A stretch of DNA of 64,000 nt from Candidatus Heimdallarchaeota archaeon (GTDB lineage Archaea; Asgardarchaeota; Heimdallarchaeia; Heimdallarchaeales; Heimdallarchaeaceae): contig DAOVET010000005.1 in NCBI GenBank assembly GCA_030668825.1, forward strand, positions 1,736 through 65,735, written 5' to 3'. Below, in pieces: positions 1 to 64,000 of this stretch. Below the pieces are notes generated by a model. It did no database searches. It was not told the DNA's origin and saw only the letters and a program-made list of their open reading frames with translations. Position numbers and translations under genes: made by a program. Numbering within the stretch: the first letter of the stretch is position 1; each line of letters opens with the position of its first letter.

Positions 1-349
1 ATCCAATCTCAAAAGATGGTACTTCCCATTTTTTGGGTTCAATCCAAATATTTCCAATAAAATCATTTGTTTTCTTTAACCAAATCCCTACAACAAATCG
101 GGTTCGAGTGGTAAAATCTGCGGATAATGAACGAATGCGAATTTCAGCGTCTTCTACTGTATAAACATTGTTTGCTTCATCTACATAATCCTTTAGAAAC
201 TCTCGGTTATTATTTCGTTCTAGTAAATTGTATAACCCTTTTCCGTCCCCTTTCTCATATTTTCTAATAACTAATCTTTCTGTTTCAATTCGAGTAGGTA
301 GATCAAGTAGTAGTTTTTGCATTTCTTTCTTCATATTAATCGCATTCAT
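1..349 (-). CDS. GNAT-family N-acetyltransferase (RimL/RimJ-like); the CDS runs off the window start
   Basis: Reverse-strand translation starting at the complement of the ATG at 347-349 gives MNAINMKKEMQKLLLDLPTRIETERLVIRKYEKGDGKGLYNLLERNN...FVVGIWLKKTNDFIGNIWIE. The 'ETERLxIR' N-terminal motif and overall pattern match the Acetyltransf_3/RimL family. It is missing from the ORF track because it has no stop inside the window. Confidence 0.5.
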   Translation of the reverse strand, partial: MNAINMKKEMQKLLLDLPTRIETERLVIRKYEKGDGKGLYNLLERNNNREFLKDYVDEANNVYTVEDAEIRIRSLSADFTTRTRFVVGIWLKKTNDFIGNIWIEPKKWEVPSFEIG

Positions 350-464
350 TATATATTTTTAACCTACCTTATTAGAACATTATCTCTTCTTTCTAATAAC
401 CATAGTTCCAATAAGGGAGACAATACAAGAAGATGGATAAAAAAATTGAAAAAATAAAAAGGTG

Positions 465-1346
465 TTAGAATTCAGATACCAAGGCAACAACATCTGGACC
501 TGTGTGTGCAGATATAGTAACACCTGTGCATCTTGTTCTTATTTTCACATCTTGGAAGTGCTGTTTTAATTGCTTCTCCATTCTCCCAGCAAATTCTAGA
601 TTATTACCATGAATTATAATAACTTGTTTTGGAAATCTAGAAAAATTCTCTGAGGTTAATTCAAGAATTTTAAGAATGCCTTCATCTGTTTCTGTGACAG
701 TTGTAGCAACTTCGTTTTTGCCTTCTTCATTCACAACTGTAATAGGTTTCTTTTTTAGTAGAGTTCCAAGAATGTATTTTGTCACCGAGATTCTACCTCC
801 CTTACGTAAGAATTTCAATGAAGGAAGAAGTATGTAAGTTTTGATGTTATTAACATGTTCTCTTAGTTTTATTGCTATTTCATTACCGTTTAAACCTTGC
901 TTTTGTAGTCTCAAACCTTCCTCAATCAATAATACCTCAGAATATGATGCATTCAATGCATCAACAAGGTGAACTTTAATTGTCTCATTTTTCCTCTTAA
1001 GCATATTTACCCCCAAGCGTGCACTGTTCATTGTTCCACTTAAACCTGAACTTAGGGTTACCACTATTATTTCTTCCACTCCTTCTTTTGCTAGTTCTTC
1101 ATAAATAGTAAAGAAATCATTAGGGGTCGGTTGAGCAGTTTTTGCAGAGAAATCACCAACTGAGTCATATTTGCTGTAATAGGAATCAAGATCAAAACTT
1201 CTATCCTCCTTATGTACAACATCATCTGCATCACTAAAAGTTACAGTCAAAGGAACAACTTTCACACCTATTTTTTCAGCATAATCAAGATCAATATCTG
1301 AACCACTATCTGTAACAAAACCTATTTTCATAGTTTTTCCATTCAT
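465..1346 (-). CDS. DegV-family fatty-acid-binding protein
   Basis: 293 aa. N-terminus MKIGFVTDSGSDIDLDYAEKIGVKVVPLTVTF matches the DegV signature (MKIAxVTDSxxDL...VPLxV). Length and pattern fit the EDD-fold DegV family. Confidence 0.75.
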   Translation of the reverse strand: MNGKTMKIGFVTDSGSDIDLDYAEKIGVKVVPLTVTFSDADDVVHKEDRSFDLDSYYSKYDSVGDFSAKTAQPTPNDFFTIYEELAKEGVEEIIVVTLSSGLSGTMNSARLGVNMLKRKNETIKVHLVDALNASYSEVLLIEEGLRLQKQGLNGNEIAIKLREHVNNIKTYILLPSLKFLRKGGRISVTKYILGTLLKKKPITVVNEEGKNEVATTVTETDEGILKILELTSENFSRFPKQVIIIHGNNLEFAGRMEKQLKQHFQDVKIRTRCTGVTISAHTGPDVVALVSEF

Positions 1347-1401
1347 TTCCTAATTTATAAGAAGTTCTCTGAAACAAGAGAATAAACAACAATAAGAAGA
1401 A

Positions 1402-1509
1402 TGGTGGCCGGACCGTGATTTTCAGTATTTCAGAGCGCATCTGAAACCTTTTGAACACGGGATCTCCTGGTCCCAAACCAGGGGCCATACCAAGCTAGAC
1501 CATCCGGCC
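1402..1509 (-). tRNA. tRNA-Pro (anticodon TGG) with a ~31-nt intron inside the T-loop
   Basis: Reverse complement: GGCCGGA(acc) TGGTCTAGCTTGGTATGGCC(D) CCTGG-TTTGGGA-CCAGG(anticodon arm, UGG) AGATC CCGTG-TTCAA[aaggtttcagatgcgctctgaaatactgaaa]AT-CACGG TCCGGCC A CCA. The acceptor and T-stem pair perfectly only if the long insert in the T-loop is treated as an intron. Confidence 0.8.
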
Positions 1510-1572
1510 AATAATTCTACACTATTTGCGTTCAACTCATCTAATTAAGCTTTTCGTTCTTGTTACACTAGC

Positions 1573-3102
1573 TTAATCAAACATTGCTCTATTTGCTAGC
1601 ATTAGCAAAACATCTTCTGTTAACCAGTTGTTAACTTGTAACCAGAGTTTGTTTATCCAAAAATCTGCAACAACTTGTTCAGGATTTGTTGGCTTGCTCA
1701 TAACACTAGGAGGGAAAAATGTTCTGTCTCTGTCATGAGCACCAAAATTGTGACTGATTTCGTGTTGAATAAGATTTTCAGCCCAATCTCCGACAATTGT
1801 TATCCAACTATACTCACCTAGTTCTTTTGATTGACCAAAATGAAAACATGCATTCATCTCATAATAAGCAAATCCAAAGTGTTCAGATGTTTGATTCGAA
1901 TATGATGTTAAGAGATCAAAACCATGATTTTGGTTAGATCTGCTTTTTGCAACATTCCATTCAGATTCCAAGCCTAACATCTCCCCTGCTGAAGCTAAAG
2001 CATCATCATCCACCACTATCCAGCTAAGATTAGATGGGTGCCATTCGAGTTCTAGAATGGGTATCAGCTTGATTCCAAGTTCCTTTTCAAAGAAATATGA
2101 TGTTGCTGCGATGGTTGTAAAGAGATCCGATCTTCCTATTTCGTCTCCAATAGTTTCCCAATTGTCATTAAGCATCAAAACATAGACACGATGTTCGTAT
2201 TGTAGGATGGATAAATCATCTAGGTAGACATTGGTATTATTATCGGCATAAGTGAAAGATATCTGTAAGGTAACATTGGTGATTCCTGAAGCTTCACCAT
2301 AGTGCATAATCTGATTTTGTACTGAACCTGCATTGAGTTCCAAGCTCATATTAGCTTCGATGCTATCTAAGAACAGCTTAAAGTTAATACTACTGTTAGT
2401 ACTTTCTATAACTTGTTCAAAAGAGAGAAAATGACTGTTAGTCATATTGATTGTTTGCGAGATGCTAACCCAGATAGAATTATTTGGTTGTACATCTTGA
2501 TTGTTGCTAATAAAAAGGCTATTACCATCAAGAGAACTATGAGTGGAAATTCCTACAGAGGTATTATCGCTCATTTGATTAATATTCCAACCACTTAGTC
2601 CATCCTGAAATTCTTCATTTGATAATTGTTCCACTTCCTGTGGATTAACAACGTTGAAAATCATTGACAATTCTTCTAAAACATCTGGAGCTTTATCCTC
2701 AAATGTGAAATTAACAAACTCTGTTTTGTATTCTCCAACATTTAGCGCAAAGAATCCCGTACTTGTGTTTAACAGAGGTCCAACATCAATGGTAATAAGT
2801 TCAGTGCCTCGTAGAAGTTCTTGATTAATATCATAACGCATTGTATCATTAAGGGAGTACAGAGTGGAACTAATTCTTATTTCAACAGCTTTAACCGTTA
2901 GTTTGTTAATTCCACTGATATCTAACTCAAATTTTAGCTTTAGAGGATCTCCTTTCAATATTTCTTCTGGATGTAATAAGGAAACTAAATTAGCTTCTCC
3001 CGAGAAATAATTAGAAATAATTGTGTTAGTGACAAAATAACCACCCACACCCACAGCTGTTAGACCAATTAATAATATGGCAATAAGAGTGGTTCTTTTC
3101 AA
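1573..3102 (-). CDS. Membrane-anchored/secreted zinc metalloprotease, metzincin/reprolysin-like
   Basis: 509 aa. N-terminal TM/signal anchor (LIAILLIGLTAVGVGGYFV), many N-x-S/T sequons, and a C-terminal HEISHNFGAHDRD zinc-binding motif (HExxHxxGxxD-like). Confidence 0.6.
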   Translation of the reverse strand: MKRTTLIAILLIGLTAVGVGGYFVTNTIISNYFSGEANLVSLLHPEEILKGDPLKLKFELDISGINKLTVKAVEIRISSTLYSLNDTMRYDINQELLRGTELITIDVGPLLNTSTGFFALNVGEYKTEFVNFTFEDKAPDVLEELSMIFNVVNPQEVEQLSNEEFQDGLSGWNINQMSDNTSVGISTHSSLDGNSLFISNNQDVQPNNSIWVSISQTINMTNSHFLSFEQVIESTNSSINFKLFLDSIEANMSLELNAGSVQNQIMHYGEASGITNVTLQISFTYADNNTNVYLDDLSILQYEHRVYVLMLNDNWETIGDEIGRSDLFTTIAATSYFFEKELGIKLIPILELEWHPSNLSWIVVDDDALASAGEMLGLESEWNVAKSRSNQNHGFDLLTSYSNQTSEHFGFAYYEMNACFHFGQSKELGEYSWITIVGDWAENLIQHEISHNFGAHDRDRTFFPPSVMSKPTNPEQVVADFWINKLWLQVNNWLTEDVLLMLANRAMFD

Positions 3103-3171
3103 ACTACCTTCACTAAAGGAATAATATGTTAAACGGTTATATATTCTTTGGATTGTAAAGAAGGAAGAGGA

Positions 3172-3882
3172 TTATACACTTTCAGGTTCTATTTCTACCT
3201 TTTCCCCCATTTTCCTTTCAGTTCCTGTGAGCAATCTTTTGATATTCGCTTTATGACGCCAGAAAATAAATACAACCATTATACAAGCAACAATTAAAGC
3301 CCAAAGACTACCATTGAAAAACCAATCAGTTCCTGCAAAAATCCAGTATATGACAGGTGCAACCAGTGCCATTATTAGATTTGAAAGTGACATGATTTTG
3401 GTAAATTTGAGTAATGGAATCCATGCTAGAATAACAATCACAAAAGCAATTGGGTTGATTCCTAGTATTGCACCAGACCCTACAGCTGCAGATTTTCCTC
3501 CTTTGAATTTAACCCAAACAGGTAAAGCATGACCTACAACCGCCATTAGAGCTACTAAAGTTAACAAAAATCCTTCATCAAGGAACTTTGGAAAGTCTGT
3601 TCCTCCACTTTTAGTTCCAAACCCTGAATAATTTCCTAACCAGATATAAAGTCTCGCTAGAAGTACTGGTATTGTCCCCTTAATCATATCAAGTCCCATT
3701 GTTAGGAAACCTGCTTTCTTTCCTAATGCTCTCATTACATTAGTTGCACCCATATTTCCTGAACCATAGTCCCTTATGTCAATTCCACGACCAACTTTAC
3801 CAACTATATATGCAAAGGGTATAGAGCCAAACAAATAGCCTGCAACCACTAAAAGAATCTCATATAGAATCTCATATTCCAT
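3172..3882 (-). CDS. plsY: Glycerol-3-phosphate acyltransferase PlsY (bacterial-type phospholipid synthesis)
   Basis: 236 aa polytopic membrane protein with GSGNMGATNVMR (the PlsY 'GSGNxGATN' acyl-phosphate motif) and a conserved HALPVW-like region. Confidence 0.8.
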   Translation of the reverse strand: MEYEILYEILLVVAGYLFGSIPFAYIVGKVGRGIDIRDYGSGNMGATNVMRALGKKAGFLTMGLDMIKGTIPVLLARLYIWLGNYSGFGTKSGGTDFPKFLDEGFLLTLVALMAVVGHALPVWVKFKGGKSAAVGSGAILGINPIAFVIVILAWIPLLKFTKIMSLSNLIMALVAPVIYWIFAGTDWFFNGSLWALIVACIMVVFIFWRHKANIKRLLTGTERKMGEKVEIEPESV

Positions 3883-3981
3883 AGTGTAGAAGATTGTAGA
3901 CTTTTATTTAAAATTTGCCAGAAGATAAAAAGTACATAAAAAGCAATAGGATAGATTTAGAATAAAAAAGAGAGGAAATGT

Positions 3982-4218
3982 TTATTTCTCAACGCAAATC
4001 ATAGTCATGGTACTACGTACATTCTCTAAAGCTCTTAGATTTTCAGTAACAATTTTCTTTAACTCATCCATAGTATCTGCTTCAATTTTTGCAATTAGAT
4101 CATAAACACCATAAACAACATGAGCTTCTTTTACGTTAGGTAAGGACATTAATTGGTTGAGTACGCCCTTTTCTTCTCCAATCTCACTATTTATCAGAAT
4201 AAAAGCTATCGCCATCAA
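3982..4218 (-). CDS. Stand-alone Lrp/AsnC ligand-binding (RAM) domain protein
   Basis: 78 aa. VKEAHVVYGVYDLIAKIEADTMDEL matches the AsnC_trans_reg C-terminal domain pattern. Confidence 0.6.
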   Translation of the reverse strand: MMAIAFILINSEIGEEKGVLNQLMSLPNVKEAHVVYGVYDLIAKIEADTMDELKKIVTENLRALENVRSTMTMICVEK

Positions 4219-4376
4219 GACATCACCTACAGAATGTATGTATTATTGTTTAATAAACTTTTTTCAGAATTGCTTAAATATATACAGAAACCTTGAAGGA
4301 AAAAAATAGTCACTCTATTCCAGTATTTATGTCGAACCAACGAAATTTTAAGCGCCTTTAACTTTGAACACTTAGA

Positions 4377-5159
4377 ATGCAAGAGACCATTATTCCTGAT
4401 AAACTCAAAGAATTAGCAAAACCATATTTCTTTAAGGCTGAAAAGAAGAATGAAACAAATACTTTGGTCATTCTAGTACATGGTTTTGGTGCTTCTGCAA
4501 CAGAAACTAGACCGCTAGGGGAATATTTGTGTAGGAATGGGTTTGACATTTATGGTATTTTATTAACTGGTCATGGAACAGATTCCAAAGATATGGATTC
4601 AATCAGTTGGAGGGATTGGTACGAGAATATTGCCAATATATATGATGAGTGTGCCAAAAAATACAATAACGTATACATTGGTGGTATTTCGTTAGGTGGC
4701 GCCTTAACTCTATATGCATGTACCAAGCTAAAGTTTACAGGTTTTTTTACAATAAATTCATTATATAGATTTTCAAGAAAACTCACCCCCTTAATATGGT
4801 TATTGCATTTTTTCAAAATACATAGACCTAGAAATATTGATAGGATAAAATGGTATGTTGAAAACGATTTATTTGCTTATCCTGATGATTCAACATACGC
4901 TGCTTATCAAATTTTAAAGATGCTAAACGTTTTACATAGAAGGATAAATCAAATTGATATTCCTGCACTAATCATACATTCAAAAGAAGATAAGACAATA
5001 ACTCCCAAAAGTGCAGAATGGATTTATGAAGATTTAAAATCAGAAAAAGAATTGGTACAACTTCCAAGAGGAGATCATATACTAACTGTAGATGAAAATA
5101 GAGAAGAAGCCTTTAAGAAGATAGAACAATTCATAAGAAAACTAATAATAAGCAAATAA
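4377..5159 (+). CDS. Alpha/beta-hydrolase fold esterase/lipase
   Basis: 260 aa. VILVHGFGASATE (oxyanion region), GGISLGGALTL nucleophile elbow (GxSxG) and a C-terminal His region (RGDHILTV). Confidence 0.75.
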   Translation: MQETIIPDKLKELAKPYFFKAEKKNETNTLVILVHGFGASATETRPLGEYLCRNGFDIYGILLTGHGTDSKDMDSISWRDWYENIANIYDECAKKYNNVYIGGISLGGALTLYACTKLKFTGFFTINSLYRFSRKLTPLIWLLHFFKIHRPRNIDRIKWYVENDLFAYPDDSTYAAYQILKMLNVLHRRINQIDIPALIIHSKEDKTITPKSAEWIYEDLKSEKELVQLPRGDHILTVDENREEAFKKIEQFIRKLIISK

Positions 5160-5207
5160 CGAAAAATATTAAAAAGAATAGCCCAAAGAAGCGTTATAAC
5201 AAGCGAT

Positions 5208-5316
5208 GCCTCAATGGTGTAGCTCGGCCAATCATTGCGGACTTTCACATGAGAAAGTCCGCGTGACTAAGCAGGAATATCCGCAGACCCGGGTTCAAAT
5301 CCCGGTTGAGGCACCA
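5208..5316 (+). tRNA. tRNA-Glu (anticodon TTC) with a ~31-nt intron in the anticodon loop region
   Basis: GCCTCAA...TTGAGGC acceptor. Archaeal Glu-type D-arm GGTGTAGCTCGGCCAATCAT. Anticodon stem GCGGA/TCCGC encloses CTTTCA[catgagaaagtccgcgtgactaagcaggaat]A, giving a CUUUCAA loop. T-arm CCGGGTTCAAATCCCGG, CCA encoded. Confidence 0.8.
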
Positions 5317-5388
5317 AATTTTTCTTAAACCCTTCAAGTCTTCAGATTAAACTTTATTAAAGTTCAAGTATGCTGTTCTTGACTACTG

Positions 5389-5853
5389 ATGGTTGATTAT
5401 AGACTTACTACAATAGAGGATATTGATAACCTGATATTATTAAGAATAACATTCTTACAAGAAGCTGAGGAAGTGGATTCTTCAAGTTCTGTAGAAGTGT
5501 TGAAAAAATCGCTTTATAGCTATTTCAAAGAGAAGATACCTAACAAATTATTTGTATCTTGGTTAGCAGAGGATGAAGGAAGAATCATAGCAACAAGTGG
5601 TTTATCCTTCCATGTTGTACCCCCCTCATATGAAAATCCTTCAGGAGAAGAAGCTTATCTTATGAATATGTATACACTTCCTGAATACAGAAAACAGGGA
5701 ATAGGGGGGAACCTTCTAAATAAAACTGTAAATGAAGCCAGGAAAAGAGGAATAAGAAAAATTAGGTTACATACAACCGAGATTGGTAAGTCATTATATG
5801 AGAAGAAAGGTTTTGTGGAAACAAAAAGTGAAATGGTTTTACTTCTAGTTTAA
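5389..5853 (+). CDS. GNAT-family N-acetyltransferase
   Basis: 154 aa. YRKQGIGGNLLNKTVNEARKRGIRKIRLHT matches the GNAT motif A (Q/RxxGxG/A) region. Confidence 0.75.
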   Translation: MVDYRLTTIEDIDNLILLRITFLQEAEEVDSSSSVEVLKKSLYSYFKEKIPNKLFVSWLAEDEGRIIATSGLSFHVVPPSYENPSGEEAYLMNMYTLPEYRKQGIGGNLLNKTVNEARKRGIRKIRLHTTEIGKSLYEKKGFVETKSEMVLLLV

Positions 5854-5927
5854 ACATAGACATTCAAGAATAAATTTAAAAAATAAAAGCTATTGACTTT
5901 ATTGACCAGACCTTTTCGTAACTTTAG

Positions 5928-6012
5928 GCGGGGATTGCCGAGTGGTCAAAGGCGCTGGACTTAGGATCCAGTCCTTAGTGGTTCGGGAGTTCAAATCTCC
6001 CTCCCCGCACCA
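5928..6012 (+). tRNA. tRNA-Leu (anticodon TAG), class II with a long variable arm
   Basis: GCGGGGA TT GCCGAGTGGTCAAAGGCG CTGGA-CTTAGGA-TCCAG TCCTTAGTGGTTC GGGAG-TTCAAAT-CTCCC TCCCCGC A CCA. Confidence 0.9.
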
Positions 6013-6059
6013 ATTTATGATGGGATTCTGTCATCTAGTCCTCTTGAATTTTTGTTATG

Positions 6060-6067
6060 TTTATATA
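6060..6067 (+). promoter_or_regulatory. Archaeal TATA box (TTTATATA) ~25 nt upstream of a GC-rich RNA start
   Basis: TTTATATA at 6060-6067 is followed at ~6089 by GGGAAAGGGG, the start of a GC-rich structured segment in otherwise AT-rich DNA. Confidence 0.4.
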
Positions 6068-6088
6068 GAGTAAACAGACATAAAATAT

Positions 6089-6270
6089 GGGAAAGGGGTT
6101 TGCCGCTCGTGTAGACTTTGCGGACCACCTCCCACTAACGATTGTGGTCAAGATACAAGAGTGCAGGAACCCATGACCAAGACTCCATTTATGGGTGGTG
6201 AACCAGCAAGCAATCCGTAAGCACTCTATGAGTGTGAGCGGGGTAGGAGGATACGTGATTTATCCCTTAG
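6089..6270 (+). ncRNA. Candidate structured ncRNA of unknown class (SRP-RNA-like helix features; ends approximate)
   Basis: Local GC spike with nested complementary segments: GGGAAAGGGG...CCCTT closing; CCGC/GCGG hairpin; AGAGTGC...GCACTCT enclosing ACCCAT...ATGGGT. CAGGAACC and GGTGAACCAGCAAGC resemble SRP helix-8 strands. No protein-like ORF on this strand segment. Confidence 0.3.
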
Positions 6271-6423
6271 AACGAGTAGAATCAGTAAGTTAGTCATCTT
6301 ACAGTTGATATGATGAACTCTAAAAAATTACACTTAACATGACTATATGACACAAAGAAATCATAAACTCACTTACAATTTTATGTCGCCTTAAAACAAC
6401 CATCCTTAACCTCTTTCCTCATT

Positions 6424-6954
6424 TTGTTCACTTTCAACAAAGTCTGTCTGCTTTTCTTAAATATGCCATTCACTTATGTTATACTGGTCATCATGTCTTC
6501 ATGCTCTCTAGTGCAAGAAAACTTACCAGATCTGGGGGTAGTTACTGTAAAATTCGATTTACAGTTGGGTCCTGTTGTTCTGCATAACCATTCTTCATTA
6601 TCAGAAGATTTGTTATTGAGATTAGCGATTAAAGGAACTTCATCATTGATGAATGGTCTTCCTTATAATTACAACAATTCCAGACGTTTCAGAGGTCTGC
6701 TTCAATTATCAGAAGAGTACTTTGTTTATGGGTTCGATTTAGTGCTTATTGATGATAATAGTGACGAAGGAGACTTTTCACCAATTATTGTCTTTTTAGT
6801 TTTTCCAACAAGTTCCTTACCTCTTATAGGATCAAATATCCGCTCAATTGAAAGAATAATGTATCAATCGACACAATCTTTCTTAACCTTATCAAATCTG
6901 AATCCTGATTTTGGATCTGGCTTAGTGTCTTCTATACAAGATATATTGCTTTAA
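6424..6954 (+). CDS. Hypothetical protein (weak; may be a non-coding region)
   Basis: 176-aa ORF with an odd composition and no recognisable motifs. It is the only long ORF in the 1.1-kb gap between tRNA-Leu and the next gene. Confidence 0.2.
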   Translation: MFTFNKVCLLFLNMPFTYVILVIMSSCSLVQENLPDLGVVTVKFDLQLGPVVLHNHSSLSEDLLLRLAIKGTSSLMNGLPYNYNNSRRFRGLLQLSEEYFVYGFDLVLIDDNSDEGDFSPIIVFLVFPTSSLPLIGSNIRSIERIMYQSTQSFLTLSNLNPDFGSGLVSSIQDILL

Positions 6955-7089
6955 AATATTTCAACTTTCATTTTACTTTTTTATCACTAAAAATCTCCTA
7001 ATTTCCTTCTTTTTTCAAACTAGGTGAAAAAGAACCTATAAATAGCCCAACATGCTATACAGTTGTTAGCAACATAAGAAGTTGATTTT

Positions 7090-9342
7090 ATGAGTAAAGA
7101 AGAATATGTAGAACCAACTAAAAAGAAAAAATGGAGTTTTTGGGGGATTGGGCTACTAATATTCACAGCATTCTTCATAGGACTAATGTTCCTTCTTGAA
7201 GCTGTGATACAACCTAGAGAAAGCTTAACTGCAACTATACTTGCTTATGTTCTAGGTATTGTAATTCTTGCAGTGTTTGCTATATTAGTAAGAGATAAAG
7301 GAAGAGTCTCACTATCTATACCAATTCTACTGATTATAGTATTTGGATCTGGCTATCTTTTCAACTATGTTATAGAAGCCCCAGTGTATAATCCTTTTGC
7401 TCCTATTTCTGAACGAACTGAGCCAATTCTTGGCACAATATACGCACTAAATGAAACAAATCCTGAAATGTTTGCAAATGGTACATTGGAACAAATAGAA
7501 AAATATAGTCAATATGCCTTTGTTGGTGACCTGGCTTTGGCGTTACCTATGTTCTTTTTTGGAACATTAGGATTGACATGGGTAGTACAGATTTTTACGT
7601 CAGCATTGAAAATTGCAACGATTTTCGAGTCGATATTTGCTGCATTATTCATCATTATTGGACTAATACTGACGCCTATTATTCATCTCACTTTAGCAGG
7701 TGCAGTGGTTGTAGGAACAGATATGGCCCCAGGGGCATTACTTCTAACTGATGCATTTTCAGTTCTTTTCAATGATTCATCAACTCCCGCGGAAATACAA
7801 CAAGCCCTTGATAGCTTGTATAATGCCTCTTCATACTTCAATCAGACGGCAGAGACACTAAAGAGCTTACAAAGTGCAGGGTTAATAACAATGGCTGGAT
7901 TTATACCTGTTTTGGGTTCGATACTCACGAATGCTTATTGGGCAGCTTTAGCTCTTGCACAACTAACGCAAGGAATAGGACCCTTTGCGGAAGGCTTGTT
8001 TATGATAATGGGAAGCATTGAAAGTTTTGGTGATGTTTTTAATGGATCATTTTCTGTTAAAGCAGCACCTGATGGTAGTGAAACTGTTAAAATAAACGCA
8101 GTAAATGAAACAGCATTTAATGAAGTAATTGATGAAATTCGAGTAGGTGTAGATTATATTAGTAATAATACTTATCTGATTGATGAGGCTCTTGAAAGCT
8201 TAGAAAATGTTTCCATAGACGATATAAGGAACGATCTTCTCAAACTAAAATGTTTTTATTCTGATGAAGTAGAAGCTGCAATTAACGCATATGCTAATCT
8301 CGCTAATTCGTATCTAACAGATATTCTAGATCTTATAACTGGAGTTACAACACTCTTAAGTAAACCTACGGGGAGTACAGATGCAACACTAGTGCACTTC
8401 TTCCTAGGATGGATTAATGTTCTATTTGCTGGAACATCAATCGGAGAAATAACTGCATTCAATGGTACATATGAGAATTTTGACTATGCATATGGTAACT
8501 TTTCAATTGTAGATACAGAACTAAGTACTCCTGAAGTCCAAGACATCATAAATGGAGTAGGTGGAAACATCACTATTGGTAAGGATTTTCTTGGTTTTAC
8601 TTACGACTTCACTCAAGTTGGAATACCTTTTGCAACCTTAGGCCAAAATCTAGCAACTGGATTTACAGATATGGAAGGAATCATAGATATCTTTGATACA
8701 ACTGATTATCAAAACGTTACAAATTACCAGACAATTCTCGATGATACATCTGCAATAAATGTGACCTTAACTAGTATCGAAGCTGATGCTATTGCAGTAA
8801 ATAATTCTGCTACAGTAGTATATGATAAAGCTCAGATTGAAGGTTATGGTTTCTTGAGTGAATTCGCAAGTGGATTTGCGGAGGTAATGATAGATTTCGA
8901 CATGATTAACTCTATTGCAAGCACAAAATACATCGCAAATGCCATGTATTATATGGTATACTCACTGCAAGAATTGAGCTATACATATGGAAATGTAACT
9001 GAAGGAGAAGCAAACTTTTATGTTCCAGACTATGTTGCAGCTGAAAATAACTTCCTAGCTGCAAACGAGTCTTTGAACTATGCAATATCAAATATGACTC
9101 TATCGATATTCTACATGAATCAGTCTGTTGATGCTGGAATGACACAATTGGTATCTCCAAGAGACACTCTTATTGTAATTAGAGATTCTTTGACAAGTGT
9201 AAATACAGAATTGGACACTATTCTAACAATAGTGCTACCAGATCCAATCGCTCAAGCAGCTCAATTTGTAACAAGTGTAAATAACATCTTTACAATTCTT
9301 GAAGATGTGAATACAGAACTCCAAACAATGAGTCTATCATAG
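7090..9342 (+). CDS. Large polytopic membrane protein with heavily N-glycosylation-sequon-rich extracellular domains (hypothetical)
   Basis: 750 aa. Several N-terminal TM helices, then a domain with at least 19 N-x-S/T sequons (NET, NGT, NDS, NAS, NQT, NGS, NNT, NVS, NFS, NIT, NVT x3, NNS, NES, NMT, NQS...). Confidence 0.6.
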   Translation: MSKEEYVEPTKKKKWSFWGIGLLIFTAFFIGLMFLLEAVIQPRESLTATILAYVLGIVILAVFAILVRDKGRVSLSIPILLIIVFGSGYLFNYVIEAPVYNPFAPISERTEPILGTIYALNETNPEMFANGTLEQIEKYSQYAFVGDLALALPMFFFGTLGLTWVVQIFTSALKIATIFESIFAALFIIIGLILTPIIHLTLAGAVVVGTDMAPGALLLTDAFSVLFNDSSTPAEIQQALDSLYNASSYFNQTAETLKSLQSAGLITMAGFIPVLGSILTNAYWAALALAQLTQGIGPFAEGLFMIMGSIESFGDVFNGSFSVKAAPDGSETVKINAVNETAFNEVIDEIRVGVDYISNNTYLIDEALESLENVSIDDIRNDLLKLKCFYSDEVEAAINAYANLANSYLTDILDLITGVTTLLSKPTGSTDATLVHFFLGWINVLFAGTSIGEITAFNGTYENFDYAYGNFSIVDTELSTPEVQDIINGVGGNITIGKDFLGFTYDFTQVGIPFATLGQNLATGFTDMEGIIDIFDTTDYQNVTNYQTILDDTSAINVTLTSIEADAIAVNNSATVVYDKAQIEGYGFLSEFASGFAEVMIDFDMINSIASTKYIANAMYYMVYSLQELSYTYGNVTEGEANFYVPDYVAAENNFLAANESLNYAISNMTLSIFYMNQSVDAGMTQLVSPRDTLIVIRDSLTSVNTELDTILTIVLPDPIAQAAQFVTSVNNIFTILEDVNTELQTMSLS

Positions 9343-9472
9343 ATAGCCTCTTTCCTATCTTTTTTTTCATTATTTTCTTCCGACAAAAAGCTGTTTTTTA
9401 CCATTGCCTAAAGAGAATAACTTTTTATTAAAAATTCAGCTATAGGATTAGAATTGTAAGTAGGGTAATACT

Positions 9473-10768
9473 ATGAGTCCAAGTAATGTTTTTCTAGGAT
9501 ACGATCATGGCAAAGGCGATTTTCAAGAGTTAACAGATACAACTAAATATCAATCCATTATAGACGGGGATTTAACTGACATATCTAGACAGTTGTCTTC
9601 ATTAGGTTTAGACGGTCTTCTAATTTTCCATCATGAAAAGGAAGAATGGCATTTGGTTTTTGGTAGTCATCTAGGACTTATTGCTCAAAGAACAGGTCGA
9701 AGAATAGCTGATACAATTAGTAGATCAGGGTTCTTAATTTCATCAGGCGAGAGAACAGGCATAAAATGCCGTTTAGAACAAATCACTGAAGATAATATTG
9801 GTGATTTACATAAGACAGTGCAAGAGAAGTACATAGATACAGATCTTGGGGGTTTTCAGGGAGACTCTAGACAAGATTCTTTCCCTAAGAAAGTGTTTGC
9901 ACAAGATGTACCACCTGCTAAAGGTGTTTTCGAAGAAACTCCAAAGGTTCAAGATCAAAAACTACCACATCCTCAGGATATTTATGAGCCAAAACCTATC
10001 GTTGAACCAACACATGAGCCAGCAATTGAACCAATTGCTGAACCAGAGCCAGAACCAGAACCACAAACTGTAGTTTTTTCAGAACCTGAACCTGTTGTTA
10101 AACCACCAGCTAAAACTTCTGTTGAATCTGTTGTTGAACCTGTTGCTGAACCAGAACCAGCTGAGGAGGTTGTTGATGAACCTGAGGCTGAAATTATAAA
10201 AGCGGTTGAGGAAACAGTAAAAGATGTCGTTGAAGATGTCGTCGAGGAAGTTGTTGAACAAGTTGCTGAAGCTGTGGCTGAGGGTGTTGCTGCAGAAATA
10301 TCAGACGAACAAGTAGCTGGATTAGTGAAAGAAGCTATCGAAGAAAAAACCGATGAAATCGTAGACAAAGTAGTTGAAGAAGTTTCCGAGGAAGTACTAG
10401 AAGAAGTAACAGAAGAAATTGAAGAAGCTGTCGAAGAAGTACTCGATAAGGAAGAAACAATTGCTGAAGCTGTTGAGGAAATCGTCGAGGAAATCATCGA
10501 AGAAATTGTAGAGGAAGTCACTGAAGCTGTTGAAGACGTCGTCGAGGATGTCGTTGAAGATGTTGTTCAAGATGTTCTTGAAAAAGCAGAAGGTATAAGC
10601 GAAGAAAAAGCTGAACATATAGCTGAAGATGTCGTTGAAGATGTAGTTGAAAAGGTTGTAGACGAAGTTACTGAAGAAGCTGTAGAAGAAAGAGTAGATG
10701 AAATCGCTGAAGCCGTTGAAGACGCCGTAGAAGCAAAAATAGACGAAGAATCAGAAGATTCTAACTAA
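9473..10768 (+). CDS. Acidic low-complexity protein: globular N-domain, Pro/Glu linker (EPEPEPEP), then ~190-aa E/V-rich (VVEDVVEEVVE) repeat tail
   Basis: 431 aa. The N-terminal ~130 aa (…LSSLGLDGLLIFHHEKEEWHLVFGSHLG…) resemble a Roadblock/LC7-like fold pattern. The C-terminal half is >50% E+V+D+A with an imperfect tandem repeat. Confidence 0.6.
   Translation: MSPSNVFLGYDHGKGDFQELTDTTKYQSIIDGDLTDISRQLSSLGLDGLLIFHHEKEEWHLVFGSHLGLIAQRTGRRIADTISRSGFLISSGERTGIKCRLEQITEDNIGDLHKTVQEKYIDTDLGGFQGDSRQDSFPKKVFAQDVPPAKGVFEETPKVQDQKLPHPQDIYEPKPIVEPTHEPAIEPIAEPEPEPEPQTVVFSEPEPVVKPPAKTSVESVVEPVAEPEPAEEVVDEPEAEIIKAVEETVKDVVEDVVEEVVEQVAEAVAEGVAAEISDEQVAGLVKEAIEEKTDEIVDKVVEEVSEEVLEEVTEEIEEAVEEVLDKEETIAEAVEEIVEEIIEEIVEEVTEAVEDVVEDVVEDVVQDVLEKAEGISEEKAEHIAEDVVEDVVEKVVDEVTEEAVEERVDEIAEAVEDAVEAKIDEESEDSN
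10190..10740. repeat. Imperfect tandem coding repeats (gaagatgtcgtcgaggaagttgttgaa-type units) encoding the VEE-repeat tail
   Basis: Repeated gttgaagatgtcgt(c/t)ga(g/a)ga(a/t)gt units are visible. They generate spurious ORFs on the opposite strand (9982-10521, 10079-10261, 10397-10618). Confidence 0.6.
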
Positions 10769-10839
10769 TTCTATTCTCTTTTTTTATTTTATTTTTTCAT
10801 TTCAAAAGTCATTTATAGAGAAAGTAGACATTTTTCTTA

Positions 10840-11862
10840 ATGTCTAATCGAACATTAACTATTCTTGCAGGAGGCTATTCTAGAAGATTTCAGAAAAAGG
10901 ATGGTCAGTGGTTAGACAAAGCTTTGTTGTATATTAACAATGAACCTCTTTTGATACATCTTTTAGATCAAGGAAACGAAATATATGATGGTATCAATAT
11001 CTCTGTAAATTCAAATTCTAGAAAGCGCGATTATAAGGAGATTGTGGAGAGTTATTTACCAAATATCAATACAGATTTCACTGTCGATTTAAGAAAAATC
11101 TCTTTAGATGGCGTTCTAAAAGGAATTTATTCTACTCTTAAGAAAAGAGCAAAATCTTCAATTCAATTCATCCCTTCAGATCGTCCCTATCTCGACTTAA
11201 GAATTTTAAGAGGTTTAAAAGTTATGAAAAGGGGAGTAAGTTTGCTCAAGTATGATAATGGTATGATTGAGCCTTTACTTTCTCTATACGGAGCACAAGC
11301 ATCTTTTCCAGAGAGCTTTTCTCAACTTCCATTGTCAAGAGCAGATGTTCCAATTAGAATTTCTAATGAAATTCAAGTTTATAGTATAAATGAAATACTT
11401 GATAGAAATAATTTATCTTCCAAAATTTTTTCTAACATAAATATTCAACCTGATATTGAAAATGAAGGAATAGAACATTCTAATTCAGCTGCAGTTAATA
11501 TCCCCGATTCAGTAATAATTAAGAGAGAACAGCCAAATTTTACATCTGATGATACTAGATACAACAAGGAAGATGGAATTATTAAGACACTTATTGAAAT
11601 TGAGAATTATTACTCAGCTTTTCTTTCATCCTTGTATTTCTGGAAACAAAAGAAAATTTCTGTTGGGAAATACAAGGCACTTGGAATTGAATCGTTGAAA
11701 AAAGAATATGAATTTTGGATTAAGAATGAAATACCTTTTCTTGCTCTTCACTCTTTGGATGATCTTGTTGGATATTTTCCTAAAGAGAAAAAACCAAGTG
11801 TCAATGCTAAAATTGAACATTTAAGAAAAAAAATGAGGATTGAACCAAGAAGAATAAAATAA
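10840..11862 (+). CDS. MobA-like nucleotidyltransferase (molybdenum-cofactor guanylyltransferase-like) with an uncharacterised C-terminal extension
   Basis: N-terminus ILAGGYSRRF...DKALLYINNEPLLIHLL matches the MobA NTP_transf_3 signature (ILAGGxSxRM..DKALL..G.PLL). It sits next to a molybdopterin formate dehydrogenase. Confidence 0.6.
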   Translation: MSNRTLTILAGGYSRRFQKKDGQWLDKALLYINNEPLLIHLLDQGNEIYDGINISVNSNSRKRDYKEIVESYLPNINTDFTVDLRKISLDGVLKGIYSTLKKRAKSSIQFIPSDRPYLDLRILRGLKVMKRGVSLLKYDNGMIEPLLSLYGAQASFPESFSQLPLSRADVPIRISNEIQVYSINEILDRNNLSSKIFSNINIQPDIENEGIEHSNSAAVNIPDSVIIKREQPNFTSDDTRYNKEDGIIKTLIEIENYYSAFLSSLYFWKQKKISVGKYKALGIESLKKEYEFWIKNEIPFLALHSLDDLVGYFPKEKKPSVNAKIEHLRKKMRIEPRRIK

Positions 11863-11873
11863 ATCTTCTAGGT

Positions 11874-14591
11874 CTATTCTTTAGATATTTTAATAGCGCA
11901 TACTTTGAATTCAGGAATTTTCGCTAGAGGATCTAAGGCATCATTAGTTAGAAGGTTTGCAGCAGATTCTTTGTAATGGAAAGACATGAAGACTAAACCT
12001 TCCTGGATTCTATCCGTAACTCTAGCAACAGTTGTTAAACGACCTCTTCTTGATTCAATAGTAATCTTGTTACCACTCTTAATACCGAGTTTTTCAGCAT
12101 CTTTTATGTTAACCTCACTTCTTTCAATAGGTCTTCGTTCGTGTAATCCTTCAGATCTGCGGGACATTTCCCCTGTATGGAAGTGATATAAGATACGACC
12201 AGTTGTCAGCATGTATGGATATTCCTCATCGGGTAATTCTGCAGGATCTATGTAAGAAATAGCATGGAATTTACCTTTTCCTCTAGTAAACTCTCCTTGA
12301 TGGAGTATTTTAGTTCCTTCGTGATCCTTATCTTTACAAGGCCATTGTAAACCAATTTCCTTAATTCTCTCATAACTTATCCCTCCATATATTGGTGATA
12401 GAGTTGCTACTTCATCCATGATGTCACTAGGACTATTATAATTTGCTTCAATTCCAAAACGATTTAACATTTCTTGGAGTATGTCCCAATCATCTCTTCT
12501 ATTACTTATTGGATTAATTGCTTTCCTAACTCGTTGAACTCTCCTCTCTGTATTTGTGAAAGTACCATCTTTTTCAGCAAAAGATACTCCTGGAAGAACG
12601 ACATCTGCGTATTTTGCTGTTTCAGTGAGGAATAGGTCTTGAACTACAAGGAATTCAAGGTTTTCAAGAGCTTCTTTTACATGATTTAGGTTTGGATCAC
12701 TTAAGGCAGGATTTTCTCCCATAATGTAAATTCCACGAATGTCTCCACTATGAGCTGCATGAATTACCTCCACAACTGTTAAACCAACCTTGTCATCAAG
12801 ATTGGAAACACCCCAAGCTTTCTCAAATTTAGCTTTGTTTTCTGGATCAGTTACTCGTTGATAACCAGGATAAACATTAGGTAATCCTCCAAGATCACAA
12901 GAACCTTGAACATTGTTTTGACCTCTTAGGGGATTGACTCCAGTACCAGGACGTCCAATGTTTCCAGTTATCATGGCAAGATTAGCTAGAGACAAGACAT
13001 TATCTGTTCCAGTGGTATGCTGAGTTATACCCATTGAGTAAACTATGGCAGCTGTTTTGGCATTTGCATATAGCCTAGCAGCTTCTTTAACCTCTTCAAC
13101 ATTAACATTTGCGATTTTACAGAGTAATTCCAGTGATGTGTCCTTTAAGCCTTCTTTAAATTCTTCAAAACCTTCTGTTCTGCTTTTGATAAATTCTTCA
13201 TCATGTAGATTCTCATCGAGAATAACTTTCATGAAAGCATTGATTAAAGCAACATCCGACCCTGGTTTCTGTTGTAGATAGATTTCTGAATAATCTGCAA
13301 GTTCTATCCTTCTTGGATCTGCAACAATCAACTTTGTGACTTCTCTTCTGACTGCTTGTTTGATTTTTATTCCTATGACTGGATGAGCTTCTGTTGTATT
13401 GCTACCTATTATGAATATTACTTCAGCATCGTTAGTTAAATCATCAATACTATCAGTCATAGCTCCTGAACCAAAAGCTTTTGCGAGTCCTGTTACAGTT
13501 GAAGCATGACATAGCCTTGCACAATGATCTACATTATTGGTTCCAACAGCTGCTCTAGCGAATTTCTGCATAAGATAATTCTCTTCATTAGTGCATTTAG
13601 CAGAGGCTAGGAAAGCAAGAGCTCCAGGACCACTTTCATCTCGAATCCCCTTTAGTTTCTTTTCAACTAAATCCAAAGCTTCATCCCAAGAAGTTTCAAC
13701 AAATTCTCCATTTTTCTTAATCAAAGGTGTGTTCAGTCTTTCTGGATGATTAACAAAGTCCCAGCCATATCTGCCTTTTACACACAGAGCCACACCATTA
13801 ACAACATTGTCATGATTTGAATCAACATAAGAAATTGTGTTGGTATTTGGGTTTGCTAGAACATCGAGATTGCACCCTACACCACAATAAGAGCAAACTG
13901 TTGTGGTTCTGGTTAAATTTTTCCAATGTTCTGAATCTCGTACATGATGGTTAACAAGAGCTCCAACTGGACAGAGTGCAACACAATTACCACAAGCTAC
14001 ACAGCCAGCACTCTCAAAACTACCACCATCTGGTGTGGTGGGGTAGCCATCAAATTTTCCTCTCTCCATAGATAATACATTACAAACTTGTAGTTCACTG
14101 GAAACTCTTACACAAATACCACATTTGATACAGCTTTCGTAGTTAAGTGAAAAGAATTCGTTCGATTCATGTAAATCTACTTTCCTTTCCTCAATTTCTA
14201 CAGGTTCATCCAAATGTTTTAGTTCAAGAGTTTTAATCTTACAAATTTGACCGGTTGCACAAATAATACATTCTTCACTGTGTAATTTTGCAAATTTACT
14301 GATTAACGCTTTTCTTGTTCTTAAAATTCTTTCAGAATCTGTTTTAATTATTGCATCTGGTTTGGCAAGTTCTTTGCAGGAAGCTACTGTTTTTGAAACA
14401 CTACCGATTATTTCTTCCACAACACAAACCCTACATTTTGCTGCAGGTTCTAAAGCAGGATGATGGCATATCGTTGGGATTTTAATGCCGTTCCTTTCAG
14501 CAATAGAAAGATATGTTTCATTCGTGTTACATTCAATTTCTTTACCATCAATTGTTATCTTAATAATTTCTCCATTTGCCATGATTTTCAC
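11874..14591 (-). CDS. fdhA: Formate dehydrogenase alpha subunit (molybdopterin oxidoreductase with N-terminal 2Fe-2S and 4Fe-4S domains), Cys-type
   Basis: 905 aa. CHHPALEPAAKCRVC (2Fe-2S), CIKCGICVRV and CVACGNCVALCP (4Fe-4S), CSYCGVGC (MopB N-terminal cluster), active-site region VDHCARLCHAS (Cys, not Sec; no in-frame TGA), C-terminal molybdopterin dinucleotide-binding domain. Confidence 0.85.
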   Translation of the reverse strand: MKIMANGEIIKITIDGKEIECNTNETYLSIAERNGIKIPTICHHPALEPAAKCRVCVVEEIIGSVSKTVASCKELAKPDAIIKTDSERILRTRKALISKFAKLHSEECIICATGQICKIKTLELKHLDEPVEIEERKVDLHESNEFFSLNYESCIKCGICVRVSSELQVCNVLSMERGKFDGYPTTPDGGSFESAGCVACGNCVALCPVGALVNHHVRDSEHWKNLTRTTTVCSYCGVGCNLDVLANPNTNTISYVDSNHDNVVNGVALCVKGRYGWDFVNHPERLNTPLIKKNGEFVETSWDEALDLVEKKLKGIRDESGPGALAFLASAKCTNEENYLMQKFARAAVGTNNVDHCARLCHASTVTGLAKAFGSGAMTDSIDDLTNDAEVIFIIGSNTTEAHPVIGIKIKQAVRREVTKLIVADPRRIELADYSEIYLQQKPGSDVALINAFMKVILDENLHDEEFIKSRTEGFEEFKEGLKDTSLELLCKIANVNVEEVKEAARLYANAKTAAIVYSMGITQHTTGTDNVLSLANLAMITGNIGRPGTGVNPLRGQNNVQGSCDLGGLPNVYPGYQRVTDPENKAKFEKAWGVSNLDDKVGLTVVEVIHAAHSGDIRGIYIMGENPALSDPNLNHVKEALENLEFLVVQDLFLTETAKYADVVLPGVSFAEKDGTFTNTERRVQRVRKAINPISNRRDDWDILQEMLNRFGIEANYNSPSDIMDEVATLSPIYGGISYERIKEIGLQWPCKDKDHEGTKILHQGEFTRGKGKFHAISYIDPAELPDEEYPYMLTTGRILYHFHTGEMSRRSEGLHERRPIERSEVNIKDAEKLGIKSGNKITIESRRGRLTTVARVTDRIQEGLVFMSFHYKESAANLLTNDALDPLAKIPEFKVCAIKISKE

Positions 14592-14775
14592 ATAATTAAA
14601 CGATTATTTTGATAATGACTGTGTTACTAAAAATAATTTTTACAAAAATCTTTCGCTATCCTTTTTACAACTAAAAATTGTTTTTTACACAAAACTTTAA
14701 TCTAGCTAATATTTTTAGTATTTAATGTCCAATTGATTAATATATTATACTTACAGCATAAACAAAGGGGAAAGC

Positions 14776-15816
14776 ATGTCAGAGACAACTCACAAGATTT
14801 ACTTCCAGAATGCACAAAATTTGAGGACTCTAGAAGATAAATCTGTTGACCTCATTCTCACAAGCCCAATGTATCCACTTGTTCAAATATGGGATCATGT
14901 TTTTTCTCAACTCAATCCTGACATAGGTGTAGCACTAGAAAAAGAAGATGGAAATCTAGCTTTTGAGTTAATGCATCAGGAACTAGATAAGGTGTGGGAT
15001 GAAGCTTTCAGAATACTAAAGACTAATGGTATTGCATGTATTAATGTTGGAGATACAACTCGAAGTATTGGAGATGATTTCAAACTATATGCATCTCATT
15101 CTAGAATTATTTCTCATTGTTGTGAAATAGGTTTTCAATGTCTTCCGCTCATCATTTGGGCGAAACTAACCAATGCCCCTAACAAATTCATGGGGTCGGG
15201 TATGTTACCACCTGGGGGATATGTAACTCTAGAACACGAATATATTCTTGTTCTTCGTAAAGGCGGTAAAAGGGAATTCAAAACAGACATTGAGAAGAAA
15301 AAGCGAATTGATAGCTCATATTTCTGGGAAGAAAGGAATAAATGGTTCTCTGATGTTTGGGATCTCAAAGGAGTCCACCAAGCGTTAAAACAGAACAATA
15401 CACGAGAAAGAAGTGCAGCTTTTCCTTTTGAGTTAGTTTATCGTCTAATAAGTATGTATTCCTTAAAACATGATATTGTGTTAGATCCTTTTCTAGGAAC
15501 AGGAACCACCATGCTAGCTGCTATGGCTTTAGAAAGAAATAGTATTGGAGTTGAAATTGCTACTAATTTCAACGAAATAATCGATGGAAGAATAAAAGAC
15601 ATAGTAAATTATGCCAATGAATACAATCATAATCGATTAGAAGAACATAAGGAGTACATGATTGAACATGCTCAAAAACATGGTGAACTTAAATATAGAA
15701 ACGAATTTTATGGCTTTCCTGTTAAAACAAAGCAAGAAATAAATTTCAAGCTTGAAAAGCTCACAGCTGTAAAGAAAACCAACAACACCACCTATCAAGT
15801 ATTTTATGATGAATGA
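14776..15816 (+). CDS. Beta-class N4/N6 DNA methyltransferase (pfam01555-like), apparently orphan
   Basis: 346 aa. N-terminal motif IV region VDLILTSPMY (variant of D/S-PPY), C-terminal AdoMet motif I VLDPFLGTGTTMLAA. No restriction endonuclease candidate adjacent. Confidence 0.65.
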   Translation: MSETTHKIYFQNAQNLRTLEDKSVDLILTSPMYPLVQIWDHVFSQLNPDIGVALEKEDGNLAFELMHQELDKVWDEAFRILKTNGIACINVGDTTRSIGDDFKLYASHSRIISHCCEIGFQCLPLIIWAKLTNAPNKFMGSGMLPPGGYVTLEHEYILVLRKGGKREFKTDIEKKKRIDSSYFWEERNKWFSDVWDLKGVHQALKQNNTRERSAAFPFELVYRLISMYSLKHDIVLDPFLGTGTTMLAAMALERNSIGVEIATNFNEIIDGRIKDIVNYANEYNHNRLEEHKEYMIEHAQKHGELKYRNEFYGFPVKTKQEINFKLEKLTAVKKTNNTTYQVFYDE

Positions 15817-15886
15817 TTTTCTATCTTACTCTAAATTTTTATATTACATTAACTGCTTTTGCTTAACATAGAAAGAAGTGTGACTT

Positions 15887-16741
15887 TTGACCATAAATAC
15901 AAAAGTAGCCATAATAGTTCCTGAAAAAGATCAAGCAGCTCAAACAATGTGGCACGTTTTAAATCAGCAATCATTCTTCAAAGAAACAGATGAAAGCTTT
16001 GATGGCAATCCTGTCTATTCGCTTAAGCAAAACCATGGTGACATAAAATTAATCCACACAAAGAGGGATGGCGTAGAATCAAGTCATCTGGATGAAGGAA
16101 TGAATGCCGACTTATACATATTTGCTAGTAGACACAGAGCAGCTTCTGGAACACCGGCACTATTAATACATCCTACCGGAAATTGGTCAAAAATCACTTT
16201 AGCAGGTAGAGAATCTGAGCTTTCCTACACTTCAAGCTGGGCTTTGAACTATGGATTGAGGAAACTAAAAGAGAAACAAGAAGAATTCAAACTAGATGAA
16301 TTTAAGGTAGACCTAGAAGTTACTCATCATGGTCCTACAAAATTAACAACCCCTCTTATTTTCATGGAACTCGGCAGTAGTGAAGAATATTGGGTACATG
16401 AAACAGGTGCCACAGCTGTAGCTGAAGCCATAATTGAAACAGCTCAAGGTTTCATACAACGAGGAAATTTTGATAATCAAAGTTACATTGGAATTGGGGG
16501 AAATCACTATGCTTACCGCTTTCATAAATATCTGATGGAAAATCCAGATGTCTTTATTAGTCACATAGCAGCTAAACATTCTTTGGATGATTTGACAAAA
16601 GATGTTCTAAAACAAGCGTTTGAAAAAACAATTGAATCACCAGTGGGGGCATTGATAGATAAGAAAGGAGCAAGATCAGAACAAAGAAAGAATACAATTG
16701 AAATGCTGGAAGATTTAGGAAAAGAGCACGTACTTATTTAA
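15887..16741 (+). CDS. dtdA: Archaeal-type D-aminoacyl-tRNA deacylase (DTD2/DtdA)
   Basis: 284 aa. Starts KVAIIVPEKDQA; IFASRHRAASGTPALLIHPTGNW matches the DtdA (tRNA_deacylase, PF04414) core. TTG start as given in the ORF track. Confidence 0.7.
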   Translation: MTINTKVAIIVPEKDQAAQTMWHVLNQQSFFKETDESFDGNPVYSLKQNHGDIKLIHTKRDGVESSHLDEGMNADLYIFASRHRAASGTPALLIHPTGNWSKITLAGRESELSYTSSWALNYGLRKLKEKQEEFKLDEFKVDLEVTHHGPTKLTTPLIFMELGSSEEYWVHETGATAVAEAIIETAQGFIQRGNFDNQSYIGIGGNHYAYRFHKYLMENPDVFISHIAAKHSLDDLTKDVLKQAFEKTIESPVGALIDKKGARSEQRKNTIEMLEDLGKEHVLI

Positions 16742-16833
16742 ATTTCTGAAAGCATGATCGATTTCCGTATCATTGACCCCTAAAGCGTATTTTTTGGGTT
16801 TTTATAGAATTTTTTAGAAACATTACTGATATT

Positions 16834-17718
16834 ATGCATGATGTTAGGGTAAAAGAGGTAAAGGATTCTCCTATTCGAGATAAAGTGGTAGTTATTACAG
16901 GAGCTTCTTCTGGAATAGGAAGAGCAGTATCACTTGCTTTGGCAGAATATAAACCAAAACTAGTGATTGTTGCAAGAAGAAAGAAAAAATTAATGCAGAC
17001 CGCAAAGGATCTGAGAAGACTAGGTCTGAAAGTATTACCAATAATAGCTGATGTTAGAGACAGTGATGATAGAAATAGAATTATAGATTTTTCAATAACG
17101 GCTTTTGGTTCGATTGATGTTTTCATTAATAATGCGGGATTAGGAAAAGTAAATCTGTTTCTAGAACAACCTGAGGAGGAGATTAATGAACTAATAGATA
17201 CAAATATTGTTTCTTTAATCAAACTAACTCAAAAAGCTGCAAAAGTGATGAAAGAACAAGGTCATGGGCACATTATCAATTTATCTTCTACTTTGGTAAT
17301 GCTTCCAACATATCCATTCGCTGTTTACTCTGCCACCAAATCAGCTGTAAAAACATTTGATGATTGTATAAGAGAAGAAATGTTAGGACATGGAATATTG
17401 GTTTCAACTGTTTTACCAGGACCTTATAATACTGAATTTAACCAAGTGGCGAATATTGGAAAAGCATCGTTCAAAGGATATAATGTTGCAAAATTGGCTC
17501 AAGAAATTGTTAAGCTTATACTAAAACCAAAAGAAAACCTCATACAACCAAAGATGTTTAGACCGTTAATCTGGATAACAAAACGTTCTAAGAAATTCAA
17601 AAAGAAAGTTGTTTCAGGTATTGCATCACAGATAATTGCTGGGAAACATGTGACAGATAGAGAACTTACATCAGAAAAAGAAGTTGTTGAAGCAGAATTA
17701 CAGATTGTTACTTCATGA
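16834..17718 (+). CDS. Short-chain dehydrogenase/reductase (SDR)
   Basis: VVVITGASSGIGRAV (TGxxxGIG), NNAG, and YSATK (YxxxK catalytic). Confidence 0.85.
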   Translation: MHDVRVKEVKDSPIRDKVVVITGASSGIGRAVSLALAEYKPKLVIVARRKKKLMQTAKDLRRLGLKVLPIIADVRDSDDRNRIIDFSITAFGSIDVFINNAGLGKVNLFLEQPEEEINELIDTNIVSLIKLTQKAAKVMKEQGHGHIINLSSTLVMLPTYPFAVYSATKSAVKTFDDCIREEMLGHGILVSTVLPGPYNTEFNQVANIGKASFKGYNVAKLAQEIVKLILKPKENLIQPKMFRPLIWITKRSKKFKKKVVSGIASQIIAGKHVTDRELTSEKEVVEAELQIVTS

Positions 17719-17791
17719 CATAGATTGCTTTGAAAGATTCATTTTTTTTCTATATTTTGTTGAGTTTAAATATTGACCTTGAGTACTACTT

Positions 17792-17974
17792 TTGACTAAA
17801 ATGTTACTCTTTCGAATGTTGAAAAGTTTAAGATTGAAGAACAAAAAAGGTGGCCCTATCTTAGAGGAGATCTTGCTAATTGGCATAGCTATACTCATTT
17901 TTGCAATTATTTTTGGTATTATAATGAGTTTAATAGACTGGTCCCAAGTTTCTTTTGAAAACCTCTTTGGATGA
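17792..17974 (+). CDS. Small Flp/class-III-signal-peptide-like pilin candidate
   Basis: 60 aa. Basic N-terminus ...KNKKG|GPILEEILLIGIAILIFAIIFGII has Glu at +5 after a putative KG|G cleavage site, followed by a hydrophobic helix. It resembles Flp/Tad pilins (G|xxxIEYGLI). Confidence 0.35.
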   Translation: MTKMLLFRMLKSLRLKNKKGGPILEEILLIGIAILIFAIIFGIIMSLIDWSQVSFENLFG

Positions 17975-18197
17975 TTTATATATCACTTTTTTTTGGGTTT
18001 TTAAACAATTGTCATATTATTTATTTGAGGCTAGCAAGACCACGTTAACATAATTCTCATAAAGGCACTTTTTGCTAGCTTCCTCCATCTCAACCTATAT
18101 TCTGTTTTGAAAAGTTAACAGTCTAAAAACAATGTAGGAGTTGTAAATTATGGTTTACAAAAAAGGTTTTAAAAAAATACAAAAAAAGGGAGGAATT

Positions 18198-19136
18198 TTA
18201 ACTCCCGATTAAAGCGTTTAGAACAGCCATAACAGTATGTAATCTGTTTTCAGCTTCGTCAAATACTACACTATTTCCACTTTCAAATACTTCTTCTGTT
18301 GCTTCTTTATGTTTGTAGGGTAAACAGTGCATAAAGAGATAATCAGGTTTAGCGTTAGCACAAAGTTCCTCTGTGACAACATAGTTCTCAAAAGCCTTGA
18401 GCTTAGCTGCTGCTTCCTTTTCTTCTCCCATAGAGATGAATGTATCAGTTACAACAACATCTGCATTTGTTACTGCTGCAACAGCATCATTGGTTATTAT
18501 GATTTTGGCACCAGTTTCATCTGAATAATGTTTAGCATTTTCTACAATATCAATAGATGGTTCGAAGCCTTTTGGTGTAGCTACTGACATGTCTAAACCC
18601 ATTTTTGCACATCCAATTAACAATGAATTACAAACATTATTTCCATCACCAACCCATGCAAGTTTTAAACCTGCCAACCTGCCCTTGTGTTCTTCAATAG
18701 TAAGAAGATCAGCAAGAATCTGGAGAGGATGGTATTTATCCGAGAGTGCATTGATAACTGGAACAGTAGAATGTTTAGCTAACTCTGCAACATCTTCATG
18801 TGCGTAAACTCGTGCAAGTATACCGTCAACCATTCTTGCAAGAACACGTGATGTATCCTTAATAGATTCACCGGCACCAAGCTGGATATCTGCTGAACTC
18901 AAGAAAATTGCATGACCTCCTAGGAAATACATTGCAACCTCTGTTGAAACTCTAGTACGAGTGGAACGTTTTTGGAAAATCATACCTAGAGTAAAACCAG
19001 CAAGTGGTTTAGTTCTGTTATAGGCCTTAAAATCAGCTTTCAAACGTTTAGATTCATCTAGAAGAAAACGGATTTCATCTGCAGTGAAATCCTCTAATGA
19101 TAGAAGTGATCTACCTTTCAAATCCATTTTGCTCAC
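18198..19136 (-). CDS. argF: Ornithine carbamoyltransferase
   Basis: 312 aa. STRTRVS (carbamoyl-phosphate binding), HCLP, and the overall OTC/ATC pattern with ornithine-type C-terminal half. Confidence 0.85.
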   Translation of the reverse strand: MSKMDLKGRSLLSLEDFTADEIRFLLDESKRLKADFKAYNRTKPLAGFTLGMIFQKRSTRTRVSTEVAMYFLGGHAIFLSSADIQLGAGESIKDTSRVLARMVDGILARVYAHEDVAELAKHSTVPVINALSDKYHPLQILADLLTIEEHKGRLAGLKLAWVGDGNNVCNSLLIGCAKMGLDMSVATPKGFEPSIDIVENAKHYSDETGAKIIITNDAVAAVTNADVVVTDTFISMGEEKEAAAKLKAFENYVVTEELCANAKPDYLFMHCLPYKHKEATEEVFESGNSVVFDEAENRLHTVMAVLNALIGS

Positions 19137-19246
19137 TTGGTCAAAAGTGGAAAGAAGATTTAAAAAATGTTCGATGTGACTTGCTAGCTCTTTTACAAAC
19201 TCTTGTCATTACGTAGAATTTTTATGTCTCCTCTAATCAAGTAAGA

Positions 19247-19630
19247 TTGAGACAAATGGTAAATTATAGACGATTTTGGATATCCACACTTACTGGTGCT
19301 TTATTAGGAGTAGCTTGTATACTTGGTGTGGGACAGCGTATAACTGGAACCTATGCAGAAAATATAATCTATCTTATGGGTATCTGGGCAATGAGAGTAG
19401 TTTTAGGAATGCTTATTGGATTAGCTGATGGAATAATAATTATCAAAGGAGAACAATGGCAAAAATGGTTAAATGCTGGTATTAGAGGAACAATTTTAGG
19501 TTTAATTACTTCTGCAGCTGTTCTGCTAATAGATCCTTTTCTCGGCTTTACAACCTTTGCAGCAGGTATAGCTTATGGTCCTATAACTGATTTAATTGCA
19601 ACTTGGCTTGGAAAGAAAAAGGAAAAATAA
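19247..19630 (+). CDS. Small integral membrane protein (hypothetical)
   Basis: 127 aa, 3-4 predicted TM helices, no motifs. Confidence 0.4.
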   Translation: MRQMVNYRRFWISTLTGALLGVACILGVGQRITGTYAENIIYLMGIWAMRVVLGMLIGLADGIIIIKGEQWQKWLNAGIRGTILGLITSAAVLLIDPFLGFTTFAAGIAYGPITDLIATWLGKKKEK

Positions 19631-19633
19631 AAA

Positions 19634-20698
19634 TCACATTGGTGTCCCTTTCCACCAATGTTTCTTTTTAAGAAATTTAGCGAGATATACTAAACCAATC
19701 ATGATTGGTATCTCCCAAAATAACCCCATTGTAGTGCCTAGAGCTGCTACTGAACCAACTCCATACATGGCAATAGCTGTAGCAATAGCAATTTCAAAAT
19801 GACTTGATGATCCAATAATTACCGTAATCACACCTTCTCTATATGCTAATTTTGTGAATCGAGTGATAAGTAGATTATAACCAACTACTATAATGAAGCC
19901 TAATAATAATGGTACCGATACTAGTAATAATAAATTGAAATTACTTATCATTACATTTCCATTTAATGAAAACAGAACAACTAGAGTTGTCAGCAAAGCT
20001 AGTATTGATATTTTACCAACAATTGGGATGTATTTACTCTTAAACCATTCTTCTCCTTTTGCTTTTATGATTAGTGCTCTACTGATTACACCTAAAATAA
20101 GTGGAATTCCAATAAAAACTGCTACTGATATAATGAGCGATATGACATCTATGGATATATTTGAAATTCCAGACAGTAATGCAACCATAGGAGCATATCC
20201 GATTATTATTGTTATTGTATTAAGACTTGTAGTAATCACATTTTGTTCTTGATTTCCATCAGCTAAATAACCCCAAACCAAAACCATGGCTGTGCAAGGA
20301 CTAGAGGACAAAAGAATTATTGCAAACATTAATTGTTCATTTCCAGGAAGGAATAATCTAGCAAACCCCCACCCTACAAAAGGTGCAATTATCCAATTTG
20401 ATACTAAAGTTAGGATAATTGGTTTAGGATTCTTTGCTAGCTTCTTTAATTCTAAAGCTTTAAGATTCAGCATTGCAGGATACATCATAAAAAAGAGACA
20501 TATCCCTATTGGTATTGATATTCCCCTAACTTGCCAACTATCAATGGTTTCTGCAATACTTGGTGCATATAGTGAAAGTAGAATACCTGTTGCCATGCAA
20601 ATTACAATCCAAATTGGCAATAATTTTTCAAATAAACCTAGTCCTTCATATTTTTTATTATCTTCCTCAATTTGACTAGTTTCAACGCTGTTACTCAA
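19634..20698 (-). CDS. acr3: Arsenite efflux transporter, ACR3 family
   Basis: 354 aa, 10 TM. MMYPAMLNLKALELKKLAKNPKPIILTLVSNWIIAPF and SSPCTAMV match the ACR3 (BART superfamily) signature regions. Confidence 0.8.
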   Translation of the reverse strand: MSNSVETSQIEEDNKKYEGLGLFEKLLPIWIVICMATGILLSLYAPSIAETIDSWQVRGISIPIGICLFFMMYPAMLNLKALELKKLAKNPKPIILTLVSNWIIAPFVGWGFARLFLPGNEQLMFAIILLSSSPCTAMVLVWGYLADGNQEQNVITTSLNTITIIIGYAPMVALLSGISNISIDVISLIISVAVFIGIPLILGVISRALIIKAKGEEWFKSKYIPIVGKISILALLTTLVVLFSLNGNVMISNFNLLLLVSVPLLLGFIIVVGYNLLITRFTKLAYREGVITVIIGSSSHFEIAIATAIAMYGVGSVAALGTTMGLFWEIPIMIGLVYLAKFLKKKHWWKGTPM

Positions 20699-20808
20699 AT
20701 CTTTTCACATGTCAGAAATTTTTTATACATCAAGAATAGTTGGTTCATATTAAAAACTATTGATGTGTAAATGTCCGATAAATAGTTTATTAATATAGTT
20801 GAAGTTAT

Positions 20809-21222
20809 GTGAAATGTATGGAATATAGTAAAAGGGAAACGGAATTAATCATAACACTAGCAAAATGTGAAGATATCGAAGATGCAAGTGCATATTATGA
20901 TAAAATAACAGAATACGGAAAGAAAATATTAAATGAATCATACCTTGCTAACTTATCAAAGTTATTGGAAGCTTTTTCTCATGTTGATAGGATTTTAATT
21001 GTTAGAATCTTAATGAAAAAAGATCGGTGTGTATGTGAATTAGAGGCCATATTAGGAAAAAGTCAATCTAATATATCCTATCACCTTAAAATCCTTGAAA
21101 ATCTAAATTTGGTTAAAGGTTGGAAGAAGGGTAAATTTACACATTATTCTATTGTTCAAAAATCCTTAGAATACTTCAAAGATTTATTCAATAATTGGAT
21201 TAATGATGAAATTTTCAACTAA
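20809..21222 (+). CDS. arsR: ArsR/SmtB-family metalloregulator
   Basis: 137 aa. ILIVRILMKKDRCVCELEAILGKSQSNISYHLKIL has the ArsR HTH with the ELCVCDL-type metal-binding Cys pair (CVCEL). Divergently arranged with acr3. Confidence 0.8.
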   Translation: MKCMEYSKRETELIITLAKCEDIEDASAYYDKITEYGKKILNESYLANLSKLLEAFSHVDRILIVRILMKKDRCVCELEAILGKSQSNISYHLKILENLNLVKGWKKGKFTHYSIVQKSLEYFKDLFNNWINDEIFN

Positions 21223-21328
21223 ATCCAAATCTATTTTAGGCTTTTCTATTAAGGGAAGTATTTATTCATTCGCTATTTAAAATATTACAAAATAAAGGAG
21301 AAAAAAAGAAAGAGAAGCGATTTCATGT

Positions 21329-22534
21329 TTAAAAGAAGGTGGGTTCTCCTTCAAACACTCTTTTTGGAGGTTCCATCTTCATGGTTTCTTCAGGAGATAG
21401 AATCTCAATAAGTTCATACTTAGATGTTCCCAAACCCATTTTCTCAGCAAATTGTACTGTTTCGTAAGGATCTTTGTATGGACCATGAACGCGAGTGAAG
21501 GGATGAAAGTCTTCATTAGGATCAAGGTTGACGTGTTTGAAGTAAGGAGGAATGTTTTTCTCAATGATTTCTTCTTTCTTAATCAAGTCAAGAGTTGCAG
21601 TTTCTATCGCTACAATATCTTTGCTGCCAACAACACCAATGTCATTTATGAATGGTGACTGACCTAGGCCCATGCAGTCACAGTAGATTGTGATTTGGGT
21701 CAAGAAATTGATGTACATAACTTTAGCAGGATCAAAGGTTTTCAGTACTTCTTTTGTTGCTATAGCCATCATCTCATTGAAGGCAGTGTAACTTTCACGA
21801 GGAAGTTTAACAGCCCCAAGACCTCCATCAACCTGCAAGCAAGTCATACATTGATGACAATCATGGTATTCTCTTTTGAGGTCATCTTTTTCTTCATCAT
21901 AACTAAGAGCACCATAAGGACAAGATTCAACAAGCTTCTTAGCTAGTTCAGGATTACCTTTTGTTTTGTCCCAATACTCATCTAGATCAGACGCGCCATG
22001 GATTTTTCTCCAACGGGTTGGACCAGAATAACCTCCAAGAGCTAGATTCTTTATTGCTCCACCATATCCACAAGCACCATGACCTTTAGCATGAGATAAA
22101 TCAACTAAAACATCTGCATCCTTCAAAGCTCCTGCAAGTTCCAGTTTATCTATTCCTCTATAGTTAACATCTACTGATGTAGTATAGCCGTCTTTTACAC
22201 CTGCAATCGGGATAATAGGACATCCACATGTTTCTTGAGTATAACCACGATTAACAGCGTTATAAACAGAAGTGGGATTATCTGTAACAAAGGGATATCC
22301 TCCTCGTTTTTTGACTGCTTCCACTATTCTACGAACAAAGAAAACAGGAATAGTTTGATAACCATCATTGAAACCAAGGTGCATTTTAACAGCAACTTTA
22401 TCCTTCTTTTCAATGGGTGTTTCTTCAAGTAAAAGATCTGTTATTTTGTCTACCTTTGCTGCAAAAGAAGCAAAAGCAGAATTTCTTCCATGTTGAACAG
22501 AACCAAAATAGACTTTAGATTTTTCTGAACTCAT
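21329..22534 (-). CDS. DUF362-family Fe-S protein (COG2006-like)
   Basis: 401 aa. KVYFGS N-terminus and CxxC...C cysteine clusters (CGC, CHQCMTC, CDC) typical of DUF362 proteins. Confidence 0.6.
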   Translation of the reverse strand: MSSEKSKVYFGSVQHGRNSAFASFAAKVDKITDLLLEETPIEKKDKVAVKMHLGFNDGYQTIPVFFVRRIVEAVKKRGGYPFVTDNPTSVYNAVNRGYTQETCGCPIIPIAGVKDGYTTSVDVNYRGIDKLELAGALKDADVLVDLSHAKGHGACGYGGAIKNLALGGYSGPTRWRKIHGASDLDEYWDKTKGNPELAKKLVESCPYGALSYDEEKDDLKREYHDCHQCMTCLQVDGGLGAVKLPRESYTAFNEMMAIATKEVLKTFDPAKVMYINFLTQITIYCDCMGLGQSPFINDIGVVGSKDIVAIETATLDLIKKEEIIEKNIPPYFKHVNLDPNEDFHPFTRVHGPYKDPYETVQFAEKMGLGTSKYELIEILSPEETMKMEPPKRVFEGEPTFF

Positions 22535-22631
22535 GAAGCTCGTAAACTTTGATAAATTAATAAATAATTCGCATAAATTTTTGTTTCAACGAATTATTAA
22601 TATTGAGAAAATCATCAACTAATGTGATACT

Positions 22632-23501
22632 ATGTCAGAAGATTCTTGGATAAAGGGAAAAACCTGTATGATAACAGGAGCTAATACAGGGATAGGGAAA
22701 GAAACTACAAGACAATTAGCTGCTTTAGGGAGTCGTGTAATAATGGTTTGTCGCAACCAAGAAAAAGGAGCATATGCTAAAGCAGAAATAATTCAGACAA
22801 CAGACAATGAGAACATTGAGCTTTTAATCTGTGATTTGGCATCATTGAAAGATGTAAAACGTTTTACAGATGAGTTTCTACAAACTCACGCTAATTTGCA
22901 CGTTTTGATAAACAATGCTGGAGTGTTTCATATGAAGAGAACAACTACATGTGATGGATATGAGAGCACGTTTGCTGTAAACTATTTAGCTCATTATTAT
23001 CTTACAGAATTATTACTTCCTCTCCTGAAGCGAAGTTCCCCGTCCAGAATTATTAATCTCTCCTCTAACATACATAGATCCTTCAAAATTAAAATGAAAG
23101 ATCCACTTTTAGAAAAAGGATACATGGGGCAACAAGCTTACAGCAATTCCAAAACTGCAATGGTTCTGTTTACCAACAAACTTGTTAGAGAACTGGAGGG
23201 AACTAAAGTGACAGTGAACTCCGTAAATCCAGGACATGTGGAAACACAGATGACTACTGTTGGACTTTCTAAATGGTTCAGAAAAATAGCCGACCTTATA
23301 CCAACCCGTACAATTGAACAGAGTGCAGAAACTTCAGTGTATGCTGCGTCCTCTAATGATCTAGAAGGAATAACAGGTAAATACTTTACTGATTGTGAAG
23401 AATCAAAAACAGCAAAGATGACTAAGAATATACACAATCAAGATTTCTTATGGGAGTTAAGCAAGAGATTAGTAACAGAAGCATTGGCTAAACAAGATTA
23501 A
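22632..23501 (+). CDS. Short-chain dehydrogenase/reductase (retinol-dehydrogenase-like SDR)
   Basis: TCMITGANTGIGKET, NNAG, and YSNSK (YxxxK). Confidence 0.85.
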   Translation: MSEDSWIKGKTCMITGANTGIGKETTRQLAALGSRVIMVCRNQEKGAYAKAEIIQTTDNENIELLICDLASLKDVKRFTDEFLQTHANLHVLINNAGVFHMKRTTTCDGYESTFAVNYLAHYYLTELLLPLLKRSSPSRIINLSSNIHRSFKIKMKDPLLEKGYMGQQAYSNSKTAMVLFTNKLVRELEGTKVTVNSVNPGHVETQMTTVGLSKWFRKIADLIPTRTIEQSAETSVYAASSNDLEGITGKYFTDCEESKTAKMTKNIHNQDFLWELSKRLVTEALAKQD

Positions 23502-23546
23502 TAAACATTCAAACGAATTTTATTAAAATCAAAACAGGTTATACGA

Positions 23547-24479
23547 ATGCCTAAGCCTTATAGTGTAATGATGGATGAAATAAACAGTCGACTTAAAGGG
23601 AAAGTAGGGGATGAGCGAGCAAAGGAAATTCGTCTATTACTGAAAGAAATTCAGTTTGATGTTGGAGACTATAGAAAAATCAAGGATAAGCTGCGACGAG
23701 AGTTAAAAGAAATAGAAACAATGGAACAAGCGAAAAAAGCTTCTCGAAAAAGTACTAAAACCAAAAAAGAAACACCGCAAATCCTTGTTATAGGTACAAC
23801 AAATAGTGGTAAAAGTACTCTTATCAACAATCTATGCGGCACTGAAATACCTGTAGGAGACTATGAATATACCACAACAGAACCACAATATGGTGCCTTA
23901 GAATACGAGGGAATAAAGTTCCAACTAGTAGAGCTTCCTGCAATAAGTGAAGGAGGTTGGATTTATGATAAATCGACTCTAGCATTAGTATATTCAACAG
24001 ATTGCTTATTAATTTTGGGTAAATCTTTTGAAGATTTTACTATAGTGTTATCTGAGTTAGAGGAGCAGAATATTGAATTAGTTGAGAAAAGGTTGAGTGA
24101 TGGTTTTGCTCAAACTAGTCCAAGAAGAATTCCAGCTTTTTTGGTAAAGAAGGAAAATCTCGGTTTCATATCTTATAACAGTCTGAAGAATGTGTTCGTA
24201 AATGATCTTGATGAAATAAAGAGAACCATGTTTGAAATTATCAAACCAGTAAGAATATTCACTATGAATTCCTTTAACGAAATAGAAGACCGACCTGTAG
24301 TATTTTACAACGATACTGTAATTGTTGAAGATGTTGTAAACAAAATAAGTAAAAGTAAAATTGACATATTCAAAGATGCCTTAATCCTTGAAGGTGGTCC
24401 AACTGGAAGAAGAAAAAGGGTTGGAATATCTTATGAACTACATGATAACGATGTTATCCATTTAACTTTCCACAAATAA
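23547..24479 (+). CDS. Drg/Obg-family GTPase with N-terminal coiled-coil and C-terminal TGS-like domain
   Basis: 310 aa. ILVIGTTNSGKSTLIN (G1), YEYTTTEPQYG (G2, Obg-type), QLVELPAISEG (G3), and the C-terminal RVGISYELHDNDVIHLTF (TGS-like). Confidence 0.7.
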   Translation: MPKPYSVMMDEINSRLKGKVGDERAKEIRLLLKEIQFDVGDYRKIKDKLRRELKEIETMEQAKKASRKSTKTKKETPQILVIGTTNSGKSTLINNLCGTEIPVGDYEYTTTEPQYGALEYEGIKFQLVELPAISEGGWIYDKSTLALVYSTDCLLILGKSFEDFTIVLSELEEQNIELVEKRLSDGFAQTSPRRIPAFLVKKENLGFISYNSLKNVFVNDLDEIKRTMFEIIKPVRIFTMNSFNEIEDRPVVFYNDTVIVEDVVNKISKSKIDIFKDALILEGGPTGRRKRVGISYELHDNDVIHLTFHK

Positions 24480-24499
24480 AAAATAAAGAAAAAGAAGTT

Positions 24500-25063
24500 T
24501 TAAGCAAGATTAGAACCACAGCTTTCACAGAACTTAGATCCTTCAGGAGGTTTATGACCACAGTAGGGGCAGAAACTTGATTCCCCTCCAGCAAAAATGA
24601 CATCAGCTTGTTTTTTAGGTAAGGGAGTAACAAATTCAGGAGCTTTGTCATATGAAACTGTTTCCCCAAATTGAATTTCTCCAGTAGCAGAGTCATAACT
24701 GTACTTTATGTGATTTCTAACACGTAAATCAACTAGAACTCGTAACACATGTTGAGGTTTTATTCCTGTTTCAGCAGCTAAGTTTTCTACTCTTATTGAA
24801 CCTGTTCGATTTTGAACAGATGCAAGAACATTATTTCTCATTCTTCGGTCAGTATCAACGTGACCAATAGCACCTATGAAAATGAAGAAAGCTGGAATGA
24901 ACATCCAGTAACCCCAACCGGAGATTCCCCAAAAATCATGAGCTGGATAAACATATCTAAGAACGAGAGAAACAATTCCAACAATTGTGAATGCTATAGC
25001 GACTCCAAAAGCGGAATAATCACCCTTATAATCTTTTTTTGAATAATATCTATCTTGAGCCAT
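24500..25063 (-). CDS. Membrane protein with wHTH-like segment and C-terminal zinc ribbon (hypothetical)
   Basis: 187 aa. Two TM helices; C-terminal CPYCGHK...CESCGS zinc ribbon. Confidence 0.45.
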   Translation of the reverse strand: MAQDRYYSKKDYKGDYSAFGVAIAFTIVGIVSLVLRYVYPAHDFWGISGWGYWMFIPAFFIFIGAIGHVDTDRRMRNNVLASVQNRTGSIRVENLAAETGIKPQHVLRVLVDLRVRNHIKYSYDSATGEIQFGETVSYDKAPEFVTPLPKKQADVIFAGGESSFCPYCGHKPPEGSKFCESCGSNLA

Positions 25064-25200
25064 CTTAAATCCTCAACACAAATAACGCGTGGTTATTATT
25101 ATATCTTACCTTTTGAAGTTTAAATTCAACAAACAATAGACAAAGAAACGGAACAAAAAACTTTTAATGGAAAGAAGAACAAAAAGGATAGAACAAGGAT

Positions 25201-25309
25201 GCCCAGATAGCTTAGCTGGGAGAGCGCTGGACTGAAGATCCAGTTGTCGCGTGTTCAAGAATTGTTTCAGATGCGTTCTGAAACGTTGAATATCACGCTC
25301 TGGGCTCCA
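25201..25309 (+). tRNA. tRNA-Phe (anticodon GAA) with a ~33-nt intron inside the T-loop
   Basis: GCCCAGA TAGCTTAGCTGGGAGAGCG CTGGA-CTGAAGA-TCCAG TTGTC GCGTG-TTCAA[gaattgtttcagatgcgttctgaaacgttgaat]AT-CACGC TCTGGGC T CCA. Confidence 0.8.
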
Positions 25310-25533
25310 ATTTTTCTTTCTTCAAATTACTCATTGCCTTTAACTAGTAATTCTTCCTTTTGGGTTTTTAAGCATAGAACTAGTATTTATTCTGAAGCTA
25401 GCTCATATATCTGCCTGGTGATTTTCACCTCCGCATTGCTTCCACCCCTACATTTCTCTTGCTAGCTTCACTCTCTTCTCCTTTACCAAAAAGATATAAC
25501 ATATGAAGATTTTTTTCTTCAAGTGACATCTAA

Positions 25534-26025
25534 ATGAGAGGCATGAGACGTAAAGAAAAAGCAATAGAAAGTATTGAAGAGATGAAATATATTCTCCAAA
25601 CAGTTAAACACATAACTATTGCTATGTGTGAAGACAATGTTCCCTATTTAGTAACCTTAAGTCATGGTTATGATCCTGAGCAACATCGTATTTACTTCCA
25701 TTGTGCCAGTGAGGGAAAGAAAATTGATATTCTTAAGAAAAACAACATTGTCTGGGTTCAAGCACTTATGGATGAAGGTTACGCTCAAGGTTCTTGTGAT
25801 CATCTTTATGCTACAACTCAATTCAAAGGAAAAGTTACATTCATTGAAGATTTTGAGGAGAAGAAAGCTGCTTTACAAGCCATGATAAGGAAACTAGATA
25901 ATAAACCAGAAGAAGTTGAAAAGGCACAATTAACTGAGAAATCTATTTCTAGAGTTGTTATAGGAAAAATCGATATTGAATACATGAGCGGAAAGAGAGC
26001 AAAAGATGTGGTAATAAGCCTCTAA
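25534..26025 (+). CDS. Pyridoxamine 5'-phosphate oxidase-like FMN-binding split-barrel protein
   Basis: 163 aa; pattern of the PNPOx-like/Pyridox_oxase_2 family (…PYLVTLSHGYDPE…RIYFHCASEG…). Confidence 0.55.
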   Translation: MRGMRRKEKAIESIEEMKYILQTVKHITIAMCEDNVPYLVTLSHGYDPEQHRIYFHCASEGKKIDILKKNNIVWVQALMDEGYAQGSCDHLYATTQFKGKVTFIEDFEEKKAALQAMIRKLDNKPEEVEKAQLTEKSISRVVIGKIDIEYMSGKRAKDVVISL

Positions 26026-26045
26026 TTTTTGCGTTATATTGATAA

Positions 26046-26312
26046 GTGTATGTTGTTGCATATCCACCTATGCCATTAATGGGAAAATGTGGACATTGTG
26101 GAAAATCTTTAGATTCTGGAAAGAAGACTTGTGGTGCAACTTGGGCAATATGTAATATATGTAAGATGCCATTACACCCCCATTGTAAAGGTGAACACAG
26201 ATTAGTTCATAATAGACAAGATTATTGGGCAAAAGAAGCAGTAAAAGGAGAAAAGCAAGAAACTCTTCTAACAAAGATTCTAGCTACAATTAAAAAAATA
26301 TTCTCTATTTAA
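26046..26312 (+). CDS. Small Cys/His-rich zinc-ribbon protein (hypothetical)
   Basis: 88 aa. CGHCGK...CNICKMPLHPHC. Confidence 0.3.
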   Translation: MYVVAYPPMPLMGKCGHCGKSLDSGKKTCGATWAICNICKMPLHPHCKGEHRLVHNRQDYWAKEAVKGEKQETLLTKILATIKKIFSI

Positions 26313-26357
26313 AAGAGAAAAAACAATTCTTTTAACTAACTTGTATTAACTTTCATT

Positions 26358-27341
26358 ATGGAATACAAAAGATTGGGTACAACAGGTGTAAAGATATCAC
26401 CAATTATCCTTGGAACAATGCAAATGGGATGGAGAGTAGACGAAGAAGAGTCATTTAAGATAATGGATAGGGCTCTAGAATTAGGTATCAATTGTTTTGA
26501 TACTGCGGATGTTTACAGTTACTGGGCTGAAAACAGTCATGCAGGTAAAACTGAAGAAATAATTGGAAAATGGTTAAATGATAGGAGTACAAGAGATGAT
26601 TTAGTTCTTGCAACTAAACTTCGAGGAGCTATGTCTGACGATATTAATGATCGAGGTTTATCACGAAGACATATTCATCAAGCAATTACTGGTAGTCTTA
26701 AGAGATTGCAAACTGATTGGATTGACCTTTATCAGATTCATAGTTTTGATAATGACACACCTATTGAAGAAACATTACATGCATTGAATCTACTAGTAGA
26801 TAAGGGGATAGTAAACTACGTAGGAGCATCAAATATACATCCTTGGATGTTGGTAGAATCCTTCTGGGTAAGTGAAAAGAATGGTTATGCTCGTTTTGAA
26901 ACAGTTCAACCACCCTACAGCATTGTTAGGAGAATGCTCGTTGAACATCAAATGGAACATGTAATCAAGAAATTTGACCTTGGTGTTATCCCTTATAGTC
27001 CTCTAGCTGGTGGTTTCTTAACAGAAAGGTATTCTTCTGATGGTCCTCTTCCAGATACTCCAAGAAGTGAAGGAGCACAAAAAAGATACTTTACTGAAAA
27101 GAGATGGAAAATACATGACACAGTAAAGGAAATTGCTAAGAGCAAGGAAGTTAAGATGACACAAGTTGCGATCGCTTGGATACTAGCAAAGGACTTCATA
27201 ACAGCCCCAATTATAGGTGCTAATTCAGTTGAGCAATTAGAAGAAAATGTTGCTTCTTTAGAAATTAAACTAGATGAAGACGAAATGAAGAGATTAGATG
27301 AAGTATCTGACTGGGTAGCTGATTATGAGAGTATAAGATAA
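26358..27341 (+). CDS. Aldo/keto reductase
   Basis: 327 aa. GTMQMGW, LGINCFDTADVY, and IGASN regions typical of AKR family 11-14. Confidence 0.85.
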   Translation: MEYKRLGTTGVKISPIILGTMQMGWRVDEEESFKIMDRALELGINCFDTADVYSYWAENSHAGKTEEIIGKWLNDRSTRDDLVLATKLRGAMSDDINDRGLSRRHIHQAITGSLKRLQTDWIDLYQIHSFDNDTPIEETLHALNLLVDKGIVNYVGASNIHPWMLVESFWVSEKNGYARFETVQPPYSIVRRMLVEHQMEHVIKKFDLGVIPYSPLAGGFLTERYSSDGPLPDTPRSEGAQKRYFTEKRWKIHDTVKEIAKSKEVKMTQVAIAWILAKDFITAPIIGANSVEQLEENVASLEIKLDEDEMKRLDEVSDWVADYESIR

Positions 27342-27360
27342 TGTTTAGGAGCATGATTCA

Positions 27361-28152
27361 TTGACAAAAAAAATAGGATTAATTGGACTGGGATATATAG
27401 GAACTACTATTCTAAATGCTGTAAGTGACGAAGCAAATGAGAATCTGTCTATCCAAGCTGTATATGATATAGACGATGTAAAAATGAAAGATGTTGCTGA
27501 AAAACATCCTTCAATCAGACTAATGCAACATGTAACTGATTTCCAAGATTGTGATATTGTTGTAGAATGTGCAGTTCAACAAGTAGTAGCTGAAATATTT
27601 GATGAAATAATAGAAAGTGGTAAATATTTCGTCCCCATGAGTATTGGCGCATTCGTATCTATCCCTGGTTTGTTTTCCAAATATCAACAATTAGCTGAGA
27701 TAAAGAAAAAAAACATTATACTTCCCTCTGGTGCTATTGGTGGATTTGATTGTGTTGAAACAATTAAATTGGTAGGCATAAAATCTGCTAAACTCCAAAC
27801 TAGAAAACCAAACAGAGCCTTTAGGAACAACAGCTATATTGAATCAAACAACATCAAATTAAATGAGCATTCACCCGTGGTCATATTCAAAGGAACAGCT
27901 AAACTAGCTGCGACATATTTTCCAAGGAGTATTAATGTTGCTGCACGCTTAGCTCTCTCCACATTAGGTCCTGAAAAAACATTAGTTGAAATAATAGCTG
28001 ATCCATCGATTTCAAAGAACATTCATGCAATCGAAATTGAATCTGAAGTTGGGAAATATAATTTCCTTTTCGAGAACAATCCTTCACCAACCAATCCAAA
28101 AACGAGTTGGCTAGCAGCATTATCTGCTATTTATGCAATAAAAAGTATTTAG
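27361..28152 (+). CDS. nadX: L-aspartate dehydrogenase (NadX-like)
   Basis: 263 aa, TTG start. KIGLIGLGYIGTTI Rossmann fold, PSGAIGGFD, and the PSxNPKTS-like C-terminal motif (SPTNPKTS). Confidence 0.7.
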   Translation: MTKKIGLIGLGYIGTTILNAVSDEANENLSIQAVYDIDDVKMKDVAEKHPSIRLMQHVTDFQDCDIVVECAVQQVVAEIFDEIIESGKYFVPMSIGAFVSIPGLFSKYQQLAEIKKKNIILPSGAIGGFDCVETIKLVGIKSAKLQTRKPNRAFRNNSYIESNNIKLNEHSPVVIFKGTAKLAATYFPRSINVAARLALSTLGPEKTLVEIIADPSISKNIHAIEIESEVGKYNFLFENNPSPTNPKTSWLAALSAIYAIKSI

Positions 28153-28176
28153 ATTGTTGTGGTGATAGATAGGTAT

Positions 28177-29181
28177 TCAATGAATTTCCTTTATTTCTTC
28201 AACCCTTCCACCTATATCTAGACCTGCATTTTTGCCAGTTCCCTCAAAAAGTATACTTTCTCCCTCTTTTTTACTGAGCTTGATTAAGCGAACCTTAAGT
28301 TCAGAAGTATTGCTTTCCAAAATTCTTCCGACCATTGAACCATCAATTGGAGAGTGAAGATTAACTGCTTTGGATTTAAGAGCTGTTATCTCAACCCTAT
28401 ACTTCTTATCAGTAACACGAAGTATAATTTCTTTTTCTTTTAGTTGAAGTTTGGTAACTTCTGCTCCAGTATAATTTGTAAATCTGTATAGTTTTTTATT
28501 GTGTCTAAAACCTACTAGATAGCCATCAAAAGCATTACCTAACCAAGGTATTTTAGCATATGAAGCCATGAGAGAAACACCTTCTTTATCGAAAGTATTT
28601 GATTGCATCCAGATATAATAGTGAGGAAAGCTTTTACCATAATCTTTTTCCATATATCCCTTGCCATTTGTGAAATCGATTTTCTTTCCATCTACTGAAA
28701 GTTCTCCTTCAATAGAATGATCGAAACCTAGAACGCCGTGATAGCATTCCATAAATGGTACTAGCTTATACCAACCCATTACACCTAAAGATAACTTCTT
28801 CTTAGACCAAGGTACTAATTCTCCTATTCTAATCTCTCCTTCTACTTTCTTTTCCTTTGAAGAAAGATTAAGTTTAATCTTTTCAGAGCTAAAGTAGTTT
28901 TCTCCTATTTCTACTATAAATTCCTTCTTTGAGAATTTAAATGTGGAAATATCAAATTCAAAGAAAGTAGTTTCCGCTTTAATTCCATCAAAGAATTGAA
29001 TAAAAGCTATACCTTTCCCTTCTTTATCATAAGAGATTCCTGGAATAAGTGCATAAATCACGTCTTCCTCAGAGTTTACAATTTTGAAGTACCAACCTTC
29101 AAAGTAATTTCGTTTTTTGTTTTTACCTTGAAAGATTGAGTCATTCCAGATTTTTCGTAAAAAGTATGGCATCAATTTCAA
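28177..29181 (-). CDS. Tocopherol-cyclase-like protein (PF14249 family)
   Basis: 334 aa. N-terminal YFEGWYFKI matches the hallmark F-EGWYF(R/K) motif of tocopherol cyclase/SXD1-like proteins. Confidence 0.55.
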   Translation of the reverse strand: MKLMPYFLRKIWNDSIFQGKNKKRNYFEGWYFKIVNSEEDVIYALIPGISYDKEGKGIAFIQFFDGIKAETTFFEFDISTFKFSKKEFIVEIGENYFSSEKIKLNLSSKEKKVEGEIRIGELVPWSKKKLSLGVMGWYKLVPFMECYHGVLGFDHSIEGELSVDGKKIDFTNGKGYMEKDYGKSFPHYYIWMQSNTFDKEGVSLMASYAKIPWLGNAFDGYLVGFRHNKKLYRFTNYTGAEVTKLQLKEKEIILRVTDKKYRVEITALKSKAVNLHSPIDGSMVGRILESNTSELKVRLIKLSKKEGESILFEGTGKNAGLDIGGRVEEIKEIH

Positions 29182-29573
29182 CTCCAGATTATTTTTGATG
29201 GCAGAAGTAGAAGTTCTAACCTTTTAACGCTTGTTCTTTGACAATTCCTGGAATCATGAAATACAAATGGAATTTACAACAGTTCTTCGCAATTTGTTTT
29301 TGGTGTTTTTATATATAGTTTACTTGTAAGATACAGGAAGAAAGTCACTGCTGGTGACATAAGCCTAGCATCTGAATTTAGATGAATTAGTGAATAGTAT
29401 AGGTGATAGATATGAACGAAAACAAGACTAAAGCAAGAATGGAGAAAATTGAGAAGGATTGGAAGTATACCTTAGAGAATAAAACAGAGCAGAAGAAATT
29501 TGAATTCTATAACGATCAAATGGTTTTCCGCTAAACTTTAAATTGGTTCAGATTCTCTGTAATCTGAATAACT

Positions 29574-31649
29574 TTGAACGAGGATAAACTATCATCGCAA
29601 GTTAGAATTGGAATTGATACGGGTGGGACTTTCACTGATTATGTTATTGTAACTAACGGACATATTTCTGCATGGAAGACTTCTACTACTCCTGCTGATC
29701 CAAGTGAGGGGATAATCTTTGGTTTCAACGAAATTATGGAAAAGCATCACTTTCAAAAAAATGAAGTGGAAGTGATTGTTCATGGGACAACAATAGGAAC
29801 AAATGCATTTCTAGAGGACAAATGTCCGCCTATTGCTTTCCTAACTACAAAAGGATTCAAAGACATAGTTGAAATTGGAAGACAACAAAGGTCAGAACTC
29901 TATAATCTTAAGTTCAATCAGAAATATCCAGTTAATTTCCAGAAAGATGTTCTTTACGAGGTTGAAGAAAGAGTTAATAGTAATGGAAAGATTGTCAAAT
30001 CTCTTGATCTTCGTTCATTGGAAAATTCTTTACAGATGTTTGAGTCAAAGTCAGTTAGGAACTTAGCCATCTCCTTTCTTTTTTCTTTTCTCAACATAGA
30101 ACATGAGAAGAGGGTAGCTGAATACTTTTCGAAGAAGGGTTACAATGTTTTTACATCTCATGAGATAAGTCCTCAAATCAAAGAGTATGAAAGGGCTGTT
30201 ACAACAATAGTTAATGCTAAAGTTAGCCCAGTGGTCAATTCATACTTATCTAGATTGAAAAGTAAGCTAGTAAATCTGGGAGTGGAATCTCCTCTACTTA
30301 TTATGCAATCCAATACTGGAATGGCAGATGTTGCTTCGATAGGTAAATCGGGTATACAAACTCTTTATTCTGGGCTTGCGGGTGGAGTTTTAGCTGCAGC
30401 TGATAGTCTTAAACACTTGAACAGAACGCACTTAGTTTCACTTGATATAGGGGGAACATCTACTGATGTTGCAGCTCTAATAAATGGTCCAATTGTTTTA
30501 AGATCAAGAGAATTTAGAGGTTTCCCACTAGTTGCAAGTATGGTGGATGTAGAAACAATAGGTAGTGGTGGTGGGTCAATTGCAAACTTTAAAGATGGTT
30601 TATTGTCTGTTGGACCAGAGTCTCAGGGAGCAAATCCTGGTCCTGCGTGCTACTCTCTAGGTGGAAATAAGGTAACCTTAACAGATGCAAATCTGTATCT
30701 GGGTTATATTCATCAGGATAATTTTGCAGGTAGTTTGAATATAGATAAAGATAAAGCAACTCTACAGCTCAATAGTCTATTAAATGAAATCAAGTCATCA
30801 CCTTTCCCTCTTGAAATAGCGACCGTAGATGAACTAGCATTATCCATCAGGAAGATACTAAACAATAACATTGCTAACGCGATCAGGGTTGTTACAATAC
30901 AAAGAGGATTAGACCCAAGAGATTTTGCTCTGCTAGGGTTTGGTGGAGCTGGCCCTTTACAAGTTTGGGAAATAGCTCAAGAGCTTGAAATGGACGGGGT
31001 TATTATTCCACCCTTCCCTGGTGTTTGGTCAGCTTTTGGACTTGTCTGCTCAGACATTAAACATGAACACACACAATCCTATCTTCAAACTAAAGAAGAA
31101 GTGGATTTTACTGAGATGAATGAAAAACTTAAGAAAATTGAGGAAAATCTGAAAGAAGTTCTTACAAGTGAAGAGGTTAGAAGCGAAGACCAATCCTTTG
31201 ATTATTCCTTAGATATGAGATATGTAGGTCAATCTGACTTTTTAACCTTACCTGTTACATTCCCAATTGATAGAAATCAACTAGAATCTGTAACTGAAAA
31301 ATTTCATTTGTTACATGATCAGAATTATTCTTGGTTTGATAAAGAACTCATTGTTGAGATAGTAAACTTGTCTGTAAGGGGAGTTGGTAAAGTACCAAGA
31401 ATAGAATTCACAAAGTTAGCTAAGGGCTCCGAAAATCCACCTAAAGATGCGATTAAAACAAACCGAAGGGTTAATTTTGATGGAGAGTGGATAGATATTC
31501 CAGTTTATGATAAGCAAAAATTGCTATCAAGAAATGTTCTAGGCGGACCTTGTATTATTGATCAACTTGATACCACCACTGTAATTCCACCTTCAGTAAT
31601 TGGGCGGATAAACAGTTTAGGATACATAATAATGGAGGAGAGAAAATGA
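29574..31649 (+). CDS. hyuA: Hydantoinase/oxoprolinase subunit A (HyuA family)
   Basis: 691 aa. IGIDTGGTFTDYVIV N-terminus and DIGGTSTDV ATPase motifs. Confidence 0.85.
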   Translation: MNEDKLSSQVRIGIDTGGTFTDYVIVTNGHISAWKTSTTPADPSEGIIFGFNEIMEKHHFQKNEVEVIVHGTTIGTNAFLEDKCPPIAFLTTKGFKDIVEIGRQQRSELYNLKFNQKYPVNFQKDVLYEVEERVNSNGKIVKSLDLRSLENSLQMFESKSVRNLAISFLFSFLNIEHEKRVAEYFSKKGYNVFTSHEISPQIKEYERAVTTIVNAKVSPVVNSYLSRLKSKLVNLGVESPLLIMQSNTGMADVASIGKSGIQTLYSGLAGGVLAAADSLKHLNRTHLVSLDIGGTSTDVAALINGPIVLRSREFRGFPLVASMVDVETIGSGGGSIANFKDGLLSVGPESQGANPGPACYSLGGNKVTLTDANLYLGYIHQDNFAGSLNIDKDKATLQLNSLLNEIKSSPFPLEIATVDELALSIRKILNNNIANAIRVVTIQRGLDPRDFALLGFGGAGPLQVWEIAQELEMDGVIIPPFPGVWSAFGLVCSDIKHEHTQSYLQTKEEVDFTEMNEKLKKIEENLKEVLTSEEVRSEDQSFDYSLDMRYVGQSDFLTLPVTFPIDRNQLESVTEKFHLLHDQNYSWFDKELIVEIVNLSVRGVGKVPRIEFTKLAKGSENPPKDAIKTNRRVNFDGEWIDIPVYDKQKLLSRNVLGGPCIIDQLDTTTVIPPSVIGRINSLGYIIMEERK

Positions 31650-33226
31650 GTTCTAAATTTAGTCTCATAGAGGTGCAAGTCATTAATCAGTCATTGAAGA
31701 ACGTAGCTTTAGAAACAGGAATCGTTCTTCAACGGTCAGCCTTTTCCCCAAATATCAGAGATAGATTAGACTTTTCAAGTGCTATAATGGATCACAAAGG
31801 TAGATTGATTGCTCAGGCAGAGCACATTCCAGTTCATCTTGGTGCAATGCCAGAGGGAGTTAAAGCTTTAATCAAGCATTTTGGTGAGGATAACATCAGG
31901 GATGGGGACATTTACATTGCAAATAATCCTTATTTAGGTGGAACACATCTTCCAGACATATCTGTGGTTAAACCTATTTTCTTTGATAGAACATTAGTAG
32001 GTTATATTACAAATAGATGCCATCATGCAGACGTTGGAGGTGTAGTCCCCGGCTCTATGCCCAGTGGGAAGTATACTTTAGAGGAAGAGGGATTTGTCAT
32101 AGATCCAACCATACTGGAAAGGGATGGTGTTTTAAATCAAGAATGGTTTGATTATTTTCTTGACAATATTCGTGTTCCAAATGAACGGAAAGGAGACATA
32201 CAAGCTCAATTAGCTTCTACAAAGATTGGTGAGAAAAAATTCCATGCTCTTTTGAAAAAATACTCTCTAGATAAGGTTCAGAAAATAATAGATTTCTTGA
32301 ATAAAAGATCAAGAAAAGCTTCTTTGGATCTTGTAAAAACCATTCCTGAGAATGAAATTGTAACCTATACTGATTATATGGATAATGATGGAGTGACGGA
32401 AGAACCAATTGCAATTACAGCTGAAGTGCAAAGAAAAGGTGACAAACTTATTGTTGATTATAGTAAAACTGACCCTCAAGTAGAGGGAAACATTAATGCT
32501 CCTTATGCAGTAACACTCTCTGCAACATATTACATTCTTCGTTGTTTAGTTTCTAGAGACTATGCAACAAACTATGGACTCTATGAAACTTTAGAGGTAA
32601 TAACCAAAAAAGGTACCTTAGTGGATCCCTTACCCCCTGCTGGAGTAGCTGCTGGGAATGTAGAAACAAGTCAGAGAATAACAGATGTTATGATTGGATC
32701 ATTTGCACAATTGTTCCCAGAAGAAGTACCTGCCGCAAGTAGTGGAACGATGAATAATATAATTATTGGTGGGATTAATCCTAAGGGGGTACAATTTACT
32801 TACTATGAAACTATTGCAGGAGGGATTGGTGCAGGAAAGGATTACATTCCTCCAAATGCTAAACACAGCCATATGACAAACACTAGGAATACTTCAGTGG
32901 AAGTTCTAGAACGATATTATCCTTTGCGAATACATGAATACTCAATTATACCTAATACTGGTGGCTCAGGAAAATGGCAAGGGAGTAACGGTGTTCGTCG
33001 TTCAGTTGAGTTGTTAGCAGAAAAAGCTGTACTGTCAATACAAAGTGAAAGGAGAGCGCATTCTCCATTTGGATTATTGGGGGGCGGAACTGGTTCCAAA
33101 GGTCGCAATATCTTGAGACAAGATGGTGAATCAATTTGTCTTCCATCTAAAATCACTAAGGAAATTAAGAAGGGAGATATAATAATTATTGAGACTCCAG
33201 GTGGAGGCGGGTATGAAGTGGATTAA
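31646..33226 (+). CDS. hyuB: Hydantoinase/oxoprolinase subunit B (HyuB family)
   Basis: 526 aa. Overlaps hyuA by 4 nt (ATGA coupling); Hydantoinase_B pattern (…EHIPVHLGAMPE…). Confidence 0.85.
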   Translation: MSSKFSLIEVQVINQSLKNVALETGIVLQRSAFSPNIRDRLDFSSAIMDHKGRLIAQAEHIPVHLGAMPEGVKALIKHFGEDNIRDGDIYIANNPYLGGTHLPDISVVKPIFFDRTLVGYITNRCHHADVGGVVPGSMPSGKYTLEEEGFVIDPTILERDGVLNQEWFDYFLDNIRVPNERKGDIQAQLASTKIGEKKFHALLKKYSLDKVQKIIDFLNKRSRKASLDLVKTIPENEIVTYTDYMDNDGVTEEPIAITAEVQRKGDKLIVDYSKTDPQVEGNINAPYAVTLSATYYILRCLVSRDYATNYGLYETLEVITKKGTLVDPLPPAGVAAGNVETSQRITDVMIGSFAQLFPEEVPAASSGTMNNIIIGGINPKGVQFTYYETIAGGIGAGKDYIPPNAKHSHMTNTRNTSVEVLERYYPLRIHEYSIIPNTGGSGKWQGSNGVRRSVELLAEKAVLSIQSERRAHSPFGLLGGGTGSKGRNILRQDGESICLPSKITKEIKKGDIIIIETPGGGGYEVD

Positions 33227-33455
33227 CCATTTGGTGACATAATATTTTCTACACGAAATTTCTTTCCAGCATCAGCTGAAGTACAGCCTTTTTGCCGGAT
33301 AAATATATGTTTATCGTATTATTTTGGTATTATTCACTTTTGAATTGTACAGTCTAATGCTCCTAAGTTATTTTCTACTGCATTTTTCTCCTTTCACTAA
33401 ATATTTTAACAATACACTGCATAAAATTTAGATATGACTTAGGGATAGTTAGTTC

Positions 33456-34247
33456 ATGGCTGAGAATAATTCTTTACTCCTACTAGATTATGTAGGTGAA
33501 AATAATAACATCGCATTAATTACACTTAATCGTCAAAAAGCTCTGAATGCTCTCAATGATAAGTTGTTAGATCAGTTATCTATTACACTCAATTCATTAA
33601 AGAAAAAGAAGAATGTTAGGGCAGTAATTATCTATGCTGAAGGCAAAAGTTGGTCAGCTGGTGTGGATTTAAAATGGACTGCATCACTTGGATGGAGAGT
33701 GATGACAGCTATAAAGAAAGGGCAAAAAGTGTTCTCACAAATTGAAAATCATCCTACTCCTGTGATAGCAGCGATTAATGGATATGCTCTAGGTGGAGGG
33801 ATGGAATTAGCCCTTTCATGCGATATACGAATAGCAGCTGATACCGCGTTATTTGGGTTGACTGAGACCACCATAGGATTGTTACCTGGTTGGGGTGGCA
33901 CTTATCGTCTCCCCAAAGTTGTAGGTTTGAACACTGCAAAAGATCTCATCTTAACCGGAAGAAAATTCTCAGCTGATGAAGCTCTTGAAATGGGCTTGAT
34001 TAGTGAAAAAGTTCCTCTAGAAGAATTAAAAGCAAAAGCGCTAGAAAAAGCTGAGGTCATTGCTAATAATGCACCCATTGCACTAAGAGAAGCCAAGAAA
34101 GCAATAAAGAAAGGACTTAGCACCTCAATCGATGGAGGATATAGAGCTGAAGTTAAAGGAATAAAGACCTGTTTTAGGACTAAAGATATAAGAGAAGGAA
34201 TAAAAGCTGTACTTGAGAAGAGAAAGCCTGATTTCAAAGGTGAATGA
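33456..34247 (+). CDS. Enoyl-CoA hydratase/isomerase (crotonase fold)
   Basis: 263 aa. AINGYALGGGMELALSCDIRIAAD (oxyanion hole/GGG motif) and TETTIGLLPGWGGT. Confidence 0.85.
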   Translation: MAENNSLLLLDYVGENNNIALITLNRQKALNALNDKLLDQLSITLNSLKKKKNVRAVIIYAEGKSWSAGVDLKWTASLGWRVMTAIKKGQKVFSQIENHPTPVIAAINGYALGGGMELALSCDIRIAADTALFGLTETTIGLLPGWGGTYRLPKVVGLNTAKDLILTGRKFSADEALEMGLISEKVPLEELKAKALEKAEVIANNAPIALREAKKAIKKGLSTSIDGGYRAEVKGIKTCFRTKDIREGIKAVLEKRKPDFKGE

Positions 34248-34274
34248 TTTCTATAACAACCTATAGGGTTTCCC

Positions 34275-35024
34275 ATGAATCAAACAGAAGTAACAGTTGC
34301 AGAAGAAGAGTATCTAGAAACTTTCTTCTGGTTTTTTGAATATGGTACTAAAAACGTTAAAACCAATCAAATAGCAGAAATGATGAATGTAGATCCGGGT
34401 ACAGTAACTTCAATGTTTAAGAAATTATCAAAAAAAGGATTTATTGAGTATAAGCCATATTACGGTGCTAAGTTAACCTCTGAGGGAGAGGAAATTGCTA
34501 GAAAAGTTGTGAGGAAGCACAGACTATCTGAAAGTTTTCTTGAATGGTTAGGTGTTCCATGGTCAAAGATACATGAAGAAGCATGTAAATGGGAACATGT
34601 TCTAACTGATGAAATAGCAGAAATGATTGAACAAAAATTAAAACCAGAGAAAACACCATATGGGGCAACAATACCTCAAAAGAAAGGCACTGAAACTAAA
34701 GCAGAAACGAATAAACCACTAGCTCTTTTTAGTTCAGGAAGAAATATAGAAATTGTAGAAATAATTGAGCGAGCTATTGCTAGACATTTTCCTCATGAAG
34801 CAACCCTACAAGAAGTTTATATTGAATTAGAGGAAAAAGGGTTGAAACCTGGGACACAGTGGGAAATATTATCTACTAAAATCAGAGAAGAAGCTATTGT
34901 AGAAAACTGGTCACTTTCTTATGATTTAGATATGACTTTGGGAAACAAAGAGGGAAGCAAGACTAAAGTTCCATATTATTTGGTGAATATGATTTTGGCA
35001 AGAGAAGTTTCCACATCCCTATAG
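34275..35024 (+). CDS. DtxR/MntR-family metal-dependent transcriptional regulator with extended C-terminal domain
   Basis: 249 aa. N-terminal wHTH (IAEMMNVDPGTVTSMFKKLSKKGFIEY), the RKHRLSESFL dimerisation/metal helix, and ...H...E...H ligands. Confidence 0.6.
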   Translation: MNQTEVTVAEEEYLETFFWFFEYGTKNVKTNQIAEMMNVDPGTVTSMFKKLSKKGFIEYKPYYGAKLTSEGEEIARKVVRKHRLSESFLEWLGVPWSKIHEEACKWEHVLTDEIAEMIEQKLKPEKTPYGATIPQKKGTETKAETNKPLALFSSGRNIEIVEIIERAIARHFPHEATLQEVYIELEEKGLKPGTQWEILSTKIREEAIVENWSLSYDLDMTLGNKEGSKTKVPYYLVNMILAREVSTSL

Positions 35025-35094
35025 AACAGATGTTTCTTATGTTTTATGCGTTTATTGGTTAAGAACCGGTTGAGTATTAAGGAATATGTTTCTT

Positions 35095-36534
35095 TTACTT
35101 TTTATCTTCACCCAGTTTCCAGAGGACTCTTTTAGGATTATCTTCAAGAGAAACTCCTGCAGCTTTCAACTCATCCCTTATCTTATCACTCATTCCCCAG
35201 TTCTTCTCTTTTCTATATTCTCCACGGATTTCGACAAGTAGTTTAACTAGTTTTTCAACTAACTCCATCGAAAGGTAACTGTTAAAATCTTCATATAAAC
35301 CGAAAATTGATCTGAATTCGTTGAACAATTCATCAGCTTTGCTGATTACTGCTCCATTGACTTGCTCAGCTTTTCGGAGATAGTCATTGACCTCTCTAGA
35401 ATAATCAAAAACTACAGCAAATCCATTAGAGGTATTGAAGTCCTCATCCATCGCTTTGACAAAATCCTCTCTAGCTTTAGTAATTTTTTCTAGTAAGTCT
35501 TTGTCCAATTCTGAAAGAAAACTTTCATCTACTTTAATATCATTTGCATAATTTTTAGTCAAGAGGACAATATCAAATAACCTGTCAGATGTGATTTGAG
35601 CTTGATCTATAGCGTCTTCTGTAAAGGTAATTGGGCTACGGTAATGGGTTTGAAGGACAAATAAGCGAACAGCATCAGGAGAATAGTGTTGGAGTAAATC
35701 AACAATGTTGACAAAATTGCCTAAAGATTTGCTCATCTTCTCCTTATCGATATTAACATAACCATTATGGAGCCAGTACTTGGCAAAAGGTTTTCCAGTA
35801 AGTGCTTCGGACTGAGCAATTTCATTTTCATGATGAGGAAAGATAAGATCCTGACCACCGCTGTGGATGTCTAAAGTATCGCCAAGGTACATCATAGACA
35901 TTTGGGAACATTCGATACTCCAGCCAACCCTTCCATCTCCCCATGGCGAGAACCAATATGGCTCCCCTTCTTTCTTTTCCTTCCAAAGAGCAAAATCTGC
36001 TGGAAAGCGTTTCTTAGGATTCTCAGCATCTTCTGTACCTTCTTGTAGAATATTTTCTATTTTCTGGTTTGATAGTTTTCCATATTCTTCGAACTTTCTG
36101 ACATCAAAATAGACATCACCACCACTCTCATACGCATATCCTTTTTCTATTAACCCCTCAATGAACTCAATCATTTGGTTAATGTGAAGCATGGCTCGAG
36201 GGTGTACAGTAGCTTCTTTTAGATTTAAACTTGCCATATCCCTTCGAAAATAGCTTAGATACTCCTCTGCAACTTCTAGTACAGCTCTTTGCTCCTGTTT
36301 TGCTACCTCTATCACCCTATCTTCAATATCTGTGAAGTTCATTACATACTCTACTTTGTACCCTCTGTACTCGAGATATCTGCGGATGGTATCAAAAGCT
36401 ATAGCAGATCTAGCGTGTCCTAAATGCATGAGACCATTAACTGTTGGTCCACAATTATACCACTTCACAACACCAGGTTCAATAGTCTTGAACTCTTTAA
36501 GTTGACGTGTAAGAGTGCTGTAAATTTTAATCAT
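35095..36534 (-). CDS. cysS: Cysteinyl-tRNA synthetase
   Basis: 479 aa. CGPTVNGLMHLGHARS (HIGH), KMSKSLGN (KMSKS), and Cys-binding WxxxGWxxEC-like WSIECS. Confidence 0.9.
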   Translation of the reverse strand: MIKIYSTLTRQLKEFKTIEPGVVKWYNCGPTVNGLMHLGHARSAIAFDTIRRYLEYRGYKVEYVMNFTDIEDRVIEVAKQEQRAVLEVAEEYLSYFRRDMASLNLKEATVHPRAMLHINQMIEFIEGLIEKGYAYESGGDVYFDVRKFEEYGKLSNQKIENILQEGTEDAENPKKRFPADFALWKEKKEGEPYWFSPWGDGRVGWSIECSQMSMMYLGDTLDIHSGGQDLIFPHHENEIAQSEALTGKPFAKYWLHNGYVNIDKEKMSKSLGNFVNIVDLLQHYSPDAVRLFVLQTHYRSPITFTEDAIDQAQITSDRLFDIVLLTKNYANDIKVDESFLSELDKDLLEKITKAREDFVKAMDEDFNTSNGFAVVFDYSREVNDYLRKAEQVNGAVISKADELFNEFRSIFGLYEDFNSYLSMELVEKLVKLLVEIRGEYRKEKNWGMSDKIRDELKAAGVSLEDNPKRVLWKLGEDKK

Positions 36535-36657
36535 AAATTAGTTACAGAATCTGTTTAAAAAAGCGTTTCGCTTTAACAGAAGTTAAAATAATTTAGCTTC
36601 TAGTCCTTTTTACTCTAAAAAAATATATAGAACCCATTCCACTTTAAATGGAAGAAA

Positions 36658-37647
36658 ATGACTATATTGGTAACTGGAGCAACTAGTGCAGTGGGATATT
36701 TTATTGCTAAGAAGTTAAGAGAAGAATATCCAAAGACAGAAATCAAAGCATTAACTCGGTCAGATAAGAAATATCCTGCTTTAGAAGAATTAGGTATCAG
36801 TTTCATTAAAGGAAATTTGACAGATAAAGAATCTCTAATCAAGGCATTAAATGGAATAGATGATGTCTATAATGCCGCGGGAGAAGCTAGAGACAATATC
36901 CCCTCAAGATTATATTATGATGTTAATGTGACTGGTACAAAAAATTTGCTTGAAGCATTTGTTGGGAATAATGGGAAAAAATTCTTACATATAAGTACAG
37001 TTGGCATTTATGGTTACAAGGTAAAAAACCAACCAATAAAAGAGGATTATCCAAAAAAATCTGATCACCCTTATCATGAAACTAAATGGATAGCAGAGAA
37101 ACTAGTGTTCAAGTATGCACAAGAGTATGGTTTTTTTGCTTCAGCAGTTAGACCACCTTACATTGTTGGTCCTAGAGATAGACAAGTAGCACCCAAAATT
37201 TTTGATTATCTTTTGAAGGAAAGAAAGATACCTCTTGTTGGAACAGGTAAAGCTGTTGTTTCTTTTGTTCATCATAAGGATGTAGCTAGAGCTTTAGTTA
37301 TGTGTGGAGCTACAGAAAAAGCTAATGGTGAAGCCTTTCATGTTATTGGTTCAACTTGCACTGCTCGGGAGTTATTTGAAATGGCCGGAGAAATTACAGG
37401 AAAAGAACCTGTATTTGATGAAATAAGCTTCCCGCTAGCAATAACTGCAGCTGTTTTTAGTGAAACAATGGCCAGAATAAAGAAATCAACACCAAAAATA
37501 TCCCGTAGAAGAGTAAATCAATTCAGTAGGACAAGAGTATATAGTTTAGATAAAATTAACAAATTAGTGGGTTTTGAACCTGAATATTCTATAAAAGATT
37601 CTTTTCAGGATGCTTTTAACTGGATGAAAGAACAGAAGCTAGTATGA
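36658..37647 (+). CDS. NAD-dependent epimerase/dehydratase (extended SDR)
   Basis: 329 aa. ILVTGATSAVGYFI (GxxGxxG) and YHETKWIAEK (YxxxK). Confidence 0.8.
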   Translation: MTILVTGATSAVGYFIAKKLREEYPKTEIKALTRSDKKYPALEELGISFIKGNLTDKESLIKALNGIDDVYNAAGEARDNIPSRLYYDVNVTGTKNLLEAFVGNNGKKFLHISTVGIYGYKVKNQPIKEDYPKKSDHPYHETKWIAEKLVFKYAQEYGFFASAVRPPYIVGPRDRQVAPKIFDYLLKERKIPLVGTGKAVVSFVHHKDVARALVMCGATEKANGEAFHVIGSTCTARELFEMAGEITGKEPVFDEISFPLAITAAVFSETMARIKKSTPKISRRRVNQFSRTRVYSLDKINKLVGFEPEYSIKDSFQDAFNWMKEQKLV

Positions 37648-37658
37648 TCTATTTGATA

Positions 37659-38384
37659 TTATTCCTCAAAACCATATTTCTTTTCTATTGCATATATTGA
37701 CTTGGGCTTAATTCTGTTAAAGGAACGAAATCTGAATAAATGAAAGAATCCAACAAAAAGCCTTTTGAAACCATAACTTGATTTTCCTGTTAATCTTGGT
37801 CTATGATTGACTTTTATTTCTGCAATTCTGAAACCTTTACTGGTAAGAATTGTTGGGATGTATCTATGTGCCCCCTTTGTTAATTTTAAATCCGAAACAG
37901 CTTCTTTTCTATAAATTCTCAGCATACAATTGTTATCATGAATTATACTTCGATTAATTACCTTATTTAGAAAGTTATAAATTTTCGAGCCAGTTTTCTT
38001 AAGAAATGTATCATTACGTTCAACTCTCCAACCACAAACAAAGTCGTATTCTTCTGTTAAGGCGCTGATTAGATTAGGAATGTTATTTGGGTCATCTTGG
38101 CCATCTCCATCAAGTGTAATGATAGAATCTCCTTCTGCATTGTCAAATCCAGCTGAAAGAGCTGCACTTTTACCATAGTTTTTATCAAATTGAATAATAC
38201 ACAGTTTTTCTTCTTTAGATTTGAGTGAAAGAAGTTTATCCAAGGTAGTATCCTTTGATCCATCGTCTACAATAATTATCTCAAAATCAGTTGTTACCTT
38301 CTGCAATATCTCTTTTAGTTCACGGTATACAGGTATAACATTACCTTCTTCATTATGAACTGGAATAATTGCAGAAATCATCAT
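37659..38384 (-). CDS. Family-2 glycosyltransferase (dolichyl-phosphate sugar transferase-like)
   Basis: 241 aa. ISAIIPVHNEEGNV, IIIVDDGSKD, and ITLDGDGQDDP (DxD) motifs. Confidence 0.85.
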   Translation of the reverse strand: MMISAIIPVHNEEGNVIPVYRELKEILQKVTTDFEIIIVDDGSKDTTLDKLLSLKSKEEKLCIIQFDKNYGKSAALSAGFDNAEGDSIITLDGDGQDDPNNIPNLISALTEEYDFVCGWRVERNDTFLKKTGSKIYNFLNKVINRSIIHDNNCMLRIYRKEAVSDLKLTKGAHRYIPTILTSKGFRIAEIKVNHRPRLTGKSSYGFKRLFVGFFHLFRFRSFNRIKPKSIYAIEKKYGFEE

Positions 38385-38450
38385 TTCAAAATCCTTATTC
38401 TATTTGAAAACAAAAACCTTTCTTTAATCTTTAACTCTAGTAGGTAAAAG

Positions 38451-38526
38451 TGGTGGACCAGTCGGGACTTGAACCCGAGGCCTCATCGGTGCAAGCGATG
38501 CGATCTCCCAACTGATCTACTGGCCC
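38451..38526 (-). tRNA. tRNA-Ala (anticodon TGC)
   Basis: Reverse complement: GGGCCAG TA GATCAGTTGGGAGATC G CATCG-CTTGCAC-CGATG AGGCC TCGGG-TTCAAGT-CCCGA CTGGTCC A CCA. The G3:U70 alanine identity pair is present. Confidence 0.9.
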
Positions 38527-38924
38527 ATGTTGGATTGTCTTCACTTCCTCCTTTTTTTAACATTTCGATATCGAAAAGATTTGTTTTAGTATAAACCTCT
38601 GAAAAATTGACGTGAAAACCACTTTTCTTGATAATATTGTGGTATTACACTTACCGACAAAAATCAGTTTACAGACTCCCGACAAAAACCTTAAGCTTGA
38701 CGATTTTTTGTCTTTTGACCGTTTAAAGCCCCTCCCCACGATTTCCAATGGAAATGGGGGTTCTTTGTAGATTCAGCCCCTCTCTTTAACGAATCCACCT
38801 CTAAGGAAAATAAAATTTATTCTATTAGATTTCTAGTGGAACAATAAACCGTTAAGTAAATATATTAGATGAATTTAAAAGTAAATATTATCTCTGTATA
38901 AATAGGAAAAACTCCGAAGAATAG

Positions 38925-39245
38925 GTGATGATGATGGTAACAATCAGCGAGGCACAAAAAAAACTGCTTGAACTCATTAACAGTAGAAACAGTGTAAAAC
39001 AATTAGATGTAATGAATATTCCAAAAACTCCAAGCAGAATAATGGGAGAAAAAATGTTGAATGCTTTTGCTAGCCAAATATTAGCTGACTGTGAAGGTTT
39101 AGAATGTGATCCCACTATTGAGGATGAATTAATTGAGAGTCTTCTTAGTACTTTAGCATTAGCAGGTGTAGTAGGAATAGATTTAGAAAGAAAACTACTC
39201 GAAATATTAGGATTAATGGAAATAGTAACAGCTGATAGTTCATAA
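38925..39245 (+). CDS. Small acidic hypothetical protein
   Basis: 106 aa with balanced composition. The overlapping opposite-strand ORF (38888-39313) is Ser-rich and low-complexity and looks spurious. Confidence 0.35.
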   Translation: MMMMVTISEAQKKLLELINSRNSVKQLDVMNIPKTPSRIMGEKMLNAFASQILADCEGLECDPTIEDELIESLLSTLALAGVVGIDLERKLLEILGLMEIVTADSS

Positions 39246-39341
39246 GAACAAAAAGTAAGGTCTCTGTCAATGCGAAGGGAGGGAGTCATCATCATTTTAC
39301 TATTATGAGTCATGAAAAAATCTAAATAAGCTATTTTTAAG

Positions 39342-39875
39342 ATGGGTTTGATGATTGGTTTAAAACGTGGTTTGGTTCAGTTAAAACCATATAATCCACA
39401 GTGGGAAGAGCTTTTCAAACAGGAAAAAGAACTAATATCATCAGTAATAGCTGATTTTCTAATTGATATACAGCATATTGGAAGTACTGCTATTCCAAAC
39501 TCTGTAGCTAAACCAATAATAGATATCGCCGTTGCTATTGAATCACTTGATAATATTGAGAAAATCATTATTCCTCTAAAAAATATAGGTTTTATTTATA
39601 GGGGAGAGCAGGGAATACCAGACAGACATATGTTTGTGAAAGGGGGAGAGAATTATAGAACCCATCATCTTCATGTTATGCAAAAAGATCATTATGAATG
39701 GGATAAACATATTCTGTTTAGAGATTTTTTGAAAAAACATCCAAATGATGCGAAACAATATTCTGAACTTAAAAAGCTATTATTCATCAAGTTTGGAAAT
39801 GACAGAGAGAAATATACTGACAGTAAATCAGATTTCATACAAAATATAATTGAAAAAGCAAAGAAGAAGCAGTAA
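39342..39875 (+). CDS. GrpB-family (UPF0157) nucleotidyltransferase-fold protein
   Basis: 177 aa. QHIGSTAIPNSVAKPIIDIAVAI matches the conserved GrpB HxGSTAIPGL.AKPIIDI motif. Confidence 0.75.
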   Translation: MGLMIGLKRGLVQLKPYNPQWEELFKQEKELISSVIADFLIDIQHIGSTAIPNSVAKPIIDIAVAIESLDNIEKIIIPLKNIGFIYRGEQGIPDRHMFVKGGENYRTHHLHVMQKDHYEWDKHILFRDFLKKHPNDAKQYSELKKLLFIKFGNDREKYTDSKSDFIQNIIEKAKKKQ

Positions 39876-39896
39876 TGAATTAATAAAAGAAAATGA

Positions 39897-39971
39897 TGGA
39901 GCCTCGGAAGGGAATTGAACCCTCGACTAATTGATTACAAGTCAATCACTCTACCACTGAGTTACCGAGGC
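39897..39971 (-). tRNA. tRNA-Thr (anticodon TGT)
   Basis: Reverse complement: GCCTCGG TA ACTCAGTGGTAGAGT G ATTGA-CTTGTAA-TCAAT TAGTC GAGGG-TTCAATT-CCCTT CCGAGGC T CCA. Confidence 0.85.
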
Positions 39972-40033
39972 AATACTTTGCAAGGAGTTTTGATGATATT
40001 CGTATAAAAAATATTTTGATTGTTACTATCTTT

Positions 40034-40708
40034 TTATTTTAACTCTATTTTGTCTCGAACTTCAATCCTTCCAACTGTTAGATAAGGTCTAGCAGCAACA
40101 ATTTGAATTTCTTCTACTCTCATAGAACCAATTTTTACATTTCTATATTTCTCAGTTATAATATGGATTAAATTCCTAGCTTCAGTTGTTTCTATTCTGG
40201 CTAAGGATATATGGGGCATATAGAATGGGAAGTATTTTTCTAAATGTGGAAACTCTTCGAAAATCTTATTGAAAATGGATTCAAGATTCTGGTTCTCATC
40301 AAATACTTGTGCAAAAATGATTCTCTCGAAGCAATTAATTCCTCGAATTTCTATGTCAAAAGGTGAGAAACTATTCGCAACTCTTGTCATTTTTTTCCTG
40401 ATTTCCTTGATCTCTACTTGATCCTCCCAGCCAAATTCCTTGAGAGTAATGTGGAAATATATGGGATGAAAATAAGTATGCCTGTGATCAATCCTATCGA
40501 AAACAGCTTGGATTTGTTGGAGGTTTTCACAAATGGAATGAGAAACCTTAACAATAGAAGCTAGAAACGGTGGATTGGTCTTATCATAGAGTTTTCTTCC
40601 AGAATAGATTACGTTATCATCAAAAAGAGGAACTCTATCTTCTAACAGAATTTTACTATAGTGTTCCCAATTCTTCTCAAACAACTCTTCCTGAGCTTTA
40701 ATATCCAT
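40034..40708 (-). CDS. 2H-phosphoesterase superfamily protein (LigT/2'-5' RNA ligase-like)
   Basis: 224 aa with two H-x-T/S-x motifs (HITL and HISL) at the appropriate spacing. Confidence 0.6.
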   Translation of the reverse strand: MDIKAQEELFEKNWEHYSKILLEDRVPLFDDNVIYSGRKLYDKTNPPFLASIVKVSHSICENLQQIQAVFDRIDHRHTYFHPIYFHITLKEFGWEDQVEIKEIRKKMTRVANSFSPFDIEIRGINCFERIIFAQVFDENQNLESIFNKIFEEFPHLEKYFPFYMPHISLARIETTEARNLIHIITEKYRNVKIGSMRVEEIQIVAARPYLTVGRIEVRDKIELK

Positions 40709-40823
40709 TCTTACTCCAATAAACAGATGGTTCTTTGTTGATAATTCTTCCTATGAGAAATTAAAGAATAGAAAAAAAGGTTTAAAAAGAAAAAGAAAGT
40801 AGAACGAATGTAACCAAAAGTAT

Positions 40824-40900
40824 GCCACCATAGCTCAGTCTGGTGGAGCAATCGGCTGTTAACCGATCGGTCGCAAGTTCGAATCTTGCTGGTGGCGCCA
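40824..40900 (+). tRNA. tRNA-Asn (anticodon GTT)
   Basis: GCCACCA TA GCTCAGTCTGGTGGAGC A ATCGG-CTGTTAA-CCGAT CGGTC GCAAG-TTCGAAT-CTTGC TGGTGGC G CCA. Confidence 0.9.
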
Positions 40901-40960
40901 CCCATTTTACAGTTTTTATCGATTTTAAATATGAAATTAAGTATTATATTTTGAATTCCT

Positions 40961-42862
40961 TTGTTTCAACAAATTCTAGAATCCCAATCTACAGTCATTC
41001 GTACCTATAGGATGGGTATTAAATTTGATGGCACAAAAGAGGAAAAGAGAACTCAGGAAAAAGAAGCTAACCTAAGAGTTAAAGGATTACAAATTCAGCA
41101 AGATGATATTTATCATGATGAATCCGCTATTAAAACTGCATTGAATATTGCTAGGACTCAACCGAAACAACAGAGCAAATTTGCTGTAAAAGCAATCCAA
41201 AAAGCAAAGCAGAATTATTCCAATATTGCTGATAGTGCATACTATTGGTTATATTTAGCATCTAAAGGAACAGTTGATAGAGAAAAGAAAGTAGCAGAAA
41301 TTATGAAGTTACTTTTGAATTGGGATGATCAGGCTGTTGAGTGGTTTATTTTTGGAAGATCTCCTAGAGTAGAAAATACTTTGTTTTATAGATGGAAATT
41401 AAAAAGATTATATGTAATTAATTTAATATCAAGTACTAGATGGCAAATCGATAAGTTTTGCACACCTGATATCAAATTTAATTCCTTTCTTCCATTTCTT
41501 ACACAGCAAGAAGTTGAAGATAATATTCATGCTTTTTGCACATTAAAAAGCCAAAAGAAACAAACTAAGAATGTTTCAGACAAAGCTAGGAAATTTATCA
41601 AAAAAATAGAGTTGATTCATGATAACCTTTCTATTGTAGCACCATACCTAACATCTTGGATTAATGTTCCTCAAAAATCCCGATGGAAAAGCTTGAAAAG
41701 ACTGAGTAAAATAATCTCTGATGTAATTGGACTGAAAAATGAAAACCTGTTCTCTGCTCTGAGAGCAATTATTGTTTTCGCACTCTCTCCCTATATTGAG
41801 AAGAATGTCTCTCGAATACTTCAGCATGTATCATCAGAACAAATTGTTAAACCACCCTTTATGAAGAATAGAAGAAGAAACATACCTATCATACTGTTAA
41901 TGAATAAAGATCATGTGATTTTAAGACCAGGCAATTCCAGTCAAATGGCTGAACTAGTAAAGAAAAATGGGATGTTTGATTTAGCTTTTCTACTAAAAAA
42001 ACACACTAGGATTTATGGAACTTTAGTATTTTCATCGAAAGTTAGGAATTTCATCGAAAGAGGAGCTAAGATTAAAGTACTAATGGTACAAAGTGGTTCT
42101 AAACCAGGTTGTAAATTAAGAATTTCAGTTGTTCTTGAGGGGCGCCACTCAATTTTTCTGTCAACAAAATTGACAGAAAATATTAGTAAGCAAATTAAAG
42201 TTAAACAAACTGACGCTCTAGGATTAGATGTAAACAGATTAGGTGAACATATTCTAGCTTTTTCTGTGAAAGCAAAACTAACGAAAGAGTTGAAAGAATT
42301 GATGAAAAGATATAACAGATTAAGCACCATTGAGATACCAAAATTAAGTTCTAGTTTGAAGAACTATGGTCGTCTTAACCATTCCTGTCGCTATGTTAAA
42401 GTTAGAGGAGAACTTCAAAGAATTTATAAGAAAAGAAGTAATCTTCTGAAAGAAATAAAAAATTATGTTACACATTATATAGCCGCTGTAATTATCAAAA
42501 GTAAATGCAAGATTTTCTGTATTGAGGACTTTCGTATAGATCCTAGAGGTAAAAGAGGAGCTTTAGCAAAAGCTATTTACAGTATGCCGGATGATGAGAA
42601 TATTTTTGAAAAGGCAGTTTCAGTAGCTTCCCTTATTCTAAAATACAATGTCTCTTTAATTTCCATCGATCCAAGAAGAACAAGTTCTCTCCATAATAAT
42701 TGTGGTGGTATTCTTAAACGTACATCAAAATCATATGATATAGTCAAATGTAATAAATGTAGTAAACAAGTCAATACTCATACAAATGCTGCATTGAATA
42801 TAAGAGATAAAGGTATGAAATATTATGATTCCCCCTTTCCGCATGCGAGGGGTATGGGTTAA
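40961..42862 (+). CDS. TnpB/Cas12-like RuvC-fold protein with extended N-terminal region and apparently degenerate RuvC-III
   Basis: 633 aa. The C-terminal ~230 aa carry RuvC-I (…KLRISVVLEGRHSIFLS…ALGLDVNRLGEHILAFSV), RuvC-II (KIFCIEDFRID), a TSS motif plus H-x2-C…C-x2-C zinc finger (HNNCGG…CNKC), and an NAA-x-NI RuvC-III remnant (VNTHTNAALNI) lacking Asp. The N-terminal ~400 aa are basic and helical with no recognisable motifs. Confidence 0.6.
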   Translation: MFQQILESQSTVIRTYRMGIKFDGTKEEKRTQEKEANLRVKGLQIQQDDIYHDESAIKTALNIARTQPKQQSKFAVKAIQKAKQNYSNIADSAYYWLYLASKGTVDREKKVAEIMKLLLNWDDQAVEWFIFGRSPRVENTLFYRWKLKRLYVINLISSTRWQIDKFCTPDIKFNSFLPFLTQQEVEDNIHAFCTLKSQKKQTKNVSDKARKFIKKIELIHDNLSIVAPYLTSWINVPQKSRWKSLKRLSKIISDVIGLKNENLFSALRAIIVFALSPYIEKNVSRILQHVSSEQIVKPPFMKNRRRNIPIILLMNKDHVILRPGNSSQMAELVKKNGMFDLAFLLKKHTRIYGTLVFSSKVRNFIERGAKIKVLMVQSGSKPGCKLRISVVLEGRHSIFLSTKLTENISKQIKVKQTDALGLDVNRLGEHILAFSVKAKLTKELKELMKRYNRLSTIEIPKLSSSLKNYGRLNHSCRYVKVRGELQRIYKKRSNLLKEIKNYVTHYIAAVIIKSKCKIFCIEDFRIDPRGKRGALAKAIYSMPDDENIFEKAVSVASLILKYNVSLISIDPRRTSSLHNNCGGILKRTSKSYDIVKCNKCSKQVNTHTNAALNIRDKGMKYYDSPFPHARGMG

Positions 42863-43114
42863 AACCCATCAAGTCTATCCAAACTGTACAATTTAGATAG
42901 CTTCATAGCATTGCGATGGTAAGATTTGAACTATTCAATGTTTTTAATTTCTATGTTTTTATTATTTTGGTATAATTCTCATATAAAGTAATTATAATCA
43001 AGAACTTTAATTTGAAAATCTAGTGAGATCAAGAAAACAGGATTGATTCAACAATATTATCTGTTCGTACTCTAGCTTTAAATATCTTCTAATCATTGTA
43101 AAAGTTGGCTGATT

Positions 43115-43894
43115 ATGAAGAAAATTTCATTTCGAAAACAAATTATCGTTGGTGTTTTAATTGCATTTCTAATAGCGACGATAACAATTAGTTCTGTTTT
43201 TTTATGTGACTTTATTATTGATAAGAAATATGAATTTGAACAGGAGCATTACTTATGGAATTTTGACAATATAACTCTGTTTTCTTCACAATTAGAAGAG
43301 AGAAGTGAAATGATTTTGTATTTTTTTAGTCAAGTATTTACAATATCTAATGAGACATATTATAACTCTATTACTAATGAAACAATTATTCAAATAGAAG
43401 TTGTTCCTTTTAGTATATTTTATAGTCAAAAATCCTCATATGCTATTTGGCATGATATGAAACGGGAGGAATGGCAGTACAAACTAGATGTTCTATCACC
43501 CACTTGGAAACAGAAACCCAATTTTGTAACAAACAGCAGTATATTCAAAACGATTATTTCAGCTTTAAAGGATGATTTAGTTCAAACTCAAAATTGGAGA
43601 AATGCAATTGGGGAAATCACAAGAAATAATGTAATGAATAGAACTGTGCTAGGTTTTGCTTATTACTTGGATTTTATATTTAATGATGGTTCACGTTTTG
43701 AATTTTGTTCACAAAATAATGAGGTCAAATTCTATTATATGCATTTCAAAGATTACTATGTTAATAATGATGGATCCTCTGGTTGGTATACTGATATCAA
43801 TATTCCTGAAGAAACGTATAGGGGAAACCTCACAGGATTGTTTCCACAACATACAAATGTAATAAATGAGATTATTGAACAGTACTCAACCTAG
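43115..43894 (+). CDS. Signal-anchored extracellular hypothetical protein
   Basis: 259 aa. N-terminal TM (IIVGVLIAFLIATITISSVFL) and several N-x-S/T sequons. Confidence 0.45.
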   Translation: MKKISFRKQIIVGVLIAFLIATITISSVFLCDFIIDKKYEFEQEHYLWNFDNITLFSSQLEERSEMILYFFSQVFTISNETYYNSITNETIIQIEVVPFSIFYSQKSSYAIWHDMKREEWQYKLDVLSPTWKQKPNFVTNSSIFKTIISALKDDLVQTQNWRNAIGEITRNNVMNRTVLGFAYYLDFIFNDGSRFEFCSQNNEVKFYYMHFKDYYVNNDGSSGWYTDINIPEETYRGNLTGLFPQHTNVINEIIEQYST

Positions 43895-43903
43895 GTTTAG
43901 CTT

Positions 43904-44401
43904 ATGAATTTCGAAAAGACAGCTGAAATCGAATCTGCTCTTGAACATCCAACAACATTACGGGTGTATCTTTATCTTCGATATCACTTTGATAAATCAT
44001 CTCAAAACATTGGCATTAGAGAAACTCAAAATGCTTTGAAAATGAAGAGTCCTAGTATAGCTAAATGGCATATGGATAAACTTGAAATCGCAGGATTAGT
44101 TGATAAACTATCTTCAAACAGGTATGTTTTAACAGAACTAGGATTTAGTTTACAGCAACGAATTCCAGTCAAGCTCCCTGTTCAAATGGTAAAGGGTTTT
44201 TTTGTACCTAGAATTGTTCTTCTGATTGTATTTCTTATAGTTAGTTGCATTACTACTATTTCAATTTCGTTCTGGAATCCAGCTTTCGGAGCAGCTAATG
44301 GAATACTAACTTTGATTGTAGCATTAAGTCTGTTGATTTGGCATTTTAGAAATCTAAGAAAGGAAATGAAAGTTTTTGATATGAATACTGAAGAGACTTA
44401 A
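43904..44401 (+). CDS. Membrane-anchored winged-HTH protein (hypothetical regulator)
   Basis: 165 aa. N-terminal wHTH-like segment (LRVYLYLRYHF…IRETQNALKMKSPSIAKWHMDKLEIAGLV) followed by two C-terminal TM helices. Confidence 0.45.
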   Translation: MNFEKTAEIESALEHPTTLRVYLYLRYHFDKSSQNIGIRETQNALKMKSPSIAKWHMDKLEIAGLVDKLSSNRYVLTELGFSLQQRIPVKLPVQMVKGFFVPRIVLLIVFLIVSCITTISISFWNPAFGAANGILTLIVALSLLIWHFRNLRKEMKVFDMNTEET

Positions 44402-44519
44402 GATGATTCCTTTCATTGAATAAATAAACTTGGTTATACAATCTTATCTCAAACTGTTTTCAAAGTCTTTATTGGTTTTTCTTTTAATTTCCAGCAGCGC
44501 CATATCCCTCCTTAGAATT

Positions 44520-45191
44520 CTATTTTTGCGAATTTATTTTTTTTTTAGTAAGTACAATTACTATCAAACATAGAGGTAGAGTAACTAGGAAATAATAAGA
44601 TAAGATGGTGGTTTGAGAGGGTTCCTCAGGAAAAGTAAAGGTAGTATATGCACCTGTGTGATTCATATGAATATCCGAGTCATTAACTGAGATTATTGAA
44701 GGAAAATGATGATAGTTATGTTTTCCTATACAATCATCAATGTAAATTCTAGCTGTAAAGTTTCCATTAGGAAGAGAAACCAAAGTATCATTAACTGAAA
44801 GAGTAAAGACAATAAATTCTTCAGAAATTCCGGGATTAATGGTGTGATTTTCAAACATGTCCATAAGGGCACTTGGACCCCATAAATTACCAAAATATTG
44901 CTCATTTTCGAATGATAAATTACCTGTAATAAAAACAAGATTCATATGAGATGTTAAGATGTATAAGATTCTTCCAGAAGGGTTAATAATCTCACATGTC
45001 CCCTCAAATTCAAAAAAAGTCCAATTAGGATAGTTTACTCTATAACTTAGCTTAGGGGGAAGGAAGACGTCAGTTATTCGAGTATATATAATATTCTCAG
45101 AAGTATTTGCTTCGGAAGAAAACATGTGATTGGAAAGCATAACAGTACAAATTAAGGAAAAAACAAGAATTTGTTTAACTAATACTTTCAT
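44520..45191 (-). CDS. Secreted protein with C-terminal TM anchor (hypothetical)
   Basis: 223 aa. N-terminal signal peptide, N-glycosylation sequons, and C-terminal TM plus KKK anchor (LVTLPLCLIVIVLTKKK). Confidence 0.45.
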   Translation of the reverse strand: MKVLVKQILVFSLICTVMLSNHMFSSEANTSENIIYTRITDVFLPPKLSYRVNYPNWTFFEFEGTCEIINPSGRILYILTSHMNLVFITGNLSFENEQYFGNLWGPSALMDMFENHTINPGISEEFIVFTLSVNDTLVSLPNGNFTARIYIDDCIGKHNYHHFPSIISVNDSDIHMNHTGAYTTFTFPEEPSQTTILSYYFLVTLPLCLIVIVLTKKKINSQK

Positions 45192-45561
45192 CGGATATAC
45201 TAAGTTTAAACTACTTATTTAGGTTTCTAAAAAAGTGAATACGAAATTACTTATCATTTCAGATATACCAGCGGCGCCATTCTTCCTTCTTACTTACAAT
45301 CAGTGTTTCAATTTTATTGTGTTTTTATACTCTTTTCTTCATACCCTTCTGAAGCTAGTTTGCCTACTCTGCTTGGTGGTTCAGACGTTGCATTCTTATT
45401 AATGATATGGCAAGCTTAGTAGAGCTAGCTTCCTTTTTCCATCTATCTTTATCCTGTTGTAATTGAGTGTTATCTTGATTTGCACATTGAATCCAAGGTT
45501 TTCAAGAATAGCCTGATTTCTTCTATTGTATTTAACTAGACTAATTCTGATAATCTTCTGC

Positions 45562-46140
45562 TTAGTTTTTACTTTTCTTTTTCTCTTTTCTATTAAAGAT
45601 TTTAACAAAAGGAAAGCCTAAGGAATAAAGAAATAACTCAAATAGAAACGATCCATTCTCTGGTGGTAAACCTTTTAGTCTACTTTCAAAAGCATCTATT
45701 GTATTTCCAAGTAAGTTCCCTATTGTAACCATATCTATGTATAGTTGAATGTCTCGAGCCTTTTGCTCACCATAAGATTCCAATAATTTCTGTCTTGCAT
45801 CTTCTGTAGGTGATCCACCTGTCTCAGCATAATGTTGGGCATAGGCAAGGCCTATAACTTCATCAGGGTCACAAGAACCGAAATCGTACCTCATAATCTG
45901 TTCTATCTCTTCTTCTGTACATCCAAGATTTAATGCTGATTTTGTATGACCCCATTCACAATATCTACAACCATAAACAGCTGTTACAGCTAACATAATT
46001 CGCTCTCTGAACTGTGGAGACAGTCTCTCTGTTTTCCTAGATTCTTTAATCTGAGATCTGTTTCTGAATATTTTGAAAACATCTCGCCTGAATGCTTTGA
46101 AAGTATAAATTCGTTTCTTGAAATATTGTGAACCATGCAT
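45562..46140 (-). CDS. Carboxymuconolactone decarboxylase/AhpD-like family protein
   Basis: 192 aa. GCRYCEWGH matches the AhpD-core CxxCxxxH motif. Confidence 0.65.
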   Translation of the reverse strand: MHGSQYFKKRIYTFKAFRRDVFKIFRNRSQIKESRKTERLSPQFRERIMLAVTAVYGCRYCEWGHTKSALNLGCTEEEIEQIMRYDFGSCDPDEVIGLAYAQHYAETGGSPTEDARQKLLESYGEQKARDIQLYIDMVTIGNLLGNTIDAFESRLKGLPPENGSFLFELFLYSLGFPFVKIFNRKEKKKSKN

Positions 46141-46226
46141 TAAGGTGTTCTTACCGAAGAAAGTTAAAAGACTCTCTATTGTTCAGAACTAATTCAAAAA
46201 TAAAAAGAAAAGAAAAAAGTAATAAA

Positions 46227-47264
46227 TTAAATTTCTGGAAAATGACATGAAACGTAGTGATGTGGTTCTATTTCCTCTAATTCAGGAGTAACTTTCGAGC
46301 ATATCTCTTGAGCCTTGTAACATCTTGGGTGAAATGGGCATCCTGAAGGAGGATTAATTGGACTTGGAACATCGCCCTCAAGAATAATACGATCCATTTT
46401 AATACGAGGATCTGGACGAGGAATAGCTGAAAGCAAAGATACTGAATAGGGATGAGCTGTCTTACGGAACAATTCTCCTGTTGGACACATTTCCATGATT
46501 TTTCCTAGGTACATTACTGCTACTCTATCTGAAACATGTTTGATAACACTGAGATCATGTGCAATAAACATGAAAGTTAGATTGAAATCCTTTTGCAAGT
46601 CATGTAGAAGATTCAAGATTTGTGCCTGTACAGAGACATCGAGAGCTGAAACTGGTTCATCTAACAAAATTACTTCTGGATGAATTGCTAAAGCCCTTGC
46701 AATACCTAATCTTTGTCTTTGACCACCACTGAACTCGTGAGGATATCTTAAAGCATGGTAATCTTCTAATCCTACCTTTGCAAGAATTTCAAGGACTCTT
46801 GATTCTTTTTCTTCATAGAGCATATCTGGATAATGTATATCAAAAGGCTCTTTGATTAGATCAAGAACCATTCTCCTTGGATTCAAACTGGAATAAGGAT
46901 CTTGGAAAACCATCTGTAATTGACGTTTAACAGCTAGTTCTTCTTCACGAGACATAGGTTGGAAGATGTCTATTCCTTTGAAATAAACAGAACCCTCAGT
47001 AGGTTCTTCTAACTTGACAGTAACTCTAGCTGTTGTACTTTTACCACAGCCTGATTCACCAACTAGACCCAGAGTTTCACCTTTGTTAAGAAATAGGTTT
47101 ACACCATCAACAGCCTTAATATTTGCAACCACTCGAGAGAAAAGGATTGACTGTTGACTTACAGGAAACCATTTCTTTAGGTTATCAAGTGTTATAATGG
47201 GTTGTGTTTTTTGGTCCCAATTGGAGAAGAGATCGATTGTTTCATATTCTTTAAGTGTAGCCAT
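46227..47264 (-). CDS. oppF: Oligopeptide/dipeptide ABC transporter ATP-binding protein (OppF-type)
   Basis: [12 protein letters not shown] Walker A, FSGGQRQR signature, [11 protein letters not shown] Walker B, and a C-terminal oligopeptide-type extension with CxxC. Confidence 0.85.
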
Positions 47265-48302
47265 TTACGCTTCCTCCTTTACAGCTTTTTTACTCTCACG
47301 GAGAGCTTCCAAATCTATATGCAAATCTAGTTCCTCGAAATGATGACACGCAACACGACGACCCTTGCCGAACGTAAATTCAGGAGGTCGAACACGAGAA
47401 TAAATCTCAGTTGCATATTTGCATCTTGGATGGAAACGACATCCCTTTGGAGGATTAATTAATCTAGGTACATTACCGGGAATTGTTTCAAGACGTGTCT
47501 TGTCTTTTTCCAGAGATGGAATACTCTCAAAGAGTGCATATGTGTATGGATGTTTGGGATCAAGGAATATATCCTCTGTTAGTCCAGATTCAACTACACG
47601 ACCACCGTAAAAAATATGAACTCGTTTTGTAGTCTCTGCTACGACTCCAAGATTGTGAGTAATGAGCATCATAGCCAAACCTAACTTTTTTTGCATCTCT
47701 TTGATAATTTCAAGAACCTGTGCTTGAATTGTAACATCTAAAGCAGTTGTAGGTTCATCAGCAATCAAAAGACTGGGTTGAAGGGCAAGTGCTCTAGCTA
47801 TAAGAATTCTCTGACGCATTCCTCCACTAAATTGGTGAGGATAATCAGTAATACGTTTTTCAGCTTCGGGAATTCCTACTAGATCCAGAGTTTCAATAGC
47901 AATCTCTAAAGCTTCTTTCTTATTGCATTTTCTATGTAAAGCAATAACTTCAGTCATCTGATCAGATATTTTGAAGATTGGATTCAAGCTTGTCATAGGA
48001 TCTTGGAAAATCATAGCTATTTCTTTACCACGTATCCTTCTCATTTGAAGATCAGGTAATTCAAGAAGGTTAACACCCTTGTAAATAACATCACCAGCAA
48101 CAGTTTTACCATTTTTAGGTAAGATACGTAAAGTGGAATGAGCAGTGACTGTTTTGCCACAGCCTGATTCACCAACAATACCAACAGGTTCACCATAATT
48201 AACGTCGAAGGAAACACCATCTAAGGCTTCAACAACACCGCTCTCAGTATAGAAATATGTGTAAATATTTCGTAAATCTAGTATTTTTTTATCTTGTGCC
48301 AT
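47265..48302 (-). CDS. oppD: Oligopeptide/dipeptide ABC transporter ATP-binding protein (OppD-type)
   Basis: [13 protein letters not shown] Walker A, FSGGMRQR, LIADEPTTALD, and a C-terminal Opp extension. Confidence 0.85.
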   Translation of the reverse strand: MAQDKKILDLRNIYTYFYTESGVVEALDGVSFDVNYGEPVGIVGESGCGKTVTAHSTLRILPKNGKTVAGDVIYKGVNLLELPDLQMRRIRGKEIAMIFQDPMTSLNPIFKISDQMTEVIALHRKCNKKEALEIAIETLDLVGIPEAEKRITDYPHQFSGGMRQRILIARALALQPSLLIADEPTTALDVTIQAQVLEIIKEMQKKLGLAMMLITHNLGVVAETTKRVHIFYGGRVVESGLTEDIFLDPKHPYTYALFESIPSLEKDKTRLETIPGNVPRLINPPKGCRFHPRCKYATEIYSRVRPPEFTFGKGRRVACHHFEELDLHIDLEALRESKKAVKEEA

Positions 48303-48306
48303 TGTA

Positions 48307-49659
48307 TCACTCTCTTAATCTTGGATCTAGCGCATCTCTTAATGCGTCTCCTAGCAAGTTAAATGCCAGTACTACAAAGAATATTGCGAATCCTGGTAGA
48401 AGCGCCAATTCTGGATTCGTTTTCAGAACTGTTTGCGCTTCATTAACCATCTGCCCCCAAGAAATCGTCGTTGGACTCCCTAAACCTAAAAACGTCAATC
48501 CTGCTTCTGAGAGAATTCCTCCAGCAATGGATATTGTTGCAATAACAATGATGGGAGCTAAAATGTTCGGTAGTATATGGACTAAAATGATTCTCCGATT
48601 GCTCGCTCCTAATACTCTTGCAGCATTTACATAATCTAAGTTGTATATCTGCTTCGTGTTAGCCGTGACTAACCTACATAATCCTGCCCAACCAAATATT
48701 CCTAGTACAACAATAATAACTATTGATTGTGGTATTCGTCTCAAAAATACTAATCTTCCTCTTCTGATGAATGAAACTGCTAGAATTGCTATTACAAGAA
48801 ATGGTAGAGCAAGAAACATGTCTGTAATTCTCATAATAATTTCTTCAGTCCATCCTCTATAGTATCCAGCAAGGGCACCTAATGTCACCCCTATTAAAAC
48901 AGACATGACAGTTGAGAATAAACCTACAGTTAAGGATACTTCACTACCAGCGAGTAACCTTGAGAATTCATCTCTTCCAAGAATATCTGTTCCTCCAGGA
49001 TACTTTAGATTTGGATTAGCTAAAGAACCACCACCATTCCATGCATCAAATAGGGGAGTAGTTCCTACAGGGCTAAAAGGCATCAAGATTGGATAAACAA
49101 TTGCCAGAATTGTGATTCCAACTACGAGAGTAGCTGATAAGACTGCAACTTTATTTTTCCTATATCTTCTCCAAACAAGTGTCCATTGAGAAGGACTTCT
49201 TTCTCGAAGAGTTCCATCTTTTGCAATAATCATTTCTTTCTTACCAGTTACTTTCCTGTAATATCTCCAACCTATCTTTATTGAAATCCATACTGCTGCA
49301 ACTATGAATACATAGAGTAGATATGCAATCAGTGATTTGACTGGAAAATCACCAAAAGATCCTGTTGTAATGCCTGCCTCTGTTATGATGTTAATGAAAC
49401 CGTTACCCCAAGTATGCCATAAATAGCCACTTATTGGACCCAATTTAACATTTGTATATGATACTCCCATTAGCGGTAGTAACCCCCCTCCTATAAGGAA
49501 GATTGCTAGGAATTGTATGATATAGTTAAGGTAGTAGTGCTGCCAGAGCACAGCTAGTGCTCCCGCCCAAGACATAGATTTTGGTAATCTTTTTTTCACT
49601 AGGTAATTATCAAGTCTTGTAGAAAAAGACCCTTTTTGTGTTTTCTTAATTCTTTGCAA
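48307..49659 (-). CDS. oppC: Opp/Dpp-type ABC transporter permease (OppC-like) with N-terminal extension
   Basis: 450 aa. C-terminal BPD_transp_1 permease core (…LSEAGLTFLGLGSPTTISWGQMVNEA…) preceded by a ~150-aa TM-containing extension. Confidence 0.8.
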   Translation of the reverse strand: MQRIKKTQKGSFSTRLDNYLVKKRLPKSMSWAGALAVLWQHYYLNYIIQFLAIFLIGGGLLPLMGVSYTNVKLGPISGYLWHTWGNGFINIITEAGITTGSFGDFPVKSLIAYLLYVFIVAAVWISIKIGWRYYRKVTGKKEMIIAKDGTLRERSPSQWTLVWRRYRKNKVAVLSATLVVGITILAIVYPILMPFSPVGTTPLFDAWNGGGSLANPNLKYPGGTDILGRDEFSRLLAGSEVSLTVGLFSTVMSVLIGVTLGALAGYYRGWTEEIIMRITDMFLALPFLVIAILAVSFIRRGRLVFLRRIPQSIVIIVVLGIFGWAGLCRLVTANTKQIYNLDYVNAARVLGASNRRIILVHILPNILAPIIVIATISIAGGILSEAGLTFLGLGSPTTISWGQMVNEAQTVLKTNPELALLPGFAIFFVVLAFNLLGDALRDALDPRLRE

Positions 49660-49676
49660 CTCATATCACCTTTTTA

Positions 49677-52292
49677 TCATAGTTCTATACGCGGATCTAC
49701 CGCAACGTAAGCAATATCTGTTATCAAGTTACCTAGTAAGATAAGTAAAGTCAGAATCGCCGTCGTACCTAAGACCATTGGGAAGTCCAACAGAAGCACC
49801 GCACCTACATATTTGAATCCTAAACCCGGCCATGTGAAGAGTGTTTCAGTGATTGGGGCTCCAGCTAAAGCTGTAGCCATAAACAACCCAACATAGGTTA
49901 CTACAGGGATCAAAACATTTCTGAATGCATGTTTCCATGTAATGGTTCTTTCAGATAATCCATTTGCTCTTGCAGATAAGACATAATCTTGTCTAAGAAC
50001 TTCAAGCATTGTTGACCTAACTAATCTAGTATATAGGGCTAAGAAAGCAAATGTCAAAGTAATAGTTGGTAAAGCCATATGAAGGAGTGAATCCCCTAAT
50101 CTTACACCTACATTATTCCAAAATCCACCAATACCGCCCCACTGCCCTGACCAGAATAATTGCCAGTTCGTCTGACTAAATACAGGCGTCGGCGCGGGTA
50201 TTCGGTGAGCTTTTGCAGCTGGGAACCATCCTAAACCATATCCGCTGAATATATAAATCAATAATAAACCAAACACAAAAATTGGCATTGAGAGACCTAA
50301 GAGTGCGAAAGAACTAGCGGCTGAATCAATCCATGTGTTTTGATTCTTTGCTGCTAAAACACCCAAAGGTATCGAAATAAGCAAAGCTAGCGCAAATGAT
50401 GCTAACTGAAGCTTTAGAGTTTCCCAAATTAATCCACCAATCATATTATTAATTGATTGACCTGATTGGAAACTTATACCCATATCACCACGTATAAGGT
50501 TGTAGAACCAAGATACGAATTGAACATAAATGGGCTGATCTAAACCAAGTTTTTTAGTAAGATTTATTCTATCTTGTTCCGTTACTCTTTGTTTTCCAAG
50601 TAGTAACAAAGCAACTGGATCGCCCATTCCGCTTACCATTACAAAAGTCATCACACATATTGCAACGAAGAGCGGAATAAGTGTTAATAATCTACGAGTA
50701 ACGTAAGTAGTTAATCTTAATGATGCTATGTTTTTAATCCATCTAAGAACGCCAGTATCACCAATTCTTCTTGACATTTTGGAGCTGGTTGTTTGTTGCC
50801 AATTGACTGGTAGAAAGATACCAGTTACTATCATTAATATTCCAATAGTGAGTATGTAGAATCCTGGTCCAACTGAACCTGTTAAACCAATGTCAAAGTA
50901 AGCTGGTGTAGAATCATTCGGGTTAAACGTAATTGGCGCCGTTGAGGCTGCAGTTTGCCCCGTTACTAAAGCTTGGTATCTTTCCGCTGCTATAGCCATC
51001 GTTCGGTTCATTGATAAAACAGCAACAACCAGAGCCATAAGAAAAAGAATTCCTGCAGCAATATCTGCAACAGTACCCCTCGATTTAAAACCACCACTTT
51101 GGAAAACCTGACCCAAAACAGCAGCAGCTATGGCAAAGATTAGTATAAACCACAAAGCTGCAGCGAGAATAACAATACTACTGGGTATTTCAGCTTCCAA
51201 ATATCGTTCTTGAGTGAGGTTGTTTGCACTACTATAAGTTAACATTTTGTAATCAATTTTGAAACCGAAGATTCGTGCTAGTGTACCTGATGAATCGTAC
51301 TCAAACCTAGGTCTTACTCTAAAGATCTCTAAACCTACTCCTACAACATATGCATATCCGTCTTTTACGAATATTCCATTTATCTCTCCTGTAATCTCCT
51401 GCGAGCCTACAAGAGTTGGTTCTTCTGGATTTATAATTGAAACAATCTGTATTCCAACAGTCGAATCAACAATATATACATGTTCATTTTCAATATGTAT
51501 TCCATTGACATTTCCTTCAATATAATAAGAACTAGTGAGAACTGGAGATTGAGGATTAGTTATATTTACTACTTGTATGCCGATATTTGCACCAACAATG
51601 TAAGCATAATTTCCTAAAACAGCTACATCATATACTGGCTCGTTTACAGCAAAGGTTGCAACCAAGCTTGGTAAAGTTGCGTCAGTAATATTTAGAATAC
51701 GTAAACCAGTTACTGAATCCACAACATACGCGAATTCATCTTTTACAATTAAACTGTTTACTTCTCCTGAAATACTAAATACACCCTCTTGTGTTGGTGT
51801 TGTTGGATCACTAATATTTAGTATTTGAAACCCTATTGTTGAATCTACAACATAAGAATGATTACCTGATACAAACACATCATTAGCGCCACCTGTAATA
51901 CTATATGTACCAACTTGTGTTGGTGTAGTGGGGTCAGTAATATTAACAATCTGTAATCCCGTGACCGTATCTGCAATGTAAGCATAGTTATCCTTCACGA
52001 ATATACCATTGGCCCCATTTGCAATATTGTATGTCCCAATAATCTCTGGTGTTGTTGGATCAGTTACATTTACAATATTTAGCCCTGTATCTGAATCTAC
52101 TACAAATGCTAGATTATTTTCATAATATACATTATGGAGGACTCCTGTAATGTTCTGAGAACCAACAAAAATAATCGGTTCAGGTTCAATTGTTGTTGAA
52201 TCAAATGTAATTGAATATATAGGTGCCCAAGCAGAAGTAAGAACAAGTAGAAAACCAACAATCTTTAAAGAAACTGCTACACTTTTATCCAT
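49677..52292 (-). CDS. Fusion protein: signal peptide + LVIVD-repeat beta-propeller ectodomain + OppB-type ABC permease
   Basis: 871 aa. Residues ~30-330 hold six or more tandem ~43-aa repeats (…YAYVVDSxTGLxIVNITDPTTPxxVGTYxIxGxANGIFV…), the LVIVD-repeat pattern. The C-terminal ~350 aa form an OppB/DppB permease core (…LASFALALLISIPLGVLAAKNQNTWIDS…). Confidence 0.7.
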   Translation of the reverse strand: MDKSVAVSLKIVGFLLVLTSAWAPIYSITFDSTTIEPEPIIFVGSQNITGVLHNVYYENNLAFVVDSDTGLNIVNVTDPTTPEIIGTYNIANGANGIFVKDNYAYIADTVTGLQIVNITDPTTPTQVGTYSITGGANDVFVSGNHSYVVDSTIGFQILNISDPTTPTQEGVFSISGEVNSLIVKDEFAYVVDSVTGLRILNITDATLPSLVATFAVNEPVYDVAVLGNYAYIVGANIGIQVVNITNPQSPVLTSSYYIEGNVNGIHIENEHVYIVDSTVGIQIVSIINPEEPTLVGSQEITGEINGIFVKDGYAYVVGVGLEIFRVRPRFEYDSSGTLARIFGFKIDYKMLTYSSANNLTQERYLEAEIPSSIVILAAALWFILIFAIAAAVLGQVFQSGGFKSRGTVADIAAGILFLMALVVAVLSMNRTMAIAAERYQALVTGQTAASTAPITFNPNDSTPAYFDIGLTGSVGPGFYILTIGILMIVTGIFLPVNWQQTTSSKMSRRIGDTGVLRWIKNIASLRLTTYVTRRLLTLIPLFVAICVMTFVMVSGMGDPVALLLLGKQRVTEQDRINLTKKLGLDQPIYVQFVSWFYNLIRGDMGISFQSGQSINNMIGGLIWETLKLQLASFALALLISIPLGVLAAKNQNTWIDSAASSFALLGLSMPIFVFGLLLIYIFSGYGLGWFPAAKAHRIPAPTPVFSQTNWQLFWSGQWGGIGGFWNNVGVRLGDSLLHMALPTITLTFAFLALYTRLVRSTMLEVLRQDYVLSARANGLSERTITWKHAFRNVLIPVVTYVGLFMATALAGAPITETLFTWPGLGFKYVGAVLLLDFPMVLGTTAILTLLILLGNLITDIAYVAVDPRIEL

Positions 52293-52640
52293 AATAAATC
52301 ACTCGAGTGTACAGAATAGTTTAATTCTACTCCTTTGATAGAATGTCTGCTGAAGTTTTTATAAATGTTACCTAGCGATATTAAAAAAAGAAACAAGGAT
52401 TGGAATATGATTTTGAGTCGGAAAAAAACGAAAGTTTGTCAAAATGATATCTTAGGGGGAAATATTAAAGAAAACAAGTAAATTTGAAAAAACCAAATTA
52501 ATAATTAGAATGAAAAAAAGAAGATTTTAATAGACAAAAAAAAAGAGAAATAACAGATATTAGTGAAAACAAAGATTTGTAACAAAAAACATTTAAAGAA
52601 AACAAGAAAGAAGAGAACGAAGAAAGACCTATCGATAAAA

Positions 52641-52718
52641 GGGGCAGTGATCTAGCCTGGCTATGATACCTCCTTGACGTGGAGGAAGTCGCAAGTTCGA
52701 ATCTTGCCTGCCCCACCA
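52641..52718 (+). tRNA. tRNA-Val (anticodon GAC)
   Basis: GGGGCAG...CTGCCCC acceptor, CCTCC-TTGACGT-GGAGG anticodon arm, GCAAG-TTCGAAT-CTTGC T-arm, discriminator A and CCA encoded. D-arm pairing is somewhat irregular. Confidence 0.75.
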
Positions 52719-52783
52719 TTCCTCTTTTAAATCAAACAAATTTTGTAATATTTTCTACTACTTTCATTACTATACCTCATTTA

Positions 52784-53854
52784 TCAGATTACTATGTAAA
52801 ACTTCTTCTTATCAAGAAAGAATGATACAGTCCACAAAATAACTACACTAACTATTCCTAGAAACAGTACAAGTGCAAAGTGGGTGTTGATTGGTAAGAT
52901 TAATTGTGCTAATAGAATCAATATGGGATGAATTATATAGATAAAAAATGAATTTTTCCCAATTGGTTGTAAAATGCTTCTGTTCTTCGTAATCTGTTTT
53001 TTATCATAGATAAACCATAATAACCAGAAAAGAATTGCACCTAATCCAACTGTGAGGAGGATAAATGATGCGGTGACCCTCTCTTTGGAGATTCCCCCGT
53101 ATAAAGGCCAACCTGTTAATTTCCAAATAAAATGTAAAATAATTCCAGCTGTAGTAAAAATTCCCCCACAACCCAGAATCCACCATTTGTTTGTTTTACG
53201 AAAGTCATCAATTATTGCTGTACACAGAAGTAATAGAATGCAGAAACCAATACCTCCAATTATTCCCCCATGGTCATCAAGTAAATTTAGATCAGCTAAG
53301 GCTATAGTATCTATGCCTACTTCTACAGGTATAGTCAGAATATATTGATATGCAACTAATAAACCGATACCAACTGCAAATCTCACAATTCTTGGGAACT
53401 TTAGAAAGAACAAGGTGAAAATACCTGCTAATCCTATAGCTTGTAGAACTCCCCAAGAAAAAACTATTCCTTTGTCTGTGAAGAAATACATAGCTCCTAT
53501 CATCCCCATGCCATAAAATGCTGCATACCTTCGTAAGAATCTTAGAAATGTTTGAAACCAACCATTTTTTTCGAAATAACGATTAAAAGACATTGTGTAT
53601 GTTAAGCCGATTGCAAAGATGAAGAAAGGTGTAACTAGATCAACATAGGTTAAGCCATAATCAAGTGCGTGTTTTGACCATGCTGGAACTTTATTAAAAG
53701 GAGCTATCACGTTAACAAAAATCATTGCGACTATTGCTAGACCTCTGAAAACATCAATAGAAAGATATCTAGACGCTTTGTTTTGTACCACTTCTTTTTC
53801 TTTTCTAGTTGACATTATATCTTCATTTACAACATTGGAAGAACTAGTTGCCAT
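52784..53854 (-). CDS. DUF1624/DUF5009 (HGSNAT-like) membrane acyltransferase-family protein
   Basis: 356 aa, ~10 TM helices. RYLSIDVFRGLAIVAMIFVN matches the R-x-x-S-x-D-x-x-RG family N-terminal signature. Confidence 0.6.
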   Translation of the reverse strand: MATSSSNVVNEDIMSTRKEKEVVQNKASRYLSIDVFRGLAIVAMIFVNVIAPFNKVPAWSKHALDYGLTYVDLVTPFFIFAIGLTYTMSFNRYFEKNGWFQTFLRFLRRYAAFYGMGMIGAMYFFTDKGIVFSWGVLQAIGLAGIFTLFFLKFPRIVRFAVGIGLLVAYQYILTIPVEVGIDTIALADLNLLDDHGGIIGGIGFCILLLLCTAIIDDFRKTNKWWILGCGGIFTTAGIILHFIWKLTGWPLYGGISKERVTASFILLTVGLGAILFWLLWFIYDKKQITKNRSILQPIGKNSFFIYIIHPILILLAQLILPINTHFALVLFLGIVSVVILWTVSFFLDKKKFYIVI

Positions 53855-54065
53855 AGTATATCATTTCGGTTTTCAGTAAAAACCTTTTCTCGAAAAATTT
53901 AGAAAGTGTCTAAATCTTTACCTGAAATGATATTTCTAGAACATTCAGATTTAATTTTCTCTACTAATTCTTCTTCAGATTTTCCCCCAAAAAAGTTGAT
54001 GATAGAGAATCAGAAGATTAGATTTAAAGTTTATATAGAAATTGGAGATTATCCCTTAGAAACAA

Positions 54066-55019
54066 ATGGATATACTTAGAGAAATCCAAGAAGCTGAAGA
54101 GAGAATTAGACCATATATTGAAGAGACCTCCTTAGAGTATTCTCCAGTTCTAAGTAGAATGGGAAATTGCAAAGTATATCTCAAATTAGAGAATCAACAG
54201 TTAACTGGGTCCTTTAAAATTAGAGGCGCAATGAATAGTCTGATTTTCCTTAGTACTACAAAAAACATGGATGAATTCATAACTGCTTCATCTGGAAACC
54301 ATGGCGCAGCTTTCGCTCATGGAACGGATATTTTAGGATTGAAAGGAACAATATTTCTGCCTAAAAATGCATCCCAAACTAAAATTAAAGCATTAGAAGA
54401 GCAGAATGTAAGAATAGAACTTTACGGAAATGATTGTGTTGAAACTGAAACATTTGCACGCGAATATGCACAGAAAAACATGATAGAGTTTATATCTCCC
54501 TATAACGATTTGAAGATTATAGCGGGACAAGGAACTATAGGAATAGAATTAGAGAAACAATTAAGGAAACCCGATTTTGTTTTAGTTCCCATCGGAGGAG
54601 GAGGTTTGATTTCAGGCATTGCAAGCTATTTGAAGAATAAATTTGAGGAAGTTGAAATCATTGGGTGCCAACCAATTAATTCTCCAGTAATGTATGAGTC
54701 AATTAAAGCAGGAAGAATAATAGATTACGAATCAAAACCTACATTATCTGATGGAACTGCTGGAGGAATCGAACCCGATTCTATTACTTTCGATTTTTGC
54801 AAAAAATATGTAGATGAATACGTCATGGTTTCAGAAGAGGAAATTAAAAACGCTTTAAGGTTGCTTTTCAAAGAACACAAACTGATAGTTGAGGGCGCTG
54901 CGGTATTGTCTGTTGCATCATTTATTCAAAAGATTAAGAAATTCAAAGGGTGTGAAGTTGTTCTTGTTTTAAGTGGTTCTAAAATAAATACAGAAGAATT
55001 TGAGAAAATAATTAATTAA
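54066..55019 (+). CDS. PLP-dependent threonine/serine dehydratase (fold-type II)
   Basis: 317 aa. SFKIRGA (Lys-PLP motif), SSGNHG, and the GGGGL glycine-rich phosphate-binding loop. Confidence 0.8.
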   Translation: MDILREIQEAEERIRPYIEETSLEYSPVLSRMGNCKVYLKLENQQLTGSFKIRGAMNSLIFLSTTKNMDEFITASSGNHGAAFAHGTDILGLKGTIFLPKNASQTKIKALEEQNVRIELYGNDCVETETFAREYAQKNMIEFISPYNDLKIIAGQGTIGIELEKQLRKPDFVLVPIGGGGLISGIASYLKNKFEEVEIIGCQPINSPVMYESIKAGRIIDYESKPTLSDGTAGGIEPDSITFDFCKKYVDEYVMVSEEEIKNALRLLFKEHKLIVEGAAVLSVASFIQKIKKFKGCEVVLVLSGSKINTEEFEKIIN

Positions 55020-55516
55020 TAATCTTCAAATAAACCAAGAGATAATTCATCTTCTTTTTCTAATAATTCCACTTCAACAATCTGGTTTAATGATTCTTTC
55101 ATAATCAAATTTGTCATCATATGATAATCAGAGGGAATGATATTATCTCTATTATCTCTGATTTTTTGTTTAGTGAACCAGCATAATTCTCCTTCTTCTG
55201 TTTTTATGACCTTGTCACTATTTGCTTTTGTTAAACATAAAATGATAATGAAATGTTGTGTTGTTTCTCCAGAATCTTTCTCTTTGAGTTTTTCATTTAG
55301 AATGGATTTGATTCCTACCCACTCAACTTCTAAACCCGTTTCTTCTTTTATTTCTCTTAAAATTGATTCTTTTATTGTTTCATCAAAATGCATTTTTCCC
55401 CCAACCAAAGCCCATTTCTTCCGATAATCTCCTCTTTCACGTTTGATAAACAACCACTTGTTATTATACTCAATACCTGCGACAACTATGCTTAGAATTT
55501 TTTGACCCATTATCAT
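55016..55516 (-). CDS. NUDIX hydrolase
   Basis: 166 aa. GGKMHFDETIKESILREIKEETGL matches the Nudix box (GX5EX7REUXEEXGU). Confidence 0.8.
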   Translation of the reverse strand: MIMGQKILSIVVAGIEYNNKWLFIKRERGDYRKKWALVGGKMHFDETIKESILREIKEETGLEVEWVGIKSILNEKLKEKDSGETTQHFIIILCLTKANSDKVIKTEEGELCWFTKQKIRDNRDNIIPSDYHMMTNLIMKESLNQIVEVELLEKEDELSLGLFEDY

Positions 55517-55616
55517 TCCATTTTTATTGAAGTTCTAAACTTTTACTCTTGTTCTAAAAACTTCCTATTCAAAAAATTGATAAAGATGCACATAAGTTGC
55601 TTTTTAACGAAACCCA

Positions 55617-56210
55617 ATGACTAACTTCATTCAGAATCTAAAAAGTTCTCTTCGAAGAAAACTAGGCTACCCAGAAGTATCTATACTAGTTTTGGGCGAT
55701 AATACTCCTGCAACTAGAAACAGAACTCTACTAATGAGGTCTAATACATCTCTCTCAGAATTCATAATAGATAGTTCTCTAACTGAATTACCATATTCTT
55801 TAGGGTTCAAATTCAAACATAAGCAATTTGTTCCATTTGAAGGGTTGTTATATCTTATTGATGCAACCAAAGAAGAAATGATAAAACACGAAAGAAACTA
55901 TTTCTGGGAAAAGATAGCTTGGGATTCTGAAACAAAAAATCTTCCAATTGCGATCTGTGCATATAACTCAAATCTCCAAGGTGCTTTGTCTCGTGGGGAG
56001 CTAATTGAGAATCTCTCTCTCATTCGTCTTACTGATAGACTATGGAATCTTTTTGACATACCCGATATCTCTTCTCAACTTGAAGCTCTAAAATGGTTGA
56101 AGAGAGTAATCTACATCGGACACATTAAGTCTTGGGAAGAAAAAGAAAAGTTATTAGAAAAAATCAAACCTGTGCAAGTTCAATTTGCTACAGAAGAAGA
56201 AAATAATTAA
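55617..56210 (+). CDS. Hypothetical protein, first gene of the MoxR-vWA operon (possible degenerate small-GTPase-like fold)
   Basis: 197 aa. SILVLGDNTPATRNRTLL (P-loop-like position without Lys) and LYLIDATKEE (DxxG-like). Assignment is speculative. Confidence 0.4.
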   Translation: MTNFIQNLKSSLRRKLGYPEVSILVLGDNTPATRNRTLLMRSNTSLSEFIIDSSLTELPYSLGFKFKHKQFVPFEGLLYLIDATKEEMIKHERNYFWEKIAWDSETKNLPIAICAYNSNLQGALSRGELIENLSLIRLTDRLWNLFDIPDISSQLEALKWLKRVIYIGHIKSWEEKEKLLEKIKPVQVQFATEEENN

Positions 56211-56236
56211 AATATATAATAAAAAAGGTAAAACTC

Positions 56237-57787
56237 ATGACACTCACAATACAGAAATTAATGAAGGATGGTTATGACGGATTTTCTGTTAGATCAATCC
56301 TTATGAATCCTGAATTCCGTGAAAGAGTTTCAAAAGACGTCAGCGTTAGAGGAAATGATGTTGGTAAGAATCTGGTAATGGATAAACTAGCTGTAGGTGG
56401 AAAAGTTCTACTTACTGGTCCAACAGGAGAAGCTAAATCATTGTTTGCTAGAATTTTGCTAGATCATATTGTTAGAGAAATTAATAATTCCAAATACCAT
56501 ATTGAAGGATGTCCATTCTTAGAGGATGCCGGATATATTGTGGATGTGATGAACAATTTCCCAGCTAATCCCTTTGCAGGAATTCGTGTTATGCAATCTC
56601 TCTGTCCATATTGTAGAAAGAATATTGAAACCATACTTTCAACAGATGACAACACCGTCGATTTAGATAGTACAAATAGTATGTTAGCAATTCCTCCAAA
56701 GGAAGTAGTTAGTCGTTTAGGAAAACTTGGAGCTACTAAAACTATAGTTAGAAGATCTCAATTAGATCCTAGGACCGATCCTGAAAGCTTATCCATGCTT
56801 CTTGCTGGTGTTGAGAATTTAGAAGAATTGTTTGGAAAAGAAACCTCAACTACATATGCTGCAACTTCACACAAAGTAGGAATATTATCACATGGTTTCA
56901 TTGTAGTTAATGAAATACAAAGGCTTCCATTAAGCCTGCTAGAATCTTTGATGGGTTTTCTTGAGGAACCGATGGTAATCAAATACAATATTCAAGGAGA
57001 GCCTGTTTATATTGATGGCGCAGTTCTTTTCACCTCGAATGCTCCTTTGACAGTATTTGGAGAAGAAAGTCAACCAATCATTAATCGTATTCCAGAAGTT
57101 CTCTGGCCCGCTCGTTCTGTGGAAAGCAGAGAACAAATCATTAAAGATATGTTTGATGAACAAATTGTTCTTTCTCGAAGAAAAATTACTGCTAACCCCT
57201 CCATTATTCAACTCCATGAATTAGAAAAAGAGACAACTGATTTCGTAAGTCGATTAGCAGTTGATTTTCTAGCTTTCTTAGGTAACAATTCCCTACCTGA
57301 TAATCTCAAAACAAAAGGTGTTCGTTCTGAGAGTAGAATGGCTAGAGCTGATTTCTATACTGGTTTAGATGAAATTCACGACCCTCAAAGAAACCCACAT
57401 ATTGATCTTCGTACAATGAATAACATCATTGGAGAAACAGTATTACTTCAAGCAAGAGAAGATGAAACAACCGATATTAACGTCATTACATTAGAAAGAA
57501 TAAGGAATACAATGAATGCTTATGATGTTCCGGTTTCAATGATTAACGATGCACTACAGCAACTTAAGATTGTTTTACGTACATCTATCAAAGAATCAGA
57601 CGTATCAATTAGTGTTAAAGATATTTCCGAAGACATATCTAAAATGAAAGCATTAAGTGATACCGAATTAGCTGAACTTGTAGTGAAATTTGAAGGTTTA
57701 GACAAATACAAAGAAAACATTCGAAAGCAAGTTGTGGAAAAACTAAAACCATCATATGAACTGTTACTCAGAGTAGATTATATCTAA
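56237..57787 (+). CDS. ChlI/MoxR-type AAA+ ATPase with inserted CxxC zinc ribbon and long C-terminal helical domain
   Basis: 516 aa. VLLTGPTGEAKS (Walker A), a CPF…CPYCRK insert, GFIVVNEIQRLPLSLLESLMGFLEE (Walker B region with DE replaced by NE), and VLFTSNAPL (sensor-1, ATxNP-like). Confidence 0.65.
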   Translation: MTLTIQKLMKDGYDGFSVRSILMNPEFRERVSKDVSVRGNDVGKNLVMDKLAVGGKVLLTGPTGEAKSLFARILLDHIVREINNSKYHIEGCPFLEDAGYIVDVMNNFPANPFAGIRVMQSLCPYCRKNIETILSTDDNTVDLDSTNSMLAIPPKEVVSRLGKLGATKTIVRRSQLDPRTDPESLSMLLAGVENLEELFGKETSTTYAATSHKVGILSHGFIVVNEIQRLPLSLLESLMGFLEEPMVIKYNIQGEPVYIDGAVLFTSNAPLTVFGEESQPIINRIPEVLWPARSVESREQIIKDMFDEQIVLSRRKITANPSIIQLHELEKETTDFVSRLAVDFLAFLGNNSLPDNLKTKGVRSESRMARADFYTGLDEIHDPQRNPHIDLRTMNNIIGETVLLQAREDETTDINVITLERIRNTMNAYDVPVSMINDALQQLKIVLRTSIKESDVSISVKDISEDISKMKALSDTELAELVVKFEGLDKYKENIRKQVVEKLKPSYELLLRVDYI

Positions 57788-57824
57788 TCGCAAAACCCTC
57801 CTAGTAACTTTTAGAGATGATAAA

Positions 57825-59210
57825 ATGCCCCATCGAATATATTTCGTAACAGAAGCAGAATTTGCTGACCCCTTGCAGCATTATTCTAATCAAGAATTTG
57901 TATTAGAATTCGAGGATGCAGCACAAGTACTACGCTTATGGAGGAATCCGCATCTTGGAAGAAGTTCTCGTGAAGGCGCAGTCTTATCTATTGCAGCGAA
58001 AAATGCTGTTGCCGTAGACAATATTGTTCAGAAAATTATGAACACTTTTCTAACAGCTGAAGAAGAAGAACGTTTAGTTAATGAAATGAAACTCCTTCGG
58101 TTCATTGGAGAACGAATTTTACCCGATGTCCTGGAGAGAGTTAACCGAAACGAGTTACAGACTGTTGAGGATATTCTCAAATATATTCAAGATCTTTTAA
58201 AAGAACTTAAACAAGAAGGAACTGTAGATCTTCAACAATTAGCAGAGAAATTAAGTCAATTAACTGAAATTGTGGATATAGAAATAACTGACGCATTTGG
58301 TAGGAAAAAAAGAATTTCTCGGGAAAGTGTTATGGATCTTCTTGGAAAGATTTTAGGTAGATATCTAATGAAACAGATTTCTGTAGCACCCGTTGATGAA
58401 GTTCAAAAAAGATTACACGGTACAATTCGTTTGAAAGAGACCTACAAGAGTGCTATTCTTAGTTCTCAAACTATCCCTCCAACAGAAGTCAAACAAGAAG
58501 ATATTATGAGGATAAAGAAGGATCGTCGTTCTTTAGTTTATCTGATAGTTGATATGAGTCAATCCATGAAAAAAACTGTTTTTGAGGGAAAAATGTCCAG
58601 ATTGGATGGAGCTCTTTTAACAAGTCTTAGTCTCTATTATTATTTCAAAATGATTAATAGAAGAAAAAGAAAGCGATTTGATATGTTTAAGCTAGCAGTT
58701 GTTCCTATAATTAAAAACCCCTTTGTGGTTGATGATGATAAGAAAATGGAGAAACTTCTTCTCACTGCTGAAGCGAGAGGAAAGACACATATGGTTCAGA
58801 GCATCCTGAAAGCTATTGAACATGCAAAGAAACAGCATACAGACAAAGATATTGATGTTCAATTAACTATAGTAACAGATGGTATGCCTAATGTTCCTGT
58901 TTATCCATTTAGTTTCAAGAAAAATCGAGAACTTAAGAAATACTTCGATGAGGTTGAAACAAAAACAAATGCAGATACAAGAGAATGTTTGCAACAATTA
59001 AATGCAATATTCAGCTCTTTAAAGGCTGATCGTTCTAGGAATTGGAATATTTCTTACTTCTTAATGGGAACTGAGGTTCTAAGGAACAAAGAGATCTATA
59101 TCCATACAAAAAGAATGCTCAAAGGAATTACCAAGCCCATCTTAATAGATCCAGCTCAAATAAAGAATTTGGGTGAGCAAATACTACGGGAGAGTATACT
59201 TCATGCTTAA
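57825..59210 (+). CDS. von Willebrand factor A (vWA) domain protein with MIDAS motif, partner of the AAA+ ATPase
   Basis: 461 aa. LVYLIVDMSQSM (DxSxS MIDAS), …TAEARGKTHM…, and LTIVTDGMPN (T…D MIDAS completion). Long N-terminal helical region. Confidence 0.65.
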   Translation: MPHRIYFVTEAEFADPLQHYSNQEFVLEFEDAAQVLRLWRNPHLGRSSREGAVLSIAAKNAVAVDNIVQKIMNTFLTAEEEERLVNEMKLLRFIGERILPDVLERVNRNELQTVEDILKYIQDLLKELKQEGTVDLQQLAEKLSQLTEIVDIEITDAFGRKKRISRESVMDLLGKILGRYLMKQISVAPVDEVQKRLHGTIRLKETYKSAILSSQTIPPTEVKQEDIMRIKKDRRSLVYLIVDMSQSMKKTVFEGKMSRLDGALLTSLSLYYYFKMINRRKRKRFDMFKLAVVPIIKNPFVVDDDKKMEKLLLTAEARGKTHMVQSILKAIEHAKKQHTDKDIDVQLTIVTDGMPNVPVYPFSFKKNRELKKYFDEVETKTNADTRECLQQLNAIFSSLKADRSRNWNISYFLMGTEVLRNKEIYIHTKRMLKGITKPILIDPAQIKNLGEQILRESILHA

Positions 59211-60777
59211 AGAGGAACTTAGTGACGTAATCAAAGTTTACAACAATGCTAGAGAGGACTTCAAAACTCTGGTTGGAGAAACACCTGAGAATTATAGAAT
59301 ATTAATTTTCATTAATCCTGAGATGCATATTTCTGTTAATAGAGTTGTAGAGGTAACAGGAACTCCACAAGCTATACTCACTTCTGAACAAATTACAAAC
59401 CTTCGGTCAGCTAGGATTAGCGATTTCCTTCCAACTGGAAAGGAGACCGTCTATAACTCTTTACCAACTCTTGTTTATCTTTCTGTTCCTCCAAAAGAAC
59501 TTACTAAAGAACAAGAATTAACTCTAAGAGTTATGTTGATACATGCATTTGCTCATGCTTATTTGAATGAAAAAACTGAGTCTAATTCACCAAGGATTTT
59601 AGCACAATTATACCAATTAGATTTAGTTCTAAAAGAGTTAATGACAAACAATGTATTTCAATTGAACCAAACTTCACAAAATAAACATGTTTGGGCTTGG
59701 CAATACTTCCAAGATTTGATAGGCGTAATTCGATTATTTACAGAAGCAGGAGTAGAAGATTTCTATACTCCTCCAGAAGATGCTAGGAAATATACTCTTT
59801 TCAATAATTTTTCAATAGAAGCAATTAATCTGATAAATGAAAGGGCTAAGGTTGTAAGAAAGAAGAATCTCCATGAACTTATAGGTGAGGGCTTTGCACA
59901 TTACATTCAGAAAAAAGCAATTGATTATTTACTTGAGAAGGATGAGTATAAGCTTCCAAAAAGACACGACGATAAAACAATTATGTATCCTAAAGAATTG
60001 AAAGCTTTCCTTGCACCCCCTATAGGTGAATTTAGTCTTGCTGCTATGAATAAACTTGTAGCGAAGTACACTGATGAGAAAATAGTATTTCAGAAGCTTT
60101 TCTCATTTAAGTCTGATTTAGAATTCCTTGAAGAGTTTTCATGGAACGATATTAAGGATTTACAAGCTGTTAACAAAAACGCTCATTCTGAGTTTGTAGT
60201 TGAACATTGGCACTCTTCCAGAAGTAGATGGACAGATATATGGTCTGTTTATGCATATGGCTGGAGACAAATTGAAGAATACGTAAGTAAGGTGTTTAGA
60301 AGAAAATATTCCACCTTTGGGCAACTACTTGATGATAATCCTAGAATTTCCTCAAAAGGATATGTAAAAGTGGATGATAAGAAGGTATATGTGTTTGAAG
60401 CTAACGAGTACGGTGTAGGAATTGATCAGTTAGTCATTTTACATAATCATATGGCTTTGTATAGAGACGATTTCAAAACAATTCTCCCAGCTTTTGCAGA
60501 TATTATTGTTTTCAAGAAAATAGGGGGAATTCATGTTGCAACCTTATTTGCAGTTCATAAAGCAAAGTACAAATCTTTGTCTCCATATAACCTTCCTGTA
60601 GTTACAAGAGCTGTTCAAGTTACAAAAAGGAAGGATGCTTACAAGTTTGATTTAGACGAAGAAAAGGAAGAAAGGTTTGAAGTTAGAAAAATAGATTATA
60701 CATTTCTTAGAAAGCTAACTCAACCACAAAGAGGTGCTATAAGTTATCTCATTAAAGAGGGGTTGTTTGAATTATGA
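59173..60777 (+). CDS. Large hypothetical protein of the MoxR-vWA operon (alternative coupled start at 59203, ATGCTTAA overlap)
   Basis: 534 aa, no recognisable motifs. Its start overlaps the vWA stop and its stop overlaps the next start (ATGA). Confidence 0.5.
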   Translation: MSKYYGRVYFMLKEELSDVIKVYNNAREDFKTLVGETPENYRILIFINPEMHISVNRVVEVTGTPQAILTSEQITNLRSARISDFLPTGKETVYNSLPTLVYLSVPPKELTKEQELTLRVMLIHAFAHAYLNEKTESNSPRILAQLYQLDLVLKELMTNNVFQLNQTSQNKHVWAWQYFQDLIGVIRLFTEAGVEDFYTPPEDARKYTLFNNFSIEAINLINERAKVVRKKNLHELIGEGFAHYIQKKAIDYLLEKDEYKLPKRHDDKTIMYPKELKAFLAPPIGEFSLAAMNKLVAKYTDEKIVFQKLFSFKSDLEFLEEFSWNDIKDLQAVNKNAHSEFVVEHWHSSRSRWTDIWSVYAYGWRQIEEYVSKVFRRKYSTFGQLLDDNPRISSKGYVKVDDKKVYVFEANEYGVGIDQLVILHNHMALYRDDFKTILPAFADIIVFKKIGGIHVATLFAVHKAKYKSLSPYNLPVVTRAVQVTKRKDAYKFDLDEEKEERFEVRKIDYTFLRKLTQPQRGAISYLIKEGLFEL

Positions 60778-61547
60778 GTCTAGTAAATTTCTTTAGAGGA
60801 TTATTCATAGGTAGAAAACAAAAAAGCTACGATCCCTTAGATCGAGCTAATTTTGCTTTATTCTTACAGAAGAATGGTAAAGCAAAGAGTATCAACAAAA
60901 TTTATCCACTAATAGAAGATTCTGACTGGAATGTAAGAAATGCTGCAGCTTCAACCATAGTTGAATATGCTTCAAAATTTCCAGAGCTTAAAGAGAAAAT
61001 CCTAAGCTATCTTCATGATCTTATAGAACGAAGCTCATTGGCTATTAAACTATCTACTTTGGAAGTTTTAGGTCATTTAAAGGATTATGCGTCCAAACCT
61101 TATTTAGTAAAAATACTAGAAGAAAGTGATTATGATCTTCAGTATGCAGCAATTAGAGCAATAGGTTACTTACAAGATGTTGACGTTCTTTATCCATTGA
61201 AAAATGTAGTTTATGCAAAGGACTACATTACAAGAAGAGCTGCTATCCTTTCTGTAGTAAGAATAGCTGATTCAGTTAAAGAGGAAGAGCAATCAGATAA
61301 ACTAACTCCTCATATTCATATCTTAATTGAATCATACCTAGAATTAGAGCAAGTCGGTGAAATAATTTGCAAAGTTATGGATTATGGTAACCAAAGTGAA
61401 TTTCCAGATATGAAAGGCTATACTGAATCTGAAATCGTAAAACTGGAAGGATTAATCGAACAGAAGGATTATAGTGTTGAAATGTACCAAAATTTTGCTC
61501 GTCTTATATTTCCTATTTACTTTCCCCTGCAGGAAGAAAACAACTGA
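60774..61547 (+). CDS. HEAT/PBS-lyase-type repeat protein
   Basis: 257 aa. Repeated DxxVRxAAxxALG-like units (DWNVRNAAASTIVEYA; DYDLQYAAIRAIGYLQD; DYITRRAAILSVVRIAD). Confidence 0.6.
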   Translation: MSLVNFFRGLFIGRKQKSYDPLDRANFALFLQKNGKAKSINKIYPLIEDSDWNVRNAAASTIVEYASKFPELKEKILSYLHDLIERSSLAIKLSTLEVLGHLKDYASKPYLVKILEESDYDLQYAAIRAIGYLQDVDVLYPLKNVVYAKDYITRRAAILSVVRIADSVKEEEQSDKLTPHIHILIESYLELEQVGEIICKVMDYGNQSEFPDMKGYTESEIVKLEGLIEQKDYSVEMYQNFARLIFPIYFPLQEENN

Positions 61548-61552
61548 TGTAT

Positions 61553-61813
61553 CTATCCTAGAAATGTTTGTTCGCAATACACGATAAATGCTTTTTTTAT
61601 GTCTTTCAAGTCTTTTTCCTCTTTCCATTTATTACGAATATGATTTTGAATATCGGGAGAACTCATCCGGAAACATGTAGTTAGCAATGCGTATCCCTTC
61701 ATTCTTTCCCTAATGATATTCGATTCTAACAGAAGAAGAGCTCTTTTTTGATGAGGTAGTATAAATTTTAACTCATCTAAAACAAGTTGTTTTGTACTAA
61801 TAGTTGAAACCAT
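61553..61813 (-). CDS. Hypothetical small protein
   Basis: 86-aa ORF with no motifs. Confidence 0.3.
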   Translation of the reverse strand: MVSTISTKQLVLDELKFILPHQKRALLLLESNIIRERMKGYALLTTCFRMSSPDIQNHIRNKWKEEKDLKDIKKAFIVYCEQTFLG

Positions 61814-61898
61814 ACTTGCTTTAAAATAAATATTTCAGTATTTAAGACTGACAAAATTGCTATTAGCACTCTTTGCTTATTATAAGATAAAACAGATA

Positions 61899-62108
61899 TT
61901 ATCTAACTGCTTGTTTCTCTTGAATTTCATCAACAGAATAAAAGACGCAAATTCTTTTTATCCCTTTATCCTCGTGAGGTAAAGAGTACCAAGCCCTTAT
62001 CCTTCCCTTTGGAGCTCCGATTTTCCTGTAAAGTCTCTCAAGGTAACTCATAATACCTTTTTCATCGATTTCTTCACGTGGAATATCAAAATAATTTCTG
62101 AATTCCAT
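61899..62108 (-). CDS. Small basic protein, possibly RelE/ParE-like toxin
   Basis: 69 aa. …GRIRAWYSLPHEDKGIKRICVFYSVDE weakly resembles the RelE/ParE C-terminal beta-strand region (YRIIY-like). Confidence 0.25.
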   Translation of the reverse strand: MEFRNYFDIPREEIDEKGIMSYLERLYRKIGAPKGRIRAWYSLPHEDKGIKRICVFYSVDEIQEKQAVR

Positions 62109-62316
62109 ATACCTAGAATCGAGATTTCACTTCTTTATATGATGTATTACACAGCTGTTACATTTGTACTGCTTGTTAGAACAAAACTTACATAACTTGA
62201 TCAAGGTAATAATTCAGAAACTAAAAGTTAGTATCTCTCTTTTCCTAGTTTTTAAAATGAAATCTTTCTGACTGATAAACATACTTTTTAACGATTAAAA
62301 GATAGGGGAAACAAGA

Positions 62317-64000
62317 ATGCCATTAGATTTAGAAACACCTCTCACTCCAAAGGGAGATCAACCTAAAGCAATAGCTCAATTGATTGAAGGAATAAACAAA
62401 GGGCATAAACATCAAACACTTCTAGGTGTTACTGGCTCTGGAAAAACTTTTACCATGGCTTCTATTATTGATAAAATCAAGAAACCTACTTTGATTATGG
62501 GTCCCAATAAAACTCTTGTTGCACAGCTTTTTGGTGAATTTAAAACCTTGTTTCCTTCTGCAGCAGTGTGTTATTATGTCAGTTTTTATGATTACTATCA
62601 ACCAGAAGCCTATCTCCCTTCTAAAGATCTTTACATTGAGAAGGATGTTGATATAAATCGCGAAATTGAGCGTTTACGTCATACAGCTCTTGAAGCTTTA
62701 GCTACTCGTGACGATGTAATTGTTTGTGCAACTGTTTCTTGTATTTATGGCACTGGTCCTCCTGATGTATATCGTTCTAGAAGAATAGCTTTGAAAGTAG
62801 GTGATACTTTAGATAGGCAGGATTTGATGTTAGAGTTAGTCAAAAACCAATACGAAAGGAATGATGTGATTCTGGATCGTAAAACCTTCAGAGTTAGAGG
62901 TGATTCTATTGATATTTTTCCTTTATATAGCGATTATGTTTATCGTATTGAGTTCTTTGGAGACGAGATAGAACGTTTAACTTCTCGACATTCAGTTACA
63001 GGAGAAATGATGAAAGAATATGAAGCAATGTCAATTTATCCGGGAACCCAATACCTTGCAAATGATGCTTTCTTTGAATCAGCTCTTGAAGACATAAAGA
63101 TGGAATTAGATATGCGTTTAGCTGAGTTTGAAAAGGATGACAAAGTAGTAGAGAGACATCGATTGAGGCAAAAAACACTATATGATTTGGAATTATTAAG
63201 AGAAACAGGTGGCTGCTCTGGAATAGAAAACTACTCTCGTCATTTTGATAGAAGAAAACCCAGTGAAAAACCTTTTGCTTTGCTTGACCACTTCCCTGAA
63301 GATTTCTTGTTTTTTATTGATGAATCCCATCTAACCATCCCCCAACTTCGTGGAATGTATGGTGGAGATTACTCAAGAAAAAAGAATCTAATTGATCATG
63401 GTTTCAGACTTCCTTCTGCATTTGATAATCGTCCTTTCAGATTCGAAGAAACGGAGAAATATATGCACACTGTTGTTTTCACAAGTGCCACTCCTCGAGA
63501 TTATGAATATGATGTATCTGAGCAAATTGTAGAACAAATCATTCGTCCAACTGGTCTTGTAGATCCAAAGATAGACGTAAGAGGGACTGATGGACAAATA
63601 ACTGATCTTGTTAGTGAGATAAACCAAAGAGTAAGTAAGGGAGAAAGAGTCTTGGTTACAACTATCACCAAAAAGAGTGCAGAGATGTTATCTGACTATC
63701 TTCTAGAAATGAATATTAAGTCGGTTTATTTACATCATGAGGTAGACACTTTAGACCGAATTGAGATATTAAGAGAACTTAGATTAGGCAAACATGATGT
63801 GGTTGTCGGAATAAACCTTCTAAGAGAAGGATTGGATCTTCCTGAAGTAGCTCTTGTTGCAATACTTGATGCAGATAAAGAAGGATTTTTACGTTCTAAA
63901 GGTTCGCTAATTCAACTTATGGGTCGAGCTAGCAGAAACGTTCATGGTAGCGTTATTTTGTATGCTGATAATCTTACAGATTCTATGAAAAACGCTATAA
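62317..64000 (+). CDS. uvrB: Excinuclease ABC subunit B (UvrB), N-terminal ~560 aa; continues beyond window
   Basis: MPLDLETPLTPKGDQPKAIAQLIEGI…LLGVTGSGKTFTMA (Walker A)…YYVSFYDYYQPEAY…, helicase motifs, …LLREGLDLPEV…. No stop before position 64000. Confidence 0.9.
   Translation, partial: MPLDLETPLTPKGDQPKAIAQLIEGINKGHKHQTLLGVTGSGKTFTMASIIDKIKKPTLIMGPNKTLVAQLFGEFKTLFPSAAVCYYVSFYDYYQPEAYLPSKDLYIEKDVDINREIERLRHTALEALATRDDVIVCATVSCIYGTGPPDVYRSRRIALKVGDTLDRQDLMLELVKNQYERNDVILDRKTFRVRGDSIDIFPLYSDYVYRIEFFGDEIERLTSRHSVTGEMMKEYEAMSIYPGTQYLANDAFFESALEDIKMELDMRLAEFEKDDKVVERHRLRQKTLYDLELLRETGGCSGIENYSRHFDRRKPSEKPFALLDHFPEDFLFFIDESHLTIPQLRGMYGGDYSRKKNLIDHGFRLPSAFDNRPFRFEETEKYMHTVVFTSATPRDYEYDVSEQIVEQIIRPTGLVDPKIDVRGTDGQITDLVSEINQRVSKGERVLVTTITKKSAEMLSDYLLEMNIKSVYLHHEVDTLDRIEILRELRLGKHDVVVGINLLREGLDLPEVALVAILDADKEGFLRSKGSLIQLMGRASRNVHGSVILYADNLTDSMKNAI

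Follow-up and report, generated by a model that had tools for sequence, protein, structure and literature searches.

A large TnpB-like protein with a conserved RuvC-III histidine, encoded beside a tRNA-Asn gene in a Heimdallarchaeota genome: a probable stranded derivative of the IS607-family lineage

Background

A 64,000-nt stretch of contig DAOVET010000005.1 from a Candidatus Heimdallarchaeota archaeon (hereafter the window, meaning the whole stretch analysed) encodes an oversized TnpB-like protein close to a tRNA-Asn gene, in which the third acidic residue of the canonical RuvC triad is missing. An initial annotation, made from the sequence alone, took this loss as the mark of a domesticated, nuclease-dead RNA-guided DNA-binding protein analogous to the TldRs, or of a new Cas12-like lineage. 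The locus thus raises the question of whether the absence of this carboxylate indicates a dead enzyme, and more generally from what kind of element the gene descends and what it might still do. From left to right the locus comprises the tRNA-Asn gene, a left-end and promoter remnant, the TnpB-like gene with an overlapping RNA scaffold, and a decayed partial duplicate of the 3' part of the tRNA.

Results and discussion

Architecture of the TnpB-like protein

40961-42862, + strand: TnpB-like gene with a TTG start, encoding 633 aa of WED-REC-WED-RuvC architecture with a TNB zinc finger
42692-42760, + strand: zinc finger/TNB segment from H578 to C600 (H-x2-C...C-x2-C), PF07282, with R587 and D593 among its invariant columns

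In Pfam comparisons the product of this gene is recovered by the Cas12f1-like TNB profile PF07282 with 30.5 bits (cutoff 26.3 bits), and its match to OrfB_IS605 falls below threshold. An AlphaFold2 model (pLDDT 86.3, pTM 0.76) resolves a WED strand at residues 11-22, a wholly helical REC lobe at 26-295, further WED strands at 310-395 and the RuvC domain thereafter, giving an overall WED-REC-WED-RuvC-TNB-RuvC layout in the same order as in TnpB and Cas12f. The top structural matches are Cas12f proteins, and the fold is related to those of the solved TnpB and Cas12f structures. These results bear out the initial annotation in its description of a TnpB-type fold with an oversized N-terminal region: 422 residues precede RuvC-I, and the structure prediction that it had proposed for this region reveals the WED strands and a REC lobe of ~270 aa, about three times the usual size. 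The motifs that it had named are likewise in place, namely RuvC-I (D423 in GLDVNR) preceded by a β-strand (KLRISVVLE, 387-395), RuvC-II (E522 in CIEDF), the TSS motif (T574/S575) and the zinc finger, whose ligands H578, C581, C597 and C600 are invariant in 63/63 full-length relatives.

A histidine at the RuvC-III catalytic position

42227-42229, + strand: codon of D423 (RuvC-I, GLDVNR), from the alignment; invariant in 63/63 relatives
42524-42526, + strand: codon of E522 (RuvC-II, CIEDF); invariant in 63/63 relatives
42779-42781, + strand: codon of H607 (VNTHTNAALNI), opposite the catalytic Asp of RuvC-III, from the alignment; invariant in 63/63 relatives

Typical TnpBs read DRDxN at RuvC-III. 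In the present protein the canonical Asp-Glu-Asp triad is broken at its third member: alignment places His607 opposite the catalytic aspartate of AsCas12f (ANADYNAARNI) and CnCas12f1 (VNADYNAARNI); in the deposited chain of ISFba1 TnpB (8iaz) the same column holds alanine (DRAFNAA). The initial annotation had correctly noted the N-T-H-T string and the replacement of the aspartate, leaving the substitute as Asn or His; the catalytic position proves to be the histidine. The change extends throughout the clade, a point that the annotation had proposed to check for Asn, but as a change to His, and the D-E-H constellation as a whole is common to all 63 full-length relatives. Among more distant relatives His is found in 199 of the 206 scorable proteins and Asp in none, these belonging to a set of 262 proteins that a word-index search and the best 150 of 552 cluster representatives together supplied; the superfamily across which the histidine is retained numbers 552 cluster representatives, of which those best 150 entered the scoring.

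The RuvC-III histidine is ancestral to the clade and strictly conserved throughout it, copies in intact elements with both tnpA and tnpB included. Since the residue is conserved clade-wide, and also in such intact multi-copy elements, His607 is best interpreted as a substitute metal ligand or catalytic residue, comparable to that of the D-E-D-H Argonaute/PIWI site, rather than as an inactivating mutation. In Argonaute PIWI domains and other RNase H-fold nucleases whose sites read D-E-D-H or D-D-H, a histidine takes the place of one carboxylate metal ligand and catalysis is kept; their domain context is unrelated, and the analogy shows just that a histidine is chemically compatible with catalysis. 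With D423, E522 and H607 invariant, the substitution alone is no proof of a dead nuclease, and by analogy the D-E-H site would be active.

An Asp-to-His change at RuvC-III, conserved throughout a large branch, has already been described in the 'rearranged' RIIIr branches of TnpB, including RIIIr-4, some of which are archaea-specific and which were argued to be active from the conservation of the change (Altae-Tran et al. 2023, PNAS, PMC10691335). The family considered here shares this feature with RIIIr-4; however, RIIIr-4 is reported to have lost the C4 zinc finger and to be frequently linked to an RHH/MazE gene (PMC10691335), whereas here the finger is invariant, no RHH/AbrB ORF is present among the conserved neighbours, and the upstream neighbour is a tRNA gene.

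IS607 ancestry and immobilisation of the window copy

40824-40900, + strand: tRNA-Asn (GTT), the left neighbour, predicted by ARAGORN and by the Rfam tRNA model (69.2 bits)
40916-40960, + strand: left-end remnant with a probable archaeal promoter, from its sequence, the spacers of orthologues and the left ends of full elements

In our searches the matches to this family lie almost exclusively in Heimdallarchaeota MAGs, with one contig labelled Thorarchaeota, and no relatives were detected among IMG/VR viral contigs. A full tnpA gene is found immediately upstream in 12 related loci, a frameshifted one in 3 more and fragments in others; its product combines a MerR domain (2e-9) with a Resolvase domain (6e-21), as in serine recombinases. 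The units of what we term cluster 1 span ~2.75 kb between sharply defined common ends, with several of them in a single MAG encoding proteins of 67-92% amino acid identity, establishing that IS607-type multi-copy elements of this same protein family exist in Heimdallarchaeota. The relatives thus share with the IS607-family TnpB/OMEGA systems (ISFba1 TnpB-reRNA, 8iaz; ISDra2 TnpB, 8h1j) the MerR-HTH/serine-recombinase TnpA just upstream of tnpB, as well as the WED-REC-RuvC-TNB organization with a zinc finger in the TNB. The window protein differs from those TnpBs in its length (633 aa against ~380-430), its ~270-aa REC lobe, the RuvC-III histidine and the H-C-C-C composition of its finger.

These observations demonstrate the IS607 ancestry of the locus. 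The window copy has no upstream serine-recombinase TnpA: there is no tnpA between the left-end remnant and the ORF, and tblastn detected neither a Y1 nor a serine TnpA anywhere in the window. The copy is therefore a derivative and not a complete IS. The initial annotation, which had remarked on the lack of a nearby Y1 TnpA, is upheld on this point, but its statement that the protein is not an active transposon nuclease is wrong at the level of the family; multiple similar copies with common ends are seen among the cluster-1 relatives, and not in the single-copy orthogroup of the window. What is left of the left end reads TTATCGA in the window and TTACCGA in the orthologues, resembling the cluster-1 left end TACCGT...ACTG. 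It is followed at 40923-40931, ~30 nt upstream of the TTG start, by the TATA-like TTTTAAATA, a probable archaeal promoter because it matches the archaeal TATA consensus.

The gene starts 60 nt after the end of tRNA-Asn, exactly as first annotated, and a tRNA-Asn gene likewise lies 60-100 nt upstream of three orthologues (L001, L002 and L003), a synteny common to at least 5 MAGs. The orthologous group is single-copy, with no second copy in the window, and an empty orthologous site is represented by L028. The window protein and its orthologue in L002 share 59.6% identity, a divergence similar to that of the neighbouring genes (49-93% identity), and dN/dS of the TnpB-like gene is 0.14-0.18 even at saturated dS. 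The window copy is thus immobilised in conserved synteny and under purifying selection, so that the earlier description of a domesticated protein holds in so far as it means an immobile gene copy. Comparison of the window with L001 yields a mosaic pattern, which suggests recombination at the locus.

An omegaRNA-like scaffold at the 3' end of the gene

42830-42916, + strand: omegaRNA-like scaffold, overlapping the final 33 nt of the ORF, from covariation and pair counts
42832-42836 with 42848-42852, + strand: scaffold helix P1
42854-42859 with 42864-42869, + strand: P2, with the stop codon TAA (42860-42862) in its loop
42871-42903, + strand: P3, AAG...CTT closing an inner hairpin
42840-42846 with 42908-42915, + strand: pseudoknot between the P1 loop (CGCAUGC) and the 3' tail (GCAU^UGCG), with one bulged U

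The 3' boundary of this scaffold is the point at which cluster-1 copies lose similarity to each other, i.e. the right end of the element, and its nucleotide module is conserved although the stop codon shifts among relatives. Covariation of the RNA is evident. In cluster 1, 95.3% of the cells are paired, and 11 pairs have compensatory changes as against 4.1±1.2 in shuffles (0/500). Among the 22 sequences of the window's own set, pairing is kept in 108/110 cells of P1 and in 147/154 of the pseudoknot, with switches between GC and AU; even within the tRNA-Asn orthogroup, AUGC/GCAU of the window pseudoknot corresponds to AUAC/GUAU in L002 and L003. By structure and covariation, then, the 3' end of the gene is overlapped by a predicted structured RNA that stops at the transposon right end, as in an omegaRNA, and a pseudoknotted guide-RNA scaffold so placed is a further feature in common with the IS607-family systems.

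The structure was worked out from folds of the individual sequences, from pair counts based on anchors and from a structure specified by hand. Given raw MAFFT alignments, RNAalifold found no more than P1 or P2, as the lengths of P2 and P3 vary between subgroups. The MFE fold of the window scaffold is not significantly more stable than shuffles (z = -1.1), the cluster-1 covariance model matches it weakly (13.8 bits, E = 0.47), and an Rfam scan of 40500-43400 yielded tRNA only, with no known RNA family over the scaffold. The apparent surplus of conservation that the window and L001 share in their 3' intergenic region was considered as an RNA-specific constraint and discarded, as it belongs to a mosaic or recombination block that covers the downstream genes too.

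tRNA-segment copies at the guide position

42917-42945, + strand: guide-position flank TGGTAAGATTTGAACTATTCAATG followed by oligo-T (42941-42945, a putative terminator), from comparison with orthologues

The flank that follows the scaffold differs in sequence among orthologues, where it is a degenerate copy of the T-arm, acceptor, CCA and trailer of tRNA-Asn, significantly so in L002 and L003, in which the T-arm-to-trailer segment is repeated directly after the right end. The window flank has decayed: its match to tRNA-Asn is reached in 93/300 shuffles and is not significant. More widely, the right-end flank copies a segment of the adjacent tRNA in L018 and L003 (15/15 each), L002 (~53 nt) and L061 (~40 nt), each with 0/300 shuffles. 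A tRNA gene (Asn, Cys, Ser or one that contains an intron) adjoins the element in at least 4 independent lineages that lack tnpA, and in L017 the element splits one tRNA copy. Some cluster-1 copies also adjoin tRNA genes (Val, Leu), but most do not. Direct repeats that range from 9 to ~53 nt flank several copies, unlike IS607, whose insertion is described as leaving the target unduplicated (PMC6188088). Copies of part of the adjacent tRNA gene recur at the guide position in several independent lineages.

No second occurrence of the candidate guide 20-mer was found in the window; a 14-mer search of it returned a single match, to a tRNA-Val T-arm with 2 mismatches, which is at chance level. A 'maintained perfect guide' in the tRNA-Cys group was examined and rejected, the flank failing to co-vary with tRNA-Cys (4-7 mismatches). 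In L043 an uninterrupted paralogous site matching 20/20 is present alongside the element; an efficient nuclease would not be expected to spare such a site if it had a TAM. The bases before the seven empty-site paralogues or tRNA matches share no motif that could represent a common TAM.

Nature of the locus

On balance we regard the locus as probably a stranded, tnpA-less descendant of the IS607-family lineage, consisting of a large D-E-H TnpB gene and its omegaRNA scaffold. In such a locus the 3' end of the mRNA would be processed to an omegaRNA, the pseudoknotted scaffold would be bound by the TnpB-like protein, the ~20-25 nt past 42916 would be used as guide, and the ribonucleoprotein would bind matching DNA and probably cut there. 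We infer the formation of this complex, its nuclease competence and its use of the guide from the features described above.

The view favoured in the initial annotation, that of a nuclease-dead, domesticated binder in which the Asp-to-His change abolishes cleavage and the ribonucleoprotein represses or marks a genomic site, perhaps in or near a tRNA gene, appears unlikely, although several facts would suit it: this is an immobile copy in conserved synteny and under purifying selection, it lacks the canonical third carboxylate, a stretch of the adjacent tRNA gene is repeated at the guide position in several lineages, and L043 retains its perfectly matching empty site. Like TldRs and the Sigma-, flagellin- and DppD-associated TnpBs, the window copy is an immobile tnpB homologue with a retained guide RNA, passed on vertically beside a fixed neighbour. 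However, in TldRs and other inactivated TnpBs the catalytic sites decay or are truncated (PMC10691335) and the guides match a neighbouring promoter, while here the C-terminus is full length, D423 and E522 are as invariant as the histidine, and that histidine is common to multi-copy transposons with tnpA and tnpB; the family is, unlike TldRs, still transposon-borne elsewhere. A conserved guide-target pair was not found, nor a conserved guide complementary to a neighbouring promoter. Complementarity of the guides to the tRNA next to them has not been maintained either, the guides being mismatched in the tRNA-Cys group and variable or decayed in the tRNA-Asn group, and the window offers no target beyond the chance-level 14-mer. 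The TldR analogy accordingly breaks down at the very features that define TldRs.

Somewhat more doubtful still is that the locus is an active selfish homing element of tRNA genes, in which a D-E-H nuclease, with an omegaRNA guide taken from a segment of a tRNA gene, would cut element-free tRNA alleles and repair would copy the element in, the linked duplication of a tRNA segment keeping the tRNA functional, with selection acting on the element and not for the host. The abutting tRNA genes in independent lineages, the tRNA-segment copies that open the right-end flank, the split tRNA of L017, the purifying selection on both protein and RNA and the signs of recombination between the window and L001 all speak for it. 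Against it, the fit of the present guides to L028, the known empty site, or to the neighbouring intact tRNA is too poor for an R-loop, no common TAM emerged, most cluster-1 copies lie away from tRNAs, and the same pattern could arise if solely insertions into duplicated targets survive.

That the gene is a functionless decaying IS relic, an unrecognised pseudogene, is very improbable: tnpA is gone and the flank repeat of the window has decayed, but the 633-codon ORF is intact, as it is in nearly all 80 relatives, dN/dS is low, the catalytic and zinc ligands are invariant, and compensatory changes preserve the RNA pseudoknot within the orthogroup. Least credible of all is that the protein serves a new type V subtype of CRISPR (Cas12) as its effector. 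Its 633 aa and enlarged REC resemble small Cas12s and Cas12f proteins match it best in structure, but 36000-48000 contains no CRISPR array, no repeat family surrounds the gene, the repeat scans of the loci showed neither, and cas1 and cas2 are absent from the conserved neighbours; unlike in type V-F Cas12f, the guide scaffold is encoded at the transposon right end and a histidine stands for the third carboxylate. The proposal of a new Cas12-like lineage fails for want of an array.

Implications

As the histidine is native to a large and partly mobile TnpB clade, loss of the aspartate does not equate with a dead enzyme, and these proteins are candidates for a different RuvC chemistry. With 630-650 aa, a large REC lobe and a compact pseudoknotted scaffold of ~90 nt they stand between minimal TnpB and Cas12 and, coming from the archaeal group closest to eukaryotes, may be useful for understanding the growth of TnpB into effectors of Cas12 or Fanzor size. 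It is also conceivable, though we hold it to be rather unlikely, that Heimdallarchaeial D-E-H TnpB-omegaRNA modules have repeatedly colonised tRNA genes, each time placing a copy of a tRNA segment exactly where the guide lies while a long linked duplication preserves an intact tRNA beside it. Should this be mechanism and not survivorship, they would be RNA-guided homing elements or regulators whose RuvC site includes a histidine. Conserved tRNA-gene sequence would then serve as the address, and insertion would generate target duplications of 9 to 50 nt, a behaviour unlike any described for IS607 or TnpB; the tRNA fragment at the guide position would offer RNA-guided elements a novel means of selecting essential, conserved targets and of persisting in them.

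A TnpB family with histidine in the third RuvC motif

The locus beside tRNA-Asn comprises a TnpB-like gene and an omegaRNA-like scaffold that overlaps its 3' end, with the following features:

40824-40900, + strand: tRNA-Asn(GTT), 60 nt before the start of the tnpB ORF
40961-42862, + strand: TnpB-like ORF, TTG start, 633 aa, with RuvC-I at D423 (GLDVNR), RuvC-II at E522 (CIEDF) and a zinc finger at H578/C581/C597/C600
42832-42836 with 42848-42852: predicted scaffold helix P1
42840-42846 with 42908-42915: predicted pseudoknot
42854-42859 with 42864-42869: predicted helix P2, with the stop codon (42860-42862) in its loop
42871-42903: predicted helix P3
~42916: predicted scaffold end

Residues 12-22 of the protein (VIRTYRMGIKF) are kept in homologues and form the first β-strand of the structural model, which indicates that the true start lies upstream of the first ATG (M18), in agreement with the TTG. 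The C-terminus matches PF07282 (Cas12f1-like TNB) in Pfam with 30.5 bits against a cutoff of 26.3 bits, OrfB_IS605 matches weakly, and NCBIfam returned weak matches to Cas12f2 and IS607-TnpB. The motifs were placed through a direct phmmer alignment to AsCas12f and an alignment of a 43-member family profile with CnCas12f1 and the ISFba1 TnpB. His607 (VNTHTNAALNI) aligns with the catalytic aspartate of 'NADYNAA' in AsCas12f and CnCas12f1, and also with the alanine of the deposited ISFba1 chain (DRAFNAA), where TnpBs usually have DRDxN; the initial annotation was hence correct that RuvC-III lacks an acidic residue. The N-terminal region, whose fold it had left to structure prediction, is resolved in a confident AlphaFold2 model built from the family alignment (pLDDT 86.3, pTM 0.76) into a WED strand (11-22), an all-helical block (26-295) and further WED strands (310-395), followed by RuvC with a zinc-ribbon insertion. 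The C-terminal tail is disordered (pLDDT < 50 past residue 625), and the coding sequence there is RNA-constrained.

A word-index search recovered 115 homologues at 31-93% identity, nearly all of 620-665 aa, every named one from Heimdallarchaeota MAGs; a one-genome-per-species scan gave 80 loci, all from Heimdallarchaeota but for one contig labelled Thorarchaeota. Twelve residues are invariant in 63/63 full-length copies: D423, N425, R426, E522, T574, S575, H578, C581, C597, C600, H607 and N609. The 552 cluster representatives of an exhaustive profile search, 107 of them at E <= 1e-30, span 350 to 1800 aa, and RuvC-III reads N-x-H-x-N/S-A/S in all sampled distant members. Among 262 proteins (the word-index matches plus the best 150 of the 552 representatives), 206 have a scorable motif: 199 of these carry the histidine and none an aspartate, with a few showing glutamine or an unreliable motif match. 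Conservation of the histidine across the clade, with Asp and Glu intact, implies that it is old and clade-defining, unlike the decay of inactivated TnpBs. The protein matches the published category of 'rearranged' TnpBs with a RuvC-III Asp-to-His change; unlike the RIIIr-4 branch, its family keeps the zinc finger and has no RHH/MazE partner. Six relatives of 1200-1800 aa (P0135, P0139, P0143, P0148, P0158 and P0163) carry the same C-terminal TnpB module, with D-E-H at the positions of D423, E522 and H607, after N-terminal extensions of 500-1100 aa.

Descent from IS607-type transposons

The loci split into subgroups, the biggest of which, cluster 1, has 45 loci with several copies per MAG (67-92% aa identity), and its within-genome paralogues share a common DNA unit with sharp boundaries. 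In 12 loci tnpB is preceded by a complete same-strand ORF of ~200 aa with MerR-HTH (2e-9) and resolvase (6e-21) domains, which is an IS607-type serine-recombinase TnpA; tnpA is frameshifted in 3 further loci, and a 3' remnant alone is found in many. Full units of ~2.75 kb have the left end (T)ACCGT-N5-ACTGA...CTTAYCCAATCTTGCCA and the right end ...TTCATAACGTGYGT. The linkage to tnpA and the multi-copy units with sharp ends identify the family as an IS607-family TnpB lineage, part of it recently mobile, and the earlier statement that the protein is not a transposon nuclease is untenable at the family level. The window locus is a descendant of such an element, with the transposase missing. No relatives were found in IMG/VR. 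The related locus L043 (5673-7933) has retained both transposon ends around tnpB alone, tnpA having been lost to an internal deletion.

An omegaRNA-like scaffold

All subgroups share a conserved nucleotide module made of the last ~60 nt of the ORF and 25-95 nt downstream. The stop codon drifts relative to its hairpins, lying as TAG in the P1 arm, as TAA in a loop, further downstream or up to 75 nt earlier, while the module stays, so conservation acts at the RNA/DNA level. Per-sequence folds follow one plan throughout: P1 (CCCCU...AGGGG), P2 (missing or of another form in cluster 1), P3 (with AAG/CUU or AAAC/GUUU as its closing stem) and a single-stranded 3' tail, to which the P1 loop is complementary in a predicted pseudoknot. 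This helix has 7-10 bp in 50/58 distinct loop/tail combinations, and many switches are compensatory (CGCACGU/ACGUGCG, ACACACGU/ACGUGUGU, AUGCACGU/ACGUGCAU, AACGCUCG/CGAGCGUU, CGCAUAC/GUAUGCG, CACAUAC/GUAUGUG). In a 50-sequence cluster-1 alignment 95.3% of cells are paired in the full structure and double changes occur at 11 pairs, where shuffles give 4.1+-1.2 (0/500); with slid partners pairing falls to 22-42% of cells. On the window's side of the family (22 sequences) pairing holds in 108/110 cells for P1 and in 147/154 for the pseudoknot, with GC<->AU switches, and P2 takes more than 8 different complementary stems. One such switch falls within the tRNA-Asn orthogroup itself (AUGC/GCAU in the window, AUAC/GUAU in its members L002 and L003). 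A cluster-1 covariance model picked up the homologous site in the majority of the other subgroups (E 1e-5 to 0.05) and matched the window scaffold weakly (13.8 bits, E = 0.47). The MFE z-score of the window scaffold is unremarkable, and no matching family was found in Rfam.

An old, immobilised insertion

The window copy belongs with L001, L002, L003 and L060+L068 to a subgroup distinct from cluster 1, present once per MAG, without tnpA and always directly downstream of tRNA-Asn. L002 and the window share the tRNA-Ala/Thr/Asn arrangement, and their TnpBs are 59.6% identical, with 49-93% for four neighbouring host genes, a divergence consistent with co-inheritance. A related MAG (L028) represents the empty site, with the same neighbourhood and tRNA-Asn and no gene behind the latter. 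Nei-Gojobori dN/dS is 0.14 for window-L001, 0.15 for L002-L003 and 0.18 for window-L002 (dS saturated), and similar for other orthologue pairs. The window copy is an insertion that is old and fixed, with selection maintaining its protein. Of the proposed domestication, the immobilised and selected part stands (single-copy, syntenic, low dN/dS) and the dead nuclease is unsupported. That the locus is an immobilised IS607-type TnpB plus omegaRNA is near certain.

Several further observations concern the neighbourhood. L028 (4300-8000, syntenic with window ~39300-39351) holds a complete cluster-1 IS607-like element, with tnpA and D-E-H tnpB, inside its tRNA-Ala/Thr/Asn neighbourhood. Window 40869-44468 is an identity mosaic relative to L001 (the closest MAG contig, JAUWJS010000165), with 84-95% across most of the TnpB ORF and 99-100% from 42669 on, across the end of the ORF, the intergenic region and the two genes that follow, which suggests a recombination breakpoint within tnpB. 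The ~765 nt at 44503-45267 (ORF 44520-45191, minus strand, 223 aa) are not in L001, and in L002 the homologue of this ORF lies on the opposite side of the element, between a LigT-like gene and tRNA-Asn; the difference appears to be a local rearrangement or indel beside the locus. The ORF at 40034-40708 (minus strand) contains HITL and HISL, two motifs of the H-x-[ST]-L form typical of 2H phosphoesterase/LigT-like RNA ligases, and its homologue adjoins the tRNA cluster in L002 too (50% aa identity).

Is the nuclease active?

Judged from sequence, the window locus is like TnpB-omegaRNA systems in its working plan, with D-E-H in place of the strict D-E-D. It shows neither the features that define dead repressors of the TldR type nor those of Cas12, the two readings offered initially. 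The inference of a dead nuclease is likewise unsupported. Arguments for a working site are the strict invariance of D, E and H, the retained zinc finger and TNB arginine (R587), and the presence of D-E-H in elements that have multiplied and still carry tnpA. Histidine replaces a carboxylate in RNase H-fold nucleases such as Argonaute. TnpB branches with a conserved RuvC-III Asp-to-His change have been published and judged likely active (PMC10691335). Against activity, the guide-position sequence of L043 has a 20/20 match 535 nt downstream, uncut, in an uninterrupted paralogous site (300-700 nt downstream); a missing TAM would explain this. We rate a competent nuclease as somewhat likelier than not.

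Copies of tRNA-gene segments at the guide position

In at least four of the subgroups without tnpA the element sits next to a tRNA gene, which lies upstream for Asn(+) and Ser(-) and downstream for Cys(-) (60-80 nt away) and for a tRNA(-) that contains an intron (43 nt away). Direct reading of the sequence makes a fifth case probable, at the end of a contig, and Val or Leu tRNAs adjoin some cluster-1 copies. The right-end flank is a copy of part of the neighbouring tRNA gene, beginning exactly at the right end:

Flanks copied from tRNA genes (each 0/300 in shuffles)
L018: 15/15 nt identical to the tRNA-Ser 5' end
L003: 15/15 nt
L002: diverged repeat of ~53 nt that spans tRNA-Asn from the T-stem past CCA and the trailer, as far as the left-end boundary
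L061: ~40 nt copied from the 5' half of tRNA-Val(CAC), beginning in the anticodon loop

In the tRNA-Cys group the flank copies the D-arm in antisense and differs from the group's own tRNA by 4-7 mismatches, and in L017 the element interrupts one of the tandem copies of a tRNA. Tandem intron-containing tRNA copies in L016 (7989-8116) and L017 (5885-5931, 8032-8135 and 10497-10622) were missed by ARAGORN in bacterial mode. Insertions away from tRNAs follow the same logic: near each of L043, L066, L053 and L021 lies a paralogue of the insertion site that is uninterrupted. L066 shows a 9-bp duplication. IS607 is reported to move without target duplication (PMC6188088). In the window copy the flank repeat has decayed (GTAAGATTTGAAC against tRNA GCAAGTTCGAATC, not significant) and no target for the guide-position sequence was found within the window; for this copy the pattern is context, not demonstrated function. 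Possible explanations are that survival is limited to insertions into duplicated targets, that insertion or a repair route makes long duplications, or that tRNA-derived guides serve homing or regulation. That tRNA fragments recur in the flank is a genuine oddity of these elements and merits a genome-wide test.

Follow-up and report, generated by a model that had tools for sequence, protein, structure and literature searches.

A conserved five-gene unit of Heimdallarchaeia may encode an AAA+/vWA-MIDAS protein-remodelling machine with new accessory subunits

Analysis of the window, which is the whole 64,000-nucleotide (nt) stretch of DNA studied here, from a genome of Heimdallarchaeaceae (Asgard), revealed five co-directional ORFs, g1 to g5, all on the + strand and together spanning positions 55617-61547. 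g1 (55617..56210) encodes a putative Arf-family pseudo-GTPase of 197 aa; g2 (56237..57787) a divergent AAA+ ATPase of 516 aa; g3 (57825..59210) a protein of 461 aa with an N-terminal domain and a vWA/MIDAS domain; g4 (59203..60777) an orphan zincin-like protein; and g5 (60774..61547) a HEAT-repeat protein of the PBS-HEAT type, 257 aa long. The product of g4 would be 524 aa when read from ATG and 534 aa when read from a GTG at 59173; the former is the likelier, since g4 orthologues begin at the ATG. As read in the sequence, g1 and g2 are separated by 26 nt and g2 and g3 by 37 nt, the g3 stop overlaps the g4 start (ATGCTTAA, 59203-59210), and the g4 stop overlaps the g5 start (ATGA, 60774-60777). 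The only gap of more than 40 nt in the unit is the AT-rich 100 nt at 55517..55616 (+), between a divergent NUDIX gene and g1. This is presumed to be the promoter region of the operon; a sigma-70 scan is inapplicable to archaea.

Dozens of Heimdallarchaeia species were found to keep the order g1-g5, with g2 identity as low as about 50%, as scored in genome loci long enough to show five genes. The dN/dS ratios were 0.02–0.21 across all five genes (0.08–0.21 for g1; 0.02–0.14 for g3, g4, and g5), which means strong purifying selection. The recurrence of all five genes in one order among relatives, together with these ratios, indicates that the operon is more than a chance arrangement. The five genes thus form a unit that is conserved, tightly coupled in translation, and subject to purifying selection; an earlier note on this DNA had read them as one compact unit, and the two short gaps, the two start/stop overlaps, and the co-occurrence in conserved order among Heimdallarchaeia bear this out. 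All the motifs named in that note are also present in the g1-g5 region.

g1 lies immediately upstream of g2 in 15 out of 19 diverse loci, and g3 adjoins g2 wherever a Heimdallarchaeales locus is long enough to show both. In Hodarchaeales-type genomes, g3, g4, and g5 are contiguous, and g2 is divergent or about 40 genes off. One locus of the module was found per complete genome. Homologues of g2 and g4 were confined to Heimdallarchaeia-type genomes, with no functional annotation on any of them, and none was found outside Heimdallarchaeia in very large searches. With the g4 profile, an exhaustive HMMER search returned no relatives beyond its own family, a second profile search with g2 brought back the g2 family once more without an outgroup, and a scan of viral contigs found no copies of the module. 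Housekeeping genes flank the operon, the flanks differ and are unrelated between Heimdallarchaeia loci, and across related loci no conserved sixth gene or client gene was found beside it. The best reading of this distribution is that the module is specific to the Heimdallarchaeia lineage and vertically inherited. ParB-like, FKBP-like, and Roadblock-like neighbours of the operon are clade-specific, and RuBisCO lies next to the module in one Hodarchaeales locus only.

The product of g1 matched the Pfam family Arf with 24 bits (cut-off 22.3), and Arf was also matched in 14 of the 18 orthologues. A PDB search with the g1 profile hit Arf1 (4.5e-11), Arl1, and Arf6, with an alignment that covers only profile positions 64–164. 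The P-loop position is occupied by LGDNTPATRNRT (nt 55683-55727), where the G1 equivalent reads LGDNTPATRNR, and YNSN (nt 55959-55982) stands in place of NKxD. The homology to Arf/Arl/Sar lies in the C-terminal half of the G domain, which is retained (LSLIRLTDRLWNLF, nt 56013-56054). G1 and G4 are missing from all 18 orthologues, and the DxxG of switch II (G3) is unrecognisable in every one. Since these nucleotide-binding motifs are lacking, we regard g1, on its sequence, as an Arf-family pseudo-GTPase that has lost the P-loop and NKxD; the earlier guess of a degenerate GTPase can thereby be given a family. Unlike Arf-family GTPases, those of Asgard archaea included, g1 is always encoded with the AAA+ module. 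It goes unmentioned in two papers on Asgard Arfs.

The product of g2 has the general features of an AAA+ ATPase. It carries a Walker A motif (GPTGEAKS, residues 61–68, nt 56417-56440), a Walker B motif (VVNE, with N225-E226, within nt 56894-56926), sensor 1 (FTSN, residues 265–268, nt 57029-57040), a candidate Arg finger (R284, nt 57077-57097), and a candidate sensor 2 (R392, nt 57401-57415), all invariant in the orthologues. A helical region of about 200 aa ends the protein. Apart from the N-E Walker B, g2 has the residues required for ATP binding and hydrolysis; Asn in place of Asp there might weaken Mg2+ binding. After the Walker A helix comes an insert of about 80 residues, whose core (56510..56614, +) runs from C92 (CPFLEDAGY) to C123-x-x-C126. 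The three cysteines are at least 90% conserved among orthologues, and in one orthologue (P0058) all three are replaced together by Ser. The insert matched the Pfam family Zn_ribbon_HMPTM weakly (E 0.009) and has pLDDT of about 80–93 in the AF2 model. It had been called a zinc ribbon; in the model it is a mostly helical insert with three conserved cysteines. The C92/C123xxC126 region is a probable metal site.

The family placement of g2 is less clear-cut. It is weakly similar to the AAA_5, sigma54-activator, and ChlI families, with AAA+ fold matches and weak similarity to BchI. AAA_5 (PF07728) was matched in 18 of the 19 members (best E 4e-4), g2 itself reaching 15.7 bits against a cut-off of 22; Mg_chelatase was matched weakly in four of the 19. 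No match to AAA_3 (PF07726) was obtained, nor did a PDB sequence-profile search return anything for g2. In hhalign, the g2 profile aligned with E. coli RavA over only 23 columns round Walker A (probability 35%). The AAA+ clade 7 topology has a pre-sensor-1 beta-hairpin and a helix-2 insert. In g2, the stretch between Walker B and sensor 1 (IKYNIQGEPVYIDG) could form a hairpin and aligns with the equivalent region of Sigma54_activat; pLDDT is below 50 there, and the AF2 model is poor precisely in the ATPase core. g2 is therefore best described, from its motifs, as a very divergent AAA+ protein whose membership of the MoxR family proper is not demonstrated.

The N-terminal domain of g3, conserved and some 230 aa long, has invariant MPHR and WRNP.LGRSSREG, gave no AAA match, and precedes a C-terminal vWA domain. 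The MIDAS residues D243-x-S245-x-S247 (nt 58548-58568), T321 (nt 58779-58787), and D352 (nt 58872-58883) are invariant in 19 orthologues, in agreement with the complete DxSxS…T…D MIDAS that had been noted before. The MIDAS is also kept in g3 of the Hodarchaeales type (LDMSDSM, GAT, VTDG). Over residues ~238–353, the members matched VWA_2 (16 of 19, best E 5.3e-5), VWA (6 of 19), and VWA_CoxE (4 of 19); the window protein by itself scores under the Pfam vWA cut-off. The g3 profile matched the vWA domain of TRAP in the PDB, marginally (E 0.005) and over the G-T...TDG region, with no midasin entry among the matches. An hhalign comparison with ViaA gave no useful alignment and no similarity to ViaA itself. 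g3 is thus built of a non-vWA N-terminal domain followed by a vWA domain with an intact MIDAS, like the vWA partners of the ViaA, NorD, CbbO, and CoxE type.

g4 had been listed as a 534-aa protein with no motif. Our analysis instead showed a candidate zincin-like fold in its mostly helical N-terminal part, with a degenerate HExxH that reads HAFAH (nt 59542-59556), the Glu being replaced by Ala. Both His are gone in orthologues of the Kariarchaeaceae and Hodarchaeales types, which indicates that zinc binding is not a feature of the family. The C-terminal alpha/beta domain (residues ~380–475) is most conserved at Q409, N415, H416, D433, and R469. Pfam gave nothing consistent on 19 orthologues, and neither a PDB sequence-profile search nor a Foldseek comparison of the modelled g4 with PDB structures gave a match. 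g4 is apparently a protease-like protein without the zincin catalytic motif.

The product of g5 matched Pfam HEAT_2 (5e-15), and its profile matched alphaRep/HEAT proteins in the PDB down to 1e-37. Its N-terminus is basic-hydrophobic (MSLVNFFRGLFIGRKQK, nt 60774-60824). Orthologues of the Hodarchaeales type are 390–424 aa long with hydrophobic N-terminal segments, the one at locus L057 having a KD19 of 2.23. These g5 proteins are predicted to carry transmembrane helices and to be membrane-anchored, which suggests that the machine acts at or near a membrane.

The earlier note had placed the locus among the MoxR-vWA systems. What stands is that an AAA+ gene adjoins a vWA gene with a complete MIDAS; MoxR membership was not borne out, as g2 stays under the AAA_5 cut-off, lacks AAA_3, and resembles RavA only at the P-loop. 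NorQ-NorD, CbbQ-CbbO, RavA-ViaA, and CoxD-CoxE are likewise formed of an AAA+ gene tightly coupled to a gene for an N-terminal domain with a C-terminal vWA/MIDAS, and the weak family matches of g2 and g3 include AAA_5 and VWA_CoxE. By analogy, the mode of action is likely common to them and to g2/g3 (PMC13036017). However, g2 differs from the MoxR proteins of these pairs in its N-E Walker B, its three-cysteine insert, and its C-terminal extension; g1, g4, and g5 have no counterpart there; no client gene adjoins the unit; and the unit is limited to one archaeal class. As had been supposed, the three accessory proteins fit no classical partner set, and a conserved RuBisCO or NOR context was not found. 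A gas-vesicle system of the GvpN type was rejected, there being no gvp genes nearby.

We consider it somewhat probable that g1-g5 supply the subunits of a single soluble machine for protein remodelling or assembly, which is driven by ATP, specific to Heimdallarchaeia, and vertically inherited. The best reading of its kind is a MoxR-vWA type of AAA+/MIDAS remodelling complex with a new accessory set. By analogy with NorQ/NorD, CbbQ/CbbO, and RavA/ViaA, g2 would form a ring, on which g3 would dock via either the vWA domain or the conserved domain at its N-terminus. In NorQD, a finger of the vWA domain enters the AAA+ pore (PMC13036017). The MIDAS metal of g3 would grip an acidic residue of the client or pass on a metal, and ATP hydrolysis would pull or twist the g3 adaptor so that the client is remodelled. 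g1, as a nucleotide-free Arf fold, might be a structural or regulatory subunit, in Heimdallarchaeales only. The translationally coupled g4 and g5 may be a client- or peptide-binding receptor and a scaffold.

M1-family aminopeptidases consist of a thermolysin-like catalytic domain and a C-terminal ARM/HEAT-like domain. The zincin-like domain of g4 and the helical-repeat protein g5 would resemble this pairing minus catalysis. They differ from it in that the HExxH of g4 is degenerate or absent, sequence similarity is lacking, g4 has an extra conserved C-terminal domain, and the helical-repeat part is a separate PBS-HEAT-type protein.

A further reading, which we hold to be possible and rather unlikely, is that Heimdallarchaeia invented the module as part of their core cell biology: a five-subunit AAA+/MIDAS machine into which an Arf-derived pseudo-GTPase and a membrane-associated HEAT scaffold were co-opted to assemble or remodel a membrane-proximal complex.

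It is improbable that the operon encodes an ATP-dependent metal chelatase or insertion system of the ChlI/ChlD/ChlH or CobS/CobT/CobN kind, with g2 as its motor, g3 as its MIDAS subunit, g4 as a new substrate binder in place of ChlH/CobN, and a tetrapyrrole or a metalloenzyme as the target. An AAA+ protein paired with a vWA-MIDAS protein is the architecture of chelatase motors, and the weak Mg_chelatase and BchI similarity of g2 as well as the conserved His, Asn, and Asp in the C-terminal domain of g4 are consistent with it. g5 also weakly matches the bilin-lyase-type HEAT proteins CpcE and NblB, but these are generic repeat matches. Against class I chelatases, no large subunit like CobN or ChlH was found in the window or in any related locus, as the earlier note had stated for this DNA; g3 is without the AAA-like N-terminal half of ChlD; the NCBIfam chelatase models were all unmatched; and no tetrapyrrole genes were found nearby. 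We rejected the chelatase on the missing large subunit, ChlD-type N-terminal half, and tetrapyrrole genes.

Slightly less probable still is a coat-like machine, or one for membrane trafficking, that preceded or parallels the eukaryotic Arf/adaptor systems or midasin; in it, g1 and g5 would bring the AAA+/MIDAS motor to membranes or to a large ribonucleoprotein. Its appeal lies in the Arf-family subunit, in the host lineage being the nearest known relative of eukaryotes, and in g5, which weakly matches Adaptin_N and AP-1/AP-2 beta, is predicted to be membrane-anchored in Hodarchaeales, and has an N-terminus akin in composition to the amphipathic helix of Arf1. However, g1 without P-loop and NKxD cannot be a GTP switch, the adaptin matches of g5 span single HEAT repeats, and the hydrophobic moment of its N-terminus, a measure of amphipathicity, is at background. 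AAA_5 is the dynein/midasin-type family, and Midasin/Rea1 likewise combines an AAA_5-like ATPase with a MIDAS domain; yet no specific homology is detectable, g2 has a single AAA+ module, and g3 matches in the PDB only vWA of the TRAP type. Very large searches turned up no g2 or g4 homologue outside Heimdallarchaeia, and so no descendant in eukaryotes.

Very improbable is a role in conflict or defence as a ternary vWA-MoxR system (VMAP-like or iSTAND-like), with g1 or g4 as an inactive sensor or adaptor. The AAA+ gene followed by a vWA gene, with inactive NTPase-like and peptidase-like extras, recalls the dedicated components of iSTAND and peptidase-bearing VMAPs, some of which are inactive NTPase or peptidase derivatives (PMC7159879). 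In the vWA-MoxR-VMAP systems the genes are ordered VMAP-MoxR-vWA, the vWA protein bears variable effector domains, evolution is rapid, and paralogous copies are frequent (Kaur et al. 2020, PMC7159879). Here, the order is g1-AAA-vWA-g4-g5; g3 ends with its vWA, with no variable effector at the C-terminus; sequence change in the vWA and accessory proteins is slow; the locus is single in each complete genome; synteny and divergence look vertical across the whole class; and the flanks are housekeeping genes. No VMAP-like architecture was recognised, and no copies were found in viral contigs. PADLOC on g1-g5 gave only a weak TRIP13 P-loop match and generic HEAT matches, g5 weakly matching the HEAT-ARM and WGR models, with no specific defence-model match. 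The VMAP comparison made in the earlier note thus fails on gene order, effector, and evolution rate, and we rejected it on these and on copy number.

An AAA+-coupled protease following the logic of FtsH, Lon, or the proteasome, with g4 as an active atypical metallopeptidase, is equally improbable and was rejected: g4 has its candidate fold, and many members have two His four apart on the equivalent helix with a conserved Glu (E123) nearby, but the catalytic Glu is Ala in the motif-retaining members, the His are lost in several clades, and no peptidase family is matched.

The reading of g1-g5 as an undescribed system was upheld in that the search for a matching characterised system, defence model, or paper came up empty. 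NCBIfam assigned g1, g2, g3, and g4 to no family, and no description of the module was found in the literature on Heimdall/Asgard with MoxR, vWA, midasin, or pseudoGTPase.

Among archaea, Heimdallarchaeia are at present placed nearest to eukaryotes. To our knowledge, almost none of their lineage-specific genes has a known function. g1-g5 form a complete, compact, and strongly conserved unit that can be cloned in one piece, and they join a known engine, AAA+ with MIDAS-vWA, to three partners new to such engines: an Arf fold, a dead zincin-like protein, and a HEAT protein. If the machine is merely another dedicated metalloenzyme maturation factor, this would be a useful annotation and no surprise. 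If the Arf-derived, membrane-proximal reading is true, g1 would be the first Arf-fold protein to work within an AAA+ machine as a subunit free of nucleotide. Identification of the complex and its client would reveal the role of a class-wide machine, would provide a new case of MoxR-like motors fitted to specific clients via pseudo-enzymes, and would show that the Arf fold was used early, in Asgard archaea, other than as a switch.

The five genes of the candidate operon, g1 to g5, form a conserved, co-inherited and tightly coupled set on the + strand. They comprise g1 (55617-56210, 197 aa), g2 (56237-57787, 516 aa), g3 (57825-59210, 461 aa), g4 (59173/59203-60777, 534 or 524 aa depending on the start) and g5 (60774-61547, 257 aa). 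The 524-aa form of g4 is the likelier product, since the orthologues start at ATG. The junctions were as the earlier note had described them, with gaps of 26 nt and 37 nt followed by the overlaps ATGCTTAA at 59203-59210 and ATGA at 60774-60777. Judged from their sequences, the products would be an AAA+ ATPase with a complete set of catalytic motifs, a MIDAS-competent vWA protein, two enzyme-derived proteins without catalytic motifs, and a repeat scaffold. None of the five window proteins had predicted transmembrane segments.

The operon lies among ordinary chromosomal genes. An Opp-type ABC transporter, an acyltransferase and a PLP enzyme are its neighbours in the window, a divergent NUDIX hydrolase gene is found upstream, and two small convergent ORFs and uvrB are found downstream. 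The UvrB-like excinuclease gene is represented by its N-terminal part (62300-64000, +) and continues past the window end. G+C of the window is ~34%, and its genes show closest similarity to Heimdallarchaeaceae MAGs. Within the opp-like cluster (46227-52292), an 871-aa protein (49677-52292, −) is an unusual fusion, in which a LVIVD-repeat beta-propeller (PF08309, 2e-34) at the N-terminus is joined to a permease domain of the Opp/Dpp-type ABC kind. A tRNA at 5208-5313 (+), scored at 47 bits with Rfam and missed by ARAGORN, is probably an intron-containing archaeal tRNA given its length of 106 nt.

Homology search with g2 returned 105 homologous protein clusters, annotated as "hypothetical" nearly throughout. 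The named clusters were all Heimdallarchaeia or Asgard-/Promethearchaeota-labelled bins, barring a few obvious mislabels. A locus scan with one genome per prokaryotic species gave 55 loci. In those of sufficient length, tblastn showed that the order and orientation of g1-g5 were kept from 98% to 50% g2 identity, which bears out the single compact unit read in the earlier note; the PLP and NUDIX flanks were retained in close relatives only. When the ORFs of 19 diverse loci were clustered independently, g2-g3-g4-g5 proved contiguous without exception and g1 was directly upstream in 15 of the loci; no further gene conserved across clades was found beside the module. In the more distant Hodarchaeales-type genomes, g3-g4-g5 were still contiguous. 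There g2 was either adjacent and divergently oriented (locus L060) or ~40 genes off on the same contig (L056 and L057); the module is thus rearranged, not dissolved.

Two module-bearing loci, L018 and L046, carry the names Thorarchaeota and Bathyarchaeia in their records. Mislabelling of the MAGs is likely in both cases, because the flanking genes of L046 are common to Heimdallarchaeota-labelled loci and the g2 of L018 is 86% identical to that of the window. Some neighbours were clade-specific. Kariarchaeaceae-type loci have, beside the module, a ParB/sulfiredoxin-like gene (DGHHR) and a gene for an FKBP-type membrane protein whose tail is Cys-rich (L029 3515-4852). In the L042-type clade, a 133-aa gene, Roadblock/LC7-like by eye only, immediately follows g5 (L042 13507-13908). 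Both sets of neighbours recur at equivalent positions in related loci. In L060, a RuBisCO large-subunit-like gene (10458-11825, −) lies ~0.9 kb downstream of the g2 homologue, with no other locus alike. CbbQ-CbbO are AAA+/vWA RuBisCO activases; the placement in L060 is probably a coincidence.

The Pfam Arf family matched g1 above its cut-off and matched 14 of 18 g1 orthologues, and the g1 profile found Arf1 in the PDB at 4.5e-11. The alignment is restricted to the C-terminal half, and the P-loop, the NKxD motif and the DxxG motif were absent from every g1 orthologue. The homology is clear, and g1 is predicted to be an Arf-family pseudo-GTPase. A eukaryote-related trafficking or midasin-like machine is a less likely reading that lacks support: eukaryotic homologues were not found, switch motifs are missing from g1, and the matches to adaptin were generic single HEAT repeats.

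Among 19 g2 orthologues, Walker A (GPTGEAK[ST]) was invariant, Walker B (VVNE) always had Asn in place of Asp, and the sensor 1 FTSN was common to the family, with the arginines of INRIPE and DLRT at the Arg-finger and sensor-2 positions, respectively. An insert of ~80 residues behind the Walker A helix contains three conserved cysteines, C92, C123 and C126. All three were Ser in a single orthologue, P0058 (L032 8001-9539), and this joint loss suggests that they make up one putative metal site, which would be dispensable in that lineage. The recurrent Pfam matches were AAA_5 (18/19), Sigma54_activat (17/19), AAA_22 (14/19) and Mg_chelatase (4/19), none of them with an E-value better than 1e-5; AAA_3 was never matched among the 19. 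The sequence-profile search against the PDB gave nothing past the P-loop, and hhalign with E. coli RavA was likewise confined to it. A second, profile-based search recovered this family again, sharply bounded and with no outgroup. Of the earlier assignment to ChlI/MoxR AAA+ proteins, the AAA+ part therefore stood, with invariant catalytic motifs, while MoxR membership was not demonstrated. We class g2 as a divergent AAA+ of the sigma54-activator/AAA_5/ChlI neighbourhood.

The N-terminal domain of g3 is conserved over ~230 residues, opening with an invariant MPHR and containing the motif WRNP.LGRSSREG. The vWA domain at the C-terminus was matched by VWA_2 in 16/19, VWA in 6/19 and VWA_CoxE in 4/19 members. 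Its marginal PDB match was the TRAP vWA domain. The complete MIDAS read earlier in this protein was recovered as invariant D243, S245, S247, T321 and D352. A chelatase is unlikely, as the module is without a ChlH/CobN subunit, a ChlD-type N-domain or tetrapyrrole context.

Across all five genes, both pseudo-enzymes included, dN/dS against close relatives was 0.02-0.21, and no module copies were found in the viral contig collection. VMAP or iSTAND conflict systems are marked by their gene order, variable effectors, rapid evolution and paralogous copies (PMC7159879). All four hallmarks are contradicted in the g1-g5 module and PADLOC was negative, which contradicts a conflict system of this kind.

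No sequence-level family was found for g4. Exhaustive HMMER gave only 21 hits among 1.84 billion representative proteins, and the two distant full-length hits looked up were both from Hodarchaeota- or Promethearchaeota-labelled MAGs. In a good AF2 model (pLDDT 80.6, pTM 0.82), HAFAH occupies the zincin HExxH position on a long helix behind the N-terminal sheet. The Glu is replaced by Ala, and the His residues are gone in Kariarchaeaceae-type and Hodarchaeales-type members. The zincin-like fold is retained and the catalytic chemistry lost; the predicted fold is of moderate strength, because Foldseek of the model against the PDB gave no match. With its HExxH dead and unconserved, an active protease is contradicted. 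The strictest conservation (Q409, L413, N415, H416, D433 and R469) falls in a C-terminal alpha/beta domain (~60340-60630, +; residues ~380-475), for which no fold or family match was found and which may form a so far unrecognised pocket for binding or catalysis.

The g5 product is a predicted PBS-HEAT-type repeat protein. In Hodarchaeales-type genomes the orthologue is extended and opens with hydrophobic segments predicted to be transmembrane. Elsewhere g5 has a basic-hydrophobic N-terminus, with a helical (hydrophobic) moment not above background. The N-terminus in the window (60774-60824), MSLVNFFRGLFIGRKQK, shows a likeness to the Arf1 N-terminal amphipathic helix, GNIFANLFKGLFGKK.

M1 aminopeptidases combine a zincin with a helical-repeat architecture. 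This pairing is echoed by g4-g5, but on two chains and with no catalysis, and the translationally coupled pair may serve as a client-binding receptor and scaffold. In NorQ-NorD structures, a finger of the vWA domain inserts into the AAA+ pore, and ATP hydrolysis strains the vWA-protein linker, leading to metal insertion into the client (PMC13036017). By analogy, we infer that the g2/g3 pair acts like MoxR-vWA chaperones: g2 would form a ring acting on g3, whose MIDAS would contact an acidic residue of the client, or a metal. As a pointer to the client, no neighbouring gene was conserved across clades. The predicted membrane anchor of g5 in Hodarchaeales suggests that the module may work at or near the membrane. 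The g1 protein would serve, free of nucleotide, as a structural or regulatory subunit gained in Heimdallarchaeales.

An AAA+ ATPase adjoining a MIDAS-vWA protein is an already known kind of engine. As far as our database and literature searches reach, what is new is the accessory set, the isolated g2 and g4 sequence families, the restriction to Heimdallarchaeia and the use of an Arf-fold pseudo-GTPase.
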